Shown here: piece by piece, positions 1 to 64,000 of the stretch | How the letters are laid out: the number at the start of each line of letters is the position of its first letter | Numbering within the stretch: position 1 is the stretch's first letter | Assembly: GCA_903893855.1 (NCBI GenBank) | Contig: CAITNV010000054.1 | Coordinates: 32,562 to 96,561, forward strand | Length of the DNA stretch: 64,000 nt | Source of the DNA: Candidatus Tayloriibacteriota bacterium | GTDB taxonomy: Bacteria; Patescibacteriota; Minisyncoccia; Phycocordibacterales; PALSA-1337 | Direction: 5' to 3' | Translations under genes and position numbers: made by a program | The notes under the pieces: model-generated | Databases searched by the model: none | What the model was told of the DNA's origin: nothing | The model's input: the letters and a program-made list of their open reading frames with translations, nothing else

Positions 1-665
1 TAGAAGAGATACTCTACCCTGCTATGGAATCAGGCAAGCTTGATATTATTATCGGCAAAGGGCCATCTGCTCGAACAATACAGTTAGACCTTCCGCAATT
101 CACACTCATCGCCGCAACGACAAGAATTGCGATGATTTCTTCGCCATTGCGATCGCGCTTCTCTGGAGGAGTCTTTAAGCTTGAGTTTTATAGTGAGGAT
201 GAGATACGCGAGATCATCGAACGATCGGCAAAAATCCTCGATATCGATATTGATGCTGATGCAGCACAAGAAATCGCTCGCCGAAGCCGATTTACCCCAA
301 GAACTGCCAATTATTTCCTAAAAAGATGCAGAGATTTCGCTGAAGTTCATGAAGAAGTAGTAGGTAAATCACGCCTTACTAAAAAGAGCGTTGAGAGGGC
401 ACTTGAAATGCTCGGTGTAGATGTCTTGGGGCTTAATAATGCTGACCGAAGCATACTAAAAGTGATGATTGATAAATTTGGTGGTGGCCCAGTAGGCCTC
501 AATACCCTTGGTGCCGCCCTTTCAGAAGAACAAGCCACGATTGAAGACGTCTATGAGCCGTATCTGATTCAACTTGGCCTACTTGAGCGTACTCCACGCG
601 GTAGATCTGTGACGGAGAAGGCATACGCACATCTCGATATGAAAAATTCTGGAAAGTTGGTATAG
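1..665 (+). CDS. ruvB: Holliday junction DNA helicase RuvB, C-terminal part (5' end lies outside the window)
   Basis: The translation matches the RuvB C-terminal domain; the motifs LDxxIGxGPxARxIxLDLPxFTLxxATTR and [32 protein letters not shown] are present. The frame is open to the window edge. Confidence 0.9.
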
Positions 666-751
666 TGGGAATGTTACAGATAAATATTGAATAGTTAGTA
701 GGTGCGCACGCCTTCATCTGTATACACATTTAAAAAATAATATATAAAGCT

Positions 752-1282
752 ATGTCAGGACATAATAAATTTTCAAAAATTAAGCATCAGAAAGCGAAAA
801 CCGATGCACAAAAGAGCAAGGTTTTCGCAAAAATGGTGAAGCTTATCTCTGCCGAGGCAAAGAAAGCTGGTGGTAATCTACGATCCCCAGGACTTGCAAC
901 AGCAATTGAAAAGGCGAAAAAAGAAAACATGCCGAATGACACTATCGATCGTGCAGTAAAGAAGGCTACTTCCGATAATAGCGCAGCGATGGAAGCTATA
1001 ACATATGAGACATACGGTCCGGGGGGTGTTGCTATTGTTATTGATACCCTTACCGATAACCGCAACAAAGCGGCACAAGAGATAAAGCATATCCTTACGC
1101 TGCACGGTGCTGAACTCGCAGCTCCCGGTAGTGCGTCATGGGCATTTACCAAATCACACGAGGGCTGGGTAGCACAGACGACTATCCCTCTTGAAGATGC
1201 AGATATAGCCACGCTTGGCGCTCTTGTTGAAGCACTTGAAGAGAACGATGAAGTTCAAGACGTATTTACGAATGCAGAATAA
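752..1282 (+). CDS. yebC: YebC/PmpR family probable transcriptional regulator (short, 176-aa form)
   Basis: The N-terminus MSGHNKFSKIKHQKAKTDAQKSK and the C-terminus DEVQDVFTNAE match the YebC family. The gene sits between ruvB and ruvC, as is typical for YebC. Confidence 0.85.
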   Translation: MSGHNKFSKIKHQKAKTDAQKSKVFAKMVKLISAEAKKAGGNLRSPGLATAIEKAKKENMPNDTIDRAVKKATSDNSAAMEAITYETYGPGGVAIVIDTLTDNRNKAAQEIKHILTLHGAELAAPGSASWAFTKSHEGWVAQTTIPLEDADIATLGALVEALEENDEVQDVFTNAE

Positions 1283-1760
1283 AACAATAAAAATTCTTGG
1301 TATCGACCCTGGATATGGCAGATTAGGTATTGCAGTTATAGAAAAGAACGGCTCTCACAATAAAGAAACACTACTTCATTCCGAGTGTTTTACAACCGAA
1401 GGTGACATTTATGATAGATTGACGGAAATTGGCTCTCGTATTAAGGCCACTATCGAGCAATACAAACCTGATATCCTCGCAATGGAGACACTTTTTATAA
1501 CTAAAAATCAAAAAACTGCTATGCACGTCGCTGAAGTTCGTGGAATTATTGCGTACGAAGCGCGACTTCACGGTATGCCCATAACCGAATACTCCCCTCC
1601 CCAAATAAAAGCTGCTGTTACAGGAAATGGCGCTAGTGATAAGAGTTCTATTATAAAAATGGTTCCTTTGCTTATCAAAATCGATGCGACCACAAAGCGC
1701 CACGACGATGAATATGATGCGATAGCAGTGGCTCTTACATGCAGTGCACACCATAGGTAA
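1272..1760 (+). CDS. ruvC: Crossover junction endodeoxyribonuclease RuvC
   Basis: The ILGIDPGYGRLGIAVIE motif and a downstream acidic catalytic residue pattern match RuvC. The start was chosen at the internal Met MQNKTIKILG, which overlaps the yebC stop; the ORF track starts it at 1215. Confidence 0.85.
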   Translation: MQNKTIKILGIDPGYGRLGIAVIEKNGSHNKETLLHSECFTTEGDIYDRLTEIGSRIKATIEQYKPDILAMETLFITKNQKTAMHVAEVRGIIAYEARLHGMPITEYSPPQIKAAVTGNGASDKSSIIKMVPLLIKIDATTKRHDDEYDAIAVALTCSAHHR

Positions 1761-1857
1761 TAAATAAAAATGAAATGAATTAGTTTTCCACAGTTGTAAG
1801 GATTTGCAAAAAAAATTGCGTTTTGTTACAAATATGAAATCATAAAAAATATATAGT

Positions 1858-2031
1858 ATGCCAAAAACAAAAGCACTACCAAAAGAAGAAGAATTAGAGG
1901 ACGATGAACCAATAAAGGTCCCGGCTGGTGACATTGAGGAAGAAGAGCTCGGCAACGTCGAAGAATCAGAAGATGACGGCATGATGGATGCTGAGGACGT
2001 AAACCCATTTGGGGATCGCTGGGAAGAATAG
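1858..2031 (+). CDS. Small highly acidic hypothetical protein, about 57 aa (MPKTKALPKEEELEDDEPIKVPAGDIEEEELGNVEESEDDGMMDAEDVNPFGDRWEE)
   Basis: The ORF is below the 60-aa track cutoff. A TTGCAA..TATAGT promoter-like sequence lies directly upstream. It is antisense to the low-complexity 222-aa track ORF, which looks spurious. Confidence 0.3.
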   Translation: MPKTKALPKEEELEDDEPIKVPAGDIEEEELGNVEESEDDGMMDAEDVNPFGDRWEE

Positions 2032-2093
2032 TTCCGCATTTTTTATATAATTGCGGTGTCCAGCAAGGACTAAATATGATAGAATTTTAAAAT

Positions 2094-4715
2094 ATGTTCT
2101 CATCATATCGAAACTCTAAAAGATGGTGGCACGCTCTCGCAAAGAAACACTGGTATATACGACACCTAAAAGCTGCTGTATTATCAGTGTTTTCTGTTTT
2201 TTTTATCGCTGGGGGGATCTTTTCAATATGGATATCGAGACTTCAGCTACCTGATTTGAGTGCTTTTAATGCAATTCAAGTCCCTCAATCAACAAAAATA
2301 TACGATCGAACGGGCAAAGTTTTACTTTATGACATTCACGAGGATGTCAAAAGAACGGTTGTTCCACTAACCGCAATATCAACCGACATTCAGAATGCGA
2401 CGATTGCAGTAGAAGATAGTGATTTTTATACCAATATGGGGATAAAACCTCTCTCGATTCTTCGATCTGCAGTTGTAGACCTTTTTACTGGTAGTTATGA
2501 CCAAGGTGGTTCGACGATTACCCAGCAAGTTATAAAAAACTCCCTCCTCACACAAGACAAGACTATTAGCCGTAAGATTAAAGAGTGGGTATTAGCTGTT
2601 AAACTAGCCCGCGCAGTTCCAAAACCAGATGTATTAGCAACATATCTTAATGAGACAGGATATGGAGGTAATATTTATGGTGTAGAAGAAGCAACCAAAG
2701 TATTCTTTGGAAAAGATGCGAGCGATGTCGATCTTGCTGAAGCTGCGTATATTGCTGCTCTTCCCCAAGCTCCGAGCTTCTATTCTCCATATGGATCGAA
2801 CAAAGCTGGCCTCGACTCTCGGCAAAAGTTCGTACTCCAAAGAATGCTTGATAATAAATTCATAACCAAGGATCAATACACGAAGGCAATTGCAGAGACA
2901 GTGAATTTTCTTCCGAAAAACACTGGAACATTGCTCGCTCCTCATTTCTCAATGTATGTCCGTAATTATCTTGAAAGTAAATACGGCACCGACACAGTTA
3001 TAAACGGTGGTTTACGAGTAACGACCTCACTTGATTACGATCTCCAACAGAAAATGGAACAGGTTGTGGCGAACTTCTCTCCACAAATTAAATCACAGTT
3101 CGGGGCTACGAATATGGCTATGGTAGCAATCGATCCTACAACAGGCGACATTTTAGCTATGGTTGGATCTGAGAATTATTACCACACACTGAATTCTGGT
3201 AATTTTAATGCGGCGACGGCATATAGACAACCAGGGTCTACCTTTAAGCCTTTTGTATATGCAACTTTATTCGAGAAGGGATACACACCGGACACTGTAC
3301 TTTTTGATACAAAAACAGAATTTTCAACTCTATGTACTGTCGACGGAAAACCAAAAGACCCCTACGCTTCAAGCACTGCCTGCTATTCACCAGTTGAATA
3401 TGATAATAATTACGAAGGTCCTCTATCGATTCGTACGGCTCTAGCCCAATCAAGGAATGTTCCCGCAGTTAAAGCCCTGTATCTCGCAGGTATTGCTGAC
3501 TCAATAAAAACCGCTCAAGATATGGGAATCACGAGCCTCTCTGATTCGAATCGTTATGGTTTAACACTCGTGCTTGGAGGTGGAGAAGTTTCATTGCTTC
3601 AACTAACAAGTGCTTATGGAGTATTTGCGGATGATGGAGTACGAAATGCATACCGATCTGTAATGGAAGTAGATGATAGCTCAGGAAATACACTTGAGAA
3701 ATCAAGCCTGTCTCCAGTTCAAGTAATGCCAATTCAACCTGTACGACAGATTAACAGCATTCTTTCGGATTCGTCTACCGGAGTAAGAATGTCGAGTATT
3801 ACCTCGGTCACCTCTCCGCTTGGACGAACAGTCGCTATTAAAACAGGTACTACCAACGACTATCGTGATGTGTGGGCGGTTGGATATACTCCTAACCTTG
3901 TTGTAGGTGCTTGGGCTGGTAACAATGATGACACACCACTCAATCACAACATCGCTAGCCTTGTTATTACTCCAGTATGGGGAGCATTTATGTCTTTGGC
4001 ACTACCTTCATTCCCCGTACAAAACTTCAAGGTTCCAGACCCTGTGTCTCCAAATTTAAAGCCAGTATTGCGAGGAGTTTGGAAAGGTGGAACTTCTTAC
4101 AAGATAGACAGCTTGTCGGGCAAATTAGCGACAGAATATACTCCACCTTCATTAACTCAAGAGGTAGTACAAAACAATGTCGACAGTATACTTCAATGGG
4201 TTGATAAGAGTAATCCAACAGGACCAATTCCTCTTAATCCAACTGATCCACAGTATCCATATTGGCAATATGGCGTTAGAGATTGGTATACCAATGTATT
4301 TTTACCTGCAAACCCCGGATTTAAAGAAGTCGGAACATCGACAGTAATAAGTGCCCTTATGGCCTCAACGACACTCATTTTACCAGGGATGCCTACGAGC
4401 TATGATGATATTCATGTGCCTGCAAACTTTCCTCAAGTCACTATTACCTACCCCGCATCTAATACAGCTATCGCAGCAAATCAAAAAACGACTGTAGTCT
4501 TTACTGAATCTGGAAAATTTCCGGTACAAAAAACTGATTTATTCATTAACGATCGTTATATCCAGAGCAACATAGGCACACTCAATCAATTCACATTCGT
4601 TCCAAAAGATATTGAGGGGGTAACAATAAACGGAACAAATACCATCAAGCTTGTTGTGTACGACAATATCCTCAATCAAAATTCAACATCTACTGATTTT
4701 ATTGTAAATCAATAA
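2094..4715 (+). CDS. Class A penicillin-binding protein (glycosyltransferase plus transpeptidase, PBP1A family) with a long C-terminal extension
   Basis: There is an N-terminal TM anchor. GT51 motifs EDxxFYxxxGI and GGSTITQQ are present, followed by a transpeptidase-like region. The protein is 873 aa. Confidence 0.9.
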   Translation: MFSSYRNSKRWWHALAKKHWYIRHLKAAVLSVFSVFFIAGGIFSIWISRLQLPDLSAFNAIQVPQSTKIYDRTGKVLLYDIHEDVKRTVVPLTAISTDIQNATIAVEDSDFYTNMGIKPLSILRSAVVDLFTGSYDQGGSTITQQVIKNSLLTQDKTISRKIKEWVLAVKLARAVPKPDVLATYLNETGYGGNIYGVEEATKVFFGKDASDVDLAEAAYIAALPQAPSFYSPYGSNKAGLDSRQKFVLQRMLDNKFITKDQYTKAIAETVNFLPKNTGTLLAPHFSMYVRNYLESKYGTDTVINGGLRVTTSLDYDLQQKMEQVVANFSPQIKSQFGATNMAMVAIDPTTGDILAMVGSENYYHTLNSGNFNAATAYRQPGSTFKPFVYATLFEKGYTPDTVLFDTKTEFSTLCTVDGKPKDPYASSTACYSPVEYDNNYEGPLSIRTALAQSRNVPAVKALYLAGIADSIKTAQDMGITSLSDSNRYGLTLVLGGGEVSLLQLTSAYGVFADDGVRNAYRSVMEVDDSSGNTLEKSSLSPVQVMPIQPVRQINSILSDSSTGVRMSSITSVTSPLGRTVAIKTGTTNDYRDVWAVGYTPNLVVGAWAGNNDDTPLNHNIASLVITPVWGAFMSLALPSFPVQNFKVPDPVSPNLKPVLRGVWKGGTSYKIDSLSGKLATEYTPPSLTQEVVQNNVDSILQWVDKSNPTGPIPLNPTDPQYPYWQYGVRDWYTNVFLPANPGFKEVGTSTVISALMASTTLILPGMPTSYDDIHVPANFPQVTITYPASNTAIAANQKTTVVFTESGKFPVQKTDLFINDRYIQSNIGTLNQFTFVPKDIEGVTINGTNTIKLVVYDNILNQNSTSTDFIVNQ

Positions 4716-4974
4716 TAGTCAAACTAGGATTTTTATCTTTAATAGCTTTTAGAATCGAGGTTTTCTTCATGAAAATCTCGTTTTTAAATATGGCACTGAC
4801 ACGAATTCTAATTATCTTATTTTTTAACTCGACGTCTTTTAGCTCTATTTTAATTGCTTTGGCAATTTGAGGGTTGATATTTGCAAACACAGCATCAATG
4901 ACGCTTTGACGCAATAGCATCTCTTTGAGTGTAGCATTCTTAAATTTCTCAAAAAATGAACCGATATTTAACAT
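4699..4974 (-). CDS. DUF721/DciA-like small protein downstream of dnaN
   Basis: This 91-aa ORF sits immediately 3' of dnaN on the same strand. Its pattern IAKAIKIELKDVELKNKIIRIRVSAIFKNEIFMKKTSILKAI resembles the DUF721 consensus. Its position in the dnaA-dnaN neighbourhood also fits. Confidence 0.45.
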   Translation of the reverse strand: MLNIGSFFEKFKNATLKEMLLRQSVIDAVFANINPQIAKAIKIELKDVELKNKIIRIRVSAIFKNEIFMKKTSILKAIKDKNPSLTIIDLQ

Positions 4975-4993
4975 ATGTGTCTCTATAATGCGA

Positions 4994-6100
4994 TTAGCGG
5001 TTCATCGGCATCACAAGGTAGGTAAAGCTCGTATCCCCCACTGGGCGTATCACCATTGGACGATTAAGACCGGCCAGACTAAGGCTGAGACTATCAGCGT
5101 CGATAGATTGGAAACAATCTGAGATGTAGCGATAATTAAAGTTGATTTCTACGTCCTCACCAGTAAGAGCGGCGTCTACTTTGTATACAGTCTCTCCGAC
5201 ATCTTTATTTTTGGTCTTAATTTCGAAAATATTATCTTTCGGGTTTATCTTGATATTAACTTGGTTAAATTTATCTGAGAAAATATGTGAAATCTTCAAT
5301 GCATTCATAAGATCCTGCTTTAGAATAATTGCTTCGGTTTTTGTCTCTTTTGGAATAATTTGGCGATAATCAGGGAATGTTCCATCGATCACCCTCGAAA
5401 CGAGGTAAAAGTTTTTATGGATGAATGCGATCTGATTCTTATTAAGCTCAACTGTAACGTCTTCTGTTACACCCTCCAAAATTCGCATTATTTCAGGAAC
5501 ATTCTTAAAAGGTATCAAAATCTGGCCAAAATCATTGTCTTTTTGGAGTTTTACTTTCTTCTCTGCAAGTCGGAATGAGTCTGTGGCCGCGAAAGTAGCA
5601 AAATTATCGCTGTAATATATATAAACACTTGATAATTCAGGCTTAACATCTGAAATTGACGATGAATACCATACGGCTTTTAGACCCTTAATGAAGTCTG
5701 CTGCATTTATAGTAAAGGACTGCCCATCCTGAACGCGAGGAATATTAGGGAATTCCTCATGGGGCATAGTTTTAATGACACTACTGATAGCTGTAGTTTT
5801 AATAACAACATTCTGATCTTGGCTTACAATCGCGATGTTTTTATCATTTGATTTGATACCAGAAACAAAAGAACTGATGATACCTGCTGGAATTGCCGCA
5901 AAACCTTCTTCTTCTACTTTGGCAGGGATAATTACTTCAACACCGAGGTTGAGGTTGGTAGCTTTGATAACAAGAGTGTTATTCTTCTTTGCTTCGAAAA
6001 GTAAACAAGAAAGAACCGGCAGAGTAATATGCTTTCCGGCGATTTTTTCTGCTCGATGAATTCCATCAATTAATTTTTCTTGTATGCATTCTATTTTCAT
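4994..6100 (-). CDS. dnaN: DNA polymerase III beta sliding clamp
   Basis: The 368-aa protein has an N-terminus MKIECIQEKLIDGI...LPVLSCLLFEA typical of DnaN. It lies directly downstream of dnaA. Confidence 0.93.
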   Translation of the reverse strand: MKIECIQEKLIDGIHRAEKIAGKHITLPVLSCLLFEAKKNNTLVIKATNLNLGVEVIIPAKVEEEGFAAIPAGIISSFVSGIKSNDKNIAIVSQDQNVVIKTTAISSVIKTMPHEEFPNIPRVQDGQSFTINAADFIKGLKAVWYSSSISDVKPELSSVYIYYSDNFATFAATDSFRLAEKKVKLQKDNDFGQILIPFKNVPEIMRILEGVTEDVTVELNKNQIAFIHKNFYLVSRVIDGTFPDYRQIIPKETKTEAIILKQDLMNALKISHIFSDKFNQVNIKINPKDNIFEIKTKNKDVGETVYKVDAALTGEDVEINFNYRYISDCFQSIDADSLSLSLAGLNRPMVIRPVGDTSFTYLVMPMNR

Positions 6101-6341
6101 TTTATTTAATAGATTATTACTATTAGTCCTGTGGATATGGGGATAGATTTTTATTACCCATACATCGCTTCATATTTTACCTATTAGGATTTCCACAACC
6201 TGTGAATAAAATCTGTATAAAAAAATAATATATTTTTTTATAAAAAATTACCCACAAACCGCCAACACTCTTTGAACAACCTATAAACAATCTTTCAACA
6301 AGCTCCCCACAAGCTATCCACAGTCTTATCCACACCTTAAA
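6101..6341. other. Putative oriC: DnaA-box cluster plus an AT-rich putative DNA-unwinding element in the dnaA-dnaN intergenic region
   Basis: A perfect TTATCCACA lies at 6326-6334. Near-consensus boxes lie at 6314-6322 (cTATCCACA), 6248-6256 (TTAcCCACA) and 6130-6138 (reverse-complement aTATCCACA), with TTTCCACAA at 6190-6198. A nearly pure A/T run lies at about 6218-6250. Confidence 0.6.
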
Positions 6342-7688
6342 TCAAATCAAAGCGCGGATTTGAGAAAGCTCTTCGGAGAGAATAGGGTTAGATTTTAGAT
6401 CTTCTTTGATCTTTTCACATGAGTGAATGACGGTTGTGTGGTCACGACCACCAAGCTTCTCCCCTATTGATGGGAATGAGATGTTGAAATCCTCACGAAG
6501 GATATACATTATCACCTGTCGAGGTTTAACCACTTCTTTTTTGCGAGTTTTGTCGTAAACGCTATCCTCACTGACATTATAGAAGCTTGCGATTGCGCGA
6601 ATAACGTCCTTCACTGGAGTGTTTTTCTTTGGTTTTGCATTGTTTTTAACCAAATTCTTTATTTCAAGAATGCTCAAGTTTTTTTCTTTTAACTGAGTCT
6701 GGCAAACAATAGTATTAACTACCCCTTCTATCTCACGAATGCTTCCTTCGATGTTTTTCGCAAGATAATCAATAGTCTCTTCGGTCATTTCAATATTTGC
6801 ACTTCGCATTTTAGCCTTAAATATAGCCATTCTAGACTCGTGGTCGGGAGATGGAATGTCTACGATCATACCAGAATTAAAACGGGTCTTAAGTCGATCT
6901 TCGAGTTCATTAATGAAGTTGGGGTGTTTGTCAGCCGAGAAGACAAGCTGTCTGTTGGAATTAACGAAAGTGTTGAATAGATGAAAGAGTTCTTCTTGGA
7001 ATTTCTCTTTGCTTCCGAAGAACTGAATGTCATCCATAATGATCACGTCATATTTTCGATACTTTTCTTTGAACTTCTGTGCAGTATTCGACTGTAAAGA
7101 TGAGAAATATTCAGAACCAAAACGTTCAGATGTAAGGTAAAAGACCTTTTTATCAGGATATTCCTTCTTTATCTGGTTCCCTACTGCTTGGATGAGATGT
7201 GTCTTTCCTCTACCTGAGTCACCATATATAAATAGCGGGTTATATGACATGCCAGGGGCTTTAGATACGGCAAGCGAAGCTGCGTGAGCGAGTTCATTGA
7301 ATGGTCCTACGATGAAGTTTTCGAATGAATAGCGAGGGTTTAGATTGTCATCCTTGTTAATATAGTAATTCTCAAGAGGCATTGATATGGTGGGAGCTGG
7401 ATCCTTCTTCCTCTTCTCATCATTTTTACGTTTATCGTCTTCTTTGACGATGGTATACTCAAGGGCTCGAATGTGTTCATTAAGCTTACGTAGGGCGCGT
7501 AGCGTCTCATTGTGGAACTTACTTGAAAGCCAGTCATAAGCAAACGGGCTAGGCACACCAAGGTGTACTACTCCCTCGTCTATCTTAATAATGTGTGTGC
7601 CCTTAAACCACGTAGAAAAATTGGTTTTAGAAGTCGAATGTTCGACTTCAGCAAGCACACCTTCCCATAAATTCGAGTAATCATTCAT
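6342..7688 (-). CDS. dnaA: Chromosomal replication initiator protein DnaA
   Basis: The 448-aa protein carries the AAA+ Walker A motif GDSGRGKTHL. Its C-terminal DNA-binding domain ends IRALI. dnaN follows immediately. Confidence 0.95.
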   Translation of the reverse strand: MNDYSNLWEGVLAEVEHSTSKTNFSTWFKGTHIIKIDEGVVHLGVPSPFAYDWLSSKFHNETLRALRKLNEHIRALEYTIVKEDDKRKNDEKRKKDPAPTISMPLENYYINKDDNLNPRYSFENFIVGPFNELAHAASLAVSKAPGMSYNPLFIYGDSGRGKTHLIQAVGNQIKKEYPDKKVFYLTSERFGSEYFSSLQSNTAQKFKEKYRKYDVIIMDDIQFFGSKEKFQEELFHLFNTFVNSNRQLVFSADKHPNFINELEDRLKTRFNSGMIVDIPSPDHESRMAIFKAKMRSANIEMTEETIDYLAKNIEGSIREIEGVVNTIVCQTQLKEKNLSILEIKNLVKNNAKPKKNTPVKDVIRAIASFYNVSEDSVYDKTRKKEVVKPRQVIMYILREDFNISFPSIGEKLGGRDHTTVIHSCEKIKEDLKSNPILSEELSQIRALI

Positions 7689-7854
7689 AGATAAATAATT
7701 TATAAAACAATTATATACCTGTTTATAAATTTAAAAACTTGTGGAAACAAAATTATCATGTTGATAAGGTGTTTATAAGTGAAAAATAATATCCTAACAG
7801 TATTCGGCAGTATTTGTTGCAGAAATGTTGTAATTAAGATATAGTTGTTCCACT
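7689..7854. promoter_or_regulatory. AT-rich dnaA upstream / rpmH upstream region with degenerate DnaA boxes
   Basis: TGTGGAAAC at about 7740-7748 is the reverse complement of a TTTCCACA core. TGTTGATAA at about 7759-7767 is the reverse complement of TTATCAACA. The region is very AT-rich and carries the divergent promoters for dnaA and rpmH. Confidence 0.4.
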
Positions 7855-7989
7855 ATGTCATTTACATACAATCCTAAGAAAAGAAAGCGCGCAAAGTCAC
7901 ACGGTTTTTTGGTCCGAAAGAAGACGACAGCTGGACGAAATGTCCTTAAGCGTCGCCGAGCTAAGGGTCGTAAGAAACTGTCAGTTTAA
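7855..7989 (+). CDS. rpmH: 50S ribosomal protein L34
   Basis: The 44-aa translation [44 protein letters not shown] is the conserved L34 sequence. It is too short for the ORF track. rnpA follows. Confidence 0.9.
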
Positions 7990-8026
7990 GCCGTATTTTA
8001 AGGTTTTTGTCCTATAAAATTATTAT

Positions 8027-8386
8027 ATGATTCCAAAAGATAGGAGATTAACTACTAAGCTATTGGATGAAGTAATCAAAACAGGGAGACTATTTCAGTC
8101 CCCTGTTTTGTCCTTGAGGGCTAGTAAGGTCACGTCGGGCAAAACCCGCTTTTCCACAGTTGCTTCAAAGAAGCATTTTAAGACCGCAGTTGAGAGAAAT
8201 AAAATACGCCGACGTCTTTATGTAGCTATCACTCCCCTATTGCCGGTTGTCGATAAAGAGTCTATAGACAATAACCGAACCTTCCACTGTATGATTGTAG
8301 CGAAACCTCAAGTGTTACGGCTTACTAAGGACGAGCTCGCAAAAGCCGTACAAGATATATTATTCGAATCTCGTATCCTGCAATAG
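8027..8386 (+). CDS. rnpA: Ribonuclease P protein component
   Basis: This basic 119-aa protein sits in the conserved rpmH-rnpA-yidC synteny. Confidence 0.8.
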   Translation: MIPKDRRLTTKLLDEVIKTGRLFQSPVLSLRASKVTSGKTRFSTVASKKHFKTAVERNKIRRRLYVAITPLLPVVDKESIDNNRTFHCMIVAKPQVLRLTKDELAKAVQDILFESRILQ

Positions 8387-8432
8387 TTTTATGCACGCTT
8401 GTTAATATTACCCGATAAAGTAAAATAGAGTT

Positions 8433-9206
8433 ATGTTTTCATATTTATACACAACATTTATCTTCGCTCCTCTTTATAACGGTCTAATTGCGCTTTTTGA
8501 TACGATTCCTTGGATTGATGCGGGTATAGCGGTGATACTCTTTACGATAATCGTTCGCCTTATCCTCTTCCCTCTTTCAAAAAGAGCTATTATCGCCCAA
8601 GTTAAGATGCGAGAACTTCAACCTGAGCTCGATAGAATCAAGATCGATTACAAAGACGATCGACAGAAGCAAGGCACGATGATGATGGAAATGTATAAAG
8701 AGAAAGGAATCCATCCTTTTTCGAGCGTTTTGTTGCTTTTTATTCAGTTGCCTATTATTTATGCTCTATATGGAGTATTTATTCATTCAGGCCTCCCTGT
8801 CGTAGATCACACACTTCTTTATTCTTTTATCAGTACACCGGTTATCAACATCCACTTCTTTGGCCTTTTTGATATTACAAAGCCAAGCCTCATTCTTTCT
8901 CTCGGTGCAGCAGTTGCTCAGTACCTACAGCTTGAATTTTCATTGAATGCGATGAAGTCTTCTGCTCCTGCGGCCAAGAATGGTGTTAAATCACAAGCAG
9001 ATATGGCTCAAAGTATGACCAATCAGATGAAATACATATTTCCAGTTGTTATTTTCTTCATCTCATATCGCCTTTCAGGAGTACTCTCACTGTATTGGAT
9101 TACAACAAACCTCTTCACGCTTGTTCAGGAGCTCGTAGTTCGCAAGAAATTAGCTCATAAGAAGACTCACGATGGACGGCCAGCGGTTCCACCAATTAGC
9201 ATTTAA
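8433..9206 (+). CDS. yidC: Membrane protein insertase YidC (short form)
   Basis: The 257-aa protein has multiple TM segments. It sits downstream of rnpA, and the conserved core resembles YidC/Oxa1. Confidence 0.85.
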   Translation: MFSYLYTTFIFAPLYNGLIALFDTIPWIDAGIAVILFTIIVRLILFPLSKRAIIAQVKMRELQPELDRIKIDYKDDRQKQGTMMMEMYKEKGIHPFSSVLLLFIQLPIIYALYGVFIHSGLPVVDHTLLYSFISTPVINIHFFGLFDITKPSLILSLGAAVAQYLQLEFSLNAMKSSAPAAKNGVKSQADMAQSMTNQMKYIFPVVIFFISYRLSGVLSLYWITTNLFTLVQELVVRKKLAHKKTHDGRPAVPPISI

Positions 9207-9227
9207 TACTATATAGAAGGGTGAAAA

Positions 9228-10514
9228 CTAAGAGTTAAGGTTGACTGACCAAAGTGTTAGGTCTCGCTTGTTGATGAAATATAGAACGTTTTCTTTTGGG
9301 TCTAGTGTTAAATTGGTAGCATCTAGTAATTCGCCAGGGAAATTAAGCATTGTAGCTATCTGGTGAGCCTCCCCTGTTGTGATATTAACCTCCCATATGC
9401 TATCGGTGAATGCGGTGTTGCCTTGATACCAATCTTCTGGATACTGGGCTGTTGGTATCGTAGATGGTACGGCACAAATAAGGTTGTCCTTCTTTATTGA
9501 GCTCCAAACACATTTCTCTGGCATGGTGTTGAAAGCAAGTTCTTGATCAGTTCCAGTTTTTACATCAAAAATTGATGATGACAGGGTCTGTCCGACAGAC
9601 TTAGTGTAGAGAATCTTGGTAGCGTCTTTGTTTGTAAGTGTCGCTAGGCCATTTATTCCGCCTAAAACCTTTGTAAATTGGCCCGTCTTCGTGTTCACGA
9701 AGTAAAGGAAGCCTGCAAGAGCTGAATTACCTTTGGTTGTAATCGCAAGTGTACTATCGGTCGGCCATTCAACATTGATATCTTTAAGTGGAGTAGAGAA
9801 TAATTTAATGGTTTTGGTACCATCAAATTGCGAAATATAGCCAGATCCGTCTGCGAGGCGGAATATTTTATCTGCAAGCGGAGATAATGCCAAAACCGTC
9901 GTGTTTGCAGGAAGGACATCCCCTTTTAGGACATATGGTGTATTCTTTGATATCGATGATGTTGCCGTGGTCGTTGCTTGAGTTGGTGATTTGCTTAAAG
10001 CTACATAAAAATTAGTAATCTTGGTTCCTGTATCATCGAGTGATTGAAAAACGAAAGCTGTTCCATTACGATTCCAGAAGCTTTGATATATCATCGGTAC
10101 GGTCGTGTTGGAAAGTAGAGTTGTATCAAGTGAATTCGATCGAGCTTCATACACATAGCCTGTGCCACGATTAACCCAGAGTACGAGCGTTGATGTTCCA
10201 CTTGTTGACGCCACCATTCCCCCAACCGGCGTAGTGCTCAATTCACGGATTGTAGGAATAGCTACTGTTGTAGAGGAACTATTTTGAGCATTTTGACCAG
10301 TATTGTTCGTAGTGTTACGTAGCGGTAAGGTGTTTTGTGTACGAGTCGTTCCATTAAGAGGTGTAAAGATATTCCCTCCCGAAGTAGTCGTGGTAGTAGT
10401 TGTACGAGTGTTAATAACACCAGAACCAAAATAATTATTGTAAATCCAATATCCTCCCCCAGCGAGGACTAGTACTAAAATGATTATTATGAGGATTGAG
10501 GTTTTTTTGGACAT
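9228..10514 (-). CDS. Hypothetical membrane-anchored protein: N-terminal TM, poly-Thr/Gly-Asn linker, and a C-terminal beta-propeller-like (PD40/WD40-like) domain. It is the last gene of the T4SS-like operon.
   Basis: The N-terminus MSKKTSILIIIILVLVLAGGGYWIY is a TM helix. A TTTTTTT run follows. The C-terminal half is a repetitive beta-strand-rich region. Confidence 0.6.
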   Translation of the reverse strand: MSKKTSILIIIILVLVLAGGGYWIYNNYFGSGVINTRTTTTTTTSGGNIFTPLNGTTRTQNTLPLRNTTNNTGQNAQNSSSTTVAIPTIRELSTTPVGGMVASTSGTSTLVLWVNRGTGYVYEARSNSLDTTLLSNTTVPMIYQSFWNRNGTAFVFQSLDDTGTKITNFYVALSKSPTQATTTATSSISKNTPYVLKGDVLPANTTVLALSPLADKIFRLADGSGYISQFDGTKTIKLFSTPLKDINVEWPTDSTLAITTKGNSALAGFLYFVNTKTGQFTKVLGGINGLATLTNKDATKILYTKSVGQTLSSSIFDVKTGTDQELAFNTMPEKCVWSSIKKDNLICAVPSTIPTAQYPEDWYQGNTAFTDSIWEVNITTGEAHQIATMLNFPGELLDATNLTLDPKENVLYFINKRDLTLWSVNLNS

Positions 10515-10526
10515 ATTTTGGTTTTA

Positions 10527-11579
10527 TTACTGACCAGGTAGGTAGCTTCCATGTTGTTGATTAGTTCCTGTTTTATTTGCATTTTTTTGCGCCGCCGCTT
10601 TGTCTGCAGCTGCCGCCGCAGCCATATCCGCTTGTTTCTTCAAGAATGGCGCTTGTGCAGCGTTATATGCAGCAGTTAACGCAGCTTGATCAGCCACATC
10701 GTTATTGGCTTTCAACGTTGCCATGTCTGCATTGTAGACTGCAGTATTTGCGTTTAAGCTTGATTGTATTAATTCAGGTGTTTCTATTCCATTATATTGA
10801 GTTGCGAGCTTTTCTCTTTCGAGAAGTGCATTTGCAGCGAAATCATTGGTAGCATGCGCAAAGGCTTCTTTATTTATTGATGCGGTAGCTGTGTCTTGCA
10901 GATTCTGCCATTTTTGTATAGCACCTTGGCAATCAGGTGTAAGAGAGTTTTCGTTCTGACTTCCATTACTTTCCAAACATTTCGAATTGATAAGATCGTT
11001 ATATGCTGTCGCTACTGCGGCATTATCGGTTGCTACTTTTGCTTGAAGTGCACGAGTTTCATTGGTAAGTTCAGCTGCTTGTGCAGCTAACGCAGCAACT
11101 GCAGCAGGATCACTGGTACTTATTGGTTGTACTGTCAAATTAAGCTTTGGTACGGTAACGAGGCTTATGTCTACGAGCTGAGGGTTAATGGTGTAGAGGA
11201 TAAGATATGATAGGAGTGCTCCAGCAAGGCCTAAGAAAGCGTTTTCTATCGTCGATCTCGCGTCCCCCTTCTTGGTCACTGAGTCGGTAAGCATGTATTG
11301 AAAACCGCCAATTATAACCATAACAACGGTTGCAAATACCGCAACCGCAATCATTAGTTTAAATATATAGACAATATATGTCTGTATATTGACTTCCTTC
11401 GTTACTTCGCCGAGTGTGCAGTTGTTCCCTGTTCCTGGGATGCATGGTACTGGTTCAAGAAGTGTATATTGTCCTGTTGTCTGTGCAGATACTATTAGGC
11501 TTGGTGCTGAAAGAGTGCCAAATATGACGATAATGCTACAGAGCGCAGAAACTTTTTTGATTATGTTTTGTGTAGACAT
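10527..11579 (-). CDS. Hypothetical pilin-like / VirB2-TrbC-like candidate: signal peptide, two hydrophobic helices, then an Ala/Gln/Asn-rich coiled-coil C-terminal region
   Basis: There is a signal peptide. TM helices lie at IVYIFKLMIAVAVFATVVMVIIGGFQYML and AFLGLAGALLSYLILYTINP, giving a hairpin topology like conjugative pilins. The Ala-rich tail is about 200 aa. Confidence 0.55.
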   Translation of the reverse strand: MSTQNIIKKVSALCSIIVIFGTLSAPSLIVSAQTTGQYTLLEPVPCIPGTGNNCTLGEVTKEVNIQTYIVYIFKLMIAVAVFATVVMVIIGGFQYMLTDSVTKKGDARSTIENAFLGLAGALLSYLILYTINPQLVDISLVTVPKLNLTVQPISTSDPAAVAALAAQAAELTNETRALQAKVATDNAAVATAYNDLINSKCLESNGSQNENSLTPDCQGAIQKWQNLQDTATASINKEAFAHATNDFAANALLEREKLATQYNGIETPELIQSSLNANTAVYNADMATLKANNDVADQAALTAAYNAAQAPFLKKQADMAAAAAADKAAAQKNANKTGTNQQHGSYLPGQ

Positions 11580-11587
11580 GTTTTTGA

Positions 11588-12649
11588 TTAAAATGTGATA
11601 CTAGCCGCGCCGTTAACTTTGTTCGAAGTGGTGTCGTATATTGCACTAAAAGAGTTATTTGCTCTTTGGAGGATGTCTGTAGTGTTTTGGATTTCGAGCT
11701 TAATATCAGAACTACCCGATGTTCCACTTGGTGTCGCGAGCAAAATTGCAGAGCTCGAAGCTAGTTCATCATGAAGAATTTCATTAATCATCCAGCTATA
11801 CGTCATGGTACCCGAATCGTCTGCCATATCGAAACCATAAGGTGCTGCAGTAATCTTAATTTGATTATGCTCAAGATTGATACTATCCCCTACTGACTTA
11901 TTATATAACACTCCATAGAGCGGGTCATTTTGATAAAAGTTAATTGCTGGAGATGACGGATTGATGGCGATTTGGCTTTCAGCGTGAGCCTTGCCATCAG
12001 TAGAATTTACTTTTAAGTTAATAACAAACGGTCGTGCTATTAATGAACCTTTTATCGAAAGGCTTTGTTTGCCATAACCTGAAAGACTGCCAAGTACGGT
12101 TGAATCCTGTTTCCATGTGTATATAAGAGCTTGAGGGTCAATTGGTTTGCCGTTTGAATCCACAAGGTTTGGCATTGCTACAAGCTTAACGGTATTTTGG
12201 TAAACAAAGAGATTTTTGCCTCGATATAAAGGGGGCACGTATCCACTCGTTTCAGGAATTATATCCACTGAGCCTGTTTTAATAGTAAGTACTTTTTGAA
12301 TTGTCGCACCTTCGACGGTCTTTACACTGACACTTATAGCTAGGCTTTTGCCAACAGGAGGAGCCTGCACGGTAATGCTTGTGAGGCCTACGCTTTTACC
12401 AATCGATTTACCGTTTGAAGACCAATTGATCGTAGCACCGTTTAGATCTGTGCTGTAGCTTTTTACGTCCACAGTGACACTATCCCCCGGTGCAGGGTTG
12501 GCTGGTGACATTTCAATATCGACTCCGTCAAGAGATACATTACCAATTGAAGATTGAGCATGTGAAACGTGCGGATTAGACAGGCTAAAGAAAGTAAAAA
12601 ATAGGATAAATATACTAATGTGCAGAACTAGAAATCCATTTTTTTTCAT
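11588..12649 (-). CDS. Hypothetical secreted protein (signal peptide; beta-rich, Ig-like repeats likely)
   Basis: The signal peptide is MKKNGFLVLHISIFILFFTFFSLSNPHVSHA. No recognisable catalytic motif is present. Confidence 0.55.
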   Translation of the reverse strand: MKKNGFLVLHISIFILFFTFFSLSNPHVSHAQSSIGNVSLDGVDIEMSPANPAPGDSVTVDVKSYSTDLNGATINWSSNGKSIGKSVGLTSITVQAPPVGKSLAISVSVKTVEGATIQKVLTIKTGSVDIIPETSGYVPPLYRGKNLFVYQNTVKLVAMPNLVDSNGKPIDPQALIYTWKQDSTVLGSLSGYGKQSLSIKGSLIARPFVINLKVNSTDGKAHAESQIAINPSSPAINFYQNDPLYGVLYNKSVGDSINLEHNQIKITAAPYGFDMADDSGTMTYSWMINEILHDELASSSAILLATPSGTSGSSDIKLEIQNTTDILQRANNSFSAIYDTTSNKVNGAASITF

Positions 12650-12686
12650 CTATATAATTCTACCACAACATACGCTGGATGTAATA

Positions 12687-13109
12687 CTACTTGCGAGGTA
12701 AACGCATTCCGTTATTGTTAACCGGAGGGGGTTGGAATTGTTGTCTATTTTTTGCTTGTATTGAGGCTGGTGTTGCTACGGTTGCGGCTGACGCTAAACG
12801 TTTGTTCTCGGCACGGACTGAGAGATGTGTCATTGCAACATCAAGTATCCACAATGGTAATGAACCAGCAACGAGCTCTTCAAAGAAGAAAGTTGCAACG
12901 AGTGTTAATATACGCCCCGGTTTAGCCATAGAAACACCTCTCCAGTAGAAATAACCTCCCAATATTGCACCAATCCCTGCATCGGCAAATTCGTTTATAA
13001 ATTCTCCAGGACCTGGGAAAAAAACATCAATAAGCGGTTGCCCAATATCACATGCCAATGTGAAGCAATAAAGTACTATCCAATCTACAGTTTTCATTTT
13101 TGAACCCAT
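12687..13109 (-). CDS. Small integral membrane protein (2-3 TM) immediately downstream of the VirB4-like ATPase
   Basis: The 140-aa protein has hydrophobic segments. It lies within the co-directional operon. Confidence 0.5.
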   Translation of the reverse strand: MGSKMKTVDWIVLYCFTLACDIGQPLIDVFFPGPGEFINEFADAGIGAILGGYFYWRGVSMAKPGRILTLVATFFFEELVAGSLPLWILDVAMTHLSVRAENKRLASAATVATPASIQAKNRQQFQPPPVNNNGMRLPRK

Positions 13110-13120
13110 TTTGTTGCGTT

Positions 13121-14947
13121 TTATATTCGAGCGGCACCGTTTGCCATTTCGAGCTCGTCTTTGGCTTTTTTAATAGCCATAACTTGTGCAGGATTCGTAG
13201 TAATAATCTGATCTTCTGTATACGAAGCGATGATTTTTAGTGCGACATGCTTAAGTCCTACGAAGAATATGCCCTCCCCCACTTCTGATTCAAGAAGTAG
13301 ATATTTCTCTTCATCAGTAAGGCTAAATGTCTGCTGAATTCTATCAATCGATGAAGGTGACTGTTTGAGGAGGATTTGTATCGAAGAGTTGGTAAGAATC
13401 GGCAAGCCATAGGGTGATTTCAAGAAGTCATCAACGTCTTGAGTGATTGTTGCAAGTCCTAAGTAATATTTTCGGCCTCGTTTAGCCAAACCAAGTAGGA
13501 ATGAAGCCGTATCTTCTGATTTCATCATCCACCAAGCCTCGTCAATAACAAGAAGACGCTTCTTTGGAGTACGACGAATAGCATTCCATATATAGTGTGT
13601 AACAATATACATTGCGACCGGCTTCAGTTCATCTTCCATATCGCGAAGTGAAAACACCGCAAATTTCTTATTAATATCCACATTTGTAGGCTTATTAATA
13701 AAGCCAGACCAAGTACCTTTGGTGTATTTCGTAAGTCTTTCGACGAGTGATTCAGCACCTTCCATGCCCGCCAAAACAAGCTCAAAGTCAGATAGAAGTG
13801 GCGGTGTCACATTACTAAAATCAGATTCAGGGGTGATATCCTTAAGTGCGTATGTTTCACTAATAGCTCGATCGATAATGGCATCTTCTTCCTGTGTAAG
13901 GCCACCAAGCATGATACGGAATAGCCCAACGAGGTTAATAATGTTAGATCGAAGCACATCAGAAGCGGCTTCGTCCTCTCGTGCGATCGGCAAGTCAAAA
14001 GGATTGATATGATTCTCTGAGTTAAGAGAGATATTGAAGTACTTCCCTCCTGTGGCATTCGCCATATACTCATATTCGCGTTCAGGGTCGATAACGATAA
14101 CTTCGGTATCGAACATAAGTGTTCGTAATATTTCGAGCTTGGTGCAATATGATTTACCCGATCCAGACTTAGCAAACGTTACTGAATTGTAGTTCTCGAG
14201 GAGGAAGCGGTCAAAAAGCACGAGAGATGAATTGTGGCGATTAATTCCATACAAAATACCCTTATCAGATGTGAGGTCGAATGAAACGAAAGGAAATATG
14301 CTCGAAAGTGGCGAAGAATTAAGCTTAGAATGTACTGAGAGTCGATCGTCTCCAAGCGGTAACACGCTTTTGTAACCATCTTCTTGCTGGAAAAGAGCAG
14401 GTTTTATATAAACAAGCTTAGACTCAAGGATAGATTTAACCTCAGACTCAAGCTTATCAAGTTCGCCATCAGAATCTCCAAAAAGAGTAATATAAACACC
14501 AACATCGAAGATTTTCTCTTGTGCTTGCATGAGATTATTACGAAGTGATTCGAGGTCTTGATATGCAGTGTCGAGCATTGGGTCACGAACGAGTCCTTTA
14601 TCCTCTCTTTGATTGATCTGGCTCTGTACTTCAGCCACCTTCTTCTGGAAATGACGTAGGATTTTAGCCGTATCTACCGGATGAATGAATATTGAAATGT
14701 TAAAAACCTTATCAAGGTTAATGATGGGGGCAAACCAAGAATCAGTAAGGAAACGTGGGTATGATATAACGAAGAATGTGCGCGCGACTTTCTCCCCGAG
14801 GTTAAGCTCTTTAGGACTAATCTTAAGTGCAGAAGGTGCAATAATGTCACGGAGTTCCAACACTCCCTGTTCATATATATCTTGTGGCAAAAGCGATGTT
14901 ATCGCAGGTGCATCTTTTTTACCAAATAATTTTCCTATAAAGCTCAT
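13121..14947 (-). CDS. VirB4/TrbE/CagE-family type IV secretion ATPase (Gram-positive PrgJ/TcpF-like)
   Basis: Walker A is AKSGSGKSY and Walker B is LLVIDEAWWMM. A conserved ...GLATITQD... motif is present. The protein is 608 aa and has an N-terminal domain ahead of the ATPase core. Confidence 0.8.
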   Translation of the reverse strand: MSFIGKLFGKKDAPAITSLLPQDIYEQGVLELRDIIAPSALKISPKELNLGEKVARTFFVISYPRFLTDSWFAPIINLDKVFNISIFIHPVDTAKILRHFQKKVAEVQSQINQREDKGLVRDPMLDTAYQDLESLRNNLMQAQEKIFDVGVYITLFGDSDGELDKLESEVKSILESKLVYIKPALFQQEDGYKSVLPLGDDRLSVHSKLNSSPLSSIFPFVSFDLTSDKGILYGINRHNSSLVLFDRFLLENYNSVTFAKSGSGKSYCTKLEILRTLMFDTEVIVIDPEREYEYMANATGGKYFNISLNSENHINPFDLPIAREDEAASDVLRSNIINLVGLFRIMLGGLTQEEDAIIDRAISETYALKDITPESDFSNVTPPLLSDFELVLAGMEGAESLVERLTKYTKGTWSGFINKPTNVDINKKFAVFSLRDMEDELKPVAMYIVTHYIWNAIRRTPKKRLLVIDEAWWMMKSEDTASFLLGLAKRGRKYYLGLATITQDVDDFLKSPYGLPILTNSSIQILLKQSPSSIDRIQQTFSLTDEEKYLLLESEVGEGIFFVGLKHVALKIIASYTEDQIITTNPAQVMAIKKAKDELEMANGAARI

Positions 14948-14955
14948 TTTTTTAT

Positions 14956-15615
14956 TTAATTTATTTGCATTGGCTTCTCAGTGTCCCCAGGGTTGAATAT
15001 CTTATAGAACAATTCTACCACTTCTTCGGTTCCAAGTTCAGCGACTCGTATACCGCAACGAGTAAGTCCTTGCTCCACTGAACCTACTCTCTGCTCGAGC
15101 TGGCTTCGGTATTCCTCGAATTCTTCATTTGCGAGGGTTTTACCACTTCCGATGCTTTGTGATGAACCTGTATTATTCTTTCGATTTAAGAATGAAGAAA
15201 TTGGGTTCTTCGTCGCACTAATCTGTGCAGGAGAATACGGGATGACGATGAAGAAGCTTTTTGTCATAATGCTTGAATTGTCGACGAAGGTTTTGACGAA
15301 TTCAATGTATTCTCGGGTTTGAATTTTCATGAGTTCGCTTGCCTGTTCCTTATAACGGCTTTCAAGAAGCGCAACATACGGCCTAATATCAAGCTTTTTT
15401 GACTGTATGAAGATCTGAACTGAGAAATCAAGAGAGTTTAAAAAGTTTTGAAATTGAAAAATAATAGAGTTCTGCTCATCTATTGACTTTAGGGCGAAGT
15501 TTACCGATGTTGCAAGGACGATTGCGCGCAAAGAACCGTCATTAAGAATAGCAATTCCATCACGGATCTCTTTAATTGGTACAAATTCTTGAGTTGTTTT
15601 GGTTGAAGTGGCCAT
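14956..15615 (-). CDS. Hypothetical protein resembling a VirB4 N-terminal domain (PIKEIRDGIAILNDGSLRAIV...NFALKS..EQ...FQNFLNSLDF..QIFIQS)
   Basis: The start was set at the internal Met MATSTKTTQEF, so it abuts the upstream gene's stop. The sequence pattern matches the N-terminus of Gram-positive VirB4-like proteins. The following 608-aa VirB4 has its own N-domain. Confidence 0.5.
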   Translation of the reverse strand: MATSTKTTQEFVPIKEIRDGIAILNDGSLRAIVLATSVNFALKSIDEQNSIIFQFQNFLNSLDFSVQIFIQSKKLDIRPYVALLESRYKEQASELMKIQTREYIEFVKTFVDNSSIMTKSFFIVIPYSPAQISATKNPISSFLNRKNNTGSSQSIGSGKTLANEEFEEYRSQLEQRVGSVEQGLTRCGIRVAELGTEEVVELFYKIFNPGDTEKPMQIN

Positions 15616-15616
15616 A

Positions 15617-16078
15617 TTAACGTTGATTTCTATTACTATAGAGACTTTCTTTAATATCGAGACTCCATGCAAGGTCTTTCAATTTACTTTCTGAAATCTT
15701 CGGCACCATAATACCCGCATAATTCTTGCCGAGGCGTACATCTTCCGCCGCTTGTTCCCCCGGAGTCATATTCTTCTGTAGTGCAGGATCTGGACGGCGA
15801 TTTACTTTCTTCCAGATGTAGAGTTTGGCAGCGAAGTAGTATTTGAATGCCGCTTCAACAACAAAAATGAATGGTTTATTGTTGATTCTATAGAAAGCGA
15901 GGGCCCCAGAAAAAGTAGCAACTACAACTATAAACGGGAATGCAAGGAGTAATGGTAAAAATTTATACAATAGGAAACAAATTCCAGCCCCACCAGCCAT
16001 ATAAATAAATTGGCGCAAGGTGAATGGGCCGAAAATCTTGTCCTCAACTTCGATAAATTGTGGGACTTGGAACTGCAT
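15617..16078 (-). CDS. PrgI/VirB3-like small membrane protein
   Basis: The N-terminus MQFQVPQFIEVEDKIFGPFTLRQFIYMAGGAGICFLLYKFLP is followed by a second TM. This is characteristic of the PrgI family, which is encoded just upstream of VirB4 in Gram-positive T4SS. Confidence 0.6.
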   Translation of the reverse strand: MQFQVPQFIEVEDKIFGPFTLRQFIYMAGGAGICFLLYKFLPLLLAFPFIVVVATFSGALAFYRINNKPFIFVVEAAFKYYFAAKLYIWKKVNRRPDPALQKNMTPGEQAAEDVRLGKNYAGIMVPKISESKLKDLAWSLDIKESLYSNRNQR

Positions 16079-16098
16079 GCGTATATTATACCCTACTC

Positions 16099-16749
16099 TT
16101 ACGCGATTGGCTCGCGGTATGGATCAGAAGTAGTGTTCGGCGTTTGAGGTTGAGGGTTTTTTGTTGTCACGGGAGCGGACATGAATTGATCGAGGAGATT
16201 GATAGACTTTACCGCAGGTGCTGGAGCTGTTGCAGGAGCGGATACAGGTGTTGCTATTGGGGTTGGGACAGTGTGCGCTTCCTGACCAGCGACAATTGCT
16301 GGATATTCCGCGAGGAGATTTACAGGAGTTGGTGTTGCAGTATTCTGTGCGAGCGTGGTCGGATTTTCAATTCCTTTTAGGGTATTTGCACGAGCAATTG
16401 CTTCATTGTCCAACTTTTCGTCATCATTCGTATCTTCGAGTTTTTGTAGGCTCTCACGAATACTACCAATTATATCAGTGTTTATGTCACCAGCTATATC
16501 TCTCGCTGTCTCTCTTGGGATCTCGACGTTATCACTTAGATTTGAAATTAAATTATTAGAACTTTCAAGGCCAAGCATGACAAGCATCGTCTCGGTCTGT
16601 ATGTCCCCAGCTTGTTCTATGGTTAAGGCGTATTTTTTTGATATTTTAGCAAATTTCTCAGGAAGGTTTCCTCCTGTTATCGCATCTTGAATCTCTCGGG
16701 GAAGAAGCTCAAAGTTTTTTTTAATTAATTGTTGTGTTTCAGGTTCCAT
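16099..16749 (-). CDS. Hypothetical protein (no TM; Pro/Thr/Ala-rich C-terminus) within the T4SS-like operon
   Basis: The 216-aa protein is co-directional and tightly spaced with its neighbours. Confidence 0.5.
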   Translation of the reverse strand: MEPETQQLIKKNFELLPREIQDAITGGNLPEKFAKISKKYALTIEQAGDIQTETMLVMLGLESSNNLISNLSDNVEIPRETARDIAGDINTDIIGSIRESLQKLEDTNDDEKLDNEAIARANTLKGIENPTTLAQNTATPTPVNLLAEYPAIVAGQEAHTVPTPIATPVSAPATAPAPAVKSINLLDQFMSAPVTTKNPQPQTPNTTSDPYREPIA

Positions 16750-16755
16750 ATTGTA

Positions 16756-18573
16756 TTATTTTTTATCTGGTTTGTTTTTTGCATCACCGTCACTTTTTTC
16801 TTCGGTTAGCAGATCTTTTATATCATCTGCAATTTTTTCATTTTTTGATTTATTCATTCCTTTACGGATCTTATTGGCGGCATCTTTCCTGCCCTTTTTG
16901 GTCATGTTAAAGAAGCCTGCACCCTTTTCAAGATTATTAGCGTATTCCTCCTTGCCTTGCTTTGACAGCCTACCTTGAATATCTGTATCATCGACAGCTC
17001 TTTCCGATGCCTCTTTTTTTGCAGCATCCATTACAGCTTTTAGTCTTTCTGCACGTGCCGCTTCTTCCGCTCTCTCTCGAGCGCTTAAATTGCTATCTGT
17101 AGATCTAGATGCTGCCAGATTATACAAGCGCTCTTTTTTGTTGGCTTCATATTCTAACCTCTTTGTCTCTTTCTTATACTCGTCAGGAGTTATTCTTGAT
17201 AGTGCGCGATCGGCAAACTTTGTTTGTGATTCAGTATATTTTTTTAATCTGTCACTATAGCCGCCTTTTGAGCCGCCAAATGTAGCATTCGTAGTCCTTG
17301 AAACTATTTGTTTATCTACAAGGTTTCCGATAGTAGGATTAGAAGTAACAAATCTTTTGAATTTATCATTATCAGCAACATATTTGGCACCCCTTCCAAT
17401 TGTGTGTTGGCCGACCCAACCTGCACTACCGCTTACGCCGCTTGTAAGCTTCCCTTGTCCCCATTTCTTAGCGCTCTGGCCTAATTTAACTGCGATATCA
17501 GTTCCATCTGAACCAATTTTAATTGCAGCCGCCATCGGGGCATTGATAAACATAAAGGCAATGATGTATTGGAGGACGATACCGACAACATTTGGAGAGA
17601 CGAGAGCATTACCGAGTGTGCCAGTTGTCGAAGATACTTTTGCAAAATCAAAGAAACGTGGATCATTAATAACGCTAACCGCAACATACATAAGAAATAG
17701 ATACACCGGCATAAAGAGACACATTGCAATGAGTGTCTTTTTCCACTGCTCGGCGTATTGCTCTGCTTGTGGCAATATCATAGCGATGAAATAGATCGGC
17801 GAGAAAGCCATGAGAAGGATAAGAATTCCTAGTCGTACTGCGAATGCCACCGCCGCAAAGAGGAAGCTTCCTGCTGCAGCAAGCATAAGGACTGTTCCTC
17901 CGGCATACGCAAGGGTAATCGTACGGTTATTATTAGGATCTCCCCCACCATTTGGAGCAATAGCGCTAGCTCCAACGATCTTGTTGATACTCAAGCTCTG
18001 CATGAATACATTCGATAGACCTCCATCGTTAAACGCTGAAGATATCATTCCATTAAAGCCGTTAGTTGCAGCCACGGTATCTTGTCCGGGGGCAATAGCG
18101 TTATAGAACGATAGCGATATGATGTTTGAAGTATCTACTGCGAGCCGAGTAAAGAAAAGGCTGAAGTTAATAAGGAGACCAGCAATAATAATATTTTTAA
18201 TTAGCGTAGAAAGATCCGCGTTCTTTAGCCCTAAAATCATCTTGATTGAAGCATACAGAAGCATGAATATTATGAATATGCTCGAGAAGTCTCGAATGGT
18301 TCTCCATGCAATACCAATTGCCGTTACTTTATCGACGATAGTTTGAATGTGAAGAGTAGCTACAAGTGTTCCATTGAGAAGCACTCCAGTGAGGGTCAAA
18401 ATTGCTCCAGCTGCAGCGAATGCTAGTTCGGCGATCCATGATGTTACTGTAAATATGGTCGCTGTAACATCAATACCCAAAAATGCATACGCAAAGTGCG
18501 GCGTAATAAGCGTCAATAACGGTATCGCGATTGCAACAGCGGTAATTATTTTTTTGTACGAGTTGCTTTTCAT
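16756..18573 (-). CDS. VirB6/TrbL-like polytopic membrane protein with a long Lys/Glu-rich C-terminal hydrophilic tail
   Basis: A signal-like N-terminus is followed by at least 6 predicted TM helices and an about 230-aa charged tail. This architecture is typical of VirB6/TrbL and the Gram-positive PrgH/TcpH proteins. Confidence 0.6.
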   Translation of the reverse strand: MKSNSYKKIITAVAIAIPLLTLITPHFAYAFLGIDVTATIFTVTSWIAELAFAAAGAILTLTGVLLNGTLVATLHIQTIVDKVTAIGIAWRTIRDFSSIFIIFMLLYASIKMILGLKNADLSTLIKNIIIAGLLINFSLFFTRLAVDTSNIISLSFYNAIAPGQDTVAATNGFNGMISSAFNDGGLSNVFMQSLSINKIVGASAIAPNGGGDPNNNRTITLAYAGGTVLMLAAAGSFLFAAVAFAVRLGILILLMAFSPIYFIAMILPQAEQYAEQWKKTLIAMCLFMPVYLFLMYVAVSVINDPRFFDFAKVSSTTGTLGNALVSPNVVGIVLQYIIAFMFINAPMAAAIKIGSDGTDIAVKLGQSAKKWGQGKLTSGVSGSAGWVGQHTIGRGAKYVADNDKFKRFVTSNPTIGNLVDKQIVSRTTNATFGGSKGGYSDRLKKYTESQTKFADRALSRITPDEYKKETKRLEYEANKKERLYNLAASRSTDSNLSARERAEEAARAERLKAVMDAAKKEASERAVDDTDIQGRLSKQGKEEYANNLEKGAGFFNMTKKGRKDAANKIRKGMNKSKNEKIADDIKDLLTEEKSDGDAKNKPDKK

Positions 18574-18580
18574 ACTGGTA

Positions 18581-20152
18581 TTAGTTTACACCATTATTCG
18601 CAGTCGGGCTAAATGTCTGACAAGCATAGAGCCGGTTATTTGCATCTGACTGTATTGGATCGATGGTAGAACGCAATGTGGTTAGATCTGTATTTGATTG
18701 GGTTACTGCTGCAGTTGACGGAAGGTTACCACTCGCCGCTAAGCCCTGTAACTGCTGGCTTGGATCATTGAGGCCGGTTGCGTTCTGGGCGTCTGAGAAT
18801 TTATTTGCAAGATCAATCAATGATTGATATGAAGAGCTTGCATTGTTGTATTTTACGGTGCTCTGGGCTACAAGAGGCGCGACTTGGGTAAGAATTATAG
18901 TGTTAATCTGGTCTAGCTGACCTTGAGCATGAGCGACCGCAAGTGCATTCGTTTGATTACCTACACCGTAACTTGGTTGTGAGTACTTTGTAATCAAATC
19001 GTTGTTACAACTTTGTGCTTTATTGAGTGTCGTTTGTGCAGCAAGTACAATGTTGAGGCCTACTTGGGCGTTCTGTGTTACTTGTTGAGCATTGTTTAAA
19101 TACGGCTGTATATTATTAATCGTAGACGCCTGTACAGATTGAAGATTATTGCTCTGCTCAGCTTGTATTTGCTGAACATACGCGGTGTTACTTGTTCCAT
19201 TTGAACCGCTAATTGCACCAAGGCCACTCTTAAGTGCAATAAGAACGAGCTGAGAGAAAGCGGCATTAATAATCGCATTAATATCATTTGCGAGTTCAAG
19301 CTCATCAGTTGGTACGCCGAGACTTTTATTAAGTGTGGCCGAAATAGCGCTTCCTGGTGTCTGAACCTCACAATCCTGTCCTGTACCTTGGCCCGAATAG
19401 TCTTCTGGATCGTCAGTACATTTTTCGAAAGAAAGAAAGCCGTTCGCACTTAAAACAAAGTTTTGTTTTAAGGTGACTTGTTGGCCGATTTTTGCATTGA
19501 GATCACTTTGTGCAAGAAGAAATGCACCATTTGGATTGTTTGCTGGTACTGTGGTTAACGTAAGAAATGCCGGCCATCCTCCTTGTCGGAAATCACCAGC
19601 CGTAAAGCCATTTATTGAAGCACCTTTAACGGCGTTCTTTGTATTCTTTACCATGTCACTTAATGTACATGTATAGGGGTTTTTGATTCCTCCCGACATC
19701 TCGAGTGCTAGAGAGATTCGAACACTTATATTAAATGGGCTACAAAGGCTCGCCGCGAGAGGGCTGACACTTGAGAGGAATTTACCCGCAATCTGATCAC
19801 CCACTCCTTCGAAGAATTTTGTTGGATTCTGGATAAAAGAAGGGCTACCATTAAAACCTGAGTTAATCCAAGAGATTATACTAAGGGTTAATTGTTGAAG
19901 TATTTGCTTCACAATCATTACCGCTACTTTATCGAGGCTAAAAGATTTTAGTTGAAGTAATGACTCGGATTGTGCGGATACTCCAGCAGATGCTGCAATT
20001 GTACTAGTGTTTGTTTCTACAAGTATGTCTGAGACGATGTCCCCCGCTCCAAACAATGCATCAACCTTTTTTGGTGCATAAAGTTGTGAGCTTGCAAGTA
20101 CAACAAGCGCGAAGGATATAATGATTGATGTTTTTTTAAAAAAGAAATTCAT
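18581..20152 (-). CDS. Hypothetical secreted Gln/Asn/Ser/Thr-rich protein (523 aa)
   Basis: The signal peptide is MNFFFKKTSIIISFALVVLASSQLYA. The protein is low-complexity Q/N-rich and has a few Cys residues. Confidence 0.55.
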   Translation of the reverse strand: MNFFFKKTSIIISFALVVLASSQLYAPKKVDALFGAGDIVSDILVETNTSTIAASAGVSAQSESLLQLKSFSLDKVAVMIVKQILQQLTLSIISWINSGFNGSPSFIQNPTKFFEGVGDQIAGKFLSSVSPLAASLCSPFNISVRISLALEMSGGIKNPYTCTLSDMVKNTKNAVKGASINGFTAGDFRQGGWPAFLTLTTVPANNPNGAFLLAQSDLNAKIGQQVTLKQNFVLSANGFLSFEKCTDDPEDYSGQGTGQDCEVQTPGSAISATLNKSLGVPTDELELANDINAIINAAFSQLVLIALKSGLGAISGSNGTSNTAYVQQIQAEQSNNLQSVQASTINNIQPYLNNAQQVTQNAQVGLNIVLAAQTTLNKAQSCNNDLITKYSQPSYGVGNQTNALAVAHAQGQLDQINTIILTQVAPLVAQSTVKYNNASSSYQSLIDLANKFSDAQNATGLNDPSQQLQGLAASGNLPSTAAVTQSNTDLTTLRSTIDPIQSDANNRLYACQTFSPTANNGVN

Positions 20153-20158
20153 TATATT

Positions 20159-21088
20159 TTAATGTAAATTTGGCGCAATGATATATCCCGCTTCAGTTGG
20201 TGTGAATGTGATATTTGCTGATTTCAAATATTGACCGACCTCAGTTAGGGCATTTGAAAGATCTAGAACACCTTTTTGATATGCACTAAGTCCCGCAAGA
20301 CTTGTAATGCCGTCAGAATATACTTTCGCTAGGCTTTCATCGGCAAATACTATTTCATTCATTGCATTTACGAGATCAACATGAATTTTTGTTAGCGCTG
20401 ACGGTGCCGGAGTTGCGATAAAATTTTTTAAAATGTTTTGATACGAAGTGATGATCGGGTCGAGCTGTTTGAGCAAGTCAGGGTTCTTTGTATTGAGGCT
20501 GTTTTGCACAATTTCCGGTTCGTATGAATGAATTGTGGTGTTAGCCTTGATGACGGTGACAATAGAATTAACGTATCTTTTAATCGAAATGACGCTATTA
20601 TCAGGTGTAATTAAGATATCTTTTGAGGTGTAAACTTTCGGAGTCGCAATATATGTCCCATCGGCCAAGACCTGATTAGTGATCTGTTGTTGAATTTGCG
20701 GGTCATTAAAATTAACTCCTGCCTTTTGGTATTCAGCATATTTTGAAAAGAGATCTCGGCTAAAAAGGTCAGTCGCCGTAAGGTTAGTTTGTACTGGTGC
20801 CGCTTTCCCTGTTGCCCATGTTGAACTAGCTCCGAGTGTTCCAGAAAGAGACTTTTGCCAATTACCCTCATATGCAACAAGTGAGTTTTGTATAGATGTT
20901 GTAGCGGTCATAATTGCTTTATTGAGCGTAGCAACCTGCTGCTGTTGAGCAACACTCGCATCATTTTGGTATTTTGAAACCACAAAAGCACCAAGGATAA
21001 TAAGGACAGCAGTCGTAATTAGTATAAAGTTTTTAGCGCTAGGTTGTTTCAAGGCGTGTAGCTGGCTAGTAATTTGCATATAGAGCAA
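20159..21088 (-). CDS. Hypothetical bitopic membrane protein (short cytoplasmic N-terminus, one TM, about 260-aa extracytoplasmic domain). Its topology is VirB8-like, but no similarity is claimed. It is the first gene of the T4SS-like operon.
   Basis: The TM is FILITTAVLIILGAFVV. The upstream 21089-21174 region is AT-rich and promoter-like. Confidence 0.5.
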   Translation of the reverse strand: MLYMQITSQLHALKQPSAKNFILITTAVLIILGAFVVSKYQNDASVAQQQQVATLNKAIMTATTSIQNSLVAYEGNWQKSLSGTLGASSTWATGKAAPVQTNLTATDLFSRDLFSKYAEYQKAGVNFNDPQIQQQITNQVLADGTYIATPKVYTSKDILITPDNSVISIKRYVNSIVTVIKANTTIHSYEPEIVQNSLNTKNPDLLKQLDPIITSYQNILKNFIATPAPSALTKIHVDLVNAMNEIVFADESLAKVYSDGITSLAGLSAYQKGVLDLSNALTEVGQYLKSANITFTPTEAGYIIAPNLH

Positions 21089-21174
21089 ATTACATAGATG
21101 CCACTAAAATTATAACAAATATATATAGCTAATAATAGAGATAAACTGCTGTTTTTAAGCGTTTATGTGGAAAA

Positions 21175-22086
21175 CTAAATGATGTATGAACTAAGGGCGA
21201 ACGTAATGTCCTTCCAGTCATTTAGAGACAGTTCTTCGGCACGAATTGTCGGAGAAAATCCTTTGTTTTGCCACAAAGTGCGAATTTTTTCTTTAAAAGC
21301 TTCAATTGTCTGTTTTTCGGAAGTATTTTCGAGTAATGATTCGAGATTTTTAATTAAAACCTTTCGTTTGTGTGCGAAGCCAGTTTTAACAACCTCAAAA
21401 AAGCTTTTCTCGTCAATAGCTATGTTTTCAGCCGTAAAAAAGTCTTTCGATATGTTGTCTATGTATAATAGAGCAGAATCAACGTTGGGAATTGGTCGAA
21501 AGAAGCGGGCGGGCACGGTCGTGACGAATTTTGGTGACCCATAAGCCTTTACGCTTATTGATAATATGCTCTCTTTTTCTCGATTTGATCCTGAATTTAC
21601 CGCGGTATTAACAGAAATACGCTTCGCGACTTCTTTTTGGAGCATTAAAATCATTCTTTTTGGTGGAAACTGGGTTTCTAGAAATTTACGGAGGAATTCT
21701 CCGGTGATGTAATACGGAATATTCGCTGCAATTACATAATTTAGTCCTTTAAGCCCGATATTTTCTGGGTCAATTTCAAGAACATCTCCGTGAATTAGTG
21801 TGAACTGTCTTGTAGACATGCTCGAAGCGAATTTTTCTTTAAGAAAATCGATCGCGCGGTCATCTTTCTCGATTGCAATAACTCGAATGCCTGTTGCGAG
21901 TAGTTTCTCTGTCAGTGCGCCCTTCCCCGGTCCTACTTCAAAGACTATTTCGTCCGCTTCCCCACCAGCCTCCACTCCAATCCTTGCGGCGTGAATCATT
22001 TTGCCAATGACATTTGGAGCATGGAGGAAATTCTGTCCAAGGGATTTTTTGGCGGTAAAGTTATTGTTCGGCTCTTGCATGTACAC
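21175..22086 (-). CDS. rsmA: 16S rRNA (adenine1518/1519-N6)-dimethyltransferase RsmA/KsgA
   Basis: The motifs SLGQNFL and EVGPGKGALTEKL (a SAM-binding site) are present. Confidence 0.9.
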   Translation of the reverse strand: MYMQEPNNNFTAKKSLGQNFLHAPNVIGKMIHAARIGVEAGGEADEIVFEVGPGKGALTEKLLATGIRVIAIEKDDRAIDFLKEKFASSMSTRQFTLIHGDVLEIDPENIGLKGLNYVIAANIPYYITGEFLRKFLETQFPPKRMILMLQKEVAKRISVNTAVNSGSNREKESILSISVKAYGSPKFVTTVPARFFRPIPNVDSALLYIDNISKDFFTAENIAIDEKSFFEVVKTGFAHKRKVLIKNLESLLENTSEKQTIEAFKEKIRTLWQNKGFSPTIRAEELSLNDWKDITFALSSYII

Positions 22087-22101
22087 AGTATACTTAATCT
22101 A

Positions 22102-24009
22102 TTAAAAATCGATAGAGAGGATTGATAATAACTCTCGCGTTTCCTCTATTAAATCTTTATCAATGTCACTGATAAATTGCGATGGAGTATTTACCTTTTG
22201 TGTGCCGAATATGGTCCGAAGTTGAGCATAGCTTAAGAACACCTTCTTTCGTGCGCGCGTGATTGCAACATAAAAGAGTCTTCGTTCTTCCTCTTCTGCT
22301 GCTTGCGTAACGTTGTTCTCGTTCATGCGCTTGTGCGGAAAAAGATCTTCCTCAAGGCCTGTGATAAATACATAATCAAATTCAAGACCCTTCGAAGCAT
22401 GCACGGTCATAAGCTTAACTGCGCGGTTAGTTCTTTCCAATTCATCTTGATCAGTTGCGAGAGCGGCATTCTCAAGAAGTGTCTCAACAGAGCCATATTG
22501 TGACGCAACAGATACAAGTTCACGAATATTTTCTAGCTTTTCTTGGTCGTCCGGCGTGCCATTTTTAAATGCAGTTTCCATACCAGTTTCTTGCATAATG
22601 TACTTGATCAGAGTCGCGGGAGTTTCTTTCTCCGCGAGCGCTTTGATGCGATCAAGTAGCTTTGTAAATGAAGCAACTTTCTCTCGAAGTGATGGACCGA
22701 GCGTCGCAGCTTGACCAGAGATGACTTTAAGGATTGTCGCTTTACCGATTCCGCGCGGCGGAATATTTATTATGCGGACGAGGTCATTTGAACTGTCACG
22801 ATTAATTGCTGCACGGATAAATGAAAGCACATCTCTAATCTCTTTACGGTCGAAGAATCGAGTGCCGAGTATTTGATACGGGACCTTTTCACGGAGGAAT
22901 GCTTCTTCGAGTGCTCTCGATTGAAAGTTTGCTCTATAGAGTACAGCAATCTCGCTTGGATCCTTCCCTTCTCGAATAAGATCACTAGCTTTACTTGCGA
23001 TCGATCTCGCTTCATCAACTTCTGTGTAAGATATAGTTACCTCGATTTTTTCTCCAGCTACATTTTTTGTAAAAAGGGTTTTCTTACGTCGAAGGGTGTT
23101 TTTCTCAATTATTGCATTGGCTGCCGCAAGAATGGTTTGTGTGGAACGATAGTTTTCCTCGAGTAAGATCACTTTTGCTTCAGGATAATCTTTCTCAAAA
23201 TTTAAAATATTGTGAATAGTTGCCCCTCTCCAGCTGTATATATTTTGGTCGATATCACCAACCACAGCGAGATTTTTGTTATTTACGCAGAGTAGTTTAA
23301 CGATTTCATATTGTACGGTGTTGGTGTCCTGATACTCGTCAACGTGCACGTATTTCCATACAGAATTGTAATAATCACGGATTTCTTTGTCATGTTTCAA
23401 TAAAAGGGCAGTTTTTAGTAGTAAATCATCAAAATCAAGCGATTTTTCCTTGCGGAGCGTAGCTTCATAGCGATCCCAGACATCAGCGACGATATTAGAG
23501 AAATAATCATGGACTTTTTCGCGGTAGGCCTTATTAGTGACTGCGTTTCCCTTTTCTCTCGATATTGTGTTTAAAATGATTCCCGGTTCATACTGTTTTG
23601 GGTCTAGAGAAAGGCTTTCTACCGCGTCTTTTACAGCTTTTTTTGAATCATTTCGATCGTAAATTGTGAATTGTCGAGGAATATCGAGCCGTGCGCACTG
23701 TTCTTTGATTATGTGCACACCTAAAGCGTGGAATGTGCTTACAAATGGCCGTTCTTGTATTGATATTGGACGATTTATCATTTTATCGTCAGAAAGTAGC
23801 TTATTTACACGCTCACGCATCTCTTTTGCGGCTTTGTTTGTGAATGTTATGGCTAGGACAGATGAAGGATTGGTGCCTTTTTGAATTAAATTAAGGATTC
23901 TGTGAGTAATTGTCTTGGTTTTTCCAGCTCCAGCACCTGCAAGGATCAATAATGGTCCCTCGGTCGTTTCAATAGCTTCTTTTTGCTGCGGGTTAAGGTT
24001 ATTTTCCAT
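22102..24009 (-). CDS. pcrA: ATP-dependent DNA helicase PcrA/UvrD
   Basis: The N-terminus LNPQQKEAIETTEGPLLILAGAGAGKTKTITHRI is typical of UvrD-family superfamily 1 helicases. The protein is 635 aa. Confidence 0.9.
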   Translation of the reverse strand: MENNLNPQQKEAIETTEGPLLILAGAGAGKTKTITHRILNLIQKGTNPSSVLAITFTNKAAKEMRERVNKLLSDDKMINRPISIQERPFVSTFHALGVHIIKEQCARLDIPRQFTIYDRNDSKKAVKDAVESLSLDPKQYEPGIILNTISREKGNAVTNKAYREKVHDYFSNIVADVWDRYEATLRKEKSLDFDDLLLKTALLLKHDKEIRDYYNSVWKYVHVDEYQDTNTVQYEIVKLLCVNNKNLAVVGDIDQNIYSWRGATIHNILNFEKDYPEAKVILLEENYRSTQTILAAANAIIEKNTLRRKKTLFTKNVAGEKIEVTISYTEVDEARSIASKASDLIREGKDPSEIAVLYRANFQSRALEEAFLREKVPYQILGTRFFDRKEIRDVLSFIRAAINRDSSNDLVRIINIPPRGIGKATILKVISGQAATLGPSLREKVASFTKLLDRIKALAEKETPATLIKYIMQETGMETAFKNGTPDDQEKLENIRELVSVASQYGSVETLLENAALATDQDELERTNRAVKLMTVHASKGLEFDYVFITGLEEDLFPHKRMNENNVTQAAEEEERRLFYVAITRARKKVFLSYAQLRTIFGTQKVNTPSQFISDIDKDLIEETRELLSILSIDF

Positions 24010-24206
24010 AATGTAGAAGATAAACTATAGCACAATTTTACCCACAGGGCTTCATTGACTTTTTGCATTTTTTCGACTATTCTTGCATAGAAATGTTAAA
24101 AATCTTATTTTATTATATGGCTCAATAAAGCCATTTAATAAAATAAATACTGATTAGTCTGTTACGGTTCACTCCGTGTACCCCTTCCCGATTTATCATT
24201 TCTATT

Positions 24207-25388
24207 ATGCAATTTTTCTCCCAAGAACGTTGGTTATATAGGTTACAACAGATAAAGGCATATCCAAAAGAGCTTATCCTCGCTTTCATCTTGGTTATTA
24301 CTTCATTTGTTTTCCCCACGATAGCAAATGCGGGTTTTTTCTCATTTGTCACAGACTTTTCTGCAAATAAAGCATCCGCAGAGACCAGACCTGCAACCAC
24401 GACAAATAACCCTCCGGAGAAGGTCACTTCACAGAATATGGTTATTTTAAGCGCTGCAATAAACCCTAATCCGAACCCCGACACTATCAGTTCAAGCGAT
24501 TTACCGATTTTAGGTAATGCTATAGCCCCAGAAGCTGCGACACTCGATAGTGCTACTAATACTATTGGCTTTGTAAACACTGCAATTAGTACGTATGTAG
24601 TTCGCCAAGGAGATACTCCAGCTCTTATTGCCAAGCTTTTCGGTGTTTCGGTTAATACCCTTATTTGGGCTAATGATTTGTCAGCCAACCCTATTTTGAC
24701 ACCCGGTCAGACTATCGTTATCTTGCCTGTTTCGGGCATTAACTATACTTTTAAAAAGGGTGACACCCTTCAGGCCGTCGTAAAGAAATTTAATGCTGAT
24801 TTGACTGAAGTTTTGCAATATAATAACGTTACTGCCACGTCAACATTGGCCATCGGAGATTCTATTATTATCCCTGATGCTGAACTTGGAACAATTAAGG
24901 CACCTTCAGCTAATGTGCAGAAGACTACCACAATTGCTCGATATACCGGTAAAGGTATTCCGCCGCGATCACTTTGGGGTGTTACTGGAGAAAATCCCGC
25001 TCATGATACAAATGGGCCAGATCTCGGAGACTATTTTATCCGCCCAGTTGCACATGGTGTAGTTACACAAGGTTTGCACGGGTTTAATGCTGTTGATATC
25101 GCTGCGCCTGTTGGAACACCACTTCTCGCTTCTGCTGCAGGTACAGTTATTGTTAGCAAGACTTCTGGTTGGAATGGTGGTTATGGAAATTATATTGTAA
25201 TTAGCCATCCTAATGGCACGCAGACAGTTTATGGACATGCAAGCAAGAACTATGTAAGTGTCGGACAAACAGTATCACAGGGGCAAGTTATTGGACTTGT
25301 TGGCAAAACAGGTGAAGCGACAGGGGCTCATGCCCACTTTGAAATACGAGGTGCTAAAAATGACTTCGCTACGCCAGTCGCTTTCTAG
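24207..25388 (+). CDS. Secreted peptidoglycan hydrolase: two LysM domains plus a C-terminal M23 metallopeptidase
   Basis: The LysM segments are YVVRQGDTPALIAKLFGVSVNTL and YTFKKGDTLQAVVKKFNADLTEVL. The M23 motifs are HGFNAVDIAAPVGTP and GxxGxATGAHAHFEI. Confidence 0.85.
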   Translation: MQFFSQERWLYRLQQIKAYPKELILAFILVITSFVFPTIANAGFFSFVTDFSANKASAETRPATTTNNPPEKVTSQNMVILSAAINPNPNPDTISSSDLPILGNAIAPEAATLDSATNTIGFVNTAISTYVVRQGDTPALIAKLFGVSVNTLIWANDLSANPILTPGQTIVILPVSGINYTFKKGDTLQAVVKKFNADLTEVLQYNNVTATSTLAIGDSIIIPDAELGTIKAPSANVQKTTTIARYTGKGIPPRSLWGVTGENPAHDTNGPDLGDYFIRPVAHGVVTQGLHGFNAVDIAAPVGTPLLASAAGTVIVSKTSGWNGGYGNYIVISHPNGTQTVYGHASKNYVSVGQTVSQGQVIGLVGKTGEATGAHAHFEIRGAKNDFATPVAF

Positions 25389-25389
25389 A

Positions 25390-26913
25390 TTATTGATTAG
25401 TATTTCTCTGGCGATATTGCAAGGCTTCGAGTATATGTTCTTTTTTAATTTCAATTGATTTTGCTAGGCAGGCTATAGTCCTAGCCACTCGTAATGTACG
25501 CAGGTATGATCTACCTGAAAGGTGTAACTTTTTGGCATATTCTACATACAAATTCTCTGATTCTTTCGGCGTGTAGAATTTTTCTTTATGTTCAATTTCA
25601 AATTGACGCGCTGAAATAACTCTTTGTCGTATTTTGTCTGATGATTCTGGTCGTTCTGTTAGGTTATTGGTGTTTTTGTTTACTAAAAATTTATCATATT
25701 CGACTTGAGATAGTGTTACCCACATATCGATACGGTCGATAATCGGGCCTGAGATCTTCTTTTGGTATTGTAATAGTTCCCGATATGAACAAATACATTT
25801 CTTGTCGCTAGGGCGAGGACTAAAGAGCTTTGAGGCGTTTGCATAACCACAAGGACAAGGATTCATGGCTGCAATAAATATGCATGCAGCAGGATAAGTG
25901 ATTGAACCCTTTGAGCGTGTAATTGTAATCTTCTGTTCTTCCAGTGGTTGGCGCAATGTGTCAATTGCATAACGATTGAATTCTGGAAACTCATCCATAA
26001 AGAACACACCCCTATGCGCCAGTGTTATTTCCCCTGGTCGCATTGTAGCGCCACCACCTGTGAGTGATATATGAGAAGAAGTATGATGAGGAGACCGAAA
26101 TGGTGGCATCATCACAATCTCATCCCCAATAATACCTGCTATTGAGTGCACCTCTGTTACTTCAAGTATTTCTTCTTTGGTAAGCGGTGGAAGTATCGTT
26201 GGAAATGTTCTTGCAAGCATTGTCTTCCCTGTTCCAGGGGGTCCACTCATTGCAATGTTGTGTCTACCAGCTGCTGCGATTTCAAGAGCTCTTTTTGCAT
26301 TGTCTTGTCCGAATATCAAAGCAAAGTCACTATCTATTGCCTTCTGGTGAGCTACAAGTTCTATCCGTGTTGTCTTTTGGGGTGTTATGTATGAAAAATT
26401 TTTAACATGATCGACGACTTCTTTTAGTGTGTCTGCAGGGTAAATTGTGATTCCAGAAATAAGTGCTGCCTCGAATGCATTCGCTCGAGGTAAAAATATG
26501 TATTTGAAACCTATTTTCTGAGCAGCTTTTACAATAGCAAGTATTCCCCCAACCCTCCGAAGACGCCCCTCGAGCGAAAGCTCTCCAGCAAATAATGTCT
26601 TGTTGTCATTCATGACCAGATCACCTGTTGCAGATAAATATCCTATTGCCATACCAAGATCAAATACTGGACCTTCTTTTCTAATATCTGCAGGTGCAAG
26701 GCTAATTACTACGCGCTGGTTCTTTTGTTTTGGGGATATAAAACCCGCATTTTTGATAGCTGCAGATATCCTATCCTTTGATTCGGTAACTGCTTTATCC
26801 CCCAATCCGATTACAAAAAATGAATGCAGACCATTAGATATGTCTACCTCTATCGTAATAATATCTACAGTCATTCCTATGACCTGTGCTGAATATACTT
26901 TTGAAACACTCAT
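25390..26913 (-). CDS. comM: YifB/ComM family Mg-chelatase-like AAA+ ATPase
   Basis: The N-terminal Lon-like segment is MSVSKVYSAQVIGMTVDIITIEVDIS. A Walker A GPPGTGKTM and a C-terminal Mg-chelatase domain are present. Confidence 0.88.
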   Translation of the reverse strand: MSVSKVYSAQVIGMTVDIITIEVDISNGLHSFFVIGLGDKAVTESKDRISAAIKNAGFISPKQKNQRVVISLAPADIRKEGPVFDLGMAIGYLSATGDLVMNDNKTLFAGELSLEGRLRRVGGILAIVKAAQKIGFKYIFLPRANAFEAALISGITIYPADTLKEVVDHVKNFSYITPQKTTRIELVAHQKAIDSDFALIFGQDNAKRALEIAAAGRHNIAMSGPPGTGKTMLARTFPTILPPLTKEEILEVTEVHSIAGIIGDEIVMMPPFRSPHHTSSHISLTGGGATMRPGEITLAHRGVFFMDEFPEFNRYAIDTLRQPLEEQKITITRSKGSITYPAACIFIAAMNPCPCGYANASKLFSPRPSDKKCICSYRELLQYQKKISGPIIDRIDMWVTLSQVEYDKFLVNKNTNNLTERPESSDKIRQRVISARQFEIEHKEKFYTPKESENLYVEYAKKLHLSGRSYLRTLRVARTIACLAKSIEIKKEHILEALQYRQRNTNQ

Positions 26914-26975
26914 GCCGATATAGTAGCAGAGTGTGTTAAATTTTCTTTAAATAAAGTCTAAAGTAAAGATAGATT

Positions 26976-27341
26976 TTATTTAGCCATGTGTTCTAGGCAG
27001 GTATTTGCAGAAGAATTCGCTTCTAGACGGTCATTTTCGATTGGTTTATTGCAGATTTCGCAAACACCATATGTTCCCTTCTCAATTCTTTCAAGTGCAG
27101 AATTAACTGCGGATAGTTGTGTTTCTAGTTGTTCAAGAATCGCAGAATTTTCTTCAAAGTCTTCGATTTTATCAGCGAGTTCGTTTTCATCGGCATTGTC
27201 GACATCCATCTTCGAGGGGCTAGCTTCCCATCCCCCAGCAATCTTTGAATCAGTATGTCCAAGGCTTTTAAGCTCGGTTTCGAGCATGTTTTTTTCTGTG
27301 TTTAATTTTTTACCGAAATGCTCGAGATCTTTTTTATTCAT
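26976..27341 (-). CDS. DksA/TraR-family C4-type zinc-finger protein
   Basis: A coiled-coil N-terminus is followed by C-terminal GTYGVCEICNKPIENDRL...TCLEH. The protein is 121 aa. Confidence 0.65.
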   Translation of the reverse strand: MNKKDLEHFGKKLNTEKNMLETELKSLGHTDSKIAGGWEASPSKMDVDNADENELADKIEDFEENSAILEQLETQLSAVNSALERIEKGTYGVCEICNKPIENDRLEANSSANTCLEHMAK

Positions 27342-27381
27342 AGTGGTTTTATTATTTTCGGTTATATACTACCTCATTATT

Positions 27382-28581
27382 TTAACGTATATAGCCTTGT
27401 TTTTCAATCCGTCCAACAATGTTACGGAATGTAGCTTCATCTCGTGTAATGAGTAATTTCTGGTTATCGATGAAGCCATATAAGAATAGGGGTACACCAG
27501 TAATACTCACATATTCTCGTATATTCTTATTGTCGAGGATTCTATCTTGATATGTGCCATGTACACCGATTGGGAATCCAAGAACTTGGCTTAAATCTTC
27601 AGGGATTGTCGGCTCCCAAGCTAACATTCCAGCGAATGTATTTTGAAAAAAGTTTGTGGTTACAAGCATAAATGGCGCAGCTCTGGTGTCACCAGTAGAA
27701 TCAAGACCGAACATCCAAGAATTACCAAGTGATGTTGTAAAAGAGGTCGGTGGGTTTATTTTTATTTGATACAAAAACTGCACCGGCGTAATCACCTGAA
27801 TCGTGGTGGAAGTGCTGTAATCTCGTGTTTCAAAGACTATTTCACTAATTGATCCGAGCTGTGCCGCTTGACCAGTCAATGGCTTTTTAATTTCAGTAAA
27901 TATATCAGACGGTTTAAAGTCTGTAATATCTACAATTTTTTGAAAATTAGGAGTGACAATGCTCGGTACGCTTTGTTGGTCTACTGTATTTTGTCGGGTT
28001 GTGGTTATTGGTTGTGGCGTTTTGTTTTTGTATTGACTGTAAAGATAATATCCAACGGTAAATCCACCACCAATAAGGATGACACTAATAATAATTTGAA
28101 AAAATATTTTAAGACTATTACCACCCCTCTTTTTTTCAGCTTTAACTTCTGTGTAGCTATCTTGTTGCGTATGTATTTTTTGAGGGTGCATCTGAGGGGA
28201 AACAAACACTTTTTGAGCTTGTTTCACTACCGGCACTGGTTCGATTGGTGTTGCTGGAATAAAGGTCGGTCTCGTTGTTAAGTTTACTGTTTCAATTACC
28301 GGCTCTTTTTCTGCTACCGGTGGAGTGTTTGTTGCTATTTCATTATTAGCACCTACGGGATTCATGTTAACTGTCTCTGCGGGTTGCATTTGCTCCTGTG
28401 AAGGAATTGAAGCTGTTTCCTTTCTTCGTCTATCAGCTTCTGCAATTACAATAGATGCTGTCGAGATTTTTTTCGCAGCAGCAGCTTCTGCTATATCGTT
28501 TTCATACGTACGAACCGCTGGTATTTTATAACCAACTGGTCCGTGATCTTTGTTTTGCGATTGTGGAGAGTTTTCTTCCAT
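27382..28581 (-). CDS. Hypothetical bitopic membrane protein (about 150-aa cytoplasmic N-terminus, one TM, C-terminal extracytoplasmic domain)
   Basis: The TM is IFFQIIISVILIGGGFTVGYYLY. No recognisable motif is present. Confidence 0.5.
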   Translation of the reverse strand: MEENSPQSQNKDHGPVGYKIPAVRTYENDIAEAAAAKKISTASIVIAEADRRRKETASIPSQEQMQPAETVNMNPVGANNEIATNTPPVAEKEPVIETVNLTTRPTFIPATPIEPVPVVKQAQKVFVSPQMHPQKIHTQQDSYTEVKAEKKRGGNSLKIFFQIIISVILIGGGFTVGYYLYSQYKNKTPQPITTTRQNTVDQQSVPSIVTPNFQKIVDITDFKPSDIFTEIKKPLTGQAAQLGSISEIVFETRDYSTSTTIQVITPVQFLYQIKINPPTSFTTSLGNSWMFGLDSTGDTRAAPFMLVTTNFFQNTFAGMLAWEPTIPEDLSQVLGFPIGVHGTYQDRILDNKNIREYVSITGVPLFLYGFIDNQKLLITRDEATFRNIVGRIEKQGYIR

Positions 28582-28609
28582 ATACGCATTATAACAGATT
28601 TAGTGTTTT

Positions 28610-29215
28610 TTATTGTTCACTCTTTTCAACGGGAGGTGTATTTGGTCGAATTCTTCGGTCTGTACGCTCACGCCGTCCTCTTTGTCCCCCACCGTTTGAT
28701 GGAGAGCCCGCAATCAGAAGATATTTACGAGGGTTTTGATCAAGGTCGATAAAGTCATCAGCCGCTTCTATAAGCTTGCTCGATGTCGATTTTCCGAAAG
28801 AAACTACTTCAACCTGACATCCTTCATGGATCTGGAGGAATTCAACGAGTGGAATAAAATCTCCATCTCCTGTAACAAGGACAACTGCATCCAGTTTTGG
28901 TGCTAATTGCACGGCATCAATTGCCATACCAACGTCCCAATCGGCTTTTTTGCTTCCTCCTGAGAATATTTGAAGGTCCTTAGTCTTCGCTTCGATCCCC
29001 ATTTTAACTAAGGCTTCGAAAAAGGCTTTTTCGTCCCCCGCTTCGGTTGTAATAACATATGCTACCGCTCGGATGAGAGAACGGTCTCCAAGGGCATCTT
29101 TGACTATTTGTGCGAAATTAACTCGTGCGTGATAAAGGTTTTTTGCTGTATGATAAAGGTTTTGCGTATCGATAAAAATACCAACTCGCTGTTCTTTGTG
29201 TTTAATAACTGCCAT
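28610..29215 (-). CDS. NYN-domain (LabA-like, PIN-related) protein
   Basis: The N-terminus VGIFIDTQNLYHTAKNLY...VAYV is followed by LVTGDGDFIPLVEFLQ, as in NYN/LabA proteins. The C-terminus is a Gly/Arg-rich tail. Confidence 0.75.
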   Translation of the reverse strand: MAVIKHKEQRVGIFIDTQNLYHTAKNLYHARVNFAQIVKDALGDRSLIRAVAYVITTEAGDEKAFFEALVKMGIEAKTKDLQIFSGGSKKADWDVGMAIDAVQLAPKLDAVVLVTGDGDFIPLVEFLQIHEGCQVEVVSFGKSTSSKLIEAADDFIDLDQNPRKYLLIAGSPSNGGGQRGRRERTDRRIRPNTPPVEKSEQ

Positions 29216-29301
29216 AAAAAATAATATAGGCTATAAAAATAATAAATGTAAACGTACGAATACTTGAGAAAATAGAAAGAAGATAACAGTCTTAAGTAAA
29301 A

Positions 29302-29568
29302 CTATTTCTTAAGATCTAACTTTTTTGTTATTGAAGAATAGCGTCGAGGATACTTTTTCTTCAAGTAATTCAAATGTGTCTGTCGATCAGCTACCATGGC
29401 CAAAAGTCCACGTCGTGAGTGATTGTCTTTAGCGTGCTTCTTGAGGTGATTAGCTAGTTCCTCGATCTTTTTTGTAAGAATAGAAACTTGCACTTCTGGA
29501 GAGCCAGTATCTTTGTCGTGAATTGCGACTTCTTTAATAATCTTGCTTTTTTGTTTCGTTGTTAGCAT
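29302..29568 (-). CDS. rpsO: 30S ribosomal protein S15
   Basis: The sequence MLTTKQKSKIIKEVAIHDKDTGSPEVQVSILTKKIEELANHLKKHAKDNHSRRGLLAMVADRQTHLNYL is a clear S15 match. The start was trimmed to the internal Met of the track ORF. Confidence 0.92.
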   Translation of the reverse strand: MLTTKQKSKIIKEVAIHDKDTGSPEVQVSILTKKIEELANHLKKHAKDNHSRRGLLAMVADRQTHLNYLKKKYPRRYSSITKKLDLKK

Positions 29569-29631
29569 CGTGGTACCACAATAGCACAAATGGTCTTATG
29601 ATGCAAGCGATCTGTGTGTTTGTGATAGAAT

Positions 29632-30546
29632 ATGTGTATGTCGCACAACATCTCATCACCAATAGAACGGCTTAAAAAGGAGTTTTTACAGTATGTTGAA
29701 ATTGAAAAAGGGCGCAGTTTAAGCACCGTTTCCAACTATGATCACTATATATCTAGGTTTCTTGATTTCGCTAAGATAAAGGAAGCTTCTGAGATTACTG
29801 ACGATTTAGTAAGAAACTTCAGATTATGGCTTAATCGCCAAGGTTCTTTGAAGAAAAAGACTCAAAATTATTACCTTATCGCTTTTCGGGCTTTTCTTAA
29901 ATATATGGCTAAACGTGGGGTTGCCACCCTTCCTGCAGATAGAATTGAACTTGCCAAGGTTCCCGAACGGTCCCTTGACCTCATTTCAGCATCTGATTTG
30001 AAGCGTCTTTTTGATTCTCCAGACACCTCTACACCCGCAGGGCTTCGTGATAGAGCCATATTTGAGCTACTTTTCTCTACCGGTTTGCGCGTATCTGAGC
30101 TTTGTAGCCTTTCGAGAGACTTAGATATTAAAAGAGACGAATTCTCGATTAGAGGAAAGGGCGAGAAGGTAAGGGTTGTCTTTATATCCGAAAATGCTCG
30201 TAGTGCCGTAAAGAAATACATAGATTCACGGAAAGACATGGACGGTGCAATGTTTGTCCAAATTCCAAACAAAAAGATTAAATCGCAGAAATCATTGCGC
30301 CTAACTGCTCGTTCTGTCGAAAGAATTGTTAGTTACTACGCTGTTAAGGCTGGAATATCCAATAAAGTAACCCCACACGTGATACGGCACTCATTCGCTA
30401 CTGATTTATTGAGAAATGGGGCTGATTTGCGATCAGTTCAGATGCTTCTTGGACACTCAAATATATCAACTACCCAGATTTATACGCATATAACTGATAC
30501 TGAGCTTGGTAATATTCATAAAAAGTTCCATAATAAAGGAAAATAA
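29632..30546 (+). CDS. Tyrosine recombinase XerC/XerD family
   Basis: The motifs RDRAIFELLFSTGLRVSELCSL and HVIRHSFATDLLRNGADLRSVQMLLGHSNISTTQIYTH carry the R..HxxR..Y catalytic set. Confidence 0.88.
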   Translation: MCMSHNISSPIERLKKEFLQYVEIEKGRSLSTVSNYDHYISRFLDFAKIKEASEITDDLVRNFRLWLNRQGSLKKKTQNYYLIAFRAFLKYMAKRGVATLPADRIELAKVPERSLDLISASDLKRLFDSPDTSTPAGLRDRAIFELLFSTGLRVSELCSLSRDLDIKRDEFSIRGKGEKVRVVFISENARSAVKKYIDSRKDMDGAMFVQIPNKKIKSQKSLRLTARSVERIVSYYAVKAGISNKVTPHVIRHSFATDLLRNGADLRSVQMLLGHSNISTTQIYTHITDTELGNIHKKFHNKGK

Positions 30547-30547
30547 T

Positions 30548-31354
30548 ATGAGAATAATATCTTGGAATGTTAATGGATTGCGCGCAAACGTCAAAAAAGG
30601 CGGTTTCCAGTGGTTTACTGACGAATCACCAGATATTTACTGCATACAAGAAACAAAAGCTCACCCAGAGCAATTAGATGAGAATACTAGGAATCCACAA
30701 GGTTACACAGGATATTTCGATCATTCTAAGGGTAGAAAAGGATACAGTGGCGTTGCAATTTACGTTAAACAAGAAATTGAGGTTGAGAAGGTAGAATACG
30801 GCTTTGGTATTGATGAATTGGACCAAGAAGGTAGGTTCTTGGGCGTATTTATTGCAGGCGAAGCTAATATGGCCAACTCTGGTGTTAAAAAGTTTGTAAT
30901 AATTAACTCGTACTTCCCTAATGGAGGTAGTGGTCCTGATCGGCTTGAGTACAAACTCAAGTTTTACGATGCTTTCTTGAAGTACATAAATAAAGTTCAC
31001 AAGAAAGGATACGAGATTATTTTTTGTGGAGATATAAATACTGCGCATACAGAAATTGATTTGGCGAGACCAAAAGAAAATTCTGAGAATACTGGATTTT
31101 TACCAATCGAAAGAGCGTGGATCGACAAAGTTATTGCTGCGGGATACACAGACGTGTTTAGAAATTTTCACCCAAATGAAGTTGGACAGTATACATATTG
31201 GGATATGAAAACTTTTGCTCGAGATAGAAATGTTGGCTGGAGAATCGATTATTTTTTCGCAACTAAGCTTATTTTAAGCCATATTAAAGAGGCAAATATT
31301 TTAAAAGACATTATGGGTTCTGATCATTGTCCAATAGAAATGATTATAAAATAA
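30548..31354 (+). CDS. xth: Exodeoxyribonuclease III (AP endonuclease)
   Basis: The N-terminus is MRIISWNVNGLRA and the protein ends with the conserved SDHCP motif. The start was moved to the internal Met of the track ORF. Confidence 0.9.
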   Translation: MRIISWNVNGLRANVKKGGFQWFTDESPDIYCIQETKAHPEQLDENTRNPQGYTGYFDHSKGRKGYSGVAIYVKQEIEVEKVEYGFGIDELDQEGRFLGVFIAGEANMANSGVKKFVIINSYFPNGGSGPDRLEYKLKFYDAFLKYINKVHKKGYEIIFCGDINTAHTEIDLARPKENSENTGFLPIERAWIDKVIAAGYTDVFRNFHPNEVGQYTYWDMKTFARDRNVGWRIDYFFATKLILSHIKEANILKDIMGSDHCPIEMIIK

Positions 31355-31660
31355 GTTATCCACAGTTTATTTTGTTTTTGTCCTTTACAATGTCTTTTAG
31401 ATTGATAGAATAGTACCAGACCGGTAGAGAAATAAACCAAGGAGGTTTCTCCCATTGATCTTTGAAGAATTTTTTGGTTCAAGGGCATCGTGTGTAGTTC
31501 TCTGTTTCAATTAGGAAGCAACTACCCTTTCGGAGCTCTGCAGAATCTAAACCTCTTATCACTATTTTTTTAGAACCACATGGTTCGTTGTTATCAAGAA
31601 AGTGTTTAGATTCTCCTAAGGTCTGATCGTACCCCTTTACGGTAAGTTGTTTCTTTTTTA

Positions 31661-31757
31661 AGCCGCGTCGCGTACCTTATCTCTTGGTCCGCATACTACG
31701 CGGCTTTGTTTTGTCTGTTTCACGAGTAACATCGATAATGTTACTCGTGAAACGCCG
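31661..31757 (+). terminator. Tandem hairpins downstream of xth: a 9-bp GC-rich stem followed by a T-run (31661-31712), then a perfect 15-bp palindrome (31723-31757)
   Basis: The first hairpin is aagccgcgt...acgcggctt followed by tgttttgt. The second is tttcacgagtaacat-cgata-atgttactcgtgaaa. Both lie between the convergent xth and cca genes. Confidence 0.55.
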
Positions 31758-31804
31758 TATTTATATATTTTAAGCCATACAATTAGCAATCACTGAACGA
31801 ATCG

Positions 31805-33283
31805 CTATGATACGTGGTGTTTCCGTTTTATATCCTCAATATTGGAGTTTTCGAGTTCGTCACGCTTATCTTCGCCTTGTTTGCCAAGCTTTTTAAGGTC
31901 ATTATCAGGTAATTGAAGCAACTCAAGTGTTCTTTTTGTTAGATATTCGATGTTGTTGAGGGTAGGATTCTCCAAGACCTCTTCAAGGAGTGCGTTTAAT
32001 GTCCAGCCAATTTTAGGACCTGGGTTAATCTTCCCTATTTCCATAATTGCCTTTCCGTCAACTTTAAGCATTACTACTGAGATTGGGTCTCGAAGTGCTT
32101 CTTCTATCATTGATTTGTATTTACGCAGTCTGTAAGGACTTTCTTTCGGTCTTCCCGTTCCTATACGATCGCAAATGCGGATGTTTACTAAGTCCCATAT
32201 ATCGTCTTTCCCTACATTAGCTATCATTCTGCGTACAGCAGATAATGTTATTGTTTCAGTATCTGAGAAAAACATATGCCATCGCACTAGTTTCACTACT
32301 TTATCTATGATTTTACGAGGGAATTTGAGTCTCTCAAGAATACTCTCTGTTTCACGTGAACCAACCACCTCGTGCCCGTAGAACGTAAATTGATTGGTTT
32401 CACGTGAAAAACGACGTGTTTGAGGTTTAGCTATGTCATGAAACAGAGCCGCAAGACGTATTTCAAGTAGCCATTTTTTGTCAGCAGCGTGTTGCATTGT
32501 TCTTAGACAATGCTCCCAGACGTCGAATGAGTGTGCCTGATTCTGTTCAACATTAATGCCCTTTTCAAGCTCCGGTACGATATATTGTAAAAGACCGAGA
32601 CTATGCAACAGCTCAATCGCTTCTTTCGGCTTGTCCGATAGGAGTATTTTAGTAAACTCATCCCTAACCCTTTCACGTGAAACACCTGAAAGAAGGCCTG
32701 ATTTAGCCATAATTGCACTTCTGGTCTCTGCGTTAATCGTGAAACCTAACTCAGCGCTTAAACGAACAGCCCTAATAAGACGTAAAGCGTCTTCCTCGAA
32801 ACGTTCCTCAGGCTTCCCTACGGTCCTTATTACTTTGTCCTTTATGTCCTTTATTCCTCCGAAAAGGTCAACCGTGTCTTTTATGACTCCATTTGAGACA
32901 TTTATAGCTATTGCATTAACTGTGAAGTCACGTCTCTTGAGATCGTCTGATATGTCTTTAGTAAAGACGACACTATCTGGCCGTCTATGGTCGCTATATA
33001 CCCCTTCAATGCGATATGGAGTTACTTCTATAATCTTGAGTGTTTCGTCCTGACTATCCCCATAGACCACACCCACAGTGCCAAAGGTGTTTTCATAGAA
33101 AGTTTTAGGAAACAGTGCAACGATATTTTCCGGTGTCGCGTTTGTAGTTATATCCCAGTCTTTCGGTTTCTTGCCAAGGAAGAAATCTCTAGTGCAACCG
33201 CCCACCATGTATGCCTCAAAACCTGCCTTCTCTAAGACGTCGATTGTATTAGTTACTTGTGTTGGGATTAGTTCGGATTGCAT
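31805..33283 (-). CDS. cca: CCA-adding tRNA nucleotidyltransferase (PolyA_pol head plus HD domain)
   Basis: The motifs GGCTRDFFLGKKPKDWDITT and HDIAKP (HD domain) are present. The start was set at MQSELIPTQ, an internal Met of the 519-aa track ORF. Confidence 0.85.
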   Translation of the reverse strand: MQSELIPTQVTNTIDVLEKAGFEAYMVGGCTRDFFLGKKPKDWDITTNATPENIVALFPKTFYENTFGTVGVVYGDSQDETLKIIEVTPYRIEGVYSDHRRPDSVVFTKDISDDLKRRDFTVNAIAINVSNGVIKDTVDLFGGIKDIKDKVIRTVGKPEERFEEDALRLIRAVRLSAELGFTINAETRSAIMAKSGLLSGVSRERVRDEFTKILLSDKPKEAIELLHSLGLLQYIVPELEKGINVEQNQAHSFDVWEHCLRTMQHAADKKWLLEIRLAALFHDIAKPQTRRFSRETNQFTFYGHEVVGSRETESILERLKFPRKIIDKVVKLVRWHMFFSDTETITLSAVRRMIANVGKDDIWDLVNIRICDRIGTGRPKESPYRLRKYKSMIEEALRDPISVVMLKVDGKAIMEIGKINPGPKIGWTLNALLEEVLENPTLNNIEYLTKRTLELLQLPDNDLKKLGKQGEDKRDELENSNIEDIKRKHHVS

Positions 33284-33428
33284 ATATTTACATTGATTAT
33301 TCATCAAACAGTCAATTATTTTTATATGGTAGCATTTTTTATTTAAAAACAGAATTTTTGACATGTCTAAGAATGTTTCGGTCTTGTTATTTGAACATAA
33401 TTGTATAATAATATTGTTATATAATAAT

Positions 33429-34178
33429 ATGGATAATGTCCAATTAAAAAATAGAGCTATAAGACTTAGAGAAGAGGGTTACTCTTATTCTGAGATAGAA
33501 CGTGCACTTTTTATCCCGAAAAGCACATTATCATATTGGTTGAAGGGGATTTCGCTTAATTCGGATCAAATAATTGGACTAAAGAAACGAAATCTTGAAA
33601 AGGGGAGTAGGGGACGCTTCTCCAATTCAATTAACCTGAAGGTAAGAAAAGTCCATAGAGAGCAGGTCGCGCATTCGAGGGCCAAGTATGAGTTTGATAA
33701 GATAATTAACCCTGTTCACGTGCATTACCCATTCACAACAGTCATAGGTGATACACGCCTAAATAATCTATTTGTAACTGGTGTAAGCCTGTATCTGGCA
33801 CATGGCGGAAAGACTGGTGGATATTTCCAATTTATGAGTTCAGATCACCAGATACTTGGTATTATGATTGATTGGATTGAGGTTTTTCTTAATATTGATA
33901 GGAAATCAATCAAATACAGGCTTATTATTCATGAAAGCTACAAAGATCAAGATATTGAAGGCTATTGGATCAATGTATTGGGGATAAATAAAGAAAATAT
34001 GCAAAAAAGCATATTTACTACCAAGGGTATAGAACGTAATAAGAGGCCTGCATATAAGGGTTCTATTGGTATAGTGATCACCAATATCGAGGTATTTAGA
34101 AGGGTAATGGCTTGGCAAAATCTACTTATCAAGTATTATAAGGGTGTAAGTGATGGGGAAAGTGAATTGCTCCCGTAG
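33429..34178 (+). CDS. Hypothetical protein with an N-terminal HTH motif (LREEGYSYSEIERALFIPKSTLSYWLKG). The C-terminal domain is unknown.
   Basis: The ORF track gives 33363-34178. The start was chosen at MDNVQLK. The 3' end overlaps the tRNA-Arg gene by about 10 nt. Confidence 0.5.
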   Translation: MDNVQLKNRAIRLREEGYSYSEIERALFIPKSTLSYWLKGISLNSDQIIGLKKRNLEKGSRGRFSNSINLKVRKVHREQVAHSRAKYEFDKIINPVHVHYPFTTVIGDTRLNNLFVTGVSLYLAHGGKTGGYFQFMSSDHQILGIMIDWIEVFLNIDRKSIKYRLIIHESYKDQDIEGYWINVLGINKENMQKSIFTTKGIERNKRPAYKGSIGIVITNIEVFRRVMAWQNLLIKYYKGVSDGESELLP

Positions 34179-34240
34179 TGAAATGGATATCACATCAGTC
34201 TTCGGAACTGCTGTTGGGGGTTCGAATCCCTCCGGGAGCA
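34169..34240 (+). tRNA. tRNA-Arg (anticodon TCG), no encoded CCA
   Basis: The 72-nt sequence folds manually into a cloverleaf. It has a 7-bp acceptor stem (GCTCCCG/CGGGAGC), a D-arm, an anticodon loop cTTCGga and a T-arm GGGGGTTCGAATCCCTC. Confidence 0.6.
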
Positions 34241-34304
34241 CAAGAAATATGGCAGAAAAGACATACTTCTGTTAGAATAATGTTGTAAATTTATTGTAGG
34301 TAAT

Positions 34305-34378
34305 GCGGGCATGGTTTAGTGGTAGAACACGTCCTTGCCAAGGACGAGACGGGAGTTCGATTCTCCCTGCCCGCACCA
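34305..34378 (+). tRNA. tRNA-Gly (anticodon GCC), CCA encoded
   Basis: The sequence GCGGGCA...TGCCCGCACCA folds as a cloverleaf. The anticodon stem-loop is CGTCC-TTGCCAA-GGACG and the T-loop is GGGAGTTCGATTCTCCC. Confidence 0.8.
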
Positions 34379-34417
34379 AATTAGCTGAAATATAAGGGTC
34401 ATTGTTTCGGACAAAAC

Positions 34418-34438
34418 TGTGGATAACTCTGTGGATAG
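34418..34438. promoter_or_regulatory. Tandem DnaA boxes (TGTGGATAA, a perfect reverse complement of TTATCCACA, and TGTGGATAG) upstream of yraN
   Basis: The sequence is directly visible at aaaactgtggataactctgtggatagtg. It lies outside the origin region. Confidence 0.45.
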
Positions 34439-34570
34439 TGTTGGTAAAAGACATAAAAAATGGCTTATATTCACAAGGTCATTTTAAAGTAAAAAGTCAG
34501 TTTAGTCAGAATACTCTTATTTTAAGGGCTATATTCGTAAAAAGACATTATTTAACACATTACGGACAAA

Positions 34571-34966
34571 ATGTTTAAGAATACTAAAGAAAAAGGTGCG
34601 GCAGGTGAGGAAATAGCTTGTAAATATCTAGTGAAAAACGGTTTCACTATCCTTGATAGGAATTATCAAAAAAAGTGGGGAGAATTGGATATTGTCGCTA
34701 ATTATAAGGGTATACTTAATTTTATTGAGGTAAAGAGCGTGCTAGGTAGTATAAAGGACGCTAAAGGTGATACAGATGCGGGCTATAGGCCAGAAGATAA
34801 CGTGCATATCCGTAAGCAGGGAAGGCTACGACGAGTAATACAGTCATATTTACAAGAGAGGGGCTATTCAATTGAAACCGATTTCTGTTTTACAATTGCT
34901 ATTGTTGTGATGGATATTAAGCTACGCAGAGCAAAAGTGAGACTTATAGAAAATGTCGTCTTTTAG
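34571..34966 (+). CDS. yraN: YraN family (UPF0102) putative endonuclease
   Basis: The motifs GEEIACKYLVKNGFTILDRNYQKKWGELDIVA...FIEVK carry the conserved YraN core. Confidence 0.8.
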   Translation: MFKNTKEKGAAGEEIACKYLVKNGFTILDRNYQKKWGELDIVANYKGILNFIEVKSVLGSIKDAKGDTDAGYRPEDNVHIRKQGRLRRVIQSYLQERGYSIETDFCFTIAIVVMDIKLRRAKVRLIENVVF

Positions 34967-35037
34967 AAAAACCAATAAATATGGAGTTTTTCGCCTTGCT
35001 GTGGTACGATGTGGAAGTTATTATTTTATTTAGTTTT

Positions 35038-35113
35038 CGGAGTGTGGTGTAACGGCTAACATCCTTGTTTTGGGAACAAGTGACTCCGGGTTCGAATCCC
35101 GGCACTCCGACCA
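35038..35113 (+). tRNA. tRNA-Pro (anticodon TGG), CCA encoded
   Basis: The sequence CGGAGTG...CACTCCGACCA has an anticodon stem-loop CTTGT-TTTGGGA-ACAAG and a T-loop CCGGGTTCGAATCCCGG. Confidence 0.8.
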
Positions 35114-35135
35114 GTTTGTGATAAAATTAGACAAT

Positions 35136-35206
35136 GCGGGATTAGTTAAATGGTATAATAACAGTTTTCCAAACTGTGGTCGGGAGTTCGATTCTCCCAT
35201 CCCGCA
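35136..35206 (+). tRNA. tRNA-Gly (anticodon TCC), no encoded CCA
   Basis: The sequence GCGGGAT...ATCCCGCA has an anticodon stem-loop ACAGT-TTTCCAA-ACTGT and a T-arm GGGAGTTCGATTCTCCC. The D-loop is short. Confidence 0.7.
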
Positions 35207-35216
35207 CAATAGACAT

Positions 35217-35786
35217 ATGAAATTAAAAGATAACTATGCAATAGTTATGATAGGGAAGACTCATACTGGTAAGACTACATTTGCTCAGGATATAGTTAAA
35301 AGACTCAATACCTTCGAGATATTAGAAGCTGATGCGGTAAGTTTATTTCTTAAGGCGAATTTTCCGCTACTTCGGGAGATCGATAAATCAAAGCATGGCG
35401 TTTGGGAAACACCGACATTAAAATTGCTTCTTTTCCAAGATATCGTTAAATATGCCTTTGTAAATAATCTTAATGTGATTCTTGCGAATTCTAACTTATC
35501 CACAAAGGTTAGATCCGAAAACCTTTTTTAAGCTAAAGAATTCAGATACAAGACAATAGGTATTTTCTTAAATTACTCTGATGATTCTATCAATCGACAC
35601 ATCGCTCAATCTGTAAGAGCAACTGAAGTGCTCAATAAAACAAAGACATATGATGAATTGCTCGTAAAACAAAAGAAAATGCTCGAAGCTCCTTCTTCAA
35701 ATGAATTTGATTATTTTCTTGAGGTAACAAAACCAGAAGATCTTGTGTCGATTAGGGAGAAAGTTATTTCAATTGTATCAACATAA
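35217..35786 (+). pseudogene. P-loop NTPase (AAA/kinase-like, Walker A GKTHTGKTT) interrupted by an in-frame TAA at 35529-35531. The same reading frame stays open for another 84 codons.
   Basis: The first part is MKLKDNYAIVMIGKTHTGKTTFAQDIVKRL...VRSENLF. After the stop, the frame continues AKEFRYKTIGIFLNYSDDSINRHIAQ...EKVISIVST. The N-terminal part of track ORF 35070-35531 overlaps the tRNA genes and was trimmed. Confidence 0.5.
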
Positions 35787-35892
35787 ATATGAATAAAGTG
35801 AGTATGTCCCCAACACGTAGACATACGACAGGGAAGAGGCAACAAAAAACCGCTTTATGCGGTCTTTTGTTGCTTAAACTAAGCAAATAGAG

Positions 35893-36165
35893 CTATTTAA
35901 CTGCGTCCTTCAAAGCCTTTGCTGCTCGGAACTTAGGAACTCGCATTGCTGGAACTTTGATTGCTTCGCCAGTTCGAGGGTTTCGAGCTTCTCGTGCTGC
36001 TCGCTGCTTCACTGAGAAGATACCAAGACCTGCAACTGAAACCTCTTCGCCCTTCTTCATTGTATTGACGATTGAGTCGAACACTACGTCAACGGCCTGT
36101 TCTGCCTGAACCTTAGTACCACCTAATATTGCATGGACTGCATCTACGATTGCTGCTTTATTCAT
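35893..36165 (-). CDS. hup: DNA-binding protein HU
   Basis: The sequence is MNKAAIVDAVHAIL...GEEVSVAGLGIFSVKQRAAREARNPRTGEAIKVPAMRVPKFRAAKALKDAV. The start was trimmed to the internal Met. Confidence 0.9.
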   Translation of the reverse strand: MNKAAIVDAVHAILGGTKVQAEQAVDVVFDSIVNTMKKGEEVSVAGLGIFSVKQRAAREARNPRTGEAIKVPAMRVPKFRAAKALKDAVK

Positions 36166-36311
36166 GAAAATATATTTATTACTATTAATAATGGGTTTAA
36201 CCACTGCAATCATTATATCGTAAGGGTTTTTTGACGCAATAGCCTAAAAATAGCGACACAATATTACCTTATCGGCAAATATGTGTCGCTATTTTTTATG
36301 GTGACGATATA

Positions 36312-37841
36312 TTATCGAGCAAATTCAACTGCACGTAGCTCACGAACGATGGTAACCTTAATTTCCCCAGGATATTTAAGGTCCTTTTCGATTTTTAGGG
36401 CTATATCGCGGGCCATGTTTCGAGCTTCCAAATCAGTAACATCTTCGGGTTTTACAAATATTCTGATTTCACGGCCAGCTTGAAGGGCGTATGACTTCTC
36501 CACACCCTTAAATCCATTTGCAATTGCTTCTAGATCACCAAGCCGCTTGAGATAATTCTCAATACTATCACTACGAGCCCCCGGACGTGCTCCAGATATT
36601 GCGTCTGCGGTTTGCACAATGCGCGATTCAATCGTTTCATAAGGATATTCCTCATGATGTGCTTGCATTGCTTTGATGATATCTTCGTTCGCGCCAAATT
36701 TCTGAAGTATTCTGCGGCCAATCTCTACATGTGTGCCAGCTACTTCGTGATCGAGAGCTTTACCAAGATCGTGCAGAAGGGCACCAGCTTTCGCTACAGC
36801 AACGTTTGCTCCAATCTCTTCCGCTATCATACCCGCAATGTGCGACATCTCTATTGAATGCTGCAATACATTCTGGCCATAGCTCGTTCGGAAATGTAAA
36901 CGACCGAGTATTAATAGTATTCGTGGATCAAGGCCAACAACACCACACTCATATGCTGCTTGCTCACCCTTCTCTTTAATACTCTTATTGATGTCGGCTT
37001 GAGCCTGTTCAACCGCCTTCTCGATCTTAGCTGGTTGGATACGGCCATCTTTAATTAACTCTTCAAGTGCAGCCTTGGCTACGTGACGTCGTACAGGATC
37101 GAATGATGATATGGTAATAGCCCCAGGCGTATCATCGACAATCACTTCAACTCCAGTCATACGTTCGAATGCCTTAATGTTGCGACCTTCTTTCCCGATG
37201 ATTTTACCTTTTATCTCGTCGTTCGGAATGCTGACATTGGTTGACATTACATCTGCAGCTACGGAACTCGCAAGGCGCTGGATCGACATTGCTAAGATAT
37301 CCTTGGCTTTATTCTCGAGGGTTTCTTGTCCTGATGTTTCGAGCTTTTGAATCCGAACTAAAAGGTCCGCTTCGGCGTTCTTTTCAATTGTTTTAAGCAA
37401 TTCGGTTCTCGCTTCTTCTTCAGTCAATCGTGCAGTCTTTTGAAGTGTTTCTTTTTTCTCTTGCTCTATCTTTTCTGTTCGATCTCGAATAATACGGATC
37501 TCAGATATTCTCTCTTTTATGATTTCAACTTCCTTATCAATATCGGTTTGACGCTTGTCGAGAAGGTCTTCTTTCTTAATAAGGCGGCTTTCTGTTTGTT
37601 CGGCTTTCTCTTCTTTTTCACGGATATCTTGTTTGCTCTGTTCAATAAGTGTATCTGCTTTCGTCTGTGCTTCAGTCGTAATCTTCTTTGCTTCTTCCTT
37701 TGCTGTTAGCAACATCTCTTTGATATCTAATTCCATCGAACCTTTTTTGCCAAGGGAGATGATGAGTCGAAGATAATATCCAATTGCAATACCTAAAATT
37801 CCTGCAATACCTAATAAAATAACAATTACTTTTAATGACAT
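36312..37841 (-). CDS. rny: Ribonuclease Y
   Basis: An N-terminal TM is followed by a Lys/Glu-rich coiled coil, a KH domain (GKIIGKEGRNIKAFE) and an HD domain (LLHDLGKALDHE). Confidence 0.9.
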   Translation of the reverse strand: MSLKVIVILLGIAGILGIAIGYYLRLIISLGKKGSMELDIKEMLLTAKEEAKKITTEAQTKADTLIEQSKQDIREKEEKAEQTESRLIKKEDLLDKRQTDIDKEVEIIKERISEIRIIRDRTEKIEQEKKETLQKTARLTEEEARTELLKTIEKNAEADLLVRIQKLETSGQETLENKAKDILAMSIQRLASSVAADVMSTNVSIPNDEIKGKIIGKEGRNIKAFERMTGVEVIVDDTPGAITISSFDPVRRHVAKAALEELIKDGRIQPAKIEKAVEQAQADINKSIKEKGEQAAYECGVVGLDPRILLILGRLHFRTSYGQNVLQHSIEMSHIAGMIAEEIGANVAVAKAGALLHDLGKALDHEVAGTHVEIGRRILQKFGANEDIIKAMQAHHEEYPYETIESRIVQTADAISGARPGARSDSIENYLKRLGDLEAIANGFKGVEKSYALQAGREIRIFVKPEDVTDLEARNMARDIALKIEKDLKYPGEIKVTIVRELRAVEFAR

Positions 37842-38034
37842 GTGCCGGTGCGGCGTCGTTTTTTAGTTTGTAGCGATACTAATATGTATGTAATGAAAGG
37901 GGAGTAGAAAGAAAGATTCAGGAAAATACTGTAATTCATTATATTCATTAAAGGAGCTTTTCTGAAAAACTAAGCCGGAAAATTAAATCCAGTAATAAAC
38001 ATATAGTATAACAACTTGCTACGGAAGTCTAGAG

Positions 38035-38604
38035 TTAGAGAACTTTGTCGATGATGCCGTATTTTTTGCCTTCTTCTGCTGACATGAAGAAATCTCGATC
38101 AACGTCCTTCTCAATTTTAGAGAGTGGCTGTGAAGTATTTTTTGCTAACATTTTGTTCAGATTCTCTCGGAGCTTGAGAATGTGTTTTGCGCTGATCTCG
38201 ATATCTGAAGCTTGTCCCTCAGCTCCTCCTAATGGTTGATGAATCATAATCTCAGAATTCTCGAGGGCGTATCGTTTGCCTTTTTCTCCAGCTGACAAAA
38301 CAAGAGCTGCACCTGAAGCAGCGATTCCTACGCAGACGGTAGAGACATTATTTTTGATGTGGTTCATCGTGTCGATAATTGCCAAAGTTGCGGTAACTGA
38401 TCCTCCCGGAGAATTGATATAAAGATTGATGTCTTTTTTTGAATCTTCTGATTGGAGGAAAAGGAGTTGCGCAATAATAATGTTAGCGACATTGTCGTCA
38501 ATTACTCCACTCAAAAAGACAATGTTGTCTTTTAATAGACGTGAATAGATATCGTACGCACGTTCGCCAAAATTTGTTTTTTCTATAACGGTTGGTATAA
38601 GCAT
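38035..38604 (-). CDS. clpP: ATP-dependent Clp protease proteolytic subunit
   Basis: The motifs [18 protein letters not shown] and catalytic Ser/His/Asp context ([16 protein letters not shown]) are present. Confidence 0.92.
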
Positions 38605-38684
38605 GTCGGCATTATTGCATACTATTTTAAATTAATAAAGTAGCGTGAAACATCTTTAGTGATATACTATTTTTATACAACTTT

Positions 38685-39437
38685 ATGCGACTGCACAGAT
38701 TTTTTATCGGAGACTTTTCTGAAACTAAGAAACACAACGGAACGAACGATGTAAGGGGAATCGTTGAGGGCAGTACTATCACCTATGCACAGGGCACACA
38801 CCAGTGGCAGAGGGTTTTTCGGTTTGGCGCAGGTGATCGTGTTTTACTTTTTGATGGTTCAGGAAATGACTATCTCTGTGAAATCAAGGAATATCAAGGC
38901 GAAACGACGATTCTAACTGTGGTGAGTGCGGAACCAAATAATGTGAAACCAAGTCGCGATGTTATTCTTGTTTCGGCGTTAGTAAAGAAAGATACATTTG
39001 AATGGATTGCTGAGAAAGCGACGGAGTTAGGTGTTTCACGGTTAGTTCCACTTCTCGCTGAACGAAGTGAAAAGAAAAACATCAATGAAGATCGTCTCGA
39101 GAAAATAATTATCGAAGCGTCTGAACAATCAGGTAGAGGCACTTTAATGGGACTTGATTTGGTCAAAGACTTGTCGCTTATCCTAAAGGACAAACGTCTT
39201 ATATCACATGCAATTGTCTTTGAACCAACAGGAAGAAAATTTGAAGCAAATGATTTTGACCCTAATGCTTTTGATCAAGAAAAACCGCTAACAGTTTTCA
39301 TTGGCCCTGAAGGTGGATGGTCAGAAAAAGAACTTGAATTGTTTGTCGAAGCAGGTATTCCGGTGGTCTCTCTTGGGCCACAAATATTACGTGCAGAAAC
39401 TGCAGTCATAGCTGCCCTTAGTTTGGTTGTTTTTTAG
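38685..39437 (+). CDS. rsmE: 16S rRNA (uracil1498-N3)-methyltransferase RsmE family
   Basis: The protein starts MRLHRFFIGDF. A PUA-like N-terminal domain and a SPOUT C-terminus (FIGPEGGWSEKE) are present. Confidence 0.8.
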   Translation: MRLHRFFIGDFSETKKHNGTNDVRGIVEGSTITYAQGTHQWQRVFRFGAGDRVLLFDGSGNDYLCEIKEYQGETTILTVVSAEPNNVKPSRDVILVSALVKKDTFEWIAEKATELGVSRLVPLLAERSEKKNINEDRLEKIIIEASEQSGRGTLMGLDLVKDLSLILKDKRLISHAIVFEPTGRKFEANDFDPNAFDQEKPLTVFIGPEGGWSEKELELFVEAGIPVVSLGPQILRAETAVIAALSLVVF

Positions 39438-39602
39438 TTGGTATCCACAACGTCTGTATAATAGTGAAGAACTTTCCCTCGTATCACTTGACGCTTGATT
39501 ATTAACCCCATTTGCTATAAGCTTACGGCAATCAGAGAGTTACTCTCTTTTTTAATTTATACGTTTTATTAACACCATTATTTATTAACTTACGCAACAT
39601 AT

Positions 39603-41768
39603 ATGCAACGCGATTATCCACTTGAGAGAGTTCGAAACTTCGGTATCATTGCCCACATCGATGCGGGTAAGACTACGACATCAGAGCGCATTCTTTACTA
39701 CACAGGAATGATCCATAAGATCGGAGAGGTTCACGATGGTGCAACTACAACCGACTGGATGGAACAAGAACGAGAGCGAGGTATCACTATTACTGCCGCT
39801 GCGATTACTTGTTTCTGGAATCCAACATATGCAACTGGTCTTAAGGGTCCAGATGGTAAGCCTGATGTTTCTCACAAAGTTCGTTTCAATGTTATCGACA
39901 CACCAGGACACATTGACTTCACAGTTGAAGTGAAGCGATCACTCCGAGTGCTCGACGGTGCTGTTGTGGTATTCGACGGTGTTGCGGGAGTGGAGCCACA
40001 GTCTGAGACCAACTGGCGTTACGCAGATGAGAGCAATGTGCCACGACTCTGTTTCATCAATAAGATGGACCGAACTGGTGCAAGCTTCGAGAAATCATTC
40101 GCATCTATCCTTGAGCGTTTGAATAAGCACGCTATTCGATTCCAACTTCCTATTGGTCTTGAAGGCGAACATAATGGTGTCGTAGACCTCCTTCGAATGA
40201 AGGCATATTACTTCGATGGCGAAAAAGGTATTAATGTTCGTGAAGAAGAGATTCCAGCTAATCTCGTAGACGATGCAAAGAAATACCGCGCTGAGTTAAT
40301 TGAGAAAGTTGTTGAACATGATGACGTCCTTATGCAGATGTATCTTGATGGAAAAGAGATTGCACTTGCTGAATTAAAGAAGGCTATTCGTAAGGCGGTT
40401 ATTGCCAATAAAATCTTCCCAGTATTTACAGGTTCTGCTTTGAAGAACGTTGGAGTTCAGCTCGTACTTGATGCGGTTGTTGATTACCTCCCATCTCCAC
40501 TCGATATCCCTGCTGTTAAAGGTATTAACCCAAACACAGGTGAAGAAGTTCTCCGACATGCATCTGATAGCGAACCGTTTTCTGCTCTCGCTTTCAAACT
40601 CCAGAACGACCCATTCGTAGGACAGCTCACATTCTTCCGAGTGTATTCTGGATCTATTGAAGCTGGTACTTATCTATATAACTCTTCAACTGGTAAGAAA
40701 GAACGACTTGGCCGAATCGTACGATTGCAAGCTAACGATCGAGAAGAAGTTAAGAAAGTATATGCTGGAGAAATTGCAGCAGCGGTGGGTATTAAGGATG
40801 CACTTACATCTAATACATTCTGTGATGAAGAGAATCCAATCGTCCTTGAAACTATTAAATTCGTTGACCCTGTGGTGTCTCTACGTATTGAGCCTAAGAC
40901 AAAAGCCGATCAAGAGAAAATGGGTATGGCTCTACGAAAGCTTGGTAATGAAGATCCAACATTCAAAATCTCATCAAACAGTGAGACAGGTGAGACTATC
41001 ATCTCAGGTATGGGTGAACTACACCTTGAAATTATGGTTGATCGAATGAAGCGAGAGTTCGGTGTGGAAGCAAACGTTGGTAAGCCTCAGGTAGCGTACC
41101 GAGAAACTATTCTTGGTGAAGCAGAAGCTGAACATAAATACATCAAGCAGACTGGAGGTAAGGGTCAGTACGGTCACGTAGTCCTAACACTACGCCCAAT
41201 GCAGCCGCTTGTTGAGGGTGCGAAGATCCCAAAGAATGTTAGCCGATATGATGACTTTGAGTTCATTAACTCTATTAAAGGAGGTGTTATTCCAAACGAA
41301 TTCATTCCTGCGGTAGAGAAGGGTGTTCATGAGGCTATGGATCGAGGTATTGTGGCTGGTTATAAGATGGTAAATGTATCTTGTGAGCTAACATTCGGTA
41401 GCTATCACGATGTGGACTCATCTGAAATCGCTTACAAAATCGCTGCATCTCAGGCATATCAGGATGCTGCAAAGCGTGCAAAACCCGTTATCCTTGAGCC
41501 TATTATGAAGCTCGAAGTACTTTTCCCAGATAAGTTCATGGGAGACGTTACAGGCTCTATTTCTTCAAAACGAGGTACAATTGAGGAAATGACTGAGCGA
41601 GGTCAGGCTAAAGTGCTCCATGCTAAGGTTCCTCTTTCAGAAATGTTCGGATACACCACACAGCTTCGTTCTATGACATCAGGTCAGGGAAGCGCAACAA
41701 TGGAATTCGATCATTATGAAGTGGTTCCAAAGAACGTAGAAGCTACAATTATCGAGGCAAGAAAGTAG
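39603..41768 (+). CDS. fusA: Elongation factor G
   Basis: The motifs IRNFGIIAHIDAGKTTTSERIL and DTPGHIDFTVEV are present. The protein is 721 aa. Confidence 0.95.
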   Translation: MQRDYPLERVRNFGIIAHIDAGKTTTSERILYYTGMIHKIGEVHDGATTTDWMEQERERGITITAAAITCFWNPTYATGLKGPDGKPDVSHKVRFNVIDTPGHIDFTVEVKRSLRVLDGAVVVFDGVAGVEPQSETNWRYADESNVPRLCFINKMDRTGASFEKSFASILERLNKHAIRFQLPIGLEGEHNGVVDLLRMKAYYFDGEKGINVREEEIPANLVDDAKKYRAELIEKVVEHDDVLMQMYLDGKEIALAELKKAIRKAVIANKIFPVFTGSALKNVGVQLVLDAVVDYLPSPLDIPAVKGINPNTGEEVLRHASDSEPFSALAFKLQNDPFVGQLTFFRVYSGSIEAGTYLYNSSTGKKERLGRIVRLQANDREEVKKVYAGEIAAAVGIKDALTSNTFCDEENPIVLETIKFVDPVVSLRIEPKTKADQEKMGMALRKLGNEDPTFKISSNSETGETIISGMGELHLEIMVDRMKREFGVEANVGKPQVAYRETILGEAEAEHKYIKQTGGKGQYGHVVLTLRPMQPLVEGAKIPKNVSRYDDFEFINSIKGGVIPNEFIPAVEKGVHEAMDRGIVAGYKMVNVSCELTFGSYHDVDSSEIAYKIAASQAYQDAAKRAKPVILEPIMKLEVLFPDKFMGDVTGSISSKRGTIEEMTERGQAKVLHAKVPLSEMFGYTTQLRSMTSGQGSATMEFDHYEVVPKNVEATIIEARK

Positions 41769-41780
41769 TTCTAAAGAAAA

Positions 41781-41889
41781 TTACCCGTTTGTATTTGAGA
41801 GAAACTCTCGGAAGTTGCGAAGGCAACTGAGAGGGAGACGTCCGGTCACCAGACCGGAACGTCGGTTTCTCGAAAATACAAACGGGTAA
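41781..41889 (+). other. Highly structured intergenic element. A 16-bp perfect inverted repeat (ttacccgtttgtattt / aaatacaaacgggtaa), extendable by a 7-bp helix (gagaaac / gtttctc), encloses two internal hairpins (gttgc-gaag-gcaac and gacgtccggtc-acca-gaccggaacgtc).
   Basis: Base-pairing was read directly from the sequence. The element lies in the 316-nt fusA-tuf spacer. Confidence 0.6.
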
Positions 41890-42084
41890 TTTTCGTTGTA
41901 ACCCTTTCATTGCTTGTACATGTCGTTTAATAGTTGACTTCTATAAGCCCATTTGTTAGGATACAAAGTACGCATTTTTCTTGCGTTGGTTTGTATATAT
42001 TATCAATTTTATTAACAATTTAACTTTCTTTTGTGAATACGAGGCTCTCGCTTCGAACGTTACAAAATAAAGCAATAAAATCAT

Positions 42085-43275
42085 ATGGCAGCATCAGAAT
42101 TCAATCGTTCAAAGCCCCATGTAAACGTTGGTACTATTGGCCACGTTGACCACGGCAAGACTACTTTGACTACATCTATCCTAGCAGTACAAGCTAAGGA
42201 TGGTTTGGCTACACTTAAGGCTTATTCAGATATTGCAAAGGGAGGTACAGTTCGAGACGATTCAAAGATCGTTACGATTTCTCTTGCACACGTAGAATAC
42301 GAGACTCCAAATCGTCACTACGCTCATATCGATGCCCCAGGACATGCCGACTACATTAAGAACATGATTACCGGTGCTGCCCAGATGGACGGTGCTATTC
42401 TTGTGGTATCTGCCCTCGACGGTGTTATGCCACAGACACGAGAGCATATTCTTCTTGCGTATCAGGTTGGTGTGCCAAAGATCGTCGTTTTTCTAAACAA
42501 GTGCGATATGGTTCCTGAAGCTGACCTTCTTGACCTCGTTGAGGAAGAAGTTCGAGATCTTCTCACAAAGAACCATTATGACGGTAAGACTGCTCCAGTT
42601 GTTCGAGGTTCAGCCCTAAAGGCCCTTGAAGGAGATCCAGTTTACGTCGCTAAGATAAAAGAGCTTATGAATGCTCTTGATACATACATCCCAACGCCTG
42701 TTCGTGAAGTTGATAAGCCTTTCCTTATGCCTATTGAAGACATCTTCTCTATTGAAGGTCGAGGAACTGTAGTTACTGGTCGTATTGAGCGAGGTATGGT
42801 TAAGGTTGGTGAAGAAGTTGAGATTGTTGGATTTAAGGATACAACAAAGACTACTATCACTGGTATTGAAATGTTCAACAAGTCTCTTAAAGAGGGAATT
42901 GCTGGAGACAATGCCGGACTTCTCCTACGAGGTACTGGAAAGGATGACGTTTCTCGTGGTCAGGTTCTTGCAAAGACTGGCTCAGTTAAGCCACACACAG
43001 AATTTGAGGCTGAGGTTTACATCTTGAAGAAGGAAGAGGGTGGACGACATACTCCATTCTTCACAGGATACAAGCCACAGTTCTATATTCGAACTACAGA
43101 TGTTACTGGTGAAGTAACACTTGCAGAAAAGGTTGAAATGGTTATGCCAGGTGATACAGTAACATTCAAGGTAAAACTTGTTGCTCCTGTAGCTCTTGAT
43201 GCACAGCAGCGATTTGCCATCCGAGAGGGTGGAAAGACAGTCGGTGCCGGTGTCGTAACTAAAATAGTTGCATAA
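42085..43275 (+). CDS. tuf: Elongation factor Tu
   Basis: The motifs [26 protein letters not shown] and NKCD are present. The protein is 396 aa. Confidence 0.97.
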
Positions 43276-43302
43276 ATTAGATAAAACACATACATTAGTA
43301 CC

Positions 43303-43701
43303 ATGACATCTGCCGTAAAAGACACAAAGAGCGAAATTACAAAGAAAGCCGGAGTAAAAACTCCGAAGGTGAAGGTTTCTGTTAAAGAAGGCGAAGTATC
43401 AATACTACGTATTCGTGTGCGAGCATACGAACACAAGATTCTTGATGCGTCTTTGAAACAGATCATGGATACAGCTATTCGATATGATGTAAAGTTCTAC
43501 GGTCCTGTTCCACTTCCTACAGAAATCAAGAAGTATACAGTTAACCGTTCAGCCTTCATCTTTAAGAATGCGCGTGAGCAATTCGAAATGCGAGTCCACA
43601 AGCGACTTATTGACATTTTGAACCCTACGCCTAAGATAATTGAGGCCCTTACTAACTTAAGTCTTCCATCTGGAGTCAATATTGATGTAAAGATGATGTA
43701 A
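43303..43701 (+). CDS. rpsJ: 30S ribosomal protein S10 (with an N-terminal extension)
   Basis: The sequence ILRIRVRAYEHKILDASLKQIMDTA...GPVPLPT is the S10 core. Confidence 0.92.
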   Translation: MTSAVKDTKSEITKKAGVKTPKVKVSVKEGEVSILRIRVRAYEHKILDASLKQIMDTAIRYDVKFYGPVPLPTEIKKYTVNRSAFIFKNAREQFEMRVHKRLIDILNPTPKIIEALTNLSLPSGVNIDVKMM

Positions 43702-43738
43702 AACAATAAAGAGGTGCTCGGCTCGTATACGAAAATAT

Positions 43739-44386
43739 ATGACCAAGCCAACCACTAAATATACTGCAATGAAATTCATTCTTGGACGAAAACTTAATAT
43801 GACCCAAATCTTCGATAAGGACGGGGTTGTTCATCCTGCAACAATCATCTCTGTCACACCTATCGTTGTTACACAGGTCAAAAACAAAGAGACTGATGGC
43901 TATGCCTCAGTTCAGGTTGGAGAAGGTGTCCGAAAAGCTTCACGATTAAGTAAGGCTGTTAAAGGCCATACAAAGGAGCTTGGTAATTTTGCTAAGATTC
44001 AGGAATTCACAACAGTTGAAGGCGATTCATCTATGAAGGTTGGCGACAAAATGGACATAACACAGTTTGCAGCTGGCGACACTGTTGAAGTAAGCGCTAT
44101 TTCAAAAGGAAAGGGATTTCAGGGTGTAGTTAAGCGACACGGTTTCGGTGGGGGTCCACGATCTCACGGTCAGAAGCACTCTGAGCGAGAACCGGGTTCT
44201 ATCGGAGGAGGTCTTCGAAACAAAGTTCCAAAGATGATGCGTATGGCAGGACGTATGGGTGGAGATCGTATAACCGTGAAAAATCTCAAGGTCGTTCACG
44301 TTGATGCAACTGCAAATGAACTCTATATTTCTGGAGCGGTTCCAGGAACTCGAGGAACACTTGTGGAAATCGTCACAAAAGGCTAG
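43739..44386 (+). CDS. rplC: 50S ribosomal protein L3
   Basis: The motif ILGRKLNMTQIFDKDGVVHPATII is present. The real start may be the internal Met at 43769. Confidence 0.92.
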   Translation: MTKPTTKYTAMKFILGRKLNMTQIFDKDGVVHPATIISVTPIVVTQVKNKETDGYASVQVGEGVRKASRLSKAVKGHTKELGNFAKIQEFTTVEGDSSMKVGDKMDITQFAAGDTVEVSAISKGKGFQGVVKRHGFGGGPRSHGQKHSEREPGSIGGGLRNKVPKMMRMAGRMGGDRITVKNLKVVHVDATANELYISGAVPGTRGTLVEIVTKG

Positions 44387-44421
44387 GATATGACGACTTC
44401 ATTGAAGTAATCTAAAAAAAC

Positions 44422-45084
44422 ATGGAAACAACGATATACAATCAAAAAGGAGAGTCAGCAGGAAAAATAAAGGTTCCTGAGAGCGTCTTCGGCGTAAACT
44501 GGAATGCTGACCTCGTACATCAGGTTATGACAGCTATGCTTGGAAACGAGCGAACACCTGTTGCTCATACTAAGACTCGAGGAGAAGTATCTGGAGGAGG
44601 TAAAAAACCTTGGCAGCAAAAGGGTACAGGACGTGCTCGACACGGATCTACTCGATCTCCTATTTGGGTAGGTGGAGGTATTGCACATGGTCCTCGAAAG
44701 GATAAGAATTATTCTCGAAAGATCAATCGAAAAGCTAGCACACAAGCTCTTTATGTAGTTCTTTCTCGAAAATTCCGAGATGGAGAGATTCTTTTTGTAG
44801 ATAACCTTACTTTTGCTACACCAAAGGCTAAGGATGCAAAGGCTGTTATCTCAAGCTTTTCTAAGATTAAGGGATTCGAAAAGCTTGCTACAAAGCCAAA
44901 GAATGCAGCTTTGTTTACCATCAACAATAAATACCCAGAATTAACTAAGAGTTTTGGTAACTTCGGAAACGTAGCTATTGAAGAGCTACGAAACATCAAC
45001 CCTCTTTCTATTCTTAATCACAAGTACATTATTATTACTGATCCAAAAGAGTCATTAATGGCACTTGAGGCGAAGAAGAAATAA
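44422..45084 (+). CDS. rplD: 50S ribosomal protein L4
   Basis: The motifs PWQQKGTGRARHGSTRSPIWVGGGIAHGP are present. Confidence 0.92.
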   Translation: METTIYNQKGESAGKIKVPESVFGVNWNADLVHQVMTAMLGNERTPVAHTKTRGEVSGGGKKPWQQKGTGRARHGSTRSPIWVGGGIAHGPRKDKNYSRKINRKASTQALYVVLSRKFRDGEILFVDNLTFATPKAKDAKAVISSFSKIKGFEKLATKPKNAALFTINNKYPELTKSFGNFGNVAIEELRNINPLSILNHKYIIITDPKESLMALEAKKK

Positions 45085-45100
45085 ATTTAATTATAAAACC

Positions 45101-45481
45101 ATGGCTATTCTCTCAAAGACAAAAAAGGCAGTAAAGAAGGAAGTTGCTCCAAAAGCAGTTGCTACTTCAGCTGTCGCAACAACAAATACTGCAAATACAG
45201 TGCCAAAGCAGGAGCTTTTCACGATGACTCCTCGAATCACGGAGAAGGCTAACTTCCACGCTGAATCATTGAATAGCTATACATTTGTAGTAAAAGGTAA
45301 TTCAAATAAGAAGTCTATTGCTCACGCTATTAAGACAACATTCAAGGTCACTCCTCTTAAGATTAGAATTGTTAACACAGCAGATAAGCGTGTTTCAAAC
45401 CGAGGCCGTATATCACTTCGATCTGGTTTTAAGAAGGCGTACATCACTCTCAAAAAGGGAGATAAGATAGAAGTCGCATAA
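45101..45481 (+). CDS. rplW: 50S ribosomal protein L23 (Lys/Ala-rich N-terminal extension)
   Basis: The C-terminal core YTFVVKGNSNKKSIAHAIKTTFKVTPLKIRIVN matches L23. The start was trimmed to MAILSK. Confidence 0.88.
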   Translation: MAILSKTKKAVKKEVAPKAVATSAVATTNTANTVPKQELFTMTPRITEKANFHAESLNSYTFVVKGNSNKKSIAHAIKTTFKVTPLKIRIVNTADKRVSNRGRISLRSGFKKAYITLKKGDKIEVA

Positions 45482-45506
45482 AGCCGATTCAATATTTAAT
45501 ACATTT

Positions 45507-46358
45507 ATGAAAAAATACCACCCATCAACACCATCACGACGACATATGTCGACCATTTCTTTCAAGAAATACTTGACTGCAAGTGAACCGCATAAGGCTT
45601 TGACACATGGTTTCAAGCGAGATGTGGGCCGCAATGCTTTCGGACGTATTACGGTACGACATCAGGGTGGAGGACATAAGAAGCTCTATCGTGCTGTGGA
45701 CTTTGTCTATAACAAGAAGGATATTCCTGCGACTATTACAACTATTGAATATGATCCTTTCCGAACAGGCTTCATCGCACTCGTGAATTATGCTGATGGA
45801 GAAAAGCGTTACGTTCTTGTTCCAAAGACAACTAAGGTTGGTGATAAATTCATCGTATCTGAAACAGCCGAAGTTGTAACAGGTAATCGTCTACCACTTA
45901 AGAAGATTCCAGTTGGTACATTCGTCTACAATGTTGAAATCCGACCAGAAGGTGGAGCACGACTTGTTCGATCAGCTGGTTCATTTGGTCAGGTTATTGC
46001 AAATGATGCAGGATTTACTCACATCAAAATGCCATCTACAGAAGTACGCCGTGTAGATGAGAATGCTTGGGCAAGCATCGGTACCGTTTCAAACGATGAG
46101 AATCGGCTTGTTAATATTGGTAAGGCCGGCCGTTCTCGATGGCTCGGTATTCGTCCTACAGTTCGAGGTACTGCACAGAACCCTGTGGATCACCCACACG
46201 GAGGAGGTGAAGGTCGTCAGGGACGAGGCCTACGACGTGCTAAGACCCGTTGGGGTAAGCCGTCGGGTAAGGGTCAGAAGACTCGTACACCGAAGAAATA
46301 CTCAAACGTCTTCATTGTTTCACGAAGACGAGTGGGTAAGGCCAAGAAGGGCGAGTAG
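45507..46358 (+). CDS. rplB: 50S ribosomal protein L2
   Basis: The motifs GGGHKKLYRAVDF and GRSRWLGIRPTVRGTAQNPVDHPHGGGEG are present. Confidence 0.95.
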   Translation: MKKYHPSTPSRRHMSTISFKKYLTASEPHKALTHGFKRDVGRNAFGRITVRHQGGGHKKLYRAVDFVYNKKDIPATITTIEYDPFRTGFIALVNYADGEKRYVLVPKTTKVGDKFIVSETAEVVTGNRLPLKKIPVGTFVYNVEIRPEGGARLVRSAGSFGQVIANDAGFTHIKMPSTEVRRVDENAWASIGTVSNDENRLVNIGKAGRSRWLGIRPTVRGTAQNPVDHPHGGGEGRQGRGLRRAKTRWGKPSGKGQKTRTPKKYSNVFIVSRRRVGKAKKGE

Positions 46359-46550
46359 TAAGAGTTTTTTGAGATAGTAGTTTAATAGAGTATGGATCTT
46401 TTAATCAAATCGACGAAGAAAATAATTGAGAGTCTTTTATTAAAAATAATAGATCACTTTCACGGTTAATTTCAAACGATTTATTTGACTAAAGACGAAG
46501 GTTTTGTTAGCATGGGAAACCAAGCTCAGTAGAGCTTATTTATTTATAAA

Positions 46551-46907
46551 ATGTCACGATCACTTAAAAAAGGCCCGTTCGTAGAAGAACGACTCCTAAA
46601 AAAGATTGCAGGAAAGAAACCGCTTGAAACGGGGCTTATTAAGACTTGGTACCGCCGTTCTCAGATTGCTCCAGAAATGATTGGTTTTACTTTCGGTGTT
46701 TACAATGGACGACAGCATGTCGAAGTACTTGTTACTGAAGACATGGTCGGACATCGACTTGGCGAATTCTCACCTACACGCAAGTTCGTACGACACGGAG
46801 GTAAGATGCAGAAGGAGCTTGAAATGAAACAAAAGGAGTCTGAAATTGCAGCTGCAAAGTCAGCAAAGGAGGCAACAACTCCAGGGGCTAAGCCAGCAGC
46901 AAAATAA
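46551..46907 (+). CDS. rpsS: 30S ribosomal protein S19 (C-terminal extension)
   Basis: The motifs [12 protein letters not shown]...[35 protein letters not shown] are present. Confidence 0.93.
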
Positions 46908-46921
46908 ACTGATTTACATAT

Positions 46922-47332
46922 ATGATTACTGCATCACTAAAAAATTACCGCCAGTCTCCTCGAAAGGTTCGATCCGTAGCTAATCTTGTTCGTGGTAAGT
47001 CGGTAGTAGAAGCGCTAAATATGCTCGCTTTTCTTCCAAAGAAGGCTACAGGTCCTCTTTCAGATCTATTGAATTCTGCAGTAGCTAATGCAAAGAATAA
47101 TTTTAATATTGATAAGGCTAATCTTTTCATCAAAGAATTTAGAATTGACGGAGGTGTTACACTAAAGCGATCAATGCCAGTATCACGAGGTTCAGCACAC
47201 CCAATTCACAAGAGATCAAGCCATGTGCTTGTTACTCTTGCTCCTCTTGCAGATAAGCCTGTTAAAGCTCGACGTTGGGCATTTCGAGAAAGTGCTAAAG
47301 TCGCTAAAGCAGATATAACAGCAAAAAAATAA
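46922..47332 (+). CDS. rplV: 50S ribosomal protein L22
   Basis: The motifs SPRKVRSVANLVRGKSVVEALNMLAFLPKKA are present. Confidence 0.92.
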   Translation: MITASLKNYRQSPRKVRSVANLVRGKSVVEALNMLAFLPKKATGPLSDLLNSAVANAKNNFNIDKANLFIKEFRIDGGVTLKRSMPVSRGSAHPIHKRSSHVLVTLAPLADKPVKARRWAFRESAKVAKADITAKK

Positions 47333-47333
47333 C

Positions 47334-48059
47334 ATGTCACATTCTGTACACCCATATTCACATAGATTAGGAGTTATTCGCGATTGGAAAAGCCGATGGT
47401 TTGGTGTTGATAAGCAATACCGTAATTACCTAAAGGCCGACATCATCATTCGTGAATATTTGATTAAGGAATTGCGACAGTTTTTTATTGCTGATGTTCA
47501 TATCGAACGTAATCAGAAGGCTCTCCGAATTGTTATTAAGTCTTCACGACCAGGTATGATTGTTGGCCGAGCAGGGGATGGAGTTGTGACTCTACGAAAC
47601 AAGCTTATCAAGCTTCTTGCTAAGCGTAAGATTGATCTTACAGGTCAAGAACTAAAGATTGATATCGAAGAAGTTCGTAATCCAGAAGCCAATTCAGCTA
47701 TTGTCGGTCTTATGGTTGCGGAAGGTCTTGAAAAGCGTCTTCCTTTCCGACGTGTCGTTAAGCAGGCTCTTGAGAAGGTTATGGCTAACAAAGAGGTTCA
47801 GGGTGCTCGTATTAAGCTCTCAGGTCGTCTAGGTGGTGCCGAAATGGCCCGACAGGAAGATCTTAAGAAGGGTCGAATTCCACTTCAGACACTTCGAGCT
47901 GACATTGACTTCGCTCGTGAGAAAGCTCATATGACCTACGGTGATATCGGTATTAAGGTCTGGATTTATAAGGGCGAGATCTTCGCTAAGGACGCAAAGG
48001 CCGCTGCAGTAGCACAGGCTGGATTTGCTCCAGCACGAGATAGTCGAGAACGCGCATAA
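47334..48059 (+). CDS. rpsC: 30S ribosomal protein S3
   Basis: The N-terminus is MSHSVHPYSHRLGVIRDWKSRWF. KH and S3-C domains are present. Confidence 0.93.
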   Translation: MSHSVHPYSHRLGVIRDWKSRWFGVDKQYRNYLKADIIIREYLIKELRQFFIADVHIERNQKALRIVIKSSRPGMIVGRAGDGVVTLRNKLIKLLAKRKIDLTGQELKIDIEEVRNPEANSAIVGLMVAEGLEKRLPFRRVVKQALEKVMANKEVQGARIKLSGRLGGAEMARQEDLKKGRIPLQTLRADIDFAREKAHMTYGDIGIKVWIYKGEIFAKDAKAAAVAQAGFAPARDSRERA

Positions 48060-48085
48060 TATTTATATAATTATTAATTACTACC

Positions 48086-48529
48086 ATGCTTTTCCCTAAA
48101 AAAGTAAAATTCCGAAAGTGGCACACAGGCCGAAAGAACGCAAAGAAGCTTGCGGTCGCTGTTGAAACACGTGGTATTAACCTTTCATTCGGTTCATTCG
48201 GTTTGAAAGCTCTTAAATACGGCCGTCTAACATCAAACGAGATCGAAGCTGCTCGTAAGGTTATGGCTCGTTACGCTACAAAGTCAGGGAAAGTATGGGT
48301 GCGAATTTTCCCAGATCGACCATTTACACAGAAGCCTGCTGAAGTGAAGCTCGGAAAGGGTAAGGGAGATCCAGTTGGATTCGTGGCTCCAGTTAAAGCA
48401 GGTCGTATTCTTTTTGAAATCGACGGAGTTGATGACAAGATTGCTCTCGAAGCTCTCCGAAAAGCAGGAACAAAGATATCAGTAAAGACTAAGATTGTTA
48501 GCCGAGCTGGTATGGGTATGGCAATTTAA
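48086..48529 (+). CDS. rplP: 50S ribosomal protein L16
   Basis: The N-terminus MLFPKKVKFRKWHTGR and the motif GKGKGDPVGFVAPVKAGRILFEI are present. Confidence 0.93.
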   Translation: MLFPKKVKFRKWHTGRKNAKKLAVAVETRGINLSFGSFGLKALKYGRLTSNEIEAARKVMARYATKSGKVWVRIFPDRPFTQKPAEVKLGKGKGDPVGFVAPVKAGRILFEIDGVDDKIALEALRKAGTKISVKTKIVSRAGMGMAI

Positions 48530-48580
48530 ACAAAACTGTGATATAACAGCCAGACTGAAACTCACAAAAATACTAAAAAC

Positions 48581-48841
48581 ATGAAAGAAACAACTACAAC
48601 AAAGACATACACACCAAAACGAAAGACTCTTTCAGGTGTTGTCGTATCCGACAAAATGAAAGACACTATTGTTGTTCTTGTTGAACGATATGTTAAAGAC
48701 GAGAAGTATCAGAAGTTTATCAACCTCCGAAAGCGCTATAAGGTTCATGATCTTGGTAATACAAAGAAAATAGGCGATAAGGTTACTATCGAATCATGCC
48801 GACCTATTTCTCGACATAAATCATTTAAAATAATTAACTAA
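48581..48841 (+). CDS. rpsQ: 30S ribosomal protein S17
   Basis: The motifs RKTLSGVVVSDKMKDTIVVLVERYVKDEKYQK are present. No rpmC (L29) ORF exists in the 51-nt gap that precedes it. Confidence 0.9.
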   Translation: MKETTTTKTYTPKRKTLSGVVVSDKMKDTIVVLVERYVKDEKYQKFINLRKRYKVHDLGNTKKIGDKVTIESCRPISRHKSFKIIN

Positions 48842-48842
48842 T

Positions 48843-49214
48843 ATGATCCAGCCACGCTCAATCGTACGAATAACAGATAATTGCGGTGCCAAAATCGGCC
48901 GTATTTTCAAAGTGCTTGGTAGCTCAAAGAAGCGCTATGCTGAGATTGGTGACCTCGTAGTACTTTCTGTACAGAAGGCAGAACCACGAAAAGCTATTAA
49001 GAAGAAGGATATTCTTCAGGCGGTAGTAGTTCGTCAGCGAAAGCCTTTCCGAAGAAAGGATGGATCATACGTTCGTTTTGATGAAAACTCAGTAGTTATT
49101 ATTGAAAAGGGAAAGAAGGAGCCAATCGCAGGACGTATTTTCGGCCCAATTCCTCGCGAGCTTGCTGAGAAAGGTTTCCAGACTATTGCTTCCCGAGCAC
49201 CAGAAATAGTATAA
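48843..49214 (+). CDS. rplN: 50S ribosomal protein L14
   Basis: The motifs MIQPRSIVRITDNCGAKIGRIFKVLG are present. Confidence 0.93.
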   Translation: MIQPRSIVRITDNCGAKIGRIFKVLGSSKKRYAEIGDLVVLSVQKAEPRKAIKKKDILQAVVVRQRKPFRRKDGSYVRFDENSVVIIEKGKKEPIAGRIFGPIPRELAEKGFQTIASRAPEIV

Positions 49215-49222
49215 ATAACACC

Positions 49223-49480
49223 ATGGCTATAAAAAAAGACGACAATGTAATAATTTTGACTGGCAAGTGTAAAGGTATGACTGGAAAGGTCATCAAGTCT
49301 TTACCTAAGGAAAATAAAGTAATCGTATATGGTATTAACTTACTCAAGCGACACCAGCGACCTCGCAAAGAAGGCCAGAAGGGTACTATCGTAGATAAGG
49401 CTATGCCTATCGATGTTTCAAATGTAGCACTTGTTTCTGCTGCAACTCCTAAGAAGGCTACTAAAGCTTCAAAGAAATAA
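49223..49480 (+). CDS. rplX: 50S ribosomal protein L24
   Basis: The KOW motif VIILTGKCKGMTGKVIKSL is present. The protein is 85 aa. Confidence 0.9.
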   Translation: MAIKKDDNVIILTGKCKGMTGKVIKSLPKENKVIVYGINLLKRHQRPRKEGQKGTIVDKAMPIDVSNVALVSAATPKKATKASKK

Positions 49481-49493
49481 TAAGTAAATTTTT

Positions 49494-50057
49494 ATGAAAA
49501 CGACACACAAGACAATTAAAGAACTCGAAAAGGCAAGCTACGCTGACCTAAAGGCGCGCTTTGGTTATACTAACCCAATGCAGTCACCACGACTTATCAA
49601 GGTTGTCGTATCTACAGGTGTAGGTTCAATTAAGGACAAGAAGAAAATTGAGCTTATTGCTGACCGTGTTGCAAAGATTACAGGCCAGAAGCCAGCTCTT
49701 CGAGGTGCGAAGAAGTCAATCGCTTCATTTAAGGTGCGAACAGGAGATCCTGTAGGTTACCAAGTAACACTACGAGGTAAGAGAATGAATGATTTCCTCG
49801 ATCGTCTAACTAACATTTCTCTCCCTCGAACAAAGGACTTCCGAGGAATTTCACGAACTTCAGTTGATGAAATGGGTAACTATACATTCGGTATTCGAGA
49901 ACACACTATCTTCCCTGAGACTTCAGACGAAGATCTAAAGGATGTTTTCGGCATGGCGATCACAGTTGTTACATCTTCTTCTGATAAGGTTCAGACTATT
50001 GCTTTCCTCGAACACCTCGGTTTTCCTTTCAAGAAGGAAGAGGTCAAGAAGAAGTAA
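49494..50057 (+). CDS. rplE: 50S ribosomal protein L5
   Basis: The motifs PRLIKVVVSTGVG and FKVRTGDPVGYQVTLRGKRMNDFLDRL are present. Confidence 0.93.
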   Translation: MKTTHKTIKELEKASYADLKARFGYTNPMQSPRLIKVVVSTGVGSIKDKKKIELIADRVAKITGQKPALRGAKKSIASFKVRTGDPVGYQVTLRGKRMNDFLDRLTNISLPRTKDFRGISRTSVDEMGNYTFGIREHTIFPETSDEDLKDVFGMAITVVTSSSDKVQTIAFLEHLGFPFKKEEVKKK

Positions 50058-50241
50058 TGTTGAAGAGGTAGTATTTCAGTTTGACTTCGAAAGGGTCATC
50101 TGATAGGATACCAGAGTTATTCGAAAGTAGGTAAACACAAAAGGTGTTGGAAGCAGGCCGCCACATAGAGCGGAAGCTAACCAACAGTTTTCGTTTTTTA
50201 TAGCAAGATCAATAATTAAACACACGTAAAAAAGTCATATT

Positions 50242-50427
50242 ATGGCAAAGACATCAGTAAAAGCACGAGCAGCACGAAAGCCGAAATTCAAGTCGCGCGT
50301 TGTTCGACGTTGTTTCCGCTGTGGTCGTAAGAATGGCTATATGCGAGATTTCGATCTATGCCGAATCTGCTTTAGAGAATTCGCTAACGAAGGAGTTATT
50401 CCAGGAATTAAGAAGTCATCTTGGTAA
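50242..50427 (+). CDS. rpsN: 30S ribosomal protein S14 type Z (zinc-binding)
   Basis: The 61-aa protein carries CFRCGRKNGYMRDFDLCRIC. Confidence 0.92.
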   Translation: MAKTSVKARAARKPKFKSRVVRRCFRCGRKNGYMRDFDLCRICFREFANEGVIPGIKKSSW

Positions 50428-50444
50428 TACAATAATATAATTAT

Positions 50445-50867
50445 ATGGTAACAGACCCAATTGCAGATTTCATAACACGCGTAAAGAACGCAAGCGATGC
50501 CAACAAGGCAGTAGTATGTATGCCGCATTCTTTACTTAAAGAGTCTATTGCGCATGTTCTTGCAAAAGCCGGCTATCTTAAGTTAGTCGAGAGCAAAGGC
50601 AAGAAGTCAGAAAAGACTCTTGAAGTAACATTGTCATACATTGCTGCACCAGCATCACAGGGTGCAAACGTTGCAGGTGAGCCAGTTGTACACGGAGTGC
50701 AGCGAGTTTCAAAGTCTTCTCGAAGAATTTATCAGAAGGCTAAGGATATTCGTCCGTTTAGGAATGGTTTCGGTAATGTCGTGCTTTCTACCCCAAAGGG
50801 TATTATGCTTGATGTTGATGCACGAAAACAAAAGGTCGGTGGCGAAGTGCTTTTCAAAGTTTGGTAA
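50445..50867 (+). CDS. rpsH: 30S ribosomal protein S8
   Basis: The N-terminus is MVTDPIADFITRVKNA. Confidence 0.93.
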   Translation: MVTDPIADFITRVKNASDANKAVVCMPHSLLKESIAHVLAKAGYLKLVESKGKKSEKTLEVTLSYIAAPASQGANVAGEPVVHGVQRVSKSSRRIYQKAKDIRPFRNGFGNVVLSTPKGIMLDVDARKQKVGGEVLFKVW

Positions 50868-50885
50868 TTTATTTTATATACATAT

Positions 50886-51419
50886 ATGTCAAGAATTGGA
50901 AAAAGAATACTAACAATACCTGAGAAGACTACTGCTACCATAGCAAACGGCGTTTTCACTGTGAAAGGTCCATTAGGAGAACTTACTCGAACATTCAAGT
51001 CTGAAGTTGAGATTAAGATTGATAATGGCACTATTACACTTGTACCTGTTCGAACAAGCCTCGAAATTAACGCTCTTTGGGGAACATATTCAGCTCACGT
51101 TAATAATATGATTGAAGGTGTTAATAAGGCTTTCGAAAAGAAGCTTATTGTTGAAGGTATCGGTTTCAAGTCAGACGTTAAGGGAACTGATCTTCACCTC
51201 GCGCTTGGTTTCTCTCACCCAATTAAGCTCGCTATTCCGGCAGGTCTTAAGGTTACCGCAGATAAGAACGTTATTACCGTATCTGGTATCGATGTTGAGA
51301 AGGTTGGCCAGTTTGTCGCAAAGGTCCGATCACTTAAGAAGCCTGAACCATATAAGGGTAAGGGAGTTCGATATGATAATGAGGTTGTCCGAAGAAAGCA
51401 GGGTAAGAAGTCTGTCTAA
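50886..51419 (+). CDS. rplF: 50S ribosomal protein L6
   Basis: The N-terminus MSRIGKRILTIPEKTTATIANGVFTVKGPLGEL is present. Confidence 0.93.
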   Translation: MSRIGKRILTIPEKTTATIANGVFTVKGPLGELTRTFKSEVEIKIDNGTITLVPVRTSLEINALWGTYSAHVNNMIEGVNKAFEKKLIVEGIGFKSDVKGTDLHLALGFSHPIKLAIPAGLKVTADKNVITVSGIDVEKVGQFVAKVRSLKKPEPYKGKGVRYDNEVVRRKQGKKSV

Positions 51420-51433
51420 TATAAATAAAATAT

Positions 51434-51757
51434 ATGAGTACCGCTAAAACAAAAATTGAAAAGATTGAACGACGTCACCGACGTATTCGAGCTACCATTT
51501 CTGGTACCGAAGAACGTCCTCGTTTGTCTGTGTTTCGATCAAATAAAGGCATGTATGTTCAGCTTATCAATGATGATAAGGGTCATACATTAGCACAAGC
51601 ACATTCAGCAGATGCAAAGACTGCTGGTATCGAGCTTGCAAAGAAAGCGAAAGCCCTTAAGATTACTAAAGTAGTCTTTGATCGAGGCGGTTACCTTTAT
51701 ACAGGTAAGATTAAGGCAATTGCAGATGCTGCTCGAGAAGGAGGACTTATATTCTAA
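51434..51757 (+). CDS. rplR: 50S ribosomal protein L18
   Basis: The motifs [41 protein letters not shown] are present. Confidence 0.92.
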
Positions 51758-51778
51758 TAAAACGATTATTTAAATACT

Positions 51779-52447
51779 ATGGACGATACCACAAAAAACC
51801 AAATAGCTCCCGCAACACCAACAGCCGCTCCAGCCGGAGTTGCAGCTAATTTCTCAAACGATCCACGAGGAGACCGACGTGGTGCTATGGGTGGCAATCG
51901 ACGCCCACCTTCACGACGTCCAGAGCGATCTGGTCGTGAGCGAATCAAGCCTGAATTCGACACAAAGATCATCAATATCCGCCGCGTAACTCGAGTGGCT
52001 GCTGGAGGACGACGATTTAGCTTCTCTGTTGCAGTAGTCTCAGGAGATCGAAAGGGTAAGGTTGGTGTAGGTCTTGGTAAGGCAGGGGATACTTCACTTG
52101 CTATCGATAAGGCTACACGAGATGCAAAGAAGAATATGATTAAGGTCGCTCTTCTCCCTACAATGTCTATTCCTCACGCTATCGAAGCTAAATATTCAAG
52201 CGCTGTCGTTACGATGATGCCTGCAAAGGGCCGTGGAGTTGTAGCAGGTAGCGCAGTACGAAATGTGATCGAGCTTGCAGGTATTAAGGATGTAGTTGCA
52301 AAGCTACGTTCTGGTAGCAAGAACAAGCTTAATATCGCTCGTGCAACTATTACCGCTCTCTCAATGATAAGCAAGACCGGCAAGCCAGCTCGATTTGTTA
52401 ATCGAGTATCTTCTCGAGAAGCGGCGCCAGTTTCTAATTCAAAATAA
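51779..52447 (+). CDS. rpsE: 30S ribosomal protein S5 (Pro/Arg-rich N-terminal extension)
   Basis: The motifs IINIRRVTRVAAGGRRFSFSVAVVSGDRKGKVGVGLGKA are present. L15 follows directly, with no rpmD (L30) gene between them. Confidence 0.92.
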   Translation: MDDTTKNQIAPATPTAAPAGVAANFSNDPRGDRRGAMGGNRRPPSRRPERSGRERIKPEFDTKIINIRRVTRVAAGGRRFSFSVAVVSGDRKGKVGVGLGKAGDTSLAIDKATRDAKKNMIKVALLPTMSIPHAIEAKYSSAVVTMMPAKGRGVVAGSAVRNVIELAGIKDVVAKLRSGSKNKLNIARATITALSMISKTGKPARFVNRVSSREAAPVSNSK

Positions 52448-52456
52448 TAAAATTTT

Positions 52457-52921
52457 ATGCAGAGCCACAACGTACAACCAGTTCACAAAAATAAGCCGAC
52501 AATGATCGTTGGTCGTGGAGGACACCGAGGTAAGACTTCTGGCCGAGGAGGTAAGGGTCAGACAGCACGCGCAGGAAACAAGCGCCGTCCAGAACTCCGA
52601 GACTTCATTAAGCGTATTCCAAAGCTTCGAGGTCGTGGCAAGAGCTCATTTAAGTCTTTTGCTATTAAGCCAGTGAATGTATCTCTTGAAATGATCGAGG
52701 CTACATTCTCAGCGGGTGAAGTTATTACTCCAAAGATCCTTGTAGAGAAGAAGCTCGTTTCAATGCTTGGCGGTAATATCCCTAAAATCAAGATTATTGG
52801 CGGCAAAAAGCCTGCTGATAAGGCTGAATTCTCAAAGAAAGTGACTATTTCAGGTTGTATCGTATCTGTAGGAGCTAAGGCTTCGATTGAAAAAGCTGGT
52901 GGTTCTGTTACAGTTAAATAA
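52457..52921 (+). CDS. rplO: 50S ribosomal protein L15
   Basis: The motifs GRGGHRGKTSGRGGKGQTARAG are present. Confidence 0.92.
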   Translation: MQSHNVQPVHKNKPTMIVGRGGHRGKTSGRGGKGQTARAGNKRRPELRDFIKRIPKLRGRGKSSFKSFAIKPVNVSLEMIEATFSAGEVITPKILVEKKLVSMLGGNIPKIKIIGGKKPADKAEFSKKVTISGCIVSVGAKASIEKAGGSVTVK

Positions 52922-54192
52922 TGAATACATTTTTGGAAAAAATGAAGACAGTGTTTCGAGATCCTAGTATGAGAAAAAAGGTTCTCTTTACGCTTGGAGC
53001 ACTTGTAGTGTTTAGACTACTCGCGTCTATTCCTATGCCTGGAATTAATGCAGCGTCTCTGGCTAAATTCCTCTCAGGGAATCAAATCCTCGGTCTTTTT
53101 GATGTCTTCTCAGGTGGAGGAATATCACATTTCTCTATCGTGATGCTTGGAGTAGGTCCTTACATCACAGGATCTATTATCATGCAGCTTTTGACAATGA
53201 TGTCACCACGATTGAAGTCTCTTTTCCAAGAGGAAGGAGAGCGAGGACGCCAGAAGCTTTCTCAGTATTCACGACTTCTAGCGGTTCCTTTAGCACTTAT
53301 CCAAGCACTCGGTTTTATTAAACTTCTCCAGAGCCAGAATGTTCTTGGTTCTTTGTCTATCGGTGCTCTATTTACCAACATCATCGTTATATCTGCAGGT
53401 TCTATCCTCCTTATGTGGATTGGTGAACTTATTAGCGAATTCGGTATTGGAAACGGAGTATCACTCATCATTTTCGCTGGTATTATAGCTCAGCTTCCTA
53501 CGAAGGCTCTTCAGTTTAGCGCTACATTTGATTCTGCATCTATTCCAGTTTACATTGTGGCTCTCGCTGTTGGTCTTATTGTTATCCTCACGGTGGTATT
53601 TGTTACTGAAGCCGAACGATCAATTCCTGTAACCTACGCTAAGCAGGTTCGAGGTAATAAAGTCTACGGTGGTGTTTCTACATATCTTCCACTTCGCCTC
53701 AATCAGGCTGGTGTTATTCCTATCATATTCGCTCTTTCAATACTTGTTATCCCTCGAGTAGTCGCTGGCTTCTTCGCTACCGCTTCAAATGCAACTGTCG
53801 CTCATTTCGCTACTTTAGTAGGTAATATCTTGGCAAACGGCTGGATATACAATAGCTTGTACCTCTTGTTTGTTGTTATCTTCACGTACTTCTATACTGC
53901 AGTTACGTTTGATCCTAAGCAGATATCTGAGAATCTCCAGAAGGGTGGTGCTTTTATTCCAGGTATTCGCCCAGGTGATTCAACAATGCTTTATCTCGGT
54001 AAGGTTGTGACTCGAATTACTCTTGTTGGTGCATTATTCCTTGGTATCGTTGCAGTACTTCCACTTATTATGCAGTCAGTTACTGGTAACCAGATGCTTG
54101 CTATCGGCGGAACAGCACTCCTCATCGTTGTCTCAGTTATCCTTGACCTTGTAAAGAAAGTAGACGCTCAGATCTCAATGCAAGAGTATTAA
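52921..54192 (+). CDS. secY: Protein translocase subunit SecY
   Basis: The 423-aa protein has 10 TM helices. The N-terminus is RKKVLFTLGALVVFRLLASIPMPGIN. Confidence 0.95.
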   Translation: MNTFLEKMKTVFRDPSMRKKVLFTLGALVVFRLLASIPMPGINAASLAKFLSGNQILGLFDVFSGGGISHFSIVMLGVGPYITGSIIMQLLTMMSPRLKSLFQEEGERGRQKLSQYSRLLAVPLALIQALGFIKLLQSQNVLGSLSIGALFTNIIVISAGSILLMWIGELISEFGIGNGVSLIIFAGIIAQLPTKALQFSATFDSASIPVYIVALAVGLIVILTVVFVTEAERSIPVTYAKQVRGNKVYGGVSTYLPLRLNQAGVIPIIFALSILVIPRVVAGFFATASNATVAHFATLVGNILANGWIYNSLYLLFVVIFTYFYTAVTFDPKQISENLQKGGAFIPGIRPGDSTMLYLGKVVTRITLVGALFLGIVAVLPLIMQSVTGNQMLAIGGTALLIVVSVILDLVKKVDAQISMQEY

Positions 54193-54220
54193 AATCCATC
54201 GGATTTGTTATACTTTATGC

Positions 54221-54829
54221 ATGAATAAAAAAGCTTTTATAATGATTGGCCGTTCTGGCTGTGGAAAGGGTACACAGGCAAATCTTCTCTCTGAACATCT
54301 CTTAAAGTCTTCAGAACCGGAAGATACAGGCATTCCAAGTGTTCTTTATATTCAGAGTGGCAATGAATTTCGTGACTTCATGGCTCGCACAAGCTATACC
54401 GCTAAATTATCTCGACAAGTCGATGAAGTCGGCGGACTGCAACCTGAATTCTTAGCTGTATACATGTGGACCAACATTCTCGTTCGAGAATACAATGGTA
54501 ATGAACATCTCATTTTCGATGGTATGCCACGTAAAGTCCATGAAGCGGGCGTTCTTCACTCGATTTTTGAATTCTATAAGATTAGTCGACCACAGGTTAT
54601 TTATATAAATGTCTCTGCAGAATGGGCAACTAAACATTTGCTCGTTCGAGGGCGGCATGATGATAATGAGGTGGATATTAAAGCTCGTTTGAAGTGGTTC
54701 GACGAGAAAGTAATGCCAACCGTAGAGTTCTATCGTACCAATCCAGAATATGATTTTTATGAAATTAACGGCGAACAGTCAGTAGAAGACACACACAACG
54801 AGCTTATCAAGAAAGTTTTCGCAAAATAG
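54221..54829 (+). CDS. adk: Adenylate kinase
   Basis: The P-loop is IMIGRSGCGKGTQANLLSEHL. The gene sits in the conserved spc-operon position. Confidence 0.85.
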   Translation: MNKKAFIMIGRSGCGKGTQANLLSEHLLKSSEPEDTGIPSVLYIQSGNEFRDFMARTSYTAKLSRQVDEVGGLQPEFLAVYMWTNILVREYNGNEHLIFDGMPRKVHEAGVLHSIFEFYKISRPQVIYINVSAEWATKHLLVRGRHDDNEVDIKARLKWFDEKVMPTVEFYRTNPEYDFYEINGEQSVEDTHNELIKKVFAK

Positions 54830-54834
54830 CCAAT

Positions 54835-55686
54835 ATGATAACTATTAAGACAAAAGAAGATATAGCCATATTACGAGAAGGTGGCAGACGACACGCTGCT
54901 ATTATGCGTGCTTTGGTGGCTATGGTTAAGCCTGATCTTGATATTGCAGAGCTCGATGCTGCAGCGGTTCGTCTTATTGGAGAATTTGATAAGGACGCCA
55001 ACGGTAATCGTTCGGGGGATAAGTCCGCTATTTTAAATTACAAACCATATGGAGCGAAGCGACCATATCCTGCAAGTACCTGCATATCTGTAAATGATGA
55101 AGTGGTGCACGGCATTCCTACTGAAAATAACCGCGTACTTGAAGAGGGTGATATCGTAAGTATCGATTTCGCTCTTGTTCATCGTGGTCTCATTACGGAT
55201 ATGGCGGTGACCGTACCGGTTGGCAAAGTCTCAACCGAGGTCAAAGACCTTGTTGAAGCCACAGAAAAGGCTTTAAAGGCAGGCATTACTGCTGCTAAGG
55301 GTGGAAACTACATTGGGGATATAAGTATGGCTATAGAGCGTTTTGGACGTGGTGGAGGGGGTAAAAGTGTGAATGGCGGTAAGGGATATGGCATAGTTGA
55401 AGAACTTGTAGGACATGGGGTTGGTTACGATGTTCATGAAGATCCATATGTACCAAACTATATTTCTGGAGTGCGCGGAACAAGCGCCGGAGCACACCAT
55501 CAAAAGGGTGATGTTTTACGTGCGGGTATGGTAATTGCAATTGAACCAATGTTTAATCTAGGTTCTCGAGAAGTTACTATTGATCCTGATGGATACACTA
55601 TTCGCACATATGACGGTAAACCAAGCGCTCATTTTGAACACACTGTGTTAATCACAAAAGGTGCTCCAGAGATACTGACGATATAA
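54835..55686 (+). CDS. map: Methionine aminopeptidase type I
   Basis: The motifs HGIPTENNRVLEEGDIVSIDFAL and the metal-ligand context HEDPYVPNY...AIEPM are present. Confidence 0.9.
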   Translation: MITIKTKEDIAILREGGRRHAAIMRALVAMVKPDLDIAELDAAAVRLIGEFDKDANGNRSGDKSAILNYKPYGAKRPYPASTCISVNDEVVHGIPTENNRVLEEGDIVSIDFALVHRGLITDMAVTVPVGKVSTEVKDLVEATEKALKAGITAAKGGNYIGDISMAIERFGRGGGGKSVNGGKGYGIVEELVGHGVGYDVHEDPYVPNYISGVRGTSAGAHHQKGDVLRAGMVIAIEPMFNLGSREVTIDPDGYTIRTYDGKPSAHFEHTVLITKGAPEILTI

Positions 55687-55711
55687 CTTGATCGTGATAT
55701 GATATAGGGAA

Positions 55712-58585
55712 ATGGAAATTTTCTCACCGTCACAAGAGTCAAAAAATTTACAGACGCCTGAACAAGAATTGGCGTATCTACGTGAACGTCTTGCTGCAAA
55801 AGAAAAGGAGGTTGCGGCAATTCGCCAAGAAGGTGGTCCAGATAAGAGTCGCGATGCTCTAGTGCAAGAGACTCTTCATGAATACAAAAACACTCCGAAA
55901 GAACAACTTTTACATAAAGACTTTGCTCTTGCAAAAGAAAAGTCGGAAGCTATTGTCCTCGAACTTTCGCCTGAAGAACACGATGAGAAGATCGCCGAAC
56001 TTTTAGGAATTCTTCAGACTCATGGCGTACGAAATGCTCTTGATATCGTAGGTAAAATGAATAACCCTCATGTTGAGAGGGATTTTGAACGTTTCCTCGT
56101 GCAATACATCAAAGCAGGCTTCGAGCTACAAGGACTTCCGGAGAAGACTCCAGAGTTTAAAGCGCTACATATGACGCTCTATGAGATTACATTGCCCGAG
56201 AAGACCGATGAGGGTAAAGAGCGCGCTCTCAAAGAAGTGATTTCTTCAATGGAGCAGTTTTATGCTGGTATGATGTCGGTCGGTGGGGAAGCGACTGGCT
56301 CTGGAACGGGCTATTTTACTATAGAGCTTGCGGTGGCGAATCATAGTGATGAATTCGCTTTCCACGTTGCGGTGCACGATAGTAAGAAGAGCCTTTTTGA
56401 GAAGCAAATACTCGCGGTTTTCCATAATGCAAAGATCATCGAGAAGAAAGACGATTACAATATTTTTAATGAAGAAGGAGTGACTGTAGCTGCAAGTGCT
56501 CGCTATGCCAAGAATTCCGTTTGGCCACTTAAAACATATGATAAATTCGATCATGATCCGCTAAATATTCTTCTCAATAGCTTCTCAAAAATAAAGACGC
56601 ATGGAGAGGGTGCTGCGGTGCAGATCATAATTCGTCCTGCAGGACAAGGTCCAGCTAAAAAGTATCATAAGATTCTCGAAGAGATCATGAAGGGCGAGAA
56701 AGTAAGCGAAGCAATAGCTAATAGCGAGAGTGGGCTTATAAAGCATTTTGATGGCTTTATTAAAGGCGTTTCTGATTTTGTAATGCCTGCAACTAAAGAA
56801 GAGAAAGAAAAGGCAAAAGAAAAGAAGCGCGAAGCTGCACAGCGAGTCGACCAGACAGTAGTCGAAGCTATTAAAGAGAAATTAGCTTCTCCGATTATGG
56901 CTATAGACTTGAGGATTATAGCTTCTGGTGAGAATGAGACGACCGCGCAAGCTATCCTTGCGGACATAGAGTCTTCATTTAATCAATTCGAAAATACTTC
57001 GGGTAACCGTGTACAGTTCGATCATGCTAAAAAAGGTGCTTTACGGGACCTTCTACATGATTATACTTTTAGACTCTATGATGAAAAGAGCCAAATGTAC
57101 GCTTCTATAAAAGAGCTCACATCGATTATGCATTTCCCAGCTACGGTATTGAAATCATCTCCTCATCTTAAGGTTGCAAAGGCTGGTACTGCACCGGCAC
57201 CGCTTGATCTTCCTCGTCCTCCGGCATCGGCGGCTTCTTCTGCTGGTTCAAATGAACAAGCCAATACTCCTGCCCCCGGCTACGTCCTCCTTGGGGTTAA
57301 TCGAGATCGCAACACCGAGACTAAGGTCTTCATGACAGCAGAGGATAGACTCCGACACTTCTACGTTATCGGACAGACTGGTACTGGTAAGACCACGCTT
57401 TTGAAAAATATGCTTGCGCAAGACATTGCCGCAGGGGAGGGTGTCTGTATGATTGATCCACACGGTTCTGATATTCAGGATATTCTTTCTCTTATTCCCA
57501 AGTCTCGTTACGAAGATGTAATTTATTTTGATCCATCGCATACCGCGCGTCCTATGGCGCTTAACATGCTCGAATATGATCGCCGTTTCCCTGAGCAGAA
57601 GACTTTCGTCGTTAACGAAATGCTCTCTATCTTCAATAAACTTTTTGATATGAAGACAGCGGGAGGACCGATGTTCGAACAATACTTTAGAAATGCCGTG
57701 CTTCTTGTTATGGAGGATCCGGAGTCGGGTAATACCCTGCTTGATGTATCGCGAGTTCTGTCTAATAAAGTGTATCGTGAGATGAAGATTTCTCATTGTA
57801 AGAACCCTATCGTCGTGCAGTTCTGGAAAGAAGTCGCAGATAAAGCGGGAGGTGAAGCATCGCTTGCTAACGTCGTGCCATACATCACAAGTAAGTTCGA
57901 CGTGTTCTTGTCGAACGATATTATGCGACCGATTATTGCGCAGGAGAATTCAAGTATTAATTTCCGTGAGATTATGGATACTAAAAAGATTCTGCTGGTC
58001 AATCTTTCAAAGGGTCGCCTCGGTGACATTAATGCCAACCTTATCGGTCTTATTATCGTAGGTAAAATACTGATGGCTGCACTTTCTCGTGTGGATGTTG
58101 TAGGTAAAATGGGTCCGGACGGTAAGCCACTTGCTCTCGCACCATTTTATCTCTATATCGACGAGTTCCAGAACGTTACGACTGATTCTATTTCAACTAT
58201 TCTTTCTGAAGCTCGTAAGTACAAGCTCTCGCTCTCTGTCGCACACCAGTTCATCGCACAGCTTGAAGAGGGGATACGTGACTCAGTCTTCGGTAACGTT
58301 GGTTCTATAGCTGCATTTCGTGTGGGTGCTGAGGACGCCGAATATCTCGAGAAACAGTTCTCGCCGGTCTTCAATGCAAAGGACATTATGTCAGTCGACA
58401 ATCGTAATGCTTACATTAAAATGCTCGCAAATGGTCGCCCAGTTAAGCCGTTTAATATCGAGACCTTGCCTCCTCCGAAGGGTGACGTATCAGTAGTTGA
58501 AAGCATTAAAGAGCTCTCATATCTAAAGTACGGCAAAGATCGCGCCACTGTTGAAGACGCCATCATGTTGAAATACAAAAAATAA
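55712..58585 (+). CDS. Large soluble ATPase: an about 480-aa coiled-coil N-terminal region fused to a VirD4/TraG/TraD-like (type IV coupling protein family, TraM-recognition-type C-terminus) P-loop domain
   Basis: Walker A is GQTGTGKTT. MIDPHGS resembles the T4CP DPKGE motif. Walker B is LYIDEFQN. The C-terminal SLSVAHQFIAQLEE..IAAFRVGAEDAEYLEKQF parallels the VirD4 xxTQSxAQL...Ae.ls tail. No TM helices are present. Confidence 0.55.
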   Translation: MEIFSPSQESKNLQTPEQELAYLRERLAAKEKEVAAIRQEGGPDKSRDALVQETLHEYKNTPKEQLLHKDFALAKEKSEAIVLELSPEEHDEKIAELLGILQTHGVRNALDIVGKMNNPHVERDFERFLVQYIKAGFELQGLPEKTPEFKALHMTLYEITLPEKTDEGKERALKEVISSMEQFYAGMMSVGGEATGSGTGYFTIELAVANHSDEFAFHVAVHDSKKSLFEKQILAVFHNAKIIEKKDDYNIFNEEGVTVAASARYAKNSVWPLKTYDKFDHDPLNILLNSFSKIKTHGEGAAVQIIIRPAGQGPAKKYHKILEEIMKGEKVSEAIANSESGLIKHFDGFIKGVSDFVMPATKEEKEKAKEKKREAAQRVDQTVVEAIKEKLASPIMAIDLRIIASGENETTAQAILADIESSFNQFENTSGNRVQFDHAKKGALRDLLHDYTFRLYDEKSQMYASIKELTSIMHFPATVLKSSPHLKVAKAGTAPAPLDLPRPPASAASSAGSNEQANTPAPGYVLLGVNRDRNTETKVFMTAEDRLRHFYVIGQTGTGKTTLLKNMLAQDIAAGEGVCMIDPHGSDIQDILSLIPKSRYEDVIYFDPSHTARPMALNMLEYDRRFPEQKTFVVNEMLSIFNKLFDMKTAGGPMFEQYFRNAVLLVMEDPESGNTLLDVSRVLSNKVYREMKISHCKNPIVVQFWKEVADKAGGEASLANVVPYITSKFDVFLSNDIMRPIIAQENSSINFREIMDTKKILLVNLSKGRLGDINANLIGLIIVGKILMAALSRVDVVGKMGPDGKPLALAPFYLYIDEFQNVTTDSISTILSEARKYKLSLSVAHQFIAQLEEGIRDSVFGNVGSIAAFRVGAEDAEYLEKQFSPVFNAKDIMSVDNRNAYIKMLANGRPVKPFNIETLPPPKGDVSVVESIKELSYLKYGKDRATVEDAIMLKYKK

Positions 58586-58622
58586 ATAATGTTGTATACT
58601 ATATCCATAATATAATAATTTT

Positions 58623-59855
58623 ATGGCCACACTAAATCCAACATCACCAGAAGCAGAAGCAGAGCTTACTGAAGGTTTCAATGTAGAGAAAGCGTTGAAT
58701 ACCAAAGGTTTCGCTGAATTTCTTGCGAAATTTTCAGATGCAAAAGAGGGTGATATCTCGCCTGAGGATATGCAGGAGAGGTTTGAAGTTTACGAAGCTG
58801 TTGAAGGTGTAAGTAAAGCAGTTAAAGAAATATATTCTAAAGAAATTAGTGCAGAGCTCGGTATTGCACTTAGCGAAAAAGACATATCTTGCGTAGATGA
58901 ATATCTGAATAATTTAGCGGTAGAGAGTCCGAAGGAAGTTATGGATATGCAGGAGCGTATCGATACATACAATCGATTGCCTGAAGAAATCGCACAGGCA
59001 CAATCAGACATCGACAATCTTGCGATTAACGGAGGCTTTGAGGCTCGAGCAAAAGAGATGCATGATATGGATCAAATCCTTCAGACAGCAGATAAAGCTT
59101 CTAATACATGGGGTAAGGTTAAAATGAATGCCGGTTTACTTTGGGGTGCGTTTACGGGGAATTATGGAGAAAGTCAGGATATATCAAATGCACGTAAGAT
59201 TGCGGGTTTATATGGAGGTCCGTTGACAACAGAGGGCATTGCAAAGCGTCGTGCACAAATATCAACAGAAGCTGCAGCCCAACAACAGAAATATCAAGAG
59301 TTAAAGAGTGAAAAAGAGGCTGATTTAGGAAAGTTGAAAGGTTCGCTAGCCAATACACGCAATGCTCTTTTTGCACATGAAGAAATGACTAAGAAAGTTG
59401 TAAAGATTGCAACACTTAAGCTCGGGAACACGGTCAATAAGATTGCAGAACAGAAAGGTCTTGATAGTTTTGCAAAAGCATACGATAAGCTTGTTGAATC
59501 AAAGGTTGGTAATGAGACTGGAATTGAATATATTGCAGAGGGTGAAGAAGAAAGAATTGTTAATTCGCTTAATAAAGCGGCTGAACAGAAGGTTACCGAT
59601 GCAGTCATGGCTGCGTTTAATCAGGTGCAACTAAATAAAGCAGATCAGTTTTCAGGTCTCCAAAAATCACTTTCTGAAGTACTATCAGTTAAGAAGTTGG
59701 GAACTAAGAGTGAGCAAGAGACAAGGGATTCTATCGTAACAATCCTTACAGAAATTCTTGTGGTTCTCGATCCATCTGAACCAGCAACTGTTTTGAAAAA
59801 GATCCTTATGAAACAGCTTATTAAAAAGTTCCAAGCTAGCCCAATAACAGCATAA
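58623..59855 (+). CDS. Hypothetical protein (410 aa, acidic, coiled-coil-rich, no TM) downstream of the VirD4-like ATPase
   Basis: The ORF is long, co-directional and close-spaced with its neighbours. No recognisable motif is present. Confidence 0.55.
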   Translation: MATLNPTSPEAEAELTEGFNVEKALNTKGFAEFLAKFSDAKEGDISPEDMQERFEVYEAVEGVSKAVKEIYSKEISAELGIALSEKDISCVDEYLNNLAVESPKEVMDMQERIDTYNRLPEEIAQAQSDIDNLAINGGFEARAKEMHDMDQILQTADKASNTWGKVKMNAGLLWGAFTGNYGESQDISNARKIAGLYGGPLTTEGIAKRRAQISTEAAAQQQKYQELKSEKEADLGKLKGSLANTRNALFAHEEMTKKVVKIATLKLGNTVNKIAEQKGLDSFAKAYDKLVESKVGNETGIEYIAEGEEERIVNSLNKAAEQKVTDAVMAAFNQVQLNKADQFSGLQKSLSEVLSVKKLGTKSEQETRDSIVTILTEILVVLDPSEPATVLKKILMKQLIKKFQASPITA

Positions 59856-59859
59856 AGCC

Positions 59860-60141
59860 ATGAATAATATCTCATCTTTAGGTAGTTTAATTCAACAAGG
59901 TAAGCTCGAAGAAGCGAAGGCAGTACTCGCGAGTGTTGTTAATGCTCCACTCTCTGATGCTGATCGGGGACAAGCACTCGTAACACTTGCTATGGTCTAT
60001 ATGGAGGCTAAAAATAAGATTAATCAGGAATTCTTAGATGAAATTAAAAAGACGATTCAGGAGATTAAATCTCTCAATAAAGTAGAGTCAGGGATCAATG
60101 ATCAGGTAGATTTAGCAAAGGTTCGAGCTAAGCTTCAATAA
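59860..60141 (+). CDS. Small hypothetical helical protein (93 aa)
   Basis: Its start lies 5 nt after the upstream stop. The predicted fold is helical. Confidence 0.45.
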   Translation: MNNISSLGSLIQQGKLEEAKAVLASVVNAPLSDADRGQALVTLAMVYMEAKNKINQEFLDEIKKTIQEIKSLNKVESGINDQVDLAKVRAKLQ

Positions 60142-60153
60142 TTAATTTTACAT

Positions 60154-60762
60154 ATGAATACACATTTTAAACACGAACAAACACTCGTTGTTATTAAGCC
60201 TGATGGAATACAGAGGAGCCTTATTGGGGAAGTGATACAGCGCTATGAGCGAGTAGGTCTTAAGCTTGTTGCGATTAAAATGGTAGTTCCGACTGAAGAA
60301 TTTATAGAGAAGCACTATACGCTCGATCCAGAATGGAGAAGAATTACGGGTGAGAAGTCTATTAAAGGTTTTAAGGATAAAGGGCTTACGCCACCAACCG
60401 AAGATCCACTTGAATTAACTGGTTTGCTTCTTGGTAAACTTAAAAAATATATGACCAGCGGTCCTGTTATCGCTATGGTCTGGCAAGGTGCACATTCAGT
60501 CGCTATCGTGCGTAAGATTACTGGTGGAACTGAACCACTTACATCTCCTGTGGGCACGATACGAGGCGATTATGTACTCGATTCATATCAAATGTCTGAG
60601 TCTGATATTCGTTCAGTGCGCAATATTATTCATGCTTCCGGTTCAGTAGCTGAAGCAAAGAATGAGATCGTTCACTGGTTCACAAAAGATGAAATTATTG
60701 ACTATAAGATTGTGCAAGAACAGATTATGTACGATGTCAATCTCGACGGTATATTTGGCTAG
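60154..60762 (+). CDS. ndk: Nucleoside diphosphate kinase (long form with an internal insertion)
   Basis: The N-terminus is EQTLVVIKPDGIQRSLIGEVIQRYERVGLKLVAIK. A catalytic His context IIHASGS is present. The protein is 202 aa versus about 140 aa typical. Confidence 0.8.
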   Translation: MNTHFKHEQTLVVIKPDGIQRSLIGEVIQRYERVGLKLVAIKMVVPTEEFIEKHYTLDPEWRRITGEKSIKGFKDKGLTPPTEDPLELTGLLLGKLKKYMTSGPVIAMVWQGAHSVAIVRKITGGTEPLTSPVGTIRGDYVLDSYQMSESDIRSVRNIIHASGSVAEAKNEIVHWFTKDEIIDYKIVQEQIMYDVNLDGIFG

Positions 60763-60773
60763 AGTATAATTGA

Positions 60774-60950
60774 GTGGGTTATCGGAGTATTAACCCTATA
60801 AATTATATTTTGGGACTTCGAGAGCTACGGCTCAACTTGTGTCGCACCTTGGTGTTGACCATAGAAGACCCACCTGGATTAAAATCTAGGTTGCAATACT
60901 CAGATAACCCACCAAGAAAGTCTGCAGCTCTTAGAGTTTGCGGCTTTTTT
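60774..60950 (+). ncRNA. Candidate structured small RNA or leader. The 5' segment gtgggttatc (60774-60783) pairs with gataacccac (60903-60912), closing an about 139-nt domain, followed by a T-run at 60944-60950.
   Basis: A TATAAT-like -10 element lies at 60765-60770 just upstream. A separate extended -10 (tgcTACAAT, about 60990-61000) could serve the RNase J-like gene. The 65-aa track ORF here is probably not coding. Confidence 0.35.
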
Positions 60951-61011
60951 GTTTATCGGGATTTTATTTAATCTTTATCTTTTCATTATTTCGGTGTGCT
61001 ACAATAGCAGT

Positions 61012-62397
61012 ATGAATGATATTTTTAATGTAACCTTTTATTCAGGAATCGGCTCTGTAACAGGTGCGAATTTCCTTTTGGAAGTTGGGGGAGTTATGCC
61101 ATTGCGAATACTTGTTGATTGCGGTCTGACGCAAGGGGAGAAGACTGCTGAGGATGTGAATAGGGAACCATTTGGATACGATGTATCGAGTATCGACTAT
61201 CTTTTTATTACTCACGCTCACCTTGACCATGTCGGCCGAATTCCAAAGCTCGTTAAAGAAGGCTTTAAGGGTATTATTTACTCAACTGAACAGACCAAGG
61301 ACCTCGCACGCCTCATTCTCGAGGATGCAGTTGGTATTCTTGCTAAAGAAGCTCATCGAGACAATGTCACTCCACTCTATGATCTCGATGACGTGACTAA
61401 GAGCTTCCCGTTGTGGCAGACGATTCCATATCATGAGAAGAAGACGATTTCTCCTAATCTTTCGGTATTCCTAAAAGACGCAGGGCATATACTCGGTTCT
61501 TCAATGTTTGAATTTACTCATACTGATAGTAAGGGGGCTTCGAAGAAGATCGTATTTACTGGTGATCTTGGTAATACCCCGACACCGCTTCTTCGCGATA
61601 CTGAGCCGGTTACTGGGGCGGATTATCTCGTTATGGAAAGTGTATATGGAGACAGGAATCATGAGCCTAAGGATGAAAGAAGGAAGAAGTTGCAGGATAT
61701 TATCCTCGATACCATTAAGCGTAATGGCACCGTACTTATTCCTGCTTTCTCTCTCGAACGAACACAGGTACTACTCTATGAGCTTAATCGTATGATAGAG
61801 GGAGGGGAAATACCTTCAATACCGGTCTTCGTGGATTCACCGCTCGCTATCAAAGTGACCGATGTATACGAGAAGAGTACCGAACTTTTTAATGAAAAGG
61901 CTCAGCAAGAGATTAAGACAACAGGGGATATATTTAATTTCCCAAAACTTGAGTTCACCATCACTGCAGATGCATCAAAGGATATCGATCACGCTCGAGC
62001 ACCAAAGATTATCCTCGCAGGTTCAGGAATGTCTACTGGTGGACGAATGCTTCATCATGAAGTGATGTATTTAAGTGATCCTAAGAATACGATTATCTTC
62101 GTAGGCTATCAGGGTGTAGGGACTCTCGGACGAACCATTGCTGATGGGGCGAAGCATCTTACTATTGCCGGCGTACCTGTTGATATAAAAGCTAGTATCG
62201 AAGAGATCCTCGGATATTCTTCACATAAGGATTCAGATCATCTTGTAGAGTTTGTTGCGACGGCGCACGATACCCTTAAGAAGGTCTTCGTTGTTATGGG
62301 TGAGCCTAAAGCTTCGCTCTATTTAGCACAAAGACTCCGCGATGAGGTCGGAGTCAATGGTTTTTATCCCGAAAGAGGGAGGAAGTATGATCTCTAG
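61012..62397 (+). CDS. Beta-CASP family metallo-beta-lactamase-fold ribonuclease (RNase J-like)
   Basis: The MBL motif is HAHLDHVGRIP. Beta-CASP and RMMBL regions are present. The start was set at MNDIFNVTF; the track ORF starts at 60949. Confidence 0.8.
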   Translation: MNDIFNVTFYSGIGSVTGANFLLEVGGVMPLRILVDCGLTQGEKTAEDVNREPFGYDVSSIDYLFITHAHLDHVGRIPKLVKEGFKGIIYSTEQTKDLARLILEDAVGILAKEAHRDNVTPLYDLDDVTKSFPLWQTIPYHEKKTISPNLSVFLKDAGHILGSSMFEFTHTDSKGASKKIVFTGDLGNTPTPLLRDTEPVTGADYLVMESVYGDRNHEPKDERRKKLQDIILDTIKRNGTVLIPAFSLERTQVLLYELNRMIEGGEIPSIPVFVDSPLAIKVTDVYEKSTELFNEKAQQEIKTTGDIFNFPKLEFTITADASKDIDHARAPKIILAGSGMSTGGRMLHHEVMYLSDPKNTIIFVGYQGVGTLGRTIADGAKHLTIAGVPVDIKASIEEILGYSSHKDSDHLVEFVATAHDTLKKVFVVMGEPKASLYLAQRLRDEVGVNGFYPERGRKYDL

Positions 62398-62413
62398 TAG
62401 ATGAAGAGTCTAA

Positions 62414-62764
62414 CTAAGCAGCCTTCTTAACGACAGCGGCAAAAGTCTTTGAATGATGTTCTGCAAGATGAGCAAGAGCCTTTCGGTCAAGAGAGATATT
62501 GGCCTTTTTTAGGCTACCAATAAACTTGCTGTATGAATGCTCAGGATTAATAGCTCGGAGAGCGGCATTGATCTTAACATTCCAAAGTCGTCGAAAATCA
62601 CCTTTTTTGTCTCGTCGGTGTGCGAAAGCATAAGCTCCAGCGTGTGAAATAGCATCATAAGCAGCTCGCTCAGTCTTTGAACGGCGGAAACGATATCCTT
62701 TAACCTGCTTAAGGACATTTCGTCGGGTCTTCAGGGCGTGTACTCCTTTTTTTACTCGTGTCAT
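62414..62764 (-). CDS. rplT: 50S ribosomal protein L20
   Basis: The sequence MTRVKKGVHALKTRRNVLKQVKGYRFRRSKTERAAYDAISHAGAYAFAHRRDKKGDFRRLW is a clear L20 match. Confidence 0.93.
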   Translation of the reverse strand: MTRVKKGVHALKTRRNVLKQVKGYRFRRSKTERAAYDAISHAGAYAFAHRRDKKGDFRRLWNVKINAALRAINPEHSYSKFIGSLKKANISLDRKALAHLAEHHSKTFAAVVKKAA

Positions 62765-62781
62765 ATTAGTTTATTTAAATA

Positions 62782-62967
62782 TTATAAATTGATGAGAAAG
62801 CGGCTCTTCTCCTTATTGCTCATAGGGAAGTTCTGCATTCGGGCTTTACGAAGCTGAGAACGACCTGACTCCTTTGAATTGAAGTGGTTTTGACCAGTTG
62901 CACGCGCAAGAATCTTACCGTTTTTGGTAACTTTAAGGCGCTTTAGATATGATTTGTTTGTTTTCAT
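62782..62967 (-). CDS. rpmI: 50S ribosomal protein L35
   Basis: The protein is small and basic (MKTNKSYLKRLKVTKNGKILARATGQNHF...). It sits in the conserved infC-rpmI-rplT order. The start was trimmed to the second Met. Confidence 0.8.
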   Translation of the reverse strand: MKTNKSYLKRLKVTKNGKILARATGQNHFNSKESGRSQLRKARMQNFPMSNKEKSRFLINL

Positions 62968-62980
62968 GTTGTTGGTTTTA

Positions 62981-63493
62981 CTACTTCTTTTCAATAATGG
63001 TTGTCAGTCCCTTCGGGCCCTTCTTTGGCTCTTCTGCTACACGGTATTCTACCGTAATAAGCTTGAATATTCGGTCGAGTCTCTCTTTGAGAAACTTGAA
63101 ATCCATATATTTTGAGCGGCCAATGAGGAAGAGGTCAATTCGGACGCGATGGCCTTCTTTGAGCCATTCTGAGGCTTTTTTGGCCTTTAGTTCGAGATCG
63201 TGGTCTCCGGTGCCTATTTTAACCTGAATGTTCTTGAGATCGGAAGTCTGGGCCCGTGATTTAGCCACTTTTACCTTCTTTTTCTCTGTGTACTGAAATT
63301 TACCATAATCCATGATTTTTGCAACCGGTGGGACTGCGGTAGGGGATATTTCGATAAGATCGAGGCCTCGAGCCTGTGCTTCGGTCAAAGCCTGTTGAAG
63401 AGTAATAACGCCTAAATTACCTCCGTCTTCTGTGATAACACGTAGTTCAGGTGACTTTATGAAATGATTGATTCGAACTCGGTAAGTGCTCAA
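62981..63493 (-). CDS. infC: Translation initiation factor IF-3
   Basis: The motifs INHFIKSPELRVITEDGGNLGVITLQQALTEAQARGLDLIEISPTAVPPVAKIMDYGKFQYTEKKK are present. Confidence 0.92.
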   Translation of the reverse strand: MSTYRVRINHFIKSPELRVITEDGGNLGVITLQQALTEAQARGLDLIEISPTAVPPVAKIMDYGKFQYTEKKKVKVAKSRAQTSDLKNIQVKIGTGDHDLELKAKKASEWLKEGHRVRIDLFLIGRSKYMDFKFLKERLDRIFKLITVEYRVAEEPKKGPKGLTTIIEKK

Positions 63494-63550
63494 GGTGTTT
63501 AAAGAGTCTTATTTATAGCACGGCTTTGGGTATTTTGCAAATTTTTCGGT

Positions 63551-64000
63551 TTATAAGAACTTGCGAATTGGTTTAACGAGCATTTCGGGTATTTTCTGGA
63601 GGAAAATACGTCGTTTCCACGTTTTGGTGTCGATGAGCTCTGAATGTTCGATATCACTCCAAAAACTCTTCAGTATCTCACCGACGAAATGATGATTGGT
63701 AGATACAATATTTGCTTCAAAGTTATATAACAGACTAATCGTGTCCATATTGAGCGTTCCGATACTTGCCCAGTTTTCATCGATAATGAAGGTTTTGCTA
63801 TGTATCATTCTATTGCCGGTAGCAGTCGCTCCTTTGTAATAGTATATCTTCACCCCAGCATCAAACATCTTTTGAAAATATGAGCTAGCCGCAAGATCGA
63901 CAACAGGGTGATCTGATACTTTGGGTATAATAATACGCACATCCACACCTTGGTATGCAGCGAGTCGCAATATACGTGAGAGTCTGACTGTCGGCACGAA
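63551..64000 (-). CDS. Phospholipase D-family protein (cardiolipin synthase-like), C-terminal HKD domain. The 5' part lies beyond the window end.
   Basis: The HKD motif is HSKTFIIDENWASIGTLNMD. The frame is open to the window edge. Confidence 0.75.
   Translation of the reverse strand, partial: FVPTVRLSRILRLAAYQGVDVRIIIPKVSDHPVVDLAASSYFQKMFDAGVKIYYYKGATATGNRMIHSKTFIIDENWASIGTLNMDTISLLYNFEANIVSTNHHFVGEILKSFWSDIEHSELIDTKTWKRRIFLQKIPEMLVKPIRKFL

Follow-up and report, generated by a model that had tools for sequence, protein, structure and literature searches.

What is a set of genes resembling a type IV secretion system (T4SS) doing beside the replication origin of a bacterium of the Paceibacteria, and is it a conjugative element or a resident part of the cell? 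The window analysed here, a 64-kb stretch of DNA, carries such a cluster, and the locus is very probably a resident, non-conjugative T4SS of the Paceibacteria, a class of the ultrasmall Patescibacteria (CPR), a degree of confidence that covers its identity and its non-conjugative status but not the direction of transport. The type of system, the missing relaxase and the origin-proximal position were already published between 2023 and 2025 (PMC10633639, PMC12102498). [quoted passage not shown] The six genes specific to Paceibacteria, which to our reading are apparently unnamed in published work, are partly characterised here.

Layout and conservation of the locus

The initial annotation described eleven co-directional, tightly packed open reading frames (ORFs) set between yidC/oriC-proximal genes and rsmA/pcrA, a description that holds, with two starts to be moved (Table 1). 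The minus-strand cluster runs from 21088 to 9228 with intergenic gaps of 1-37 nt, and is flanked by rpmH-rnpA-yidC/dnaA-dnaN on one side and rsmA-pcrA on the other, in the neighbourhood reported for Paceibacteria (PMC12102498). Gene 1 probably starts at the internal ATG, and gene 6 most likely at 15615, since its orthologues are 210-215 aa long and the public gene call has 219 aa; the apparent overlap with the PrgI gene is therefore gone. The G+C content of the cluster (0.40-0.42) equals that of its flanks. Five TTATCCACA-like boxes, one of them perfect and none with more than one mismatch, are packed into 205 nt, and the cumulative GC skew has its minimum at about 6-8 kb in the window; the operon is origin-proximal because these oriC-like DnaA boxes fall between dnaN and dnaA.

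Table 1. Features of the 64-kb window discussed in the text
Feature	Position	Strand	Length (aa)	Description
Gene 1	20159..21088	-	309 (306 from ATG at 21079)	bitopic membrane protein
Gene 2	18581..20152	-	523	secreted or anchored Cys-rich protein
Gene 3	16756..18573	-	605	VirB6/TrbL-like polytopic membrane protein
Gene 4	16099..16749	-	216	acidic protein
Gene 5	15617..16078	-	153	PrgI/VirB3-like membrane protein
Gene 6	14956..15615	-	219 (mechanical ORF 14956-15672: 238, TTG start at 15672)	TrsD-like
Gene 7	13121..14947	-	608	VirB4 ATPase
Gene 8	12687..13109	-	140	small, moderately hydrophobic candidate membrane protein
Gene 9	11588..12649	-	353	secreted, probably Ig-like
Gene 10	10527..11579	-	350	VirB2-type T4SS pilin (predicted, from orthologues)
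Gene 11	9228..10514	-	428	N-terminal anchor and possible TolB-like beta-propeller
oriC-like DnaA-box cluster	6130..6334	.		between dnaN and dnaA
LysM + M23 peptidoglycan peptidase	24207..25388	+		3 kb upstream of cluster, opposite strand
XerC/XerD-type recombinase	29632-30546			family matches; 8.5 kb beyond cluster
VirD4/TraD-like coupling-protein homologue	55712..58585	+	957	outside operon, 35 kb away

The block dnaN-dnaA-rnpA-yidC, the 11 genes and rsmA-pcrA recur in the same order and on the same strands in 60 of 63 species-level Paceibacteria genomes, all 11 gene slots being filled in relatives, and the comparison of synteny that the initial annotation had proposed thus places the locus in the core genome. 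Across 80 related genomes VirB4 is 78-93% identical. Its median identity is 82%, a value somewhat inflated by the choice of the 80 comparison loci by VirB4 similarity; the medians for DnaA, PcrA and DnaN are 60%, 58% and 55%. VirB4 identity exceeds DnaA identity in 50/50 genomes and, judged by these identities, constraint on VirB4 is the stronger of the two. The TrsD-like gene is present in 80/80 loci (median identity 64%), PrgI in 79/80 (55%), gene 9 in 76/80 (35%) and gene 11 in 58/80 (35%), and the five genes with a signal or anchor segment and without features of a cytoplasmic protein (1, 2, 9, 10 and 11) are fast-evolving, with median identities of 27-39%.

Components of the apparatus

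A VirB4-family ATPase with Walker A, Walker B and ITQ motifs and a PrgI/VirB3-like protein with two transmembrane (TM) segments had been named at the outset, and family searches agree with both. Gene 7 matches the NCBIfam CD1110 family (E 7.2e-111; 371.7 bits against a cut-off of 325) over model positions 184-732 of 752, Pfam P-loop_TraG (E 2.9e-26) and, among PDB entries, the VirB4 C-terminal domain 4AG5 (4e-40) and R388 TrwK (5e-7), and its sequence contains the motifs KSGSGKS (Walker A), LLVIDEAWW (Walker B) and ATITQD. Gene 5 matches Pfam PF12666 PrgI above the gathering cut-off (E 1.7e-9; 38.6 bits against 27) and has two TM segments, its hydrophobic segments lying at 27-65. VirB4 is split, a point overlooked earlier: gene 7 is without the VirB4 N-terminal domain, which gene 6 carries separately. 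The NCBIfam matches of gene 6 (VirB4_plasma 7.7e-10, TrsD 1.3e-6, and positions 2-128 of the CD1110 VirB4 model) and the PF26593 TraC-like annotation of its public gene call identify it, at the level of sequence, as a TrsD-like protein, that is, a detached VirB4 N-terminal domain.

Gene 3 had been called with confidence a VirB6/TrbL-like polytopic protein with a charged tail. Its multiple hydrophobic segments (residues 5-355) and its Lys/Glu-rich C-terminal tail of about 200 aa, with a net charge of +21, agree with that description, but the confidence does not stand, as the window protein has no Pfam match at E<=1. It is through its homologues solely that gene 3 can be described as VirB6/TrbL-like, an 'extended VirB6': 9 of 36 match PF04610 TrbL (best 1.4e-7), precomputed PF19590/PF04610 annotations are present on homologue matches, and hhalign of the TM region gave weak matches to R388 TrwI (E 1.5e-3) and Bacteroides TraJ (E 3.3e-4).

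The adjacent gene 2 encodes a signal-like N-terminus and, in the middle of the protein, a strongly conserved Cys-rich domain, and its C-terminal end is a coiled-coil bundle made of long helices; DUF4141 is matched by 22 of its 60 homologues and not by the window protein itself. In the Bacteroidota MPF-B conjugative transposons a secreted protein with the DUF4141 N-terminal motif likewise lies directly upstream of the VirB6-family gene, the order in Bacteroides finegoldii being TraG-DUF4141-TraJ, with TraJ as the VirB6 homologue. However, gene 2 resembles the Bacteroides protein, which is 210 aa long against its own 523 aa, over only some 38 residues of signal peptide and mature N-terminus. That gene 2 might be a VirB5-like stalk or tip is offered as a hypothesis only. 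The roles of VirB2, VirB3, VirB4 and VirB6 are homologous to those of the R388/Agrobacterium VirB-type (MPF-T) systems, to which the TrwK match also points, whereas the window locus belongs to a monoderm envelope and is without VirB7-11, and no VirB5 or VirB8 was detectable by hhalign against R388 TrwJ and TrwG.

Eight ORFs had been left unassigned; six stay so, and the exceptions are the TrsD-like gene 6 and the pilin gene 10. The gene 10 protein begins with a signal peptide, and its mature form has a Cys-x-Cys N-terminus. A K/R-rich loop separates its two TM helices (63-98 and 113-132), and its C-terminal extension of about 200 aa, rich in Ala, Gln and Asn, is presumably extracellular. The window protein scores below threshold against Pfam PF18895 T4SS_pilin (E 0.0031) and reaches E 0.021 against the NCBIfam Mbov_0395 pilin-like family; 29 of 31 orthologues match PF18895 (best 2.3e-9), and on these orthologues rests the assignment of gene 10 as a VirB2-type T4SS pilin. 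It is the sole pilin copy within the 64-kb window.

Among the six lineage-specific genes (1, 2, 4, 8, 9 and 11), gene 1 has a TM helix at its N-terminus, followed by a linker that is predicted with low confidence and looks disordered, and then by a four-helix-bundle domain outside the cytoplasm. As this domain is all-helical, gene 1 was rejected as a VirB8-like protein, and none was found in the operon. Gene 4, with a net charge of -13, no hydrophobic segment and a Pro/Thr/Ala-rich C-terminus, is predicted to be cytoplasmic; it matches no Pfam or NCBIfam family, and in 60/60 loci the place between the VirB6-like gene and PrgI is taken by an ORF of comparable length (median 233 aa). Gene 8, for which the public gene call has the same length, also matches no family in Pfam or NCBIfam, no segment of the window protein reaches the hydrophobicity threshold, and tblastn detected it in just 16/80 loci; its slot between VirB4 and gene 9 holds an ORF with a strongly hydrophobic segment (median 157 aa) in 61/67 loci. 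Gene 9 has an N-terminal hydrophobic, signal-like segment (3-26) and is probably built of Ig-like beta-sandwich domains: a PDB profile search matched it weakly to the Hoc Ig-like domain (E 0.003), and when orthologues of genes 1, 4, 8 and 9 were scanned together, three sequences matched Ig_3 and two BiPBP_C (1e-6), matches that are attributed to gene 9. Gene 11 joins a hydrophobic N-terminal membrane anchor (1-27) through a Thr/Asn-rich linker to a conserved C-terminal domain, and the protein has 16% Thr; it matches no Pfam or NCBIfam family, and weak PDB profile matches to the TolB propellers of a number of species, the best at E 0.005 over positions 196-305, suggest that the domain may be a TolB-like beta-propeller. 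The products of genes 1, 2, 9 and 11 look extracytoplasmic.

Candidate partners and the direction of transport

No relaxase was found among the scanned ORFs of 150 aa or more in the window, five of which match no family, in agreement with the initial annotation. A coupling-protein homologue, overlooked earlier, does lie in the window. It matches Pfam DUF87, TraG-D_C and TrwB_AAD_bind, its NCBIfam scores (SXT_TraD 6e-13; CD1115 VirD4-like 3e-10) are far below the cut-offs, and it may or may not work with the operon. The operon contains no VirB1-like hydrolase. VirB1-like M23/LysM proteins have been reported near virB4 in Paceibacteria (PMC12102498), and the peptidase upstream of the cluster (Peptidase_M23 1.9e-28, LysM 3.6e-17) is a candidate VirB1 analogue, its association being uncertain, as a counterpart at that site was detected in just 11/80 loci.

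The reading preferred here is a conduit that forms a pilus where the cell meets its host. Import of macromolecules from the host, for instance DNA or nucleotide sources, is tentatively and slightly favoured over export of effectors, because there is no relaxase and no linked coupling protein and because the set of VirB2, VirB6 and VirB4 parallels the archaeal Ced/Ted importers, which take up DNA with just VirB2-, VirB6- and VirB4-like parts (Beltran et al. 2023, PMC9905601). Like Ced/Ted, the locus would be a domesticated chromosomal T4SS derivative of a single-membrane cell, with a VirB2-like pilin, a VirB6-like channel and a VirB4-like ATPase, and with neither relaxase nor coupling protein in the system (PMC9905601). 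In contrast to Ced/Ted it has PrgI, TrsD and six further genes, and there is no specific sequence kinship, the matches of the window VirB4 to CedB (6.7e-8) and CedD (6e-4) being at the P-loop level only (cut-offs 700 and 600). Since ComEC already serves DNA uptake in S. epibionticum (PMC12102498, PMC12857230), import through the T4SS is not needed for competence. The coupling-protein homologue 35 kb away counts against a reading of import only and is compatible with export of substrates.

An apparatus that exports effectors into or onto the host cell, so as to subvert or permeabilise it, with the distal VirD4-like ATPase recruiting the substrates, is somewhat unlikely. The presence of that homologue in the window would fit such an exporter, as would the suggestion of Wang et al. 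that the S. epibionticum system 'may instead export proteins' (PMC10633639) and the established fact that most characterised non-conjugative T4SSs are exporters (reviewed in PMC12857230); however, the coupling-protein gene is unlinked and scores far below its family cut-offs, the T4CP homologue of S. epibionticum is non-essential where the T4SS genes are essential (PMC12102498), and no candidate effectors or translocation signals were identified.

Less probable still is a machine that only builds an adhesive VirB2-type pilus holding the epibiont on its host, with the Ig-like protein, the propeller and the pilin tail as adhesins and nothing translocated. Genes 1, 2, 9, 10 and 11 do evolve fast, as host-binding surfaces do, beside a nearly frozen motor, the pilin bears a large and presumably exposed tail, and expression of T4SS pilins is high in co-cultures of Paceibacterales, where they have been discussed as adhesion-related (PMC10936435). 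Yet type IV pili already serve attachment in Patescibacteria (PMC10633639, PMC12102498), and a complete VirB6 channel bearing a long cytoplasmic tail, together with the extreme conservation of VirB4, would seem excessive for adhesion.

Origin of the system and its role in the cell

The absence of flanking repeats and recombinases claimed by the initial annotation stands in part: no meaningful direct, inverted or att-like repeats surround the cluster, no integrase adjoins it, and no relatives were found in viral contigs, but a XerC/XerD-type recombinase, overlooked earlier, does occur in the window. It looks housekeeping and is parted from the cluster by pcrA, the M23 peptidase, comM and other genes. 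With no relaxase, adjacent integrase or flanking repeats in the window, the locus is not a mobile element, and the proposal of a resident system of the Gram-positive minimal type in a lineage of episymbionts with reduced genomes, rather than a classic conjugative element, is upheld by the lack of relaxase and att-like repeats and by the collinearity among relatives. A remnant of an integrative conjugative element, decayed or domesticated and near oriC by chance, is a highly improbable reading of the cluster, for although its VirB4, TrsD and PrgI have homologues among the conjugation proteins of Firmicutes elements and a tyrosine recombinase lies 8.5 kb away, the identical block and flanks in 60/63 related species, the G+C shared with the flanks, the lack of direct repeats and of a relaxase in the scanned ORFs, the XerC/XerD type of the recombinase and its distance of several genes, and the constraint on VirB4 exceeding that on DnaA all speak against it. 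The accepted view is that the system was domesticated from such an element long ago (PMC12102498), which agrees with a resident T4SS.

The T4SS is very probably vertically inherited and belongs to a Patescibacteria-specific clade derived from monoderm (MPF-FATA) conjugation machinery, the DNA-processing module having been lost. In the MPF-FATA systems of Firmicutes (TrsC-TrsD-TrsE of pGO1/pSK41; CD1110 of CTn2), as in the window, a separate TrsD-like N-domain gene lies directly upstream of virB4 and beside a VirB3-like gene; the window VirB4 scores above the curated cut-off of the CD1110 family, and both share a monoderm envelope logic without VirB7, VirB9 and VirB10. Unlike them, the window locus has no relaxase, no linked coupling protein and neither VirB1 hydrolase nor VirB8 in the operon, it has a VirB2-type pilin, which Gram-positive conjugative systems lack (PMC12857230), its VirB4 is just 28-36% identical to the closest plasmid VirB4s (Firmicutes, Actinobacteria), and it is fixed in the core genome. 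With the S. epibionticum system (SEML1_0006-0019) it shares VirB4, TrsD, PrgI/VirB3, VirB6 and a VirB2-like pilin, both being chromosomal and without relaxase or linked T4CP; it differs in having a single pilin with a tail of about 200 aa, where S. epibionticum has an array of six short pilins, and in having no NTF2/VirB8-like gene, where SEML1_0012 is NTF2-like.

By analogy with characterised T4SSs, VirB4 and the detached TrsD-like domain of such a resident conduit would form a cytoplasmic-membrane core docked on PrgI/VirB3 and on the extended VirB6/TrbL-like channel protein, and the single VirB2-type pilin would be pulled from the membrane by VirB4 and polymerised by it into a pilus or tube, with VirB6 as the platform. 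The pilin tail would decorate the exterior of the tube, and the products of genes 1, 2, 9 and 11 may span the cell wall or form tip or host-binding parts. In cultured Paceibacterales, T4SS pilins rank near the top in expression among genes of unknown function (PMC10936435), and the apparatus would work at contact with the host cell and would be required for the episymbiotic lifestyle.

An eleven-gene block beside the replication origin

The locus consists of eleven consecutive minus-strand ORFs, numbered here gene 1 to gene 11 from the high-coordinate end, with spacings of 1–37 nt in the ORF list. This bears out the initial annotation's eleven co-directional ORFs, and the flanks are also as it described them, with yidC and oriC-proximal genes on one side and rsmA and pcrA on the other. 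Gene 6 as listed has a TTG start at 15672, which gives a protein of 238 aa and an overlap with the PrgI gene; because its orthologues are 210–215 aa long and the public gene call on the identical contig is 219 aa, its start is likely the ATG at 15615. The start of gene 1 is probably the ATG at 21079. A promoter and terminator scan of the cluster performed no better than on shuffled sequence, and therefore does not fix the limits of the putative operon.

Features of the window around the eleven-gene block
Feature	Position	Strand	Remark
ruvB, yebC, ruvC	24-1760	+	in a row; ruvB cut by window start
ORF	1371-2039	-	no Pfam or NCBIfam match
dnaN	4994-6100	-	flank
DnaA-box-like sites (five)	6130-6334		between dnaN and dnaA
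dnaA	6342-7688	-	flank
rpmH	7855-7989	+	flank
rnpA	8027-8386	+	flank
yidC	8433-9206	+	flank
Genes 1 to 11	21088-9228	-	T4SS block
virB4 (gene 7)	13121-14947	-	within the block
rsmA/ksgA	21175-22086	-	other flank
pcrA/uvrD	22102-24009	-	other flank
LysM-M23 peptidoglycan peptidase	24207-25388	+	3 kb upstream of the block
ComM-like ATPase	25390-26913	-	4 kb upstream of the block
ORF	26986-27456	+	no Pfam or NCBIfam match
ORF	27382-28581	-	no Pfam or NCBIfam match
XerC/XerD-type recombinase	29632-30546	+	8.5 kb from the block
ORF	33363-34178	+	no Pfam or NCBIfam match
tRNA-SeC call	44925-45019	-	probable false positive
VirD4/TraD-like homologue	55712-58585	+	957 aa
ORF, 410 aa	58623-59855	+	no family match

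The cumulative GC skew has its minimum at about 6–8 kb, and together with the cluster of DnaA-box-like sites this places oriC at about 6–8 kb, some 3 kb from the block. With the origin so placed, the T4SS genes, rsmA and pcrA, immediately to its right, all lie on the lagging strand, in head-on orientation to replication, which is an unusual placement for genes that are presumed to be highly expressed.

Elsewhere in the window, a frameshifted yebC at 1215-1760 was considered and rejected, as the ORF overlapping yebC is RuvC (PDB 1HJR, 1e-19). The tRNA-SeC called by ARAGORN lies inside an ORF of the ribosomal-protein operon, is absent from the Rfam output, and is probably a false positive. Four ORFs of 156–399 aa match no Pfam or NCBIfam family.

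Conservation and core-genome status

With each species represented by one genome, a scan recovered at least 591 stretches encoding VirB4 relatives. In the best 80 of these, from Paceibacteria/Parcubacteria genomes, VirB4 identity is 78–93%; the labels are Parcubacteria, Paceibacteria, Taylorbacteria, Kaiserbacteria and Zambryskibacteria, with some carrying a default 'Saccharibacteria'. The nearest VirB4 proteins among 72,556 plasmids, a collection that lacks the pCF10 and pSK41 records, reach 28–36% identity, and no relatives were found in viral contigs by a scan that was seeded with exact peptide patterns and finds close relatives only. Judged by percent identity, the VirB4 of this locus appears to group with those of Patescibacteria and not with those of plasmids or ICEs.

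The order and strands of the genes from pcrA through the eleven-gene block to dnaN are kept in 60 of the 63 loci with enough sequence, including the dnaA, dnaN, rnpA, ksgA and rpmH neighbourhood that is the pattern of Paceibacteria; whether the locus is core or accessory, a question the initial annotation had left to synteny, is thus answered as core. Conservation of position extends beyond the five recognisable parts to all eleven gene slots. Sequence conservation is far less even, as median identity falls from 82% for VirB4 through 64% (TrsD-like protein), 60% (DnaA), 58% (PcrA) and 55% (PrgI and DnaN) to 27–39% for the other components, so that a nearly frozen motor is combined in one operon with fast-evolving parts that bear signal or anchor segments. 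VirB4 identity exceeds that of DnaA in all 50 loci where both were seen, a comparison in which selecting the loci by VirB4 similarity introduces a bias judged to be below 20 points.

The G+C content of the block (0.40–0.42) is like that of its flanks, and no flanking direct repeats of note or att sites were found around it. The initial annotation saw neither relaxase nor recombinase. The first part stands, in that no relaxase (MOB) family was found among the scanned window ORFs of at least 150 aa, five of which match no family. The second part does not, as the window has one recombinase, a tyrosine recombinase of the XerC/XerD type, set apart from the block by several genes, among them pcrA, comM and the M23 peptidase gene. 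It matches Pfam Phage_integrase (2.5e-43), scores about 245 bits with NCBIfam XerC/XerD and exceeds the XerA_Arch cut-off, and it looks like the housekeeping enzyme of chromosome-dimer resolution. Within the window, none of the features of an ICE or conjugative plasmid was found, whether a relaxase with an oriT, a border integrase with att sites, or an accessory distribution or atypical composition. The collinearity, uniform composition, lack of repeats, distance from plasmid VirB4s, absence of viral relatives and absence of a relaxase together mark the block as a fixed component of the core genome and not an ICE. With these corrections, the earlier reading of a resident, non-conjugative T4SS-like apparatus is supported.

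Between pcrA and the recombinase lies a ComM-like ATPase of the Mg-chelatase family, found at that place in only 1 of the 80 loci, and nothing points to a link with the T4SS. The ComM family is associated with competence in other bacteria.

Components of the apparatus

Five genes (3, 5, 6, 7 and 10) can be assigned and six are lineage-specific; the initial annotation counted eight unassigned genes, of which the TrsD-like gene 6 and the pilin gene 10 have now found a place. A paralogue search for six families gave none elsewhere in the window.

Two of the three proteins first proposed as anchors were confirmed by profile searches. Gene 7 (608 aa) is a VirB4 ATPase with intact Walker A and B motifs, scoring above the curated cut-off of NCBIfam CD1110 (7e-111; 371.7 bits against 325) and matching Pfam P-loop_TraG (2.9e-26) and the VirB4 structure PDB 4AG5 (4e-40). 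Gene 5 is a PrgI/VirB3 protein (PF12666, 38.6 bits, cut-off 27). Gene 6 aligns with the first 130 or so positions of full-length VirB4 models, matching NCBIfam TrsD (1.3e-6) and the N-terminal region of VirB4_plasma (7.7e-10), both below the curated full-length cut-offs, and its public gene call carries PF26593 (TraC-like). Gene 7 covers model positions 184–732 of 752. VirB4 is accordingly divided between two polypeptides, an arrangement also seen in TrsD-TrsE of pGO1/pSK41.

The third anchor, a VirB6-like protein first called with confidence, is accepted through its homologues. The gene 3 product itself has no match in Pfam, NCBIfam or PDB sequences; 9 of its 36 database homologues match PF04610 (TrbL/VirB6; best 1.4e-7), and hhalign gives weak alignments (17–38% probability) to R388 TrwI and to Bacteroides TraJ, both in the same transmembrane region, which is consistent with membership of the VirB6 superfamily. 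Its lysine/glutamate-rich tail of about 200 aa has a net charge of +21. Gene 10 likewise falls below the cut-off of PF18895 (E 0.0031), and 29 of its 31 orthologues match that family (best 2.3e-9), which identifies it at the sequence level as a VirB2-type pilin. A K/R-rich loop separates its two transmembrane helices, and by the positive-inside rule its 200-aa Ala/Gln/Asn-rich tail would lie outside the cell.

Among the lineage-specific proteins, gene 1 is a four-helix bundle and not VirB8, and no VirB8-like bitopic protein with an NTF2-like fold was found in the cluster. Thrombospondin-type-3 calcium-binding repeats (DxDxDGLKDWEE) occur in one or two copies in 17 of 44 gene 1 orthologues (comparison loci L002, L004, L010, L021 and others), at about residues 30–110, after the membrane anchor and ahead of the helical domain; the gene 1 protein of the window retains only a degenerate remnant ('EGNWQKSL').

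Gene 2 encodes a secreted or anchored protein of 523 aa that itself does not match DUF4141 (PF13605), a family that 22 of its 60 homologues match at E<=0.01, the homologue P0128 reaching 31.8 bits (cut-off 30) and others 26–28 bits. The model has only 53 residues, and the match comprises the signal peptide and the mature N-terminus. In Bacteroides conjugative transposons a DUF4141 protein is encoded between TraG (VirB4) and TraJ (VirB6), which the adjacency of genes 2 and 3 mirrors; a shared N-terminal module and gene position with Bacteroidota DUF4141 proteins are thus suggested, as a lead and not as membership. The 'AQ..V.D' motif directly after the signal peptide may recall the start of VirB5 (R388 TrwJ 'AQGIPVFDG'), a likeness of position and motif only. 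No PF07996 (VirB5/TrbJ) match was found among the 60 homologues, and hhalign against R388 TrwJ gave 0.4% probability and no VirB5 profile match. Membership of gene 2 among the TraI/VirB5 homologues was considered and rejected, as the match spans about 38 residues, signal peptide included.

Gene 9 probably consists of Ig-like domains, based on a few Ig_3 and BiPBP_C matches in a pooled orthologue scan, which we attribute to gene 9, and a weak Hoc match. For gene 11, a profile search gave only a weak match to the TolB beta-propeller (E 0.005). Genes 4 and 8 match no family, and their slots are occupied in 60 of 60 and 61 of 67 loci, respectively. Profile searches of genes 1, 2, 3, 9, 10 and 11 against PDB sequences returned coiled-coil noise and the weak Hoc Ig-like and TolB signals only, and hhalign of all profiles against R388 TrwJ, TrwI, TrwG, TrwL and TrwM and Bacteroides DUF4141 and TraJ returned only the short DUF4141 N-terminal and weak VirB6-region matches. 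No VirB1-like hydrolase is present among the eleven genes. The LysM-M23 peptidase upstream of the block, on the opposite strand and found there in 11 of the 80 loci, is a possible VirB1 analogue.

Known systems, transport direction and significance

The locus is a T4SS of the Patescibacteria clade, and published work already covers this type of system, the fact that it is non-conjugative and its genomic setting; it is not a new kind of system. In the saccharibacterium Southlakia epibionticum the homologous cluster is essential, with a Gram-positive-like composition, pilins, and no relaxase or coupling protein (Wang et al. 2023, PMC10633639), and the Patescibacteria T4SS is the first proven essential to its own bacterium (PMC12857230). 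A phylum-wide survey described VirB4, TrsD, PrgI, VirB6 and VirB2-like proteins with relaxases nearly absent, noted the neighbourhood of dnaA, dnaN, rnpA, ksgA and rpmH in Paceibacteria, and proposed a role in import (Quinonero-Coronel et al. 2025, PMC12102498). These systems form a new superfamily branch (2025 review, PMC12857230), and cultured Paceibacterales show high expression of T4SS pilins (PMC10936435). The present locus differs from that of S. epibionticum in having one long-tailed pilin instead of six short ones, and in that no counterpart of the NTF2-like SEML1_0012 was recognised. Its modest additions are the eleven conserved slots, a motor more constrained than DnaA, the four-helix bundle of gene 1, the module and position of gene 2 in common with DUF4141 proteins, and the lagging-strand site beside oriC.

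A VirD4/TraD-like coupling-protein homologue with an N-terminal extension of about 500 aa lies 35 kb from virB4, directly after secY-adk-map and followed by the 410-aa ORF. It matches DUF87, TraG-D_C and TrwB_AAD_bind, and NCBIfam SXT_TraD (6e-13) and CD1115 (3e-10), the family scores falling well short of the cut-offs.

Observed here are the five identified parts, their fixed order, the absence of a DNA-processing module and the uneven constraint; the working of the apparatus can be drawn from established T4SS biology (PMC12857230) and from R388. Hexamers of VirB4 with their separate N-domain would sit on VirB3 and VirB6, the latter serving as membrane channel and assembly platform, and would pull the VirB2-type pilin out of the membrane and polymerise it. 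The fast-evolving products of genes 1, 2, 9, 10 and 11, each with a signal or anchor segment, may traverse the wall and touch the host.

As to direction, import is slightly favoured, if tentatively, because there is no relaxase; because the coupling-protein homologue is unlinked, and in S. epibionticum is dispensable (PMC12102498) even though the T4SS is essential (PMC10633639); and because Ced and Ted, which alone among characterised single-membrane T4SS derivatives consist solely of VirB2-, VirB6- and VirB4-like parts, are DNA importers (PMC9905601). The likeness to archaeal Ced is one of ATPase fold only, with scores of 31.6 bits against a cut-off of 700 for CedB and 18.6 against 600 for CedD, and no orthology to CedB, CedA or CedA1. 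Export of effectors by the same apparatus and a purely adhesive pilus are viable alternatives, the first somewhat less probable than import and the second clearly less so. An ICE remnant is effectively excluded, given the fixed place of the block in the core genome. The import reading could be taken further to a Ced-like conduit, in which a VirB2-type pilus with 200-aa outer tails on its subunits, built on an extended VirB6 by a split VirB4 under unusual constraint, would dock on the host via four lineage-specific extracytoplasmic proteins and pull in host nucleic acids or other macromolecules; this fuller picture is speculative and, as a whole, rather unlikely.

Patescibacteria account for much of bacterial diversity and rely on host cells. 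For Paceibacteria, the fixed eleven-gene order, the motor more constrained than DnaA against quickly diverging surface parts, and the finding that the usual VirB8 candidate is not VirB8 narrow down the proteins worth targeting once cultivable members can be manipulated genetically. Should the Ced-like conduit prove true, it would explain why the T4SS is essential in organisms unable to make nucleotides, and the six unnamed genes would represent structurally new classes of T4SS component that serve to traverse a monoderm wall and to engage with a foreign cell.

What the first reader, a model, noticed from the sequence alone, without database searches (positions are those of the whole stretch)
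13121..15615. Extra VirB4-N-terminal-domain-like gene upstream of a full-length VirB4
The 608-aa VirB4 already has an about 270-aa N-terminal domain (LLPQDIYEQGVLELRDI...) before its Walker A. The separate about 219-aa protein just upstream carries an even clearer VirB4-N-domain signature (VPIKEIRDGIAILNDGSLRAIV...NFALKS..EQ...FQNFLNSLDF.VQIFIQS). The PrgI-like gene lies directly upstream of it. This looks like a duplicated or split N-domain. Such a domain could act as a separate assembly factor, like membrane-tethering modules in some T4SS, or could be a fission remnant.
Basis: seen in the sequence. Interest (0 to 1): 0.5.

Follow-up and report, generated by a model that had tools for sequence, protein, structure and literature searches.

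The report
VirB4 secretion ATPase split in two
The small gene is not an extra copy of the VirB4 N-terminal domain but the detached first ~215 residues of VirB4 itself, a conserved two-gene arrangement (TrsD/TraD-type protein plus shortened VirB4) already described for Patescibacteria and some Gram-positive plasmids.

Summary

The "extra/duplicated N-domain" reading fails.
- The 219-aa protein matches only the first ~125-200 positions of full-length VirB4 profiles.
- The 608-aa protein starts at about position 185 of the same profiles.
- Both align end to end on single ~790-aa fused VirB4 proteins of a Colwellbacteria-like clade (residues 1-214, then 226-796).
- The two window proteins show no detectable similarity to each other.

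So this is one VirB4 encoded in two pieces.

The split is not a frameshift. In 71 of 71 species-level relatives with both genes complete, the ORFs are separate. Spacers run from -7 to 213 nt and all three frame offsets occur.

It is the TrsD/TraD type (Pfam "TraC-like", PF26593). TrsD homologues next to virB4 were reported in 2025 as the most abundant T4SS component of Patescibacteria, and the one in Southlakia epibionticum is listed as essential.

The likely mechanism is inferred, not shown: the 219-aa module binds the shortened VirB4 non-covalently and completes the N-terminal domain that docks on PrgI/VirB3.

Verdict: real, ordinary, already known. The small additions here are the explicit tiling and the re-fused clade.

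The parts
15617..16078 (-). PrgI-family (VirB3-like) membrane protein, 153 aa. It is the first gene of the conserved PrgI -> N1 module -> VirB4 triplet.
   Evidence: Pfam PF12666 PrgI E 1.7e-9, 38.6 bits, above the cutoff of 27. It has hydrophobic segments: 20 windows of 19 residues exceed Kyte-Doolittle 1.6. A PrgI homologue lies upstream of the TrsD-like ORF in nearly all of the 80 related loci.
14956..15615 (-). TrsD/TraD-type 'TraC-like' protein, 219 aa, soluble. It is the detached first ~215 residues (called N1 here) of the VirB4 N-terminal domain.
   Evidence: Sequence:
- NCBIfam: residues 9-131 match CD1110 VirB4 profile positions 2-125 of 752; residues 4-144 match VirB4_plasma 100-250 of 894; residues 5-125 match TrsD/TraD 12-142 of 201.
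- The precomputed Pfam family is PF26593 TraC-like.
- It is 40% identical to residues 1-214 of the fused VirB4 P0166, E 3.6e-52.
- The family profile hits S. aureus TrsD residues 33-217 and L. paracasei VirB4 residues 44-136 plus 153-206.

Structure and composition:
- No transmembrane segment is predicted.
14948..14955 (-). 8-nt spacer (ATAAAAAA) between the TAA stop of the 219-aa gene and the ATG of the 608-aa gene. The two ORFs are in different frames.
   Evidence: Sequence read. In orthologues this spacer ranges from -7 to 213 nt, and spacer length mod 3 is 0, 1 or 2 in 15, 31 and 25 loci. The junction is therefore not a recent frameshift.
13121..14947 (-). Shortened VirB4 ATPase, 608 aa. 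It comprises the second half of the VirB4 N-terminal domain (N2, roughly residues 28-250) and the RecA-like ATPase C-terminal domain.
   Evidence: NCBIfam:
- CD1110 VirB4, E 7e-111, 371.7 bits, above the cutoff of 325; residues 29-568 match profile positions 184-732 of 752.
- VirB4_CagE: residues 84-553 match positions 271-726 of 792.

Other matches:
- Pfam P-loop_TraG 2.9e-26.
- PDB 4ag5, the VirB4 C-terminal domain, 4e-40.
- 54% identity to P0166 residues 226-796.
14150..14164 (-). Walker A motif (GSGKS, residues 262-266) of the 608-aa VirB4.
   Evidence: Motif search.
13538..13555 (-). Walker B motif (LLVIDE, residues 465-470) of the 608-aa VirB4.
   Evidence: Motif search.
9228..21088 (-). 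Surrounding run of ten further minus-strand genes, taken here as the chromosomal T4SS-like cluster. It includes a 605-aa gene (16756-18573) and a 350-aa protein with a weak T4SS-pilin match (10527-11579). The cluster lies next to yidC, dnaA and dnaN. This is context only and the boundaries were not tested.
   Evidence: ORF list. Pfam T4SS_pilin E 0.0031, below the cutoff. Other cluster members have no family hits. dnaA is at 6342-7688, dnaN at 4994-6100 and yidC at 8433-9206.

Best explanation
The 219-aa gene and the 608-aa gene together encode one VirB4 in two polypeptides. The 219-aa protein is a TrsD/TraD-type 'TraC-like' module. It corresponds to the first ~215 residues (N1) of the VirB4 N-terminal domain. 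The 608-aa protein is the rest: the second half of the N-terminal domain plus the ATPase domain.

The two genes are packed tightly behind the PrgI/VirB3-like gene, with 1-nt and 8-nt spacers, and are probably co-translated.

Inferred mechanism: N1 binds the shortened VirB4 non-covalently and rebuilds the complete N-terminal domain. In the solved R388 machine this domain is the surface that VirB3 wraps around, and it mediates VirB4-VirB4 dimer contacts. The reconstituted domain would therefore dock the ATPase hexamer on the PrgI membrane anchor of this origin-proximal Patescibacteria T4SS.

Shown here: homology, collinear tiling, a conserved split, and fusion in a sister clade. Inferred: physical association, stoichiometry and the PrgI-docking role.
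For: Tiling on profiles:
- The 219-aa protein covers CD1110 VirB4 profile positions 2-125, and the 608-aa protein covers positions 184-732.
- My own family profiles hit the L. paracasei 818-aa VirB4 at residues 44-136 plus 153-206 (219-aa family) and at 229-772 (608-aa family).

Tiling on natural fusions:
- At least 118 protein clusters of ~780-807 aa, several named Colwellbacteria or Patescibacteria by their sources, carry PF26593 plus the ATPase domains in one chain.
- The window proteins align to P0166 residues 1-214 (40% identity) and 226-796 (54% identity).
- A fused gene sits in the same context, PrgI upstream and yidC/dnaA nearby, in L088.

Structure:
- The model of the 219-aa protein alone finds only TrwK/VirB4 chains as its top 14 Foldseek hits.

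The split is old and maintained:
- Separate ORFs occur in 71 of 71 species-representative loci, with variable spacers and frames.
- About 8000 homologues were scored, and the 120 listed are 210-234 aa long.
- 149 of the best 150 representatives at 50% clustering are shorter than 450 aa; only P0166 is VirB4-length.
- The same PrgI -> homologue -> short VirB4 triplet occurs on Geobacillus, Clostridium perfringens and Miltoncostaea plasmids. S. aureus pWBG615 carries trsD directly upstream of a 672-aa DUF87-annotated VirB4 homologue.

Literature:
- TrsD shares remote homology with the VirB4 N-terminal portion. It is the most abundant T4SS component in Patescibacteria, with 1,664 of 2,272 homologues next to virB4, and is listed as essential in Ca. 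Southlakia epibionticum (PMC12102498).
- VirB3 wraps the VirB4 N-terminal domain, and VirB4 dimer contacts are mediated by the N-terminal domains (PMC9259494).
Against: - No direct evidence shows that the two polypeptides bind each other or PrgI. No multimer prediction or coordinates were available.
- The NCBIfam matches of the 219-aa protein are far below the curated cutoffs: 26-38 bits against 200-590.
- The local Pfam copy gave nothing significant for it, and PDB sequence searches found nothing.
- Many standalone homologues have acquired extras: long low-complexity C-terminal tails or an N-terminal hydrophobic segment in Firmicutes. This hints that the detached module may have gained functions of its own.
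- The split-form VirB4 carries a conserved 27-residue N-terminal extension that the fused forms lack and whose role is unknown.
Confidence: 0.8

Rival explanations
1. Duplicated extra N-domain. The 608-aa VirB4 is complete, and the 219-aa protein is a paralogous additional copy of its N-domain that acts as a separate assembly factor.
For: - The N1 and N2 regions of the fused AF2 model show the same order of 11 secondary-structure elements: b-b-b-a-b-a-a-b-a-b-a.
- A weak local match recurs at the equivalent strand-helix element: 219-aa profile positions 65-99 against 608-aa residues 81-115 and TrsE residues 83-116, E 0.06-0.43.
Against: - There is no significant similarity: BLASTP E 0.43 and hhalign probability 0.2-0.3% with alignments of Neff 1.5 and 4.3.
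- The 608-aa protein lacks roughly the first 185 positions of every full-length VirB4 profile. The 219-aa protein supplies exactly those positions.
- Fused relatives contain one copy of each region, in order, not two N1 copies.
- Any duplication would predate VirB4 diversification and would be a feature of all VirB4 proteins, not an 'extra' gene here.
Confidence: 0.04
2. Frameshift, sequencing error or decaying fission remnant. The ancestral gene was a single VirB4, and the split in this genome is an artefact or a pseudogenisation.
For: - Fused ~790-aa versions exist among Patescibacteria.
- The two ORFs are 8 nt apart, in different frames, next to a run of seven A's.
- One apparently split relative (P0289) turned out to be an assembly artefact caused by a scaffold gap of 100 N's.
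Against: - Separate ORFs occur in 71 of 71 independent species-level genomes, with spacers from -7 to 213 nt and all three frame offsets.
- An identical protein and gene order occur on an independent ENA contig.
- The small protein is highly conserved, with a mean column identity of 79% and many invariant residues up to its last residue.
- The stop codon precedes the A-run, so slippage there could not join the two frames.
- The split-form VirB4 has its own conserved N-terminal 27 residues.
Confidence: 0.02
3. Neofunctionalised detached module. It descends from the VirB4 N-terminus, but the TrsD-like protein now works mainly on its own, for example as a regulator, chaperone or substrate/partner receptor. 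It may be present at a stoichiometry different from VirB4, rather than simply completing the VirB4 fold.
For: - The split has persisted across Patescibacteria and several Gram-positive plasmid lineages.
- Standalone homologues have acquired long disordered tails (356-443 aa proteins) or an N-terminal hydrophobic segment (Geobacillus and C. perfringens).
- TrsD homologues in Gracilibacteria are mostly not adjacent to virB4 (PMC12102498).
Against: - A nested clade has re-fused the module to VirB4 in the original order with only an ~11-residue linker. This argues that the two parts still work as one unit at 1:1.
- The fused model superposes on TrwK over 624 residues.
- The tight gene packing favours co-expression.
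Confidence: 0.14

Closest known systems
TrsD (S. aureus pGO1/pSK41-type plasmids) and TraD (pIP501): NCBIfam NF041427, TrsD/TraD family conjugative transfer protein
   Same: - It is a standalone protein of ~200-230 aa. In pWBG615 it is encoded directly upstream of a shortened VirB4 (a 672-aa protein annotated as DUF87-containing) and directly downstream of a 135-aa hypothetical gene.
- It is homologous to the window protein over its whole length: profile positions 8-200 match TrsD residues 33-217. The NCBIfam TrsD model hits the window protein at 9.7e-7.
- Remote homology of TrsD to the VirB4 N-terminus has been published (PMC12102498, citing PMC4027160).
   Different: - It is plasmid-borne and part of a true conjugation operon that includes a relaxase and a coupling protein.
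- Sequence similarity is low. The window protein scores 28.8 bits against the family cutoff of 200, so it is not a member of that NCBIfam family as curated.
Patescibacteria TrsD homologues next to virB4 (Quinonero-Coronel et al. 2025, PMC12102498), including the essential T4SS locus of Ca. Southlakia epibionticum ML1 (Wang et al. 2023, PMC10633639)
   Same: - Same phylum, and a chromosomal, origin-proximal T4SS cluster. In this window dnaA, dnaN and yidC are adjacent.
- A TrsD homologue is associated with VirB4 and PrgI.
- No relaxase was seen among the cluster genes scanned against Pfam.
- The window locus is an ordinary instance of what that paper catalogues.
   Different: As far as I read it, the paper calls TrsD a separate component with 'remote homology' and no assigned function. 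It does not state that TrsD plus the short VirB4 tile one full VirB4. It does not mention the fused TrsD-VirB4 proteins: a search of its text for 'fused' and 'fusion' returned only VirB3-VirB4.
Canonical one-piece VirB4 (R388 TrwK, PDB 7O41/7O42; Gram-positive CD1110/PrgJ type)
   Same: - The two window proteins together cover the whole profile.
- The Walker A and Walker B motifs are intact.
   Different: The protein is encoded as two polypeptides, cut about 215 residues in, inside the N-terminal domain (TrwK residues 15-400). [quoted passage not shown]
VirB3-VirB4 fusion proteins of some conjugative systems (mentioned in PMC12102498)
   Same: They show that the covalent linkage among the VirB3 / VirB4-N-terminus / VirB4-ATPase modules varies between T4SSs.
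   Different: The direction is opposite (fusion rather than fission). No VirB3-VirB4 fusions were found in Patescibacteria.
pIP501 TraI/TraJ two-protein coupling protein (PMC4981023)
   Same: It is another T4SS ATPase in the same plasmid class, described as consisting of two separately encoded proteins.
   Different: It is a different ATPase (VirD4-type). It is an analogy only, and no homology was tested.

Membership tests
TrsD/TraD family (NCBIfam NF041427) | Score at or above the curated cutoff of the family HMM (200 bits) | tested here: not met
   28.8 bits, E 9.7e-7; residues 5-125 match profile positions 12-142 of 201. The protein is homologous but outside the curated family.
TrsD/TraD family (NCBIfam NF041427) | Standalone protein of ~200-230 aa encoded immediately upstream of a shortened (~600-670 aa) VirB4 and downstream of a VirB3-like gene | tested here: met
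   In the window, PrgI (153 aa), the 219-aa protein and the 608-aa protein follow each other with 1-nt and 8-nt spacers. In pWBG615, a 135-aa hypothetical gene, TrsD (227 aa) and a 672-aa DUF87-annotated VirB4 homologue follow each other.
Pfam PF26593 'TraC-like' domain | Match to the family HMM | tested here: inconclusive
   The family is listed as a precomputed hit for the identical protein and for all 120 listed homologues. The Pfam copy I could scan returned no such family for this protein, only sub-threshold TraC_F_IV at E 0.059. I could not reproduce the score.
VirB4 family (the two ORFs taken together) | The N-terminal region of VirB4 is present | tested here: met
   - The 219-aa protein matches CD1110 profile positions 2-125 and VirB4_plasma positions 100-250.
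- It matches L. paracasei VirB4 residues 44-206 and fused P0166 residues 1-214 at 40% identity.
- The Foldseek top 14 PDB hits are all TrwK.
VirB4 family (the two ORFs taken together) | Second half of the N-terminal domain plus a RecA-like ATPase domain with Walker A and B motifs; score above a curated VirB4 cutoff | tested here: met
   - The 608-aa protein scores 371.7 bits on NF045971 (CD1110 family), above the cutoff of 325, over profile positions 184-732.
- It matches 4ag5 at 4e-40.
- GSGKS is at residues 262-266 and LLVIDE at 465-470.
VirB4 family (the two ORFs taken together) | A single polypeptide of ~780-830 aa | tested here: not met
   There are two ORFs in different frames, and this state is conserved in 71 of 71 related loci. 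One-piece versions exist only in a separate clade.
Patescibacteria chromosomal T4SS (MPF-FATA-related; PMC12102498) | virB4 with PrgI/VirB3, TrsD and pilin-like genes nearby; chromosomal and often near dnaA; no relaxase in the cluster | tested here: met
   - PrgI and the TrsD-like gene are adjacent.
- There is a weak T4SS_pilin match at 10527-11579.
- dnaA, dnaN and yidC lie within 6 kb.
- No relaxase family appeared among the scanned neighbours.
- The closest genomes are titled Taylorbacteria, Paceibacteria or Patescibacteria.
- The relaxase absence rests on Pfam scans of the neighbours only.
Heteromeric (two-chain) VirB4 complex | Physical association of the 219-aa and 608-aa proteins, and contact with PrgI | not testable with these tools
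   Only monomer prediction was available and no coordinates were returned. The association is inferred from the fused relatives and from the R388 structure.

The most novel reading that the evidence does not exclude
The VirB4 N-terminal domain may itself be an ancient tandem repeat of one ~190-residue alpha/beta module (N1 and N2). Gene fission in the TrsD-type lineages, and the later re-fusion in the Colwellbacteria-like clade, would then cut and rejoin exactly at the repeat boundary. It would also make N1 an autonomous, exchangeable docking module. In split systems N1 could then be loaded at a stoichiometry different from the ATPase, for example to distinguish VirB3-bound 'central' from VirB8-bound 'outside' VirB4 subunits.

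The evidence so far is thin. The two regions share an identical order of 11 secondary-structure elements in the AF2 model. A non-significant local match recurs at the equivalent strand-helix element.
Probability: 0.15. Interest if true: 0.45.

Novelty: already known. Interest (0 to 1): 0.2.

Why it matters
VirB4 is the one universal T4SS protein, and the Patescibacteria T4SS is reported to be essential for their epibiotic life. Annotators and modellers should therefore treat TrsD plus the short VirB4 as one functional ATPase, not as a 608-aa 'VirB4' beside an unknown protein. This matters when building phylogenies, HMMs or structural models.

The natural series runs from fused (canonical VirB4) to split (TrsD type) to re-fused (Colwellbacteria-like clade). 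It gives a ready-made experimental handle on what the first 200 residues of VirB4 do. For this particular window, though, nothing goes beyond what has been published for thousands of Patescibacteria genomes.

Tried and rejected
- Direct similarity between the two window proteins. BLASTP and hhalign with narrow and diverse alignments found nothing significant, so duplication was rejected.
- PDB sequence searches with the 219-aa protein and with its family profile returned no hits.
- The local Pfam scan of the 219-aa protein gave only sub-threshold TraC_F_IV and FRD2 matches.
- An apparent close split relative of the fused clade (P0289, 600 aa) looked like evidence for recent toggling between states. 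It is an artefact of a 100-N scaffold gap inside the N1 region of L089.
- Programmed frameshifting at the A-run before the 608-aa ATG was considered. It is rejected because the TAA stop precedes the run and the junction differs in every orthologue.
- The promoter and terminator scan of 9000-21500 gave counts no higher than shuffled sequence, so it is uninformative.
- The AlphaFold-database fold library was unavailable.
- The neighbour-joining tree used to polarise fission against fusion has no bootstrap support and is only indicative.
Full report
**What is there**

On the minus strand, the finding's interval holds two ORFs. One is a 219-aa ORF (ATG at 15615, ending at 14956) and the other a 608-aa ORF (14947-13121). 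A longer TTG-initiated reading of the first ORF, from 15672, overlaps the upstream gene. It is not supported, because orthologues start at the same MATxSKTTQ.

Directly upstream lies a 153-aa PrgI-family (VirB3-like) membrane protein at 15617-16078 (Pfam 1.7e-9, above the cutoff). Its TAA stop is 1 nt from the ATG of the 219-aa gene. The TAA of the 219-aa gene is followed by 8 nt (ATAAAAAA) and then the ATG of the 608-aa gene, which is in another frame.

The 608-aa protein is a VirB4. It scores 371.7 bits on the NCBIfam CD1110 family (cutoff 325), matches Pfam P-loop_TraG at 2.9e-26, and matches the PDB 4ag5 VirB4 C-terminal domain at 4e-40. Walker A is at residues 262-266 and Walker B at 465-470. 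The descriptive part of the finding is therefore correct.

**Extra copy or missing piece?**

The profile coordinates decide this.
- Residues 9-131 of the 219-aa protein match positions 2-125 of the 752-position CD1110 VirB4 model. Residues 4-144 match positions 100-250 of the 894-position mycoplasma VirB4 model.
- Residues 29-568 of the 608-aa protein match positions 184-732 of the same CD1110 model, and it enters the VirB4_CagE model at position 271 of 792.
- I built profiles from the two families and searched real full-length proteins. On the 818-aa L. paracasei VirB4, the 219-aa family covers residues 44-136 and 153-206, and the 608-aa family covers residues 229-772.
- The two window proteins have no significant similarity to each other. 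BLASTP gives E 0.43. hhalign gives a probability of 0.3% with narrow alignments and 0.2% with alignments of Neff about 4.3.

The 608-aa protein therefore does not already have the domain that the small protein carries. It lacks it, and the small protein supplies it.

**Natural fusions**

An exhaustive search of 1.84 billion representatives found 2,322 relatives of the 219-aa protein. Of the best 150, 149 are shorter than 450 aa (146-443 aa). One, P0166, is 797 aa long and carries the domain at residues 6-215.

Searching with P0166 found at least 118 clusters of 775-807 aa at 59-100% identity. Several are named Colwellbacteria or Patescibacteria by their sources. All carry PF26593 plus the ATPase domains in one chain.

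The window proteins align collinearly on P0166. The 219-aa protein (residues 1-214) matches residues 1-214 at 40% identity (E 3.6e-52). The 608-aa protein (residues 28-597) matches residues 226-796 at 54% identity. Only 11 residues of P0166 lie between the two matches.

A fused gene sits in the same genomic setting in L088, with PrgI upstream and yidC, rnpA, rpmH, dnaA and dnaN alongside.

One seemingly split close relative of the fused clade (P0289) is an artefact of a 100-N scaffold gap.

**Structure**

**Is the split real and maintained?**

Yes.
- A scan of one genome per GTDB species returned 434 confirmed relatives. I analysed the best 80, whose titles name Taylorbacteria, Paceibacteria, Parcubacteria and similar groups.
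- Both genes are complete in 71 of these loci, and in all 71 they are separate ORFs.
- The spacer from the stop of the first gene to the homologous start of the second ranges from -7 to 213 nt, with a median of 8 nt. Spacer length mod 3 is 0, 1 or 2 in 15, 31 and 25 loci.
- The identical protein and gene order occur on an independent ENA contig.
- The small protein is strongly conserved, with a mean column identity of 79% and invariant residues through to the C-terminal Q-I-N.
- The split-form VirB4 has its own conserved 27-residue N-terminal extension.
- A frameshift or decaying remnant is therefore excluded. The stop codon precedes the A-run, so slippage there is irrelevant.

**Where else it occurs and what is known**

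The same triplet, PrgI -> homologue (312-337 aa) -> 'DUF87' VirB4 (636-661 aa), occurs on plasmids of Geobacillus, Clostridium perfringens and the actinobacterium Miltoncostaea. Overall, 275 plasmid records match, mostly from Bacillus.

S. aureus pWBG615 carries trsD (227 aa) directly upstream of a 672-aa DUF87-annotated VirB4 homologue. My diverse profile aligns to TrsD over its whole length, and the NCBIfam TrsD/TraD model hits the window protein at 9.7e-7.

The literature already covers this. Quinonero-Coronel et al. [quoted passage not shown] They count 2,272 homologues, 1,664 of them next to virB4. They list the one in Ca. Southlakia epibionticum as essential, assign no function, and note that the clusters often lie near dnaA (PMC12102498).

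In this window the cluster lies beside yidC (8433-9206), dnaA (6342-7688) and dnaN (4994-6100). The locus is therefore a typical member of a published class.

I did not find two points in that paper. One is an explicit statement that TrsD and the short VirB4 tile one VirB4. The other is any mention of the fused TrsD-VirB4 clade. These are modest increments.

**Direction of evolution (indicative only)**

I built a neighbour-joining tree of the N1 domain, rooted on the L. paracasei VirB4 N-terminus and TrsD. The plasmid standalone proteins branch at the base. The fused clade is nested 15 nodes deep among standalone Patescibacteria proteins (no bootstrap).

This suggests that fission preceded the Patescibacteria radiation and that the Colwellbacteria-like fusion is secondary.

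**How it most likely works**

Shown: the two ORFs are the N-terminal ~215 residues and the remainder of one VirB4. They are co-located with PrgI, and relatives function with the two parts covalently joined.

[quoted passage not shown] The central-outside VirB4 dimer interface is formed entirely by N-terminal domains (PMC9259494).

Inferred: the soluble 219-aa module, which has no predicted transmembrane segment, binds the 608-aa protein and completes that domain. It thereby contributes to docking on PrgI and/or to VirB4-VirB4 contacts. The tight spacing favours co-expression at matched levels.

The main alternative is that the detached module has gained autonomous roles. Tails and hydrophobic segments in some homologues, and non-adjacent TrsD genes in Gracilibacteria, point that way. 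I cannot exclude it (confidence 0.14).

**An unexplained detail**

In the fused model, N1 (residues 14-207) and N2 (residues 239-391) show the same order of 11 secondary-structure elements. The only recurrent, non-significant sequence match between the families falls on the equivalent strand-helix element.

This may mean that the VirB4 N-terminal domain is an ancient tandem repeat, cut here at the repeat boundary. There is no statistical support, and I could not superpose coordinates.

**Verdict**

The feature is real and the coordinates are correct. The biology has already been described, so interest is low (0.2).

Noticed in passing
L088:3453-5852 (GCA_030700125.1, JAUYKE010000021.1); proteins P0166, P0271-P0389: A Colwellbacteria-like clade of Patescibacteria (at least 118 protein clusters of 775-807 aa) encodes the TraC-like/TrsD module and the VirB4 ATPase as one polypeptide, in the same PrgI-upstream, dnaA-proximal context. 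In an unbootstrapped NJ tree the clade nests among split forms. I did not find these fusions mentioned in the 2025 Patescibacteria T4SS survey.
   Followed up: partly
L089:1213-1667 (GCA_964368705.1, CAYJCP010000001.1): The '600-aa VirB4' P0289 looks like a split relative of the fused clade, but it results from a 100-N scaffold gap inside the N1 region. tblastn recovers residues 1-89 upstream of the gap and 193-796 downstream.
   Followed up: yes
AF2 model m2b45d00b7501 of P0166: residues 14-207 versus 239-391 (in the window, the 219-aa protein versus residues ~40-200 of the 608-aa protein): The two halves of the VirB4 N-terminal domain show the same order of 11 secondary-structure elements (b-b-b-a-b-a-a-b-a-b-a). 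A weak, non-significant sequence match recurs at the equivalent strand-helix element. This may reflect an ancient internal repeat.
   Followed up: partly
window 4994-9206: dnaN (4994-6100, -), dnaA (6342-7688, -) and yidC (8433-9206, +) lie immediately beside the T4SS-like cluster, with a class A PBP at 2094-4715. The cluster is therefore chromosomal and next to dnaA, as reported for many Patescibacteria.
   Followed up: yes
proteins P0153, P0187, P0211 (356-443 aa); L082:4878-5834 and L083:4881-5819: Some standalone TrsD-like homologues carry long low-complexity Pro/Gln/Ala-rich C-terminal tails. The Geobacillus and C. perfringens plasmid versions begin with a hydrophobic, probably membrane-spanning, segment. 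The window protein has neither.
   Followed up: no
window 13121-14947, residues 1-27 of the 608-aa protein: The split-form VirB4 has a conserved N-terminal extension (MSxxxKLFGKK...SLxPQxIYE) with no counterpart in the fused proteins. Its role is unknown; it could be a docking peptide for the detached module.
   Followed up: partly
window 44925-45019 (-): ARAGORN calls a 95-nt tRNA-SeC (anticodon TCA) that lies within the span of the plus-strand ORF at 44422-45084. It is probably a false positive.
   Followed up: no
window 10527-11579 (-) and 9228-10514 (-): The 350-aa protein has a sub-threshold T4SS_pilin match at residues 65-129, followed by a long Ala/Gln/Asn-rich C-terminal region. The neighbouring 428-aa protein begins with a hydrophobic segment and a poly-Thr run. 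They may be pilin-like or surface components of the cluster.
   Followed up: no
L068:6643-8450 (CAWJEP010000001.1): In one related genome the best VirB4 ORF downstream of the TrsD-like gene is only 254 aa (matching residues 346-596). This suggests a disrupted or mis-assembled virB4.
   Followed up: no

Follow-up and report, generated by a model that had tools for sequence, protein, structure and literature searches.

The gene at positions 35217 to 35786 of the analysed window, a stretch of 64,000 nucleotides from a Candidatus Tayloriibacteriota bacterium, is most probably (at a probability of about 0.8) a young, fixed nonsense pseudogene of a stand-alone, uncharacterised P-loop kinase. A recent nonsense mutation was one of the explanations offered in the initial annotation for the in-frame TAA that interrupts this gene, and it is the one that the analysis favors: elsewhere the homologs are intact, core elements of the kinase are missing from the truncated product, and the allele is very young. 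The gene is disrupted relative to its intact homologs, its essential parts are gone, and neither an intact allele in the protein collections nor a paralog in the window was found, which is what is expected of a pseudogene.

The proposed course of events is a simple one. A single base substitution would have turned codon 105, a variable codon of a surface helix, into TAA, the ancestral codon having most likely been TTA, AAA or GAA. Translation would now end after 104 residues, with the P-loop kept and part of the kinase core lost. The stop allele would then have become fixed within a block homogenised by recombination, and it would be too young for further lesions to have arisen in the 84 codons that follow.

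The interrupted frame and its family

The reading frame starts at an ATG at 35217 on the forward strand, nine bases 3′ of the end of a tRNA-Gly(TCC) gene (35136-35207, forward strand), and encodes MKLKDNYAIVMIGKTHTGKTT... before it meets the TAA of codon 105 (35529-35531, forward strand, in the context CTT TTT TAA GCT). The pre-stop part (35217-35528, forward strand; codons 1-104, corresponding to positions 1-99 of the family HMM) carries the Walker A motif GKTHTGKTT that had been pointed out earlier, with the P-loop GKTHTGKT at residues 13-20, and also holds the near-invariant D39 and R99, strands beta1 to beta3 and a helix at residues 96-103. The post-stop part (35532-35783, forward strand; codons 106-189) contains strands beta4 (112-118) and beta5, a lid helix with the near-invariant R128, the residues P159 and E163, and the C-terminal helix, and is closed by a TAA at 35784-35786 (forward strand), which represents the ancestral terminator of the full-length gene, as homologs terminate at the same alignment position. 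The in-frame TAA and the 84 further open codons are thus confirmed from the ATG at 35217 to this final stop, and the conceptual read-through product measures about 189 aa. The chance of an open stretch of 84 codons is about 0.012, stop triplets making up 5.2% of the window.

Two ways of rescuing the gene were considered and rejected. Frameshifting or slippage at the T6 run would lead nowhere, as only 9 codons are open in the +1 frame and 2 in the -1 frame, and neither the gain nor the loss of a U in the run could restore the frame, as judged from the sequence. A split gene was likewise rejected, given that no in-frame start lies between the stop and codon 138; the first in-frame start past the TAA is the GTG at 35628 (codon 138), located beyond beta4 and R128.

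The continuity of the protein across the TAA, which had been proposed from the character of the translation, is real, since the Pfam AAA_33 match and a leave-out family HMM both span the two halves. The AAA_33 (PF13671) match covers residues 9-137 of the read-through product, across the TAA, and scores 25.8 bits (E 1.5e-5) for the read-through product and 20.3 bits for the N-terminal part alone, in neither case reaching the gathering threshold of 27; one homolog (P0007) has a precomputed PF13671 match. The family HMM, built without the window sequence and run on the six-frame translation of the window, gave two matches in the same frame, one at 35034-35528 (profile positions 1-99, 110 bits) and the other at 35532-35783 (positions 104-186, 79 bits, E 1.8e-23), and no second kinase copy was found in the window by this six-frame search.

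An exhaustive HMMER search (phmmer) of 1.84 billion representative proteins retrieved 108 relatives, 53 of them at E<1e-10. The full-length relatives measure 177-196 aa and align end to end, as single proteins, over query residues ~6-187. A comparison with orthologs had been recommended in the initial annotation, which held that two genuinely separate genes with their own starts would speak against an interrupted gene. The orthologs proved to be single: all 39 aligned homologs are uninterrupted ORFs, and so are 80 of 80 species-level loci, each under its own genetic code. In the scan behind these figures each GTDB species was represented by a single genome. It gave 198 loci, of which the best 80 were examined; the 80 belong to many lineages of Patescibacteria and to Bacillota such as Bhargavaea, Paenibacillus and Planococcus. 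In-frame TGA occurs in three SR1/Absconditabacteria loci, where it stands for Gly, and the remaining in-frame "stop" among the 80 marks the place where a Planococcus protein naturally ends. The best match among the GTDB species representatives, none of which is the window genome, has 41% identity and lies in a Ca. Taylorbacteria MAG.

At the column of the stop, the 39 aligned homologs have a variable sense residue (I6 L6 K5 V4 E4 T3 and others), which in 19 of the 39 is one base change away from TAA. The near-invariant residues of the family (G13, T15, H16, G18, K19, D39, L68, R99, R128, P159 and E163) are all present in the window sequence, and those retained include the three located after the TAA (R128, P159 and E163). 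Judging from these alignments, the two pieces are halves of one P-loop kinase of about 189 aa, and the gene belongs to an unnamed family of ~185-192-aa "GKTH[ST]GK[ST]T" kinases present in Patescibacteria and Bacillota. It departs from this family in not being one uninterrupted ORF, owing to the TAA at codon 105.

The surroundings of the gene had been described as tRNA-rich and island-like. The first part of this description stands, as four tRNA genes (Arg-TCG, Gly-GCC, Pro-TGG and Gly-TCC) lie at 34169-35207. The second does not: the neighbours are housekeeping genes, encoding the CCA-adding enzyme, HU, RNase Y and ClpP, besides a UPF0102 gene, the gene order is identical in all strains, and the local GC content is only slightly lower (0.377 versus ~0.41). 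Between the convergent kinase and HU genes there is a terminator-like hairpin (ACCGC-TTTAT-GCGGT, 35849-35863) flanked by an A-run and a T-run, which follows the full-length frame and not the premature TAA.

Public gene calls of 137 aa (P0001, P0004 and P0006) and a 153-aa ORF with a TTG start (35070-35531) run through the tRNA-Gly and tRNA-Pro genes. Such upstream N-terminal extensions are spurious, and the family alignment backs the ATG at 35217 as the start. On the other side of the stop, gene callers predict a 52-aa ORF from the GTG at 35628 (P0023). The locus is best annotated as a single pseudogene at 35217-35786, which would replace the public gene calls of 94, 104, 137 and 153 aa as well as that of 52 aa.

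Modelled fold and the predicted effect of truncation

AlphaFold2 was run on the family alignment with an X at the stop position, and the resulting model refers to the conceptual read-through protein only. It consists of one compact alpha/beta domain (pLDDT 91.6, pTM 0.88), with strands at residues 7-13, 33-36, 86-89, 112-118 and 166-170; residues 122-131 form the lid helix and residues 173-188 the C-terminal one. The position of the TAA falls between the helix 96-103 and the strand 112-118. The segment LKLLLFQD, which had been read as a Walker-B-like strand, does not qualify as one: residues 68-82 form a helix in the model and D75 is not conserved, the near-invariant acidic residue of the family being D39 instead.

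Foldseek returned full-length matches to 1yj5, 3a4l, 4jt2 and 1ko4 (probability 1.0, E 2e-8 to 1e-6, TM 0.6-0.69, identity 13-20%), and the neighbours found comprise the kinase domain of mammalian PNKP, C. thermocellum Pnkp, archaeal PSTK, gluconate kinase and APS kinase. The conceptual read-through protein is accordingly modelled as a P-loop kinase fold of the PNK/PSTK/gluconokinase type. Like the AAA_33/PNK-like kinases (1yj5, 4jt2, 3a4l/3add and 1ko4), the window family is predicted to have a five-stranded fold, a lid and a Walker A motif, and it shares with them an Asp after strand 2 and the lid arginines. Unlike them, it is marked by a P-loop signature of its own, GKTH[ST]GK[ST]T, besides the low identity given above, and it lacks a conserved gene neighbourhood.

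Two specific identities were rejected on their scores, L-seryl-tRNA(Sec) kinase PSTK (TIGR03574) with 23.1 bits versus a cut-off of 290.5, and bacterial Pnkp (TIGR04075) with 12.4 bits versus a cut-off of 750. The search of PHROGs gave only weak "polynucleotide kinase/ATPase" matches, that of PADLOC no meaningful match, and that of the PDB by sequence no match. In the gene neighbourhood of the family there is no recurrent neighbour beyond synteny within genera. A search for the family in phages returned no match, and one in plasmids three weak Bacillus matches.

According to the model, the 104-aa product is devoid of beta4 and beta5, that is, of two of the five core strands, as well as of the lid helix with R128 and of the C-terminal helix. 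It would be expected to be misfolded or inactive.

The stop allele in the population

The protein cluster at 90% identity comprises six variants on ~20 contigs, and those variants that are not cut by a contig end all terminate at ...SENLF. At the DNA level, 16 population contigs were compared, derived from many GROS21 samples, one BUCK21 sample and three Logan runs. All 16, which come from two diverged lineages, carry the identical TAA and contain CCGAAAACCTTTTTTAAGCTAAAGAA. No intact allele was found among the ~15 billion proteins searched, and a DNA pattern with a free triplet at the stop position retrieved no sense-codon allele from the JGI metagenomes. A protein-based scan of these metagenomes found no relatives, the population being present only in ENA/Logan data. 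The sequencing error that had been considered at the outset can be dismissed, because 16 contigs assembled independently from many samples show the same TAA, and the sharing of the stop by two lineages means that it is not an assembly error either. The TAA is real and fixed in every sampled strain.

The two lineages formed by the contigs differ by ~3.5% overall and by ~5% near the kinase gene. The number of segregating sites per 100 bp is 5.2 in the gene of the CCA-adding enzyme, 5.2 in a gene of 271 aa, 15.7 in UPF0102, 5-6 in the spacers and 6.7 in RNase Y (96 synonymous and 6 non-synonymous). Whereas the surroundings thus show 5-16 sites per 100 bp, the kinase ORF has 1 segregating site in 564 bp, corresponding to 0.32 per 100 bp in the pre-stop part (one singleton, K48N) and 0 in the post-stop part. 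Since synonymous sites vary even under purifying selection, the common ancestor of the stop allele must be far younger than that of its flanks. The only polymorphism of the ORF is non-synonymous, and a single site has no power for dN/dS.

The whole ORF is covered by a block without fixed differences between the lineages (35132-35830); to its right there is a singleton of one contig at 35831, and the first fixed difference appears at 35838. When the lineages are compared over 13.5 kb, a 564-bp window contains 19.5 SNPs on average and 3% of such windows contain none. Four SNP-free blocks of 494-761 bp were detected along these 13.5 kb, one at the kinase gene (35132-35837) and the others at EF-G (40404-41164), around ClpP (38234-38836) and at L3 (43736-44229). 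When positions 32074-45532 are set against a contig of the population (L107), SNP-free blocks alternate with stretches that diverge by 3-12%, and this mosaic of two co-occurring lineages suggests that homologous recombination is frequent in the CPR-like population. As the SNP-free block of the kinase gene is part of the recombination mosaic, it provides evidence neither for selection on the downstream codons nor for a sweep. The UPF0102 (YraN-like) gene (34571-34966, forward strand), directly adjoining this block, is hypervariable between lineages, with 29 non-synonymous and 33 synonymous differences and small indels.

The post-stop segment is undecayed. In a leave-one-out comparison it scores 79.1 bits and ranks 23 among 38 intact members, and its score relative to that of the pre-stop part (a C/N ratio of 0.71) is close to the family median of 0.74. 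The lack of decay after the stop can be ascribed to the extreme youth of the allele. An undecayed segment that keeps R128, P159 and E163 is also what continued translation would leave behind, and to this extent it counts against a pseudogene.

Recoding, decay in relatives and rival readings

TAA is the main terminator in the window, ending 45 of the 67 long ORFs, with TAG ending 21 and TGA 1. Among the ORFs that end in TAA are rpsH and rplF, which a TAA also separates from each other, and code 11 gives a coding density of 91%. The initial annotation had advised a survey of conserved genes for further in-frame TAAs; carried out in the window, as a search for open segments of the same frame split by a single stop, it returned only adjacent genes with their own starts and antisense shadows of long genes, and no other conserved gene was demonstrably split. 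The genetic code is standard, with a strong bias against TGA stops. The one ORF with a TGA terminator is a DnaA-like gene (6342-7688, reverse strand) with a normal end.

Of the bacterial stops TAA, recognised by both release factors, is the least leaky, and a following G makes a strong context; the stop of the kinase gene is a TAA-G. No stimulatory RNA structure was detected around it, as the fold of 35500-35620 has a z of +0.35 and 123 of 200 shuffles are as good or better. No tRNA with a UUA anticodon is present among the four real tRNAs of the 64-kb window, and none of the 39 aligned homologs or the 80 loci has a stop at the column of codon 105. Stop-codon recoding or readthrough, the remaining explanation offered at first, is therefore not supported. 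A "tRNA-SeC (tca)" of 95 nt reported by ARAGORN at 44925-45019 (reverse strand) is a false positive, because it lies antisense in the gene of ribosomal protein L4 (44422-45084, Pfam 188 bits) and even a cut-off of E<=1 yields no Rfam match.

The closest relative of the gene (51% identity; L084-L087, eight contigs from the same sampling site) is itself broken, in this case by a frameshift at an A7 run. In L084 (4831-5399) this run is near codon 30, where the frame of the first ~29 codons (METKQKYGIVMVGKTHTGKTTFANNLVKK) gives way to the -1 frame for the remainder, and the gene lies in the middle of a contig of 92 kb. An A8-to-A7 deletion would explain the frameshift, and some product might in principle be recovered through slippage of transcription at the A-run. 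The L084 gene is located just downstream of a tRNA-Gly gene (CCC, L084:4518-4591); no synteny was found between the window and L084. In L089 (1228-1797) and L090, from the Logan runs SRR26831612 and SRR26831672, there is an independent TAA at codon 22 (GGA TAT TAA TTA), and the genes flanking the kinase gene also end in TAA. The kinase gene of these two contigs is directly upstream of an NDK gene. Another locus, L093:1480-2038, is frameshifted within an A5 run near codon 98 and lies between glycosyltransferase genes on a 22-kb contig, and L092:171-491 has lost its C-terminal half. L091 was discarded as a further lesion, as its apparent truncation is merely the contig end. Since the lesions differ in site and type, they point to the repeated decay of a dispensable accessory gene and not to a conserved recoding signal; we infer that the kinase gene is dispensable in this sense.

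It has to be considered whether the allele spread because the loss of the kinase was of benefit. This would be a special case of the pseudogene, in which a loss-of-function allele passed between lineages by homologous recombination in a gene-specific sweep, with the conserved tRNA and HU genes serving as homology arms, and it is unlikely. The coincidence of the SNP-free block with the gene, between flanks that differ by ~5% or more, fits such a sweep, and so do the scarcity of zero-SNP 564-bp windows between the lineages and the independent inactivation of the family in other lineages. However, three further SNP-free blocks of ~500-760 bp (EF-G, ClpP and L3) in the same 13.5 kb make such blocks part of the normal mosaic, there is no sign of a benefit, and the data fit neutral hitch-hiking just as well. 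Somewhat more doubtful is that the TAA is leaky or programmed, being read by a near-cognate tRNA (Gln, Lys or Tyr) or a suppressor tRNA, so that the stop would act as an attenuator and some active kinase would be made. The 84 downstream codons, open against chance and undecayed with their near-invariant residues, the placement of the terminator after the full-length frame and the fixation of the stop allele in all 16 contigs would all agree with readthrough. Against it, the stop is conserved in none of the homologs, the relatives are broken by lesions of other kinds at other sites, the tight TAA-G has neither a downstream structure nor a UUA-anticodon tRNA in the window to assist it in a setting where TAA is the usual terminator, and the youth of the allele suffices to explain the intact downstream part. 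A broader proposal, that adaptive loss swept both lineages while the family was repeatedly inactivated in CPR bacteria, or else that a low level of TAA readthrough yields a trickle of enzyme, is improbable too.

Hardly credible is a functional short protein, with the 104-aa P-loop fragment working alone or with a separately initiated C-terminal fragment. The N-terminal fragment does retain the P-loop, D39 and R99, and the predicted 52-aa ORF could be taken for its partner, yet no start is available before codon 138, so that residues 106-137, with beta4 and R128, would be missing from both pieces. A two-piece enzyme is for this reason not plausible; in addition, the 104-aa piece lacks two of the five core strands, and no homolog is organised as two genes. 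A sequencing or assembly error, or a genome-wide reassignment of TAA, is virtually discarded. Nothing speaks for either except an in-frame stop beside a T6 run, whereas the 16 independent assemblies agree, no indel in the T-run would bring the frame back, and ribosomal protein genes are among the long ORFs that end in TAA.

A nonsense pseudogene is a well-known kind of feature, and the preferred reading of the kinase gene as a young nonsense pseudogene agrees with other bacterial cases in the single in-frame stop, the intact homologs, the loss of essential parts and the unrelated lesions found in other lineages. It differs from them in being unusually fresh, with no second lesion, and in being fixed across two ~95%-identical lineages, inside a SNP-free recombination block. 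Known instances of stop readthrough or reassignment also bear a likeness to the window gene, namely a conserved domain that is interrupted by a stop in frame, after which the frame remains open. TGA encodes Gly in Absconditabacteria/Gracilibacteria (code 25), and in-frame TGAs decoded in this way occur in the SR1/Absconditabacteria members of this very kinase family. The window gene differs in that its stop is the main terminator, occurs at one site and in one lineage, and has no supporting context or structure, nor a tRNA in the window.

Beyond annotation, the significance of the locus is slight. It constitutes a clean negative control for recoding screens, as a long open frame can follow an in-frame TAA simply because the nonsense allele is very young. 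The repeated inactivation of the kinase family, together with the recombination mosaic in a CPR population, may be of interest for gene loss in reduced genomes, and adaptive loss, if true, would imply a recurrent selective cost of the uncharacterised kinase.

Elsewhere in the window, at 16099-21088 on the reverse strand, there are four consecutive large ORFs (309, 523, 605 and 216 aa) without a Pfam match. Two of the junctions in this region are in the same frame, with only a TAA and 3-6 nt in between, and the four ORFs are provisionally taken as separate genes, since every one of them starts with an ATG of its own.

Follow-up and report, generated by a model that had tools for sequence, protein, structure and literature searches.

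The region analyzed here is a 64-kb stretch of DNA (hereafter the window), in which fusA (EF-G, 721 aa; 39603..41768, plus strand; assigned from the ORF list and the Pfam families of an identical product) is followed by tuf (42085-43275, ORF list). Contigs encoding an identical EF-G (L001-L008) originate from lake metagenomes, and the nearest genomes are Patescibacteria/Paceibacteria MAGs. In the window, fusA is preceded by a minus-strand gene for ClpP and by the gene for RsmE (38035-39603), an arrangement also found in the related contig L117, and not by rpsL-rpsG. The order rpsL-rpsG-fusA is kept in L118, L121, L123 and L124, and the str operon is broken in the window lineage. Genes lie mostly on the minus strand from about 5 to 29 kb and on the plus strand from 29.6 to 62 kb, and the switch at approximately 29200-29650 could mark a replication origin or terminus. 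Further downstream (55712-58585), directly behind the ribosomal-protein, SecY, Adk and Map genes, a protein of 957 aa is encoded that has DUF8128/DUF87 domains and faint TraG-like ATPase domains; proteins resembling type IV secretion pilins are recurrent in the related contigs.

The fusA-tuf spacer is 316 nt long according to the ORF list, as the first-pass annotation had stated, and contains a folded element of 125 nt that begins 5 nt 3' of the fusA stop codon. This element (41773..41897, plus strand) consists of two outer arms and a three-way-junction core, and is defined by helix search, folding and the covariance model R1 (88.3 bits, E = 6e-23). The left outer arm, AAAGAAAATTACCCGTTTGTATTT (41773..41796, plus strand), carries an A-tract at its outer edge, and its inner ~12 nt fit the loose consensus ..RTGYnTTTnA. 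The right outer arm, AAATACAAACGGGTAATTTTCGTT (41874..41897, plus strand), has a T-rich run at its end. Together they form a perfect outer stem of 21 bp, in which GAAAATTACCCGTTTGTATTT (41776-41796) pairs with AAATACAAACGGGTAATTTTC (41874-41894), or a stem of 24 bp with one mismatch (41773-41897). The inverted repeat had been described as 16 bp long; it is real but longer. The 7-bp helix and the two internal hairpins described with it are all present in the sequence.

A GA/GA 2x2 internal loop separates the outer stem from helix P2, which comprises the 7-bp pairing GAGAAAC/GTTTCTC plus one U.G pair. The 5' junction strand GAGAAACTCTCGGA (41799..41812, plus strand, as are the following segments) includes the 5' side of P2, the CUC of P3 and an unpaired GGA. 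It is followed by hairpin 1, which is of the short type, AGTTGC-GAAG-GCAACT (41813..41828), and represents a variant private to this element, with U-A pairs at the sites occupied by tandem G.A in other short copies. The central junction strand GAGAGGGAG (41829..41837) leads to hairpin 2 of type A, GACGTCCGGTC-ACCA-GACCGG-A-ACGTC (41837..41863), whose loop is of the ANYA form and whose 3' side has a bulged A. The 3' junction strand GGTTTCTC (41864..41871) supplies the 3' side of P2. The RNA fold of 41775-41895 has a minimum free energy of -71.1 kcal/mol, compared with -29.1 +/- 3.4 kcal/mol for shuffled sequences (z = -12.3; none of 200 shuffles was as good). The opposite strand reaches -65.9 kcal/mol (z = -12.0), and both orientations fold to nearly the same structure. 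The sole ORF of the element encodes 53 aa on the minus strand (41749-41910); as the orientation of the core changes from strain to strain (see below), this ORF cannot be conserved. The stem is A+T-rich with a branched apex of 77 nt and the tail UUUUCGUUGU. A terminator consensus scan does not call the element, since its loop exceeds the 8 nt allowed by a simple scan of this kind.

Downstream of the element, and outside it, lies a TG-extended, promoter-like site for tuf (TTGACT-17-TAGGAT; 41934..41962, plus strand), followed by a conserved tuf 5' leader of about 120 nt (41963..42084, plus strand) with the hairpin ACGCATTTTTCTTGCGT (41970-41986) and the conserved sequence AAGCAATAAAATCATATG ahead of the start codon. 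Both the promoter-like site and the leader are kept in L117, L118, L119 and L121, whatever gene lies upstream, and this region may be an uncharacterized leader of the tuf-S10 transcription unit. The 316 nt can therefore be divided into the fusA terminator position, occupied here by the element (about 125 nt), and the tuf promoter and leader (about 150 nt). The first-pass annotation had started from the premise that fusA and tuf are normally adjacent and co-transcribed. This premise fails in the clade, where the distance between the two genes ranges from 96 nt to over 4.8 kb in 80 relatives, often with genes between them, and where most of the relatives examined have a terminator hairpin after fusA and tuf has a conserved promoter and leader of its own.

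Most of the relatives examined carry a hairpin with an A-tract, stem and T-tract directly after fusA, and in those without the core the stem measures 12-29 bp. L117, with an EF-G 99% identical to that of the window and the same ClpP-RsmE-fusA-tuf order, has a perfect hairpin of 20-21 bp, AAAGAAACAATGCCCCCGTG-att-CACGGGGGCATTGTTTCTTT, which has only the outer AAAGAAA in common with the window arm. L118 and L121, which together with L117 are the three closest relatives without the element, also have long perfect hairpins after fusA (29 bp in L118, 18 bp in L121). None of the post-fusA hairpins of the relatives examined represents an empty site with the arms of the window. In the window itself, perfect or nearly perfect plain hairpins of 15-18 bp occur in intergenic positions at 24105-24146, 31717-31753, 35839-35873 and 36246-36296, some of them with A-tract/T-tract edges. 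These are probably native terminators, representing the same kind of hairpin without the apical module.

No match was obtained when the window was compared with the Rfam 15 covariance models at gathering thresholds, and nothing relevant was found in the fusA-tuf spacer at E <= 10. Seven other copies of the element searched at E <= 5 returned generic long-hairpin miRNA models only, far below threshold. The Rfam/Infernal check proposed beforehand thus matched no family to the element. The three-way shape brought to mind hammerhead, twister-sister, hatchet and pistol ribozymes and the SRP RNA; none of them had an Rfam match at permissive thresholds, and the core of the hammerhead is absent from the junction as read from the sequence. 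The exact hairpin-2 pattern had no matches in representative genome contigs (where the source species is evidently absent) or in viral contigs, and the gapped junction pattern had none in viral contigs. Likewise, blastn of the element against phage and plasmid collections gave no match. The idea that the arms are guide- or spacer-like sequences was rejected after two arms searched in viral contigs produced no matches. In the full-text literature searched, no such element or repeat family is described for Patescibacteria, and the family reported here is apparently undescribed.

The element has a single copy in the 64-kb window, including a covariance-model search with filters off. A homologue was identified in L009 by nhmmer, without use of any pattern, directly 3' of the fusA stop codon and on the opposite strand, next to an EF-G gene whose product is 91% identical to that of the window. 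The junction strands GAGAAACTCTCGGA, GAGAGGGAG and GGTTTCTC are identical in the two elements, whereas both hairpins and the 24-bp arms differ yet still pair. A gapped pattern built from these junction strands matched 28 JGI metagenome contig stretches, which after removal of duplicates represent 23 unique sites in contigs of related Patescibacteria; the junction conservation among these metagenome copies is imposed by the search pattern itself. At least four copies are present on Ga0302319_10000106, a 162-kb contig of a relative whose ClpP is 89% identical to that of the window and whose EF-G is 97% identical to that of L009.

The common order of the core is GAGAAACUCUCGGA - hairpin 1 - GAGAGGGAG - hairpin 2 - GGUUUCUC, and its consensus reads RAGAAACUCUCGGA - hairpin 1 - GAGAGGGAG - hairpin 2 - GGUUUCUY. 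Two forms of hairpin 1 exist, a short one of 16 nt with tandem G.A and a long one of 25 nt, and likewise two of hairpin 2, type A (the form in the window) and type B; all four combinations are represented. The alignment shows strong covariation, with 95% of cells paired and 23 of 44 pairs changed on both sides, values that none of 500 shuffles reached. The R1 model recovers all copies and gives weaker, diverged matches in other Paceibacteria, namely two copies in L058 and one each in L042 and L063. The diverged copy of L063 again lies right after fusA, and the loop and bulge of hairpin 2 are retained in the distant copies of L058 and L042. Solo hairpins or half-elements that would mark a parent insertion sequence were not found in the about 1.3 Mb of DNA searched.

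The arms of the family are mostly perfect inverted repeats of 20-30 bp (up to 43 bp) with A-tract/T-tract edges. In 16-17 of 20 copies the A-tract is located at a fixed position of -19 to -22, mirrored by the T-tract of the opposite arm. The 7 bp of P2 are conserved and the inner ~12 bp of the arms follow the loose consensus RTGYnTTTnA; positions -13 to -18 are unconstrained and the outer 8-15 bp are unique to each locus. No identical arms occur at two non-orthologous loci among the copies. Orthologous copies (L090-/L101, L096/L113 and L097/L111) show mirrored substitutions and even mirrored indels. Pairing in the stems is almost purely Watson-Crick, with 13 G.U and 9 A.C among about 1100 pairs, and a strand test based on these two mismatches revealed no asymmetry and did not identify an RNA strand. 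The mirrored changes and the almost purely Watson-Crick pairing point to copying of one arm from the other at the DNA level and not to selection at the RNA level, and we infer that the arms are kept complementary by intrastrand template switching at palindromes. No direct target-site duplication is visible at the copies; their flanks are inverted repeats, with an occasional TGAA...TGAA beside the core.

Comparison of orthologous sites shows that the core is present in some genomes and absent from others, flips in place and exchanges hairpin modules between copies. At the 3' end of fusA, the window species, L009 and L104 carry the element, which is absent in L117, L118, L121, L123-L125, L010 and L059. 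The core after fusA is reversed in L006, L009 and L104. L006, which shares 96.6% identity and the EF-G protein with the window, is a strain of the same species; in it the core is identical, including the private hairpin-1 variant of the window, and reversed (0 of 55 core positions differ). The arms of these two strains differ at 7 of 25 positions, and the junction in L006 is that predicted by flipping the GA-core-GA segment, save one extra T. Zero substitutions were found across the 125 nt of the element between strains that differ by about 3% outside it. The arms of L009 and L104 are homologous (17 of 23 positions) and their hairpin 1 is of one type, but hairpin 2 belongs to type B in one of the two and to type A in the second; both hairpin modules differ at the orthologous sites of L090- and L101 and of L096 and L113.

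Rearrangement breakpoints were also located inside the cores. L106 is without about 820 nt that in L111 separate two inverted copies (3361-4339), including a 173-aa ORF without Pfam match located between them; a single hybrid copy remains in L106 (6412-6511), joined at AAGAAAC. L092 (2280-2362) contains the only core with a short hairpin 1 and a type B hairpin 2, has mismatched arms, and loses synteny inside the core relative to the 92% identical L105 (632-762). This core looks like a recombinant of two copies, with an assembly chimera as the alternative. Hairpin loops just downstream of fusA in L058 (8180-8191) and L059 (8205-8216), two relatives without the element at this site, carry GAGAGTTTC, in which 11 of 12 bases equal the junction strand. 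About six matches of this kind are expected in the DNA searched and seven were found, and the two loops may be either a relic of a lost copy or due to chance.

Most copies adjoin a stop codon (-18 to +30 nt), and the family is multi-copy and located at the 3' ends of unrelated housekeeping genes, such as those for RecA, FtsW, aminoacyl-tRNA synthetases and SecDF. Two copies adjoin tRNA genes (L109, 840-912, and L095, 226-299). A cluster of four tRNA genes is also present in the window at 34169-35206. One copy of L058 (13332-13422) lies between rplB and the next ORF of a ribosomal-protein cluster; the corresponding L2-S19 spacer of the window has no significant structure (z = -1.2). Among the top 25 Pfam families of 127 neighbouring ORFs, no transposase, recombinase or mobile-element family is recurrent. 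At about 9 of 11 independent sites the core-sense strand runs antisense to the gene that it adjoins, with the window as one exception. Of the two strands, this one has the better fold in 18 of the 23 copies and in each of the four distant ones, by 5-6 kcal/mol in most copies. The antisense placement and the better core-sense fold are two observations that do not yet fit together. The copy search in relatives had been set beforehand as a test of the suggestion that the element is a miniature inverted-repeat or REP-like sequence, and its outcome (multiple copies of the core at many unrelated loci, orthologous spacers of the closest relatives without it) supports this suggestion.

Several known systems were compared with this family. 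The nearest analogues are the pneumococcal SPRITE and BOX repeats, the neisserial Correia elements and REP/REPIN, with SPRITE and Correia being the most alike. A conserved core with locus-specific arms is unusual for repeats of this kind. SPRITE resembles a rho-independent terminator, and BOX elements are composed of interchangeable modules (PMC10969869). Like them, the present elements are small, non-coding, dispersed and stable repeats, here with A-tract/T-tract stems at gene ends and exchangeable hairpin modules. Unlike SPRITE and BOX, which were compared by their description in a review, they occur in another phylum and have no sequence similarity to them; moreover, in SPRITE and BOX the whole unit is conserved, whereas in the present family the apical three-way junction is conserved and the stem is locus-specific. 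Correia elements (204 bp in the same review) have terminal inverted repeats, internal promoters and an IHF site, are co-transcribed with their neighbours as long hairpins that are cut by RNase III, and have been reported to invert in place (PMC10969869). The elements described here resemble the Correia elements (about 100-200 bp) in size and in their inverted repeats, and the pair formed by the window and L006 shows a flip of this type. The terminal repeats of Correia elements are conserved (26 bp) and accompanied by a TA target duplication. In contrast, the present family shows no conservation of its arms and no visible duplication, and it yielded no promoter call.

REP sequences are extragenic palindromes at gene 3' ends that form imperfect hairpins, with extrahelical bases when read on one strand, and show an orientation bias (PMC3733652). 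Hairpins 1 and 2, with their 3' bulge and similar CCAGCAGG apices, are reminiscent of REP/REPIN, which are mobilized by RAYT transposases, and of palindrome-associated elements derived from IS200/IS605. Unlike REP, the present elements have no GTAG/CGTC head outside the stems, with CGTC inside hairpin 2 only, and no RAYT, TnpA or Y1-transposase is found among the top Pfam families listed for the 127 neighbouring ORFs. Conservation in REP falls on the stems, the reverse of the situation described here. Other mobile elements target palindromes: IS1397 inserts in REP loops, and class C group II introns are found next to terminator stems. As for these palindrome inserters, a hairpin would be a safe landing site, with a conserved insert between the halves of a host palindrome, and insertion into a host palindrome would explain the locus-specific arms. 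However, palindrome inserters are autonomous and protein-coding, while the insert in the present elements is about 100 nt long and does not code for protein, and an empty site with matching arms was not found. Integron attC sites are also folded, imperfect palindromes; they measure 57-141 nt, contain extrahelical bases and a 7-bp inverted pair with AAC/GTT at its end, and have an apex that varies and is branched in some cases. They were rejected as a candidate: GAGAAAC/GTTTCTC fails the middle positions of RYYYAAC/GTTRRRY, and the copies are scattered in both orientations, with no same-orientation arrays and no adjacent integrase. As in MITEs, the element is short and non-coding (125 nt) and shows presence/absence polymorphism at orthologous fusA sites. 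The fit to MITE or REP sequences is partial, because no conserved outer termini, target duplication or parent transposase was seen at the copies examined, and the most fitting description of the family is that of small repeats in which the structured core is conserved and the arms are specific to the locus.

The element is a stem-loop located straight after the fusA stop codon, where relatives have canonical terminators, and it retains the native A-tract/T-tract frame; it is therefore read here as a terminator with an apical module. We consider it probable that the element represents the terminator hairpin of fusA carrying an approximately 75-nt apical three-way-junction module of a dispersed, MITE/REP-like family of Paceibacteria. 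The hairpin would be an intrinsic, bidirectional-looking terminator, whose long stem and U-rich run would end or stabilize the fusA mRNA in either orientation of the core, and tuf would then be transcribed from its own promoter. The apical module may spread, or be homogenized, among terminator hairpins by insertion into their apices or by gene conversion. A role of the element in termination or in 3'-end stability is plausible. Several observations do not follow from this explanation. The U-run after the stem is modest, being just UUUUCGUUGU, the terminator scan makes no call, and the window holds one copy only. Neither a direct target-site duplication nor a transposase or recombinase was found at or near the copies, nor were any two loci with identical arms, so that transposition is at most a candidate mechanism. 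An empty site with matching arms was likewise not found. In addition, a strong terminator would be oddly placed inside the ribosomal-protein cluster of L058. Finally, the conserved asymmetric features of the core (tandem G.A, bulged A and purine-rich junction) are unaccounted for and, together with the better core-sense fold, hint at a strand-specific function.

These asymmetric features lead to another possible, although rather unlikely, explanation, in which the three-way junction itself is a functional folded nucleic acid and the terminator hairpins are merely its carriers. The core could act as an RNA (a protein-binding element, a processing signal or a new self-cleaving ribozyme) or as folded single-stranded DNA recognized by a recombinase or an HUH-type transposase. 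In favour of such a function, the junction strands are the same in the window and L009 despite an EF-G identity of 91% and differing hairpins and arms, and the window and L006 have no core differences and 7 of 25 in the arms. The non-Watson-Crick features are kept in the family (tandem G.A, the 3' bulged A and ANYA loops closed by C-G) and persist in the distant L042, L058 and L063; the 5-6 kcal/mol advantage of the core-sense fold in most copies, and the deletion and inversion joints at or inside the core, are in line with the same idea. On the other hand, no Rfam family was found even at E <= 10, no protein gene is recurrent near the copies, and the core-sense strand would usually be off the mRNA of the adjoining gene, to which it is antisense at about 9 of 11 sites. 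Gene conversion among copies could also keep the cores alike without function, and the conservation of the junction in metagenome copies is a product of the search pattern.

More specifically, we regard it as doubtful that the ~75-nt junction constitutes a new class of functional folded nucleic acids of Patescibacteria. The features of such a class would be the invariant purine-rich junction strands, the two ANYA-loop hairpins with a 3'-side bulge or mismatch, and the tandem G.A, and it could serve as a module for a recombination or transposition enzyme at hairpin apices or as an RNA displayed on terminator stems. A functional folded core would account for its retention next to arms saturated with mirrored changes, and for the precise joining of flips, swaps and deletions at the core.

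The in-place inversion could also be taken as a sign of an invertible switch, in which the arms recombine, the core flips, and read-through or an internal promoter changes (phase variation). The identical core found both ways round at the same site of one species, with L006 differing from a flip by one T, suggests such a mechanism, as do the end of the L006 contig inside the element and the reported in-place inversion of Correia elements (PMC10969869). However, 7 of 25 arm positions differ between the two orientations, which indicates old alleles and not a rapidly switching population, seven contigs from several samples share one orientation, the scan called no promoter-like site in the core on either strand, and the fold is nearly the same both ways round, making a switch quite improbable. 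A cis-regulatory RNA specific to this locus, evolved to make tuf independent of fusA and named as the first candidate in the first-pass annotation, is very improbable: despite the location between the two genes, the extremely stable fold and the absence of substitutions in 125 nt between strains about 3% apart elsewhere, the same core follows many unrelated genes, is missing after fusA in the closest relatives (L117, with a 99% identical EF-G, L118, L121 and L123-L125), is reversed in L006, L009 and L104, and the uncoupling is ancestral, given that relatives have a post-fusA terminator and a conserved tuf promoter and leader.

A terminator hairpin with a dispersed apical module is thus the explanation we prefer. 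The genomes of Patescibacteria (CPR) are tiny, and in the literature searched no repeat family has been described for them. The present analysis indicates that the gene-end terminator hairpins of these bacteria host a conserved, exchangeable structured module, which marks sites of inversion, deletion and allele turnover. The R1 model provides a searchable tool for the annotation of intergenic regions in Patescibacteria genomes, and such structures should be read with caution and not as gene-specific regulators. Should the core turn out to have a molecular function, it would represent a new class of structured RNA or DNA in a lineage with almost no experimental genetics.
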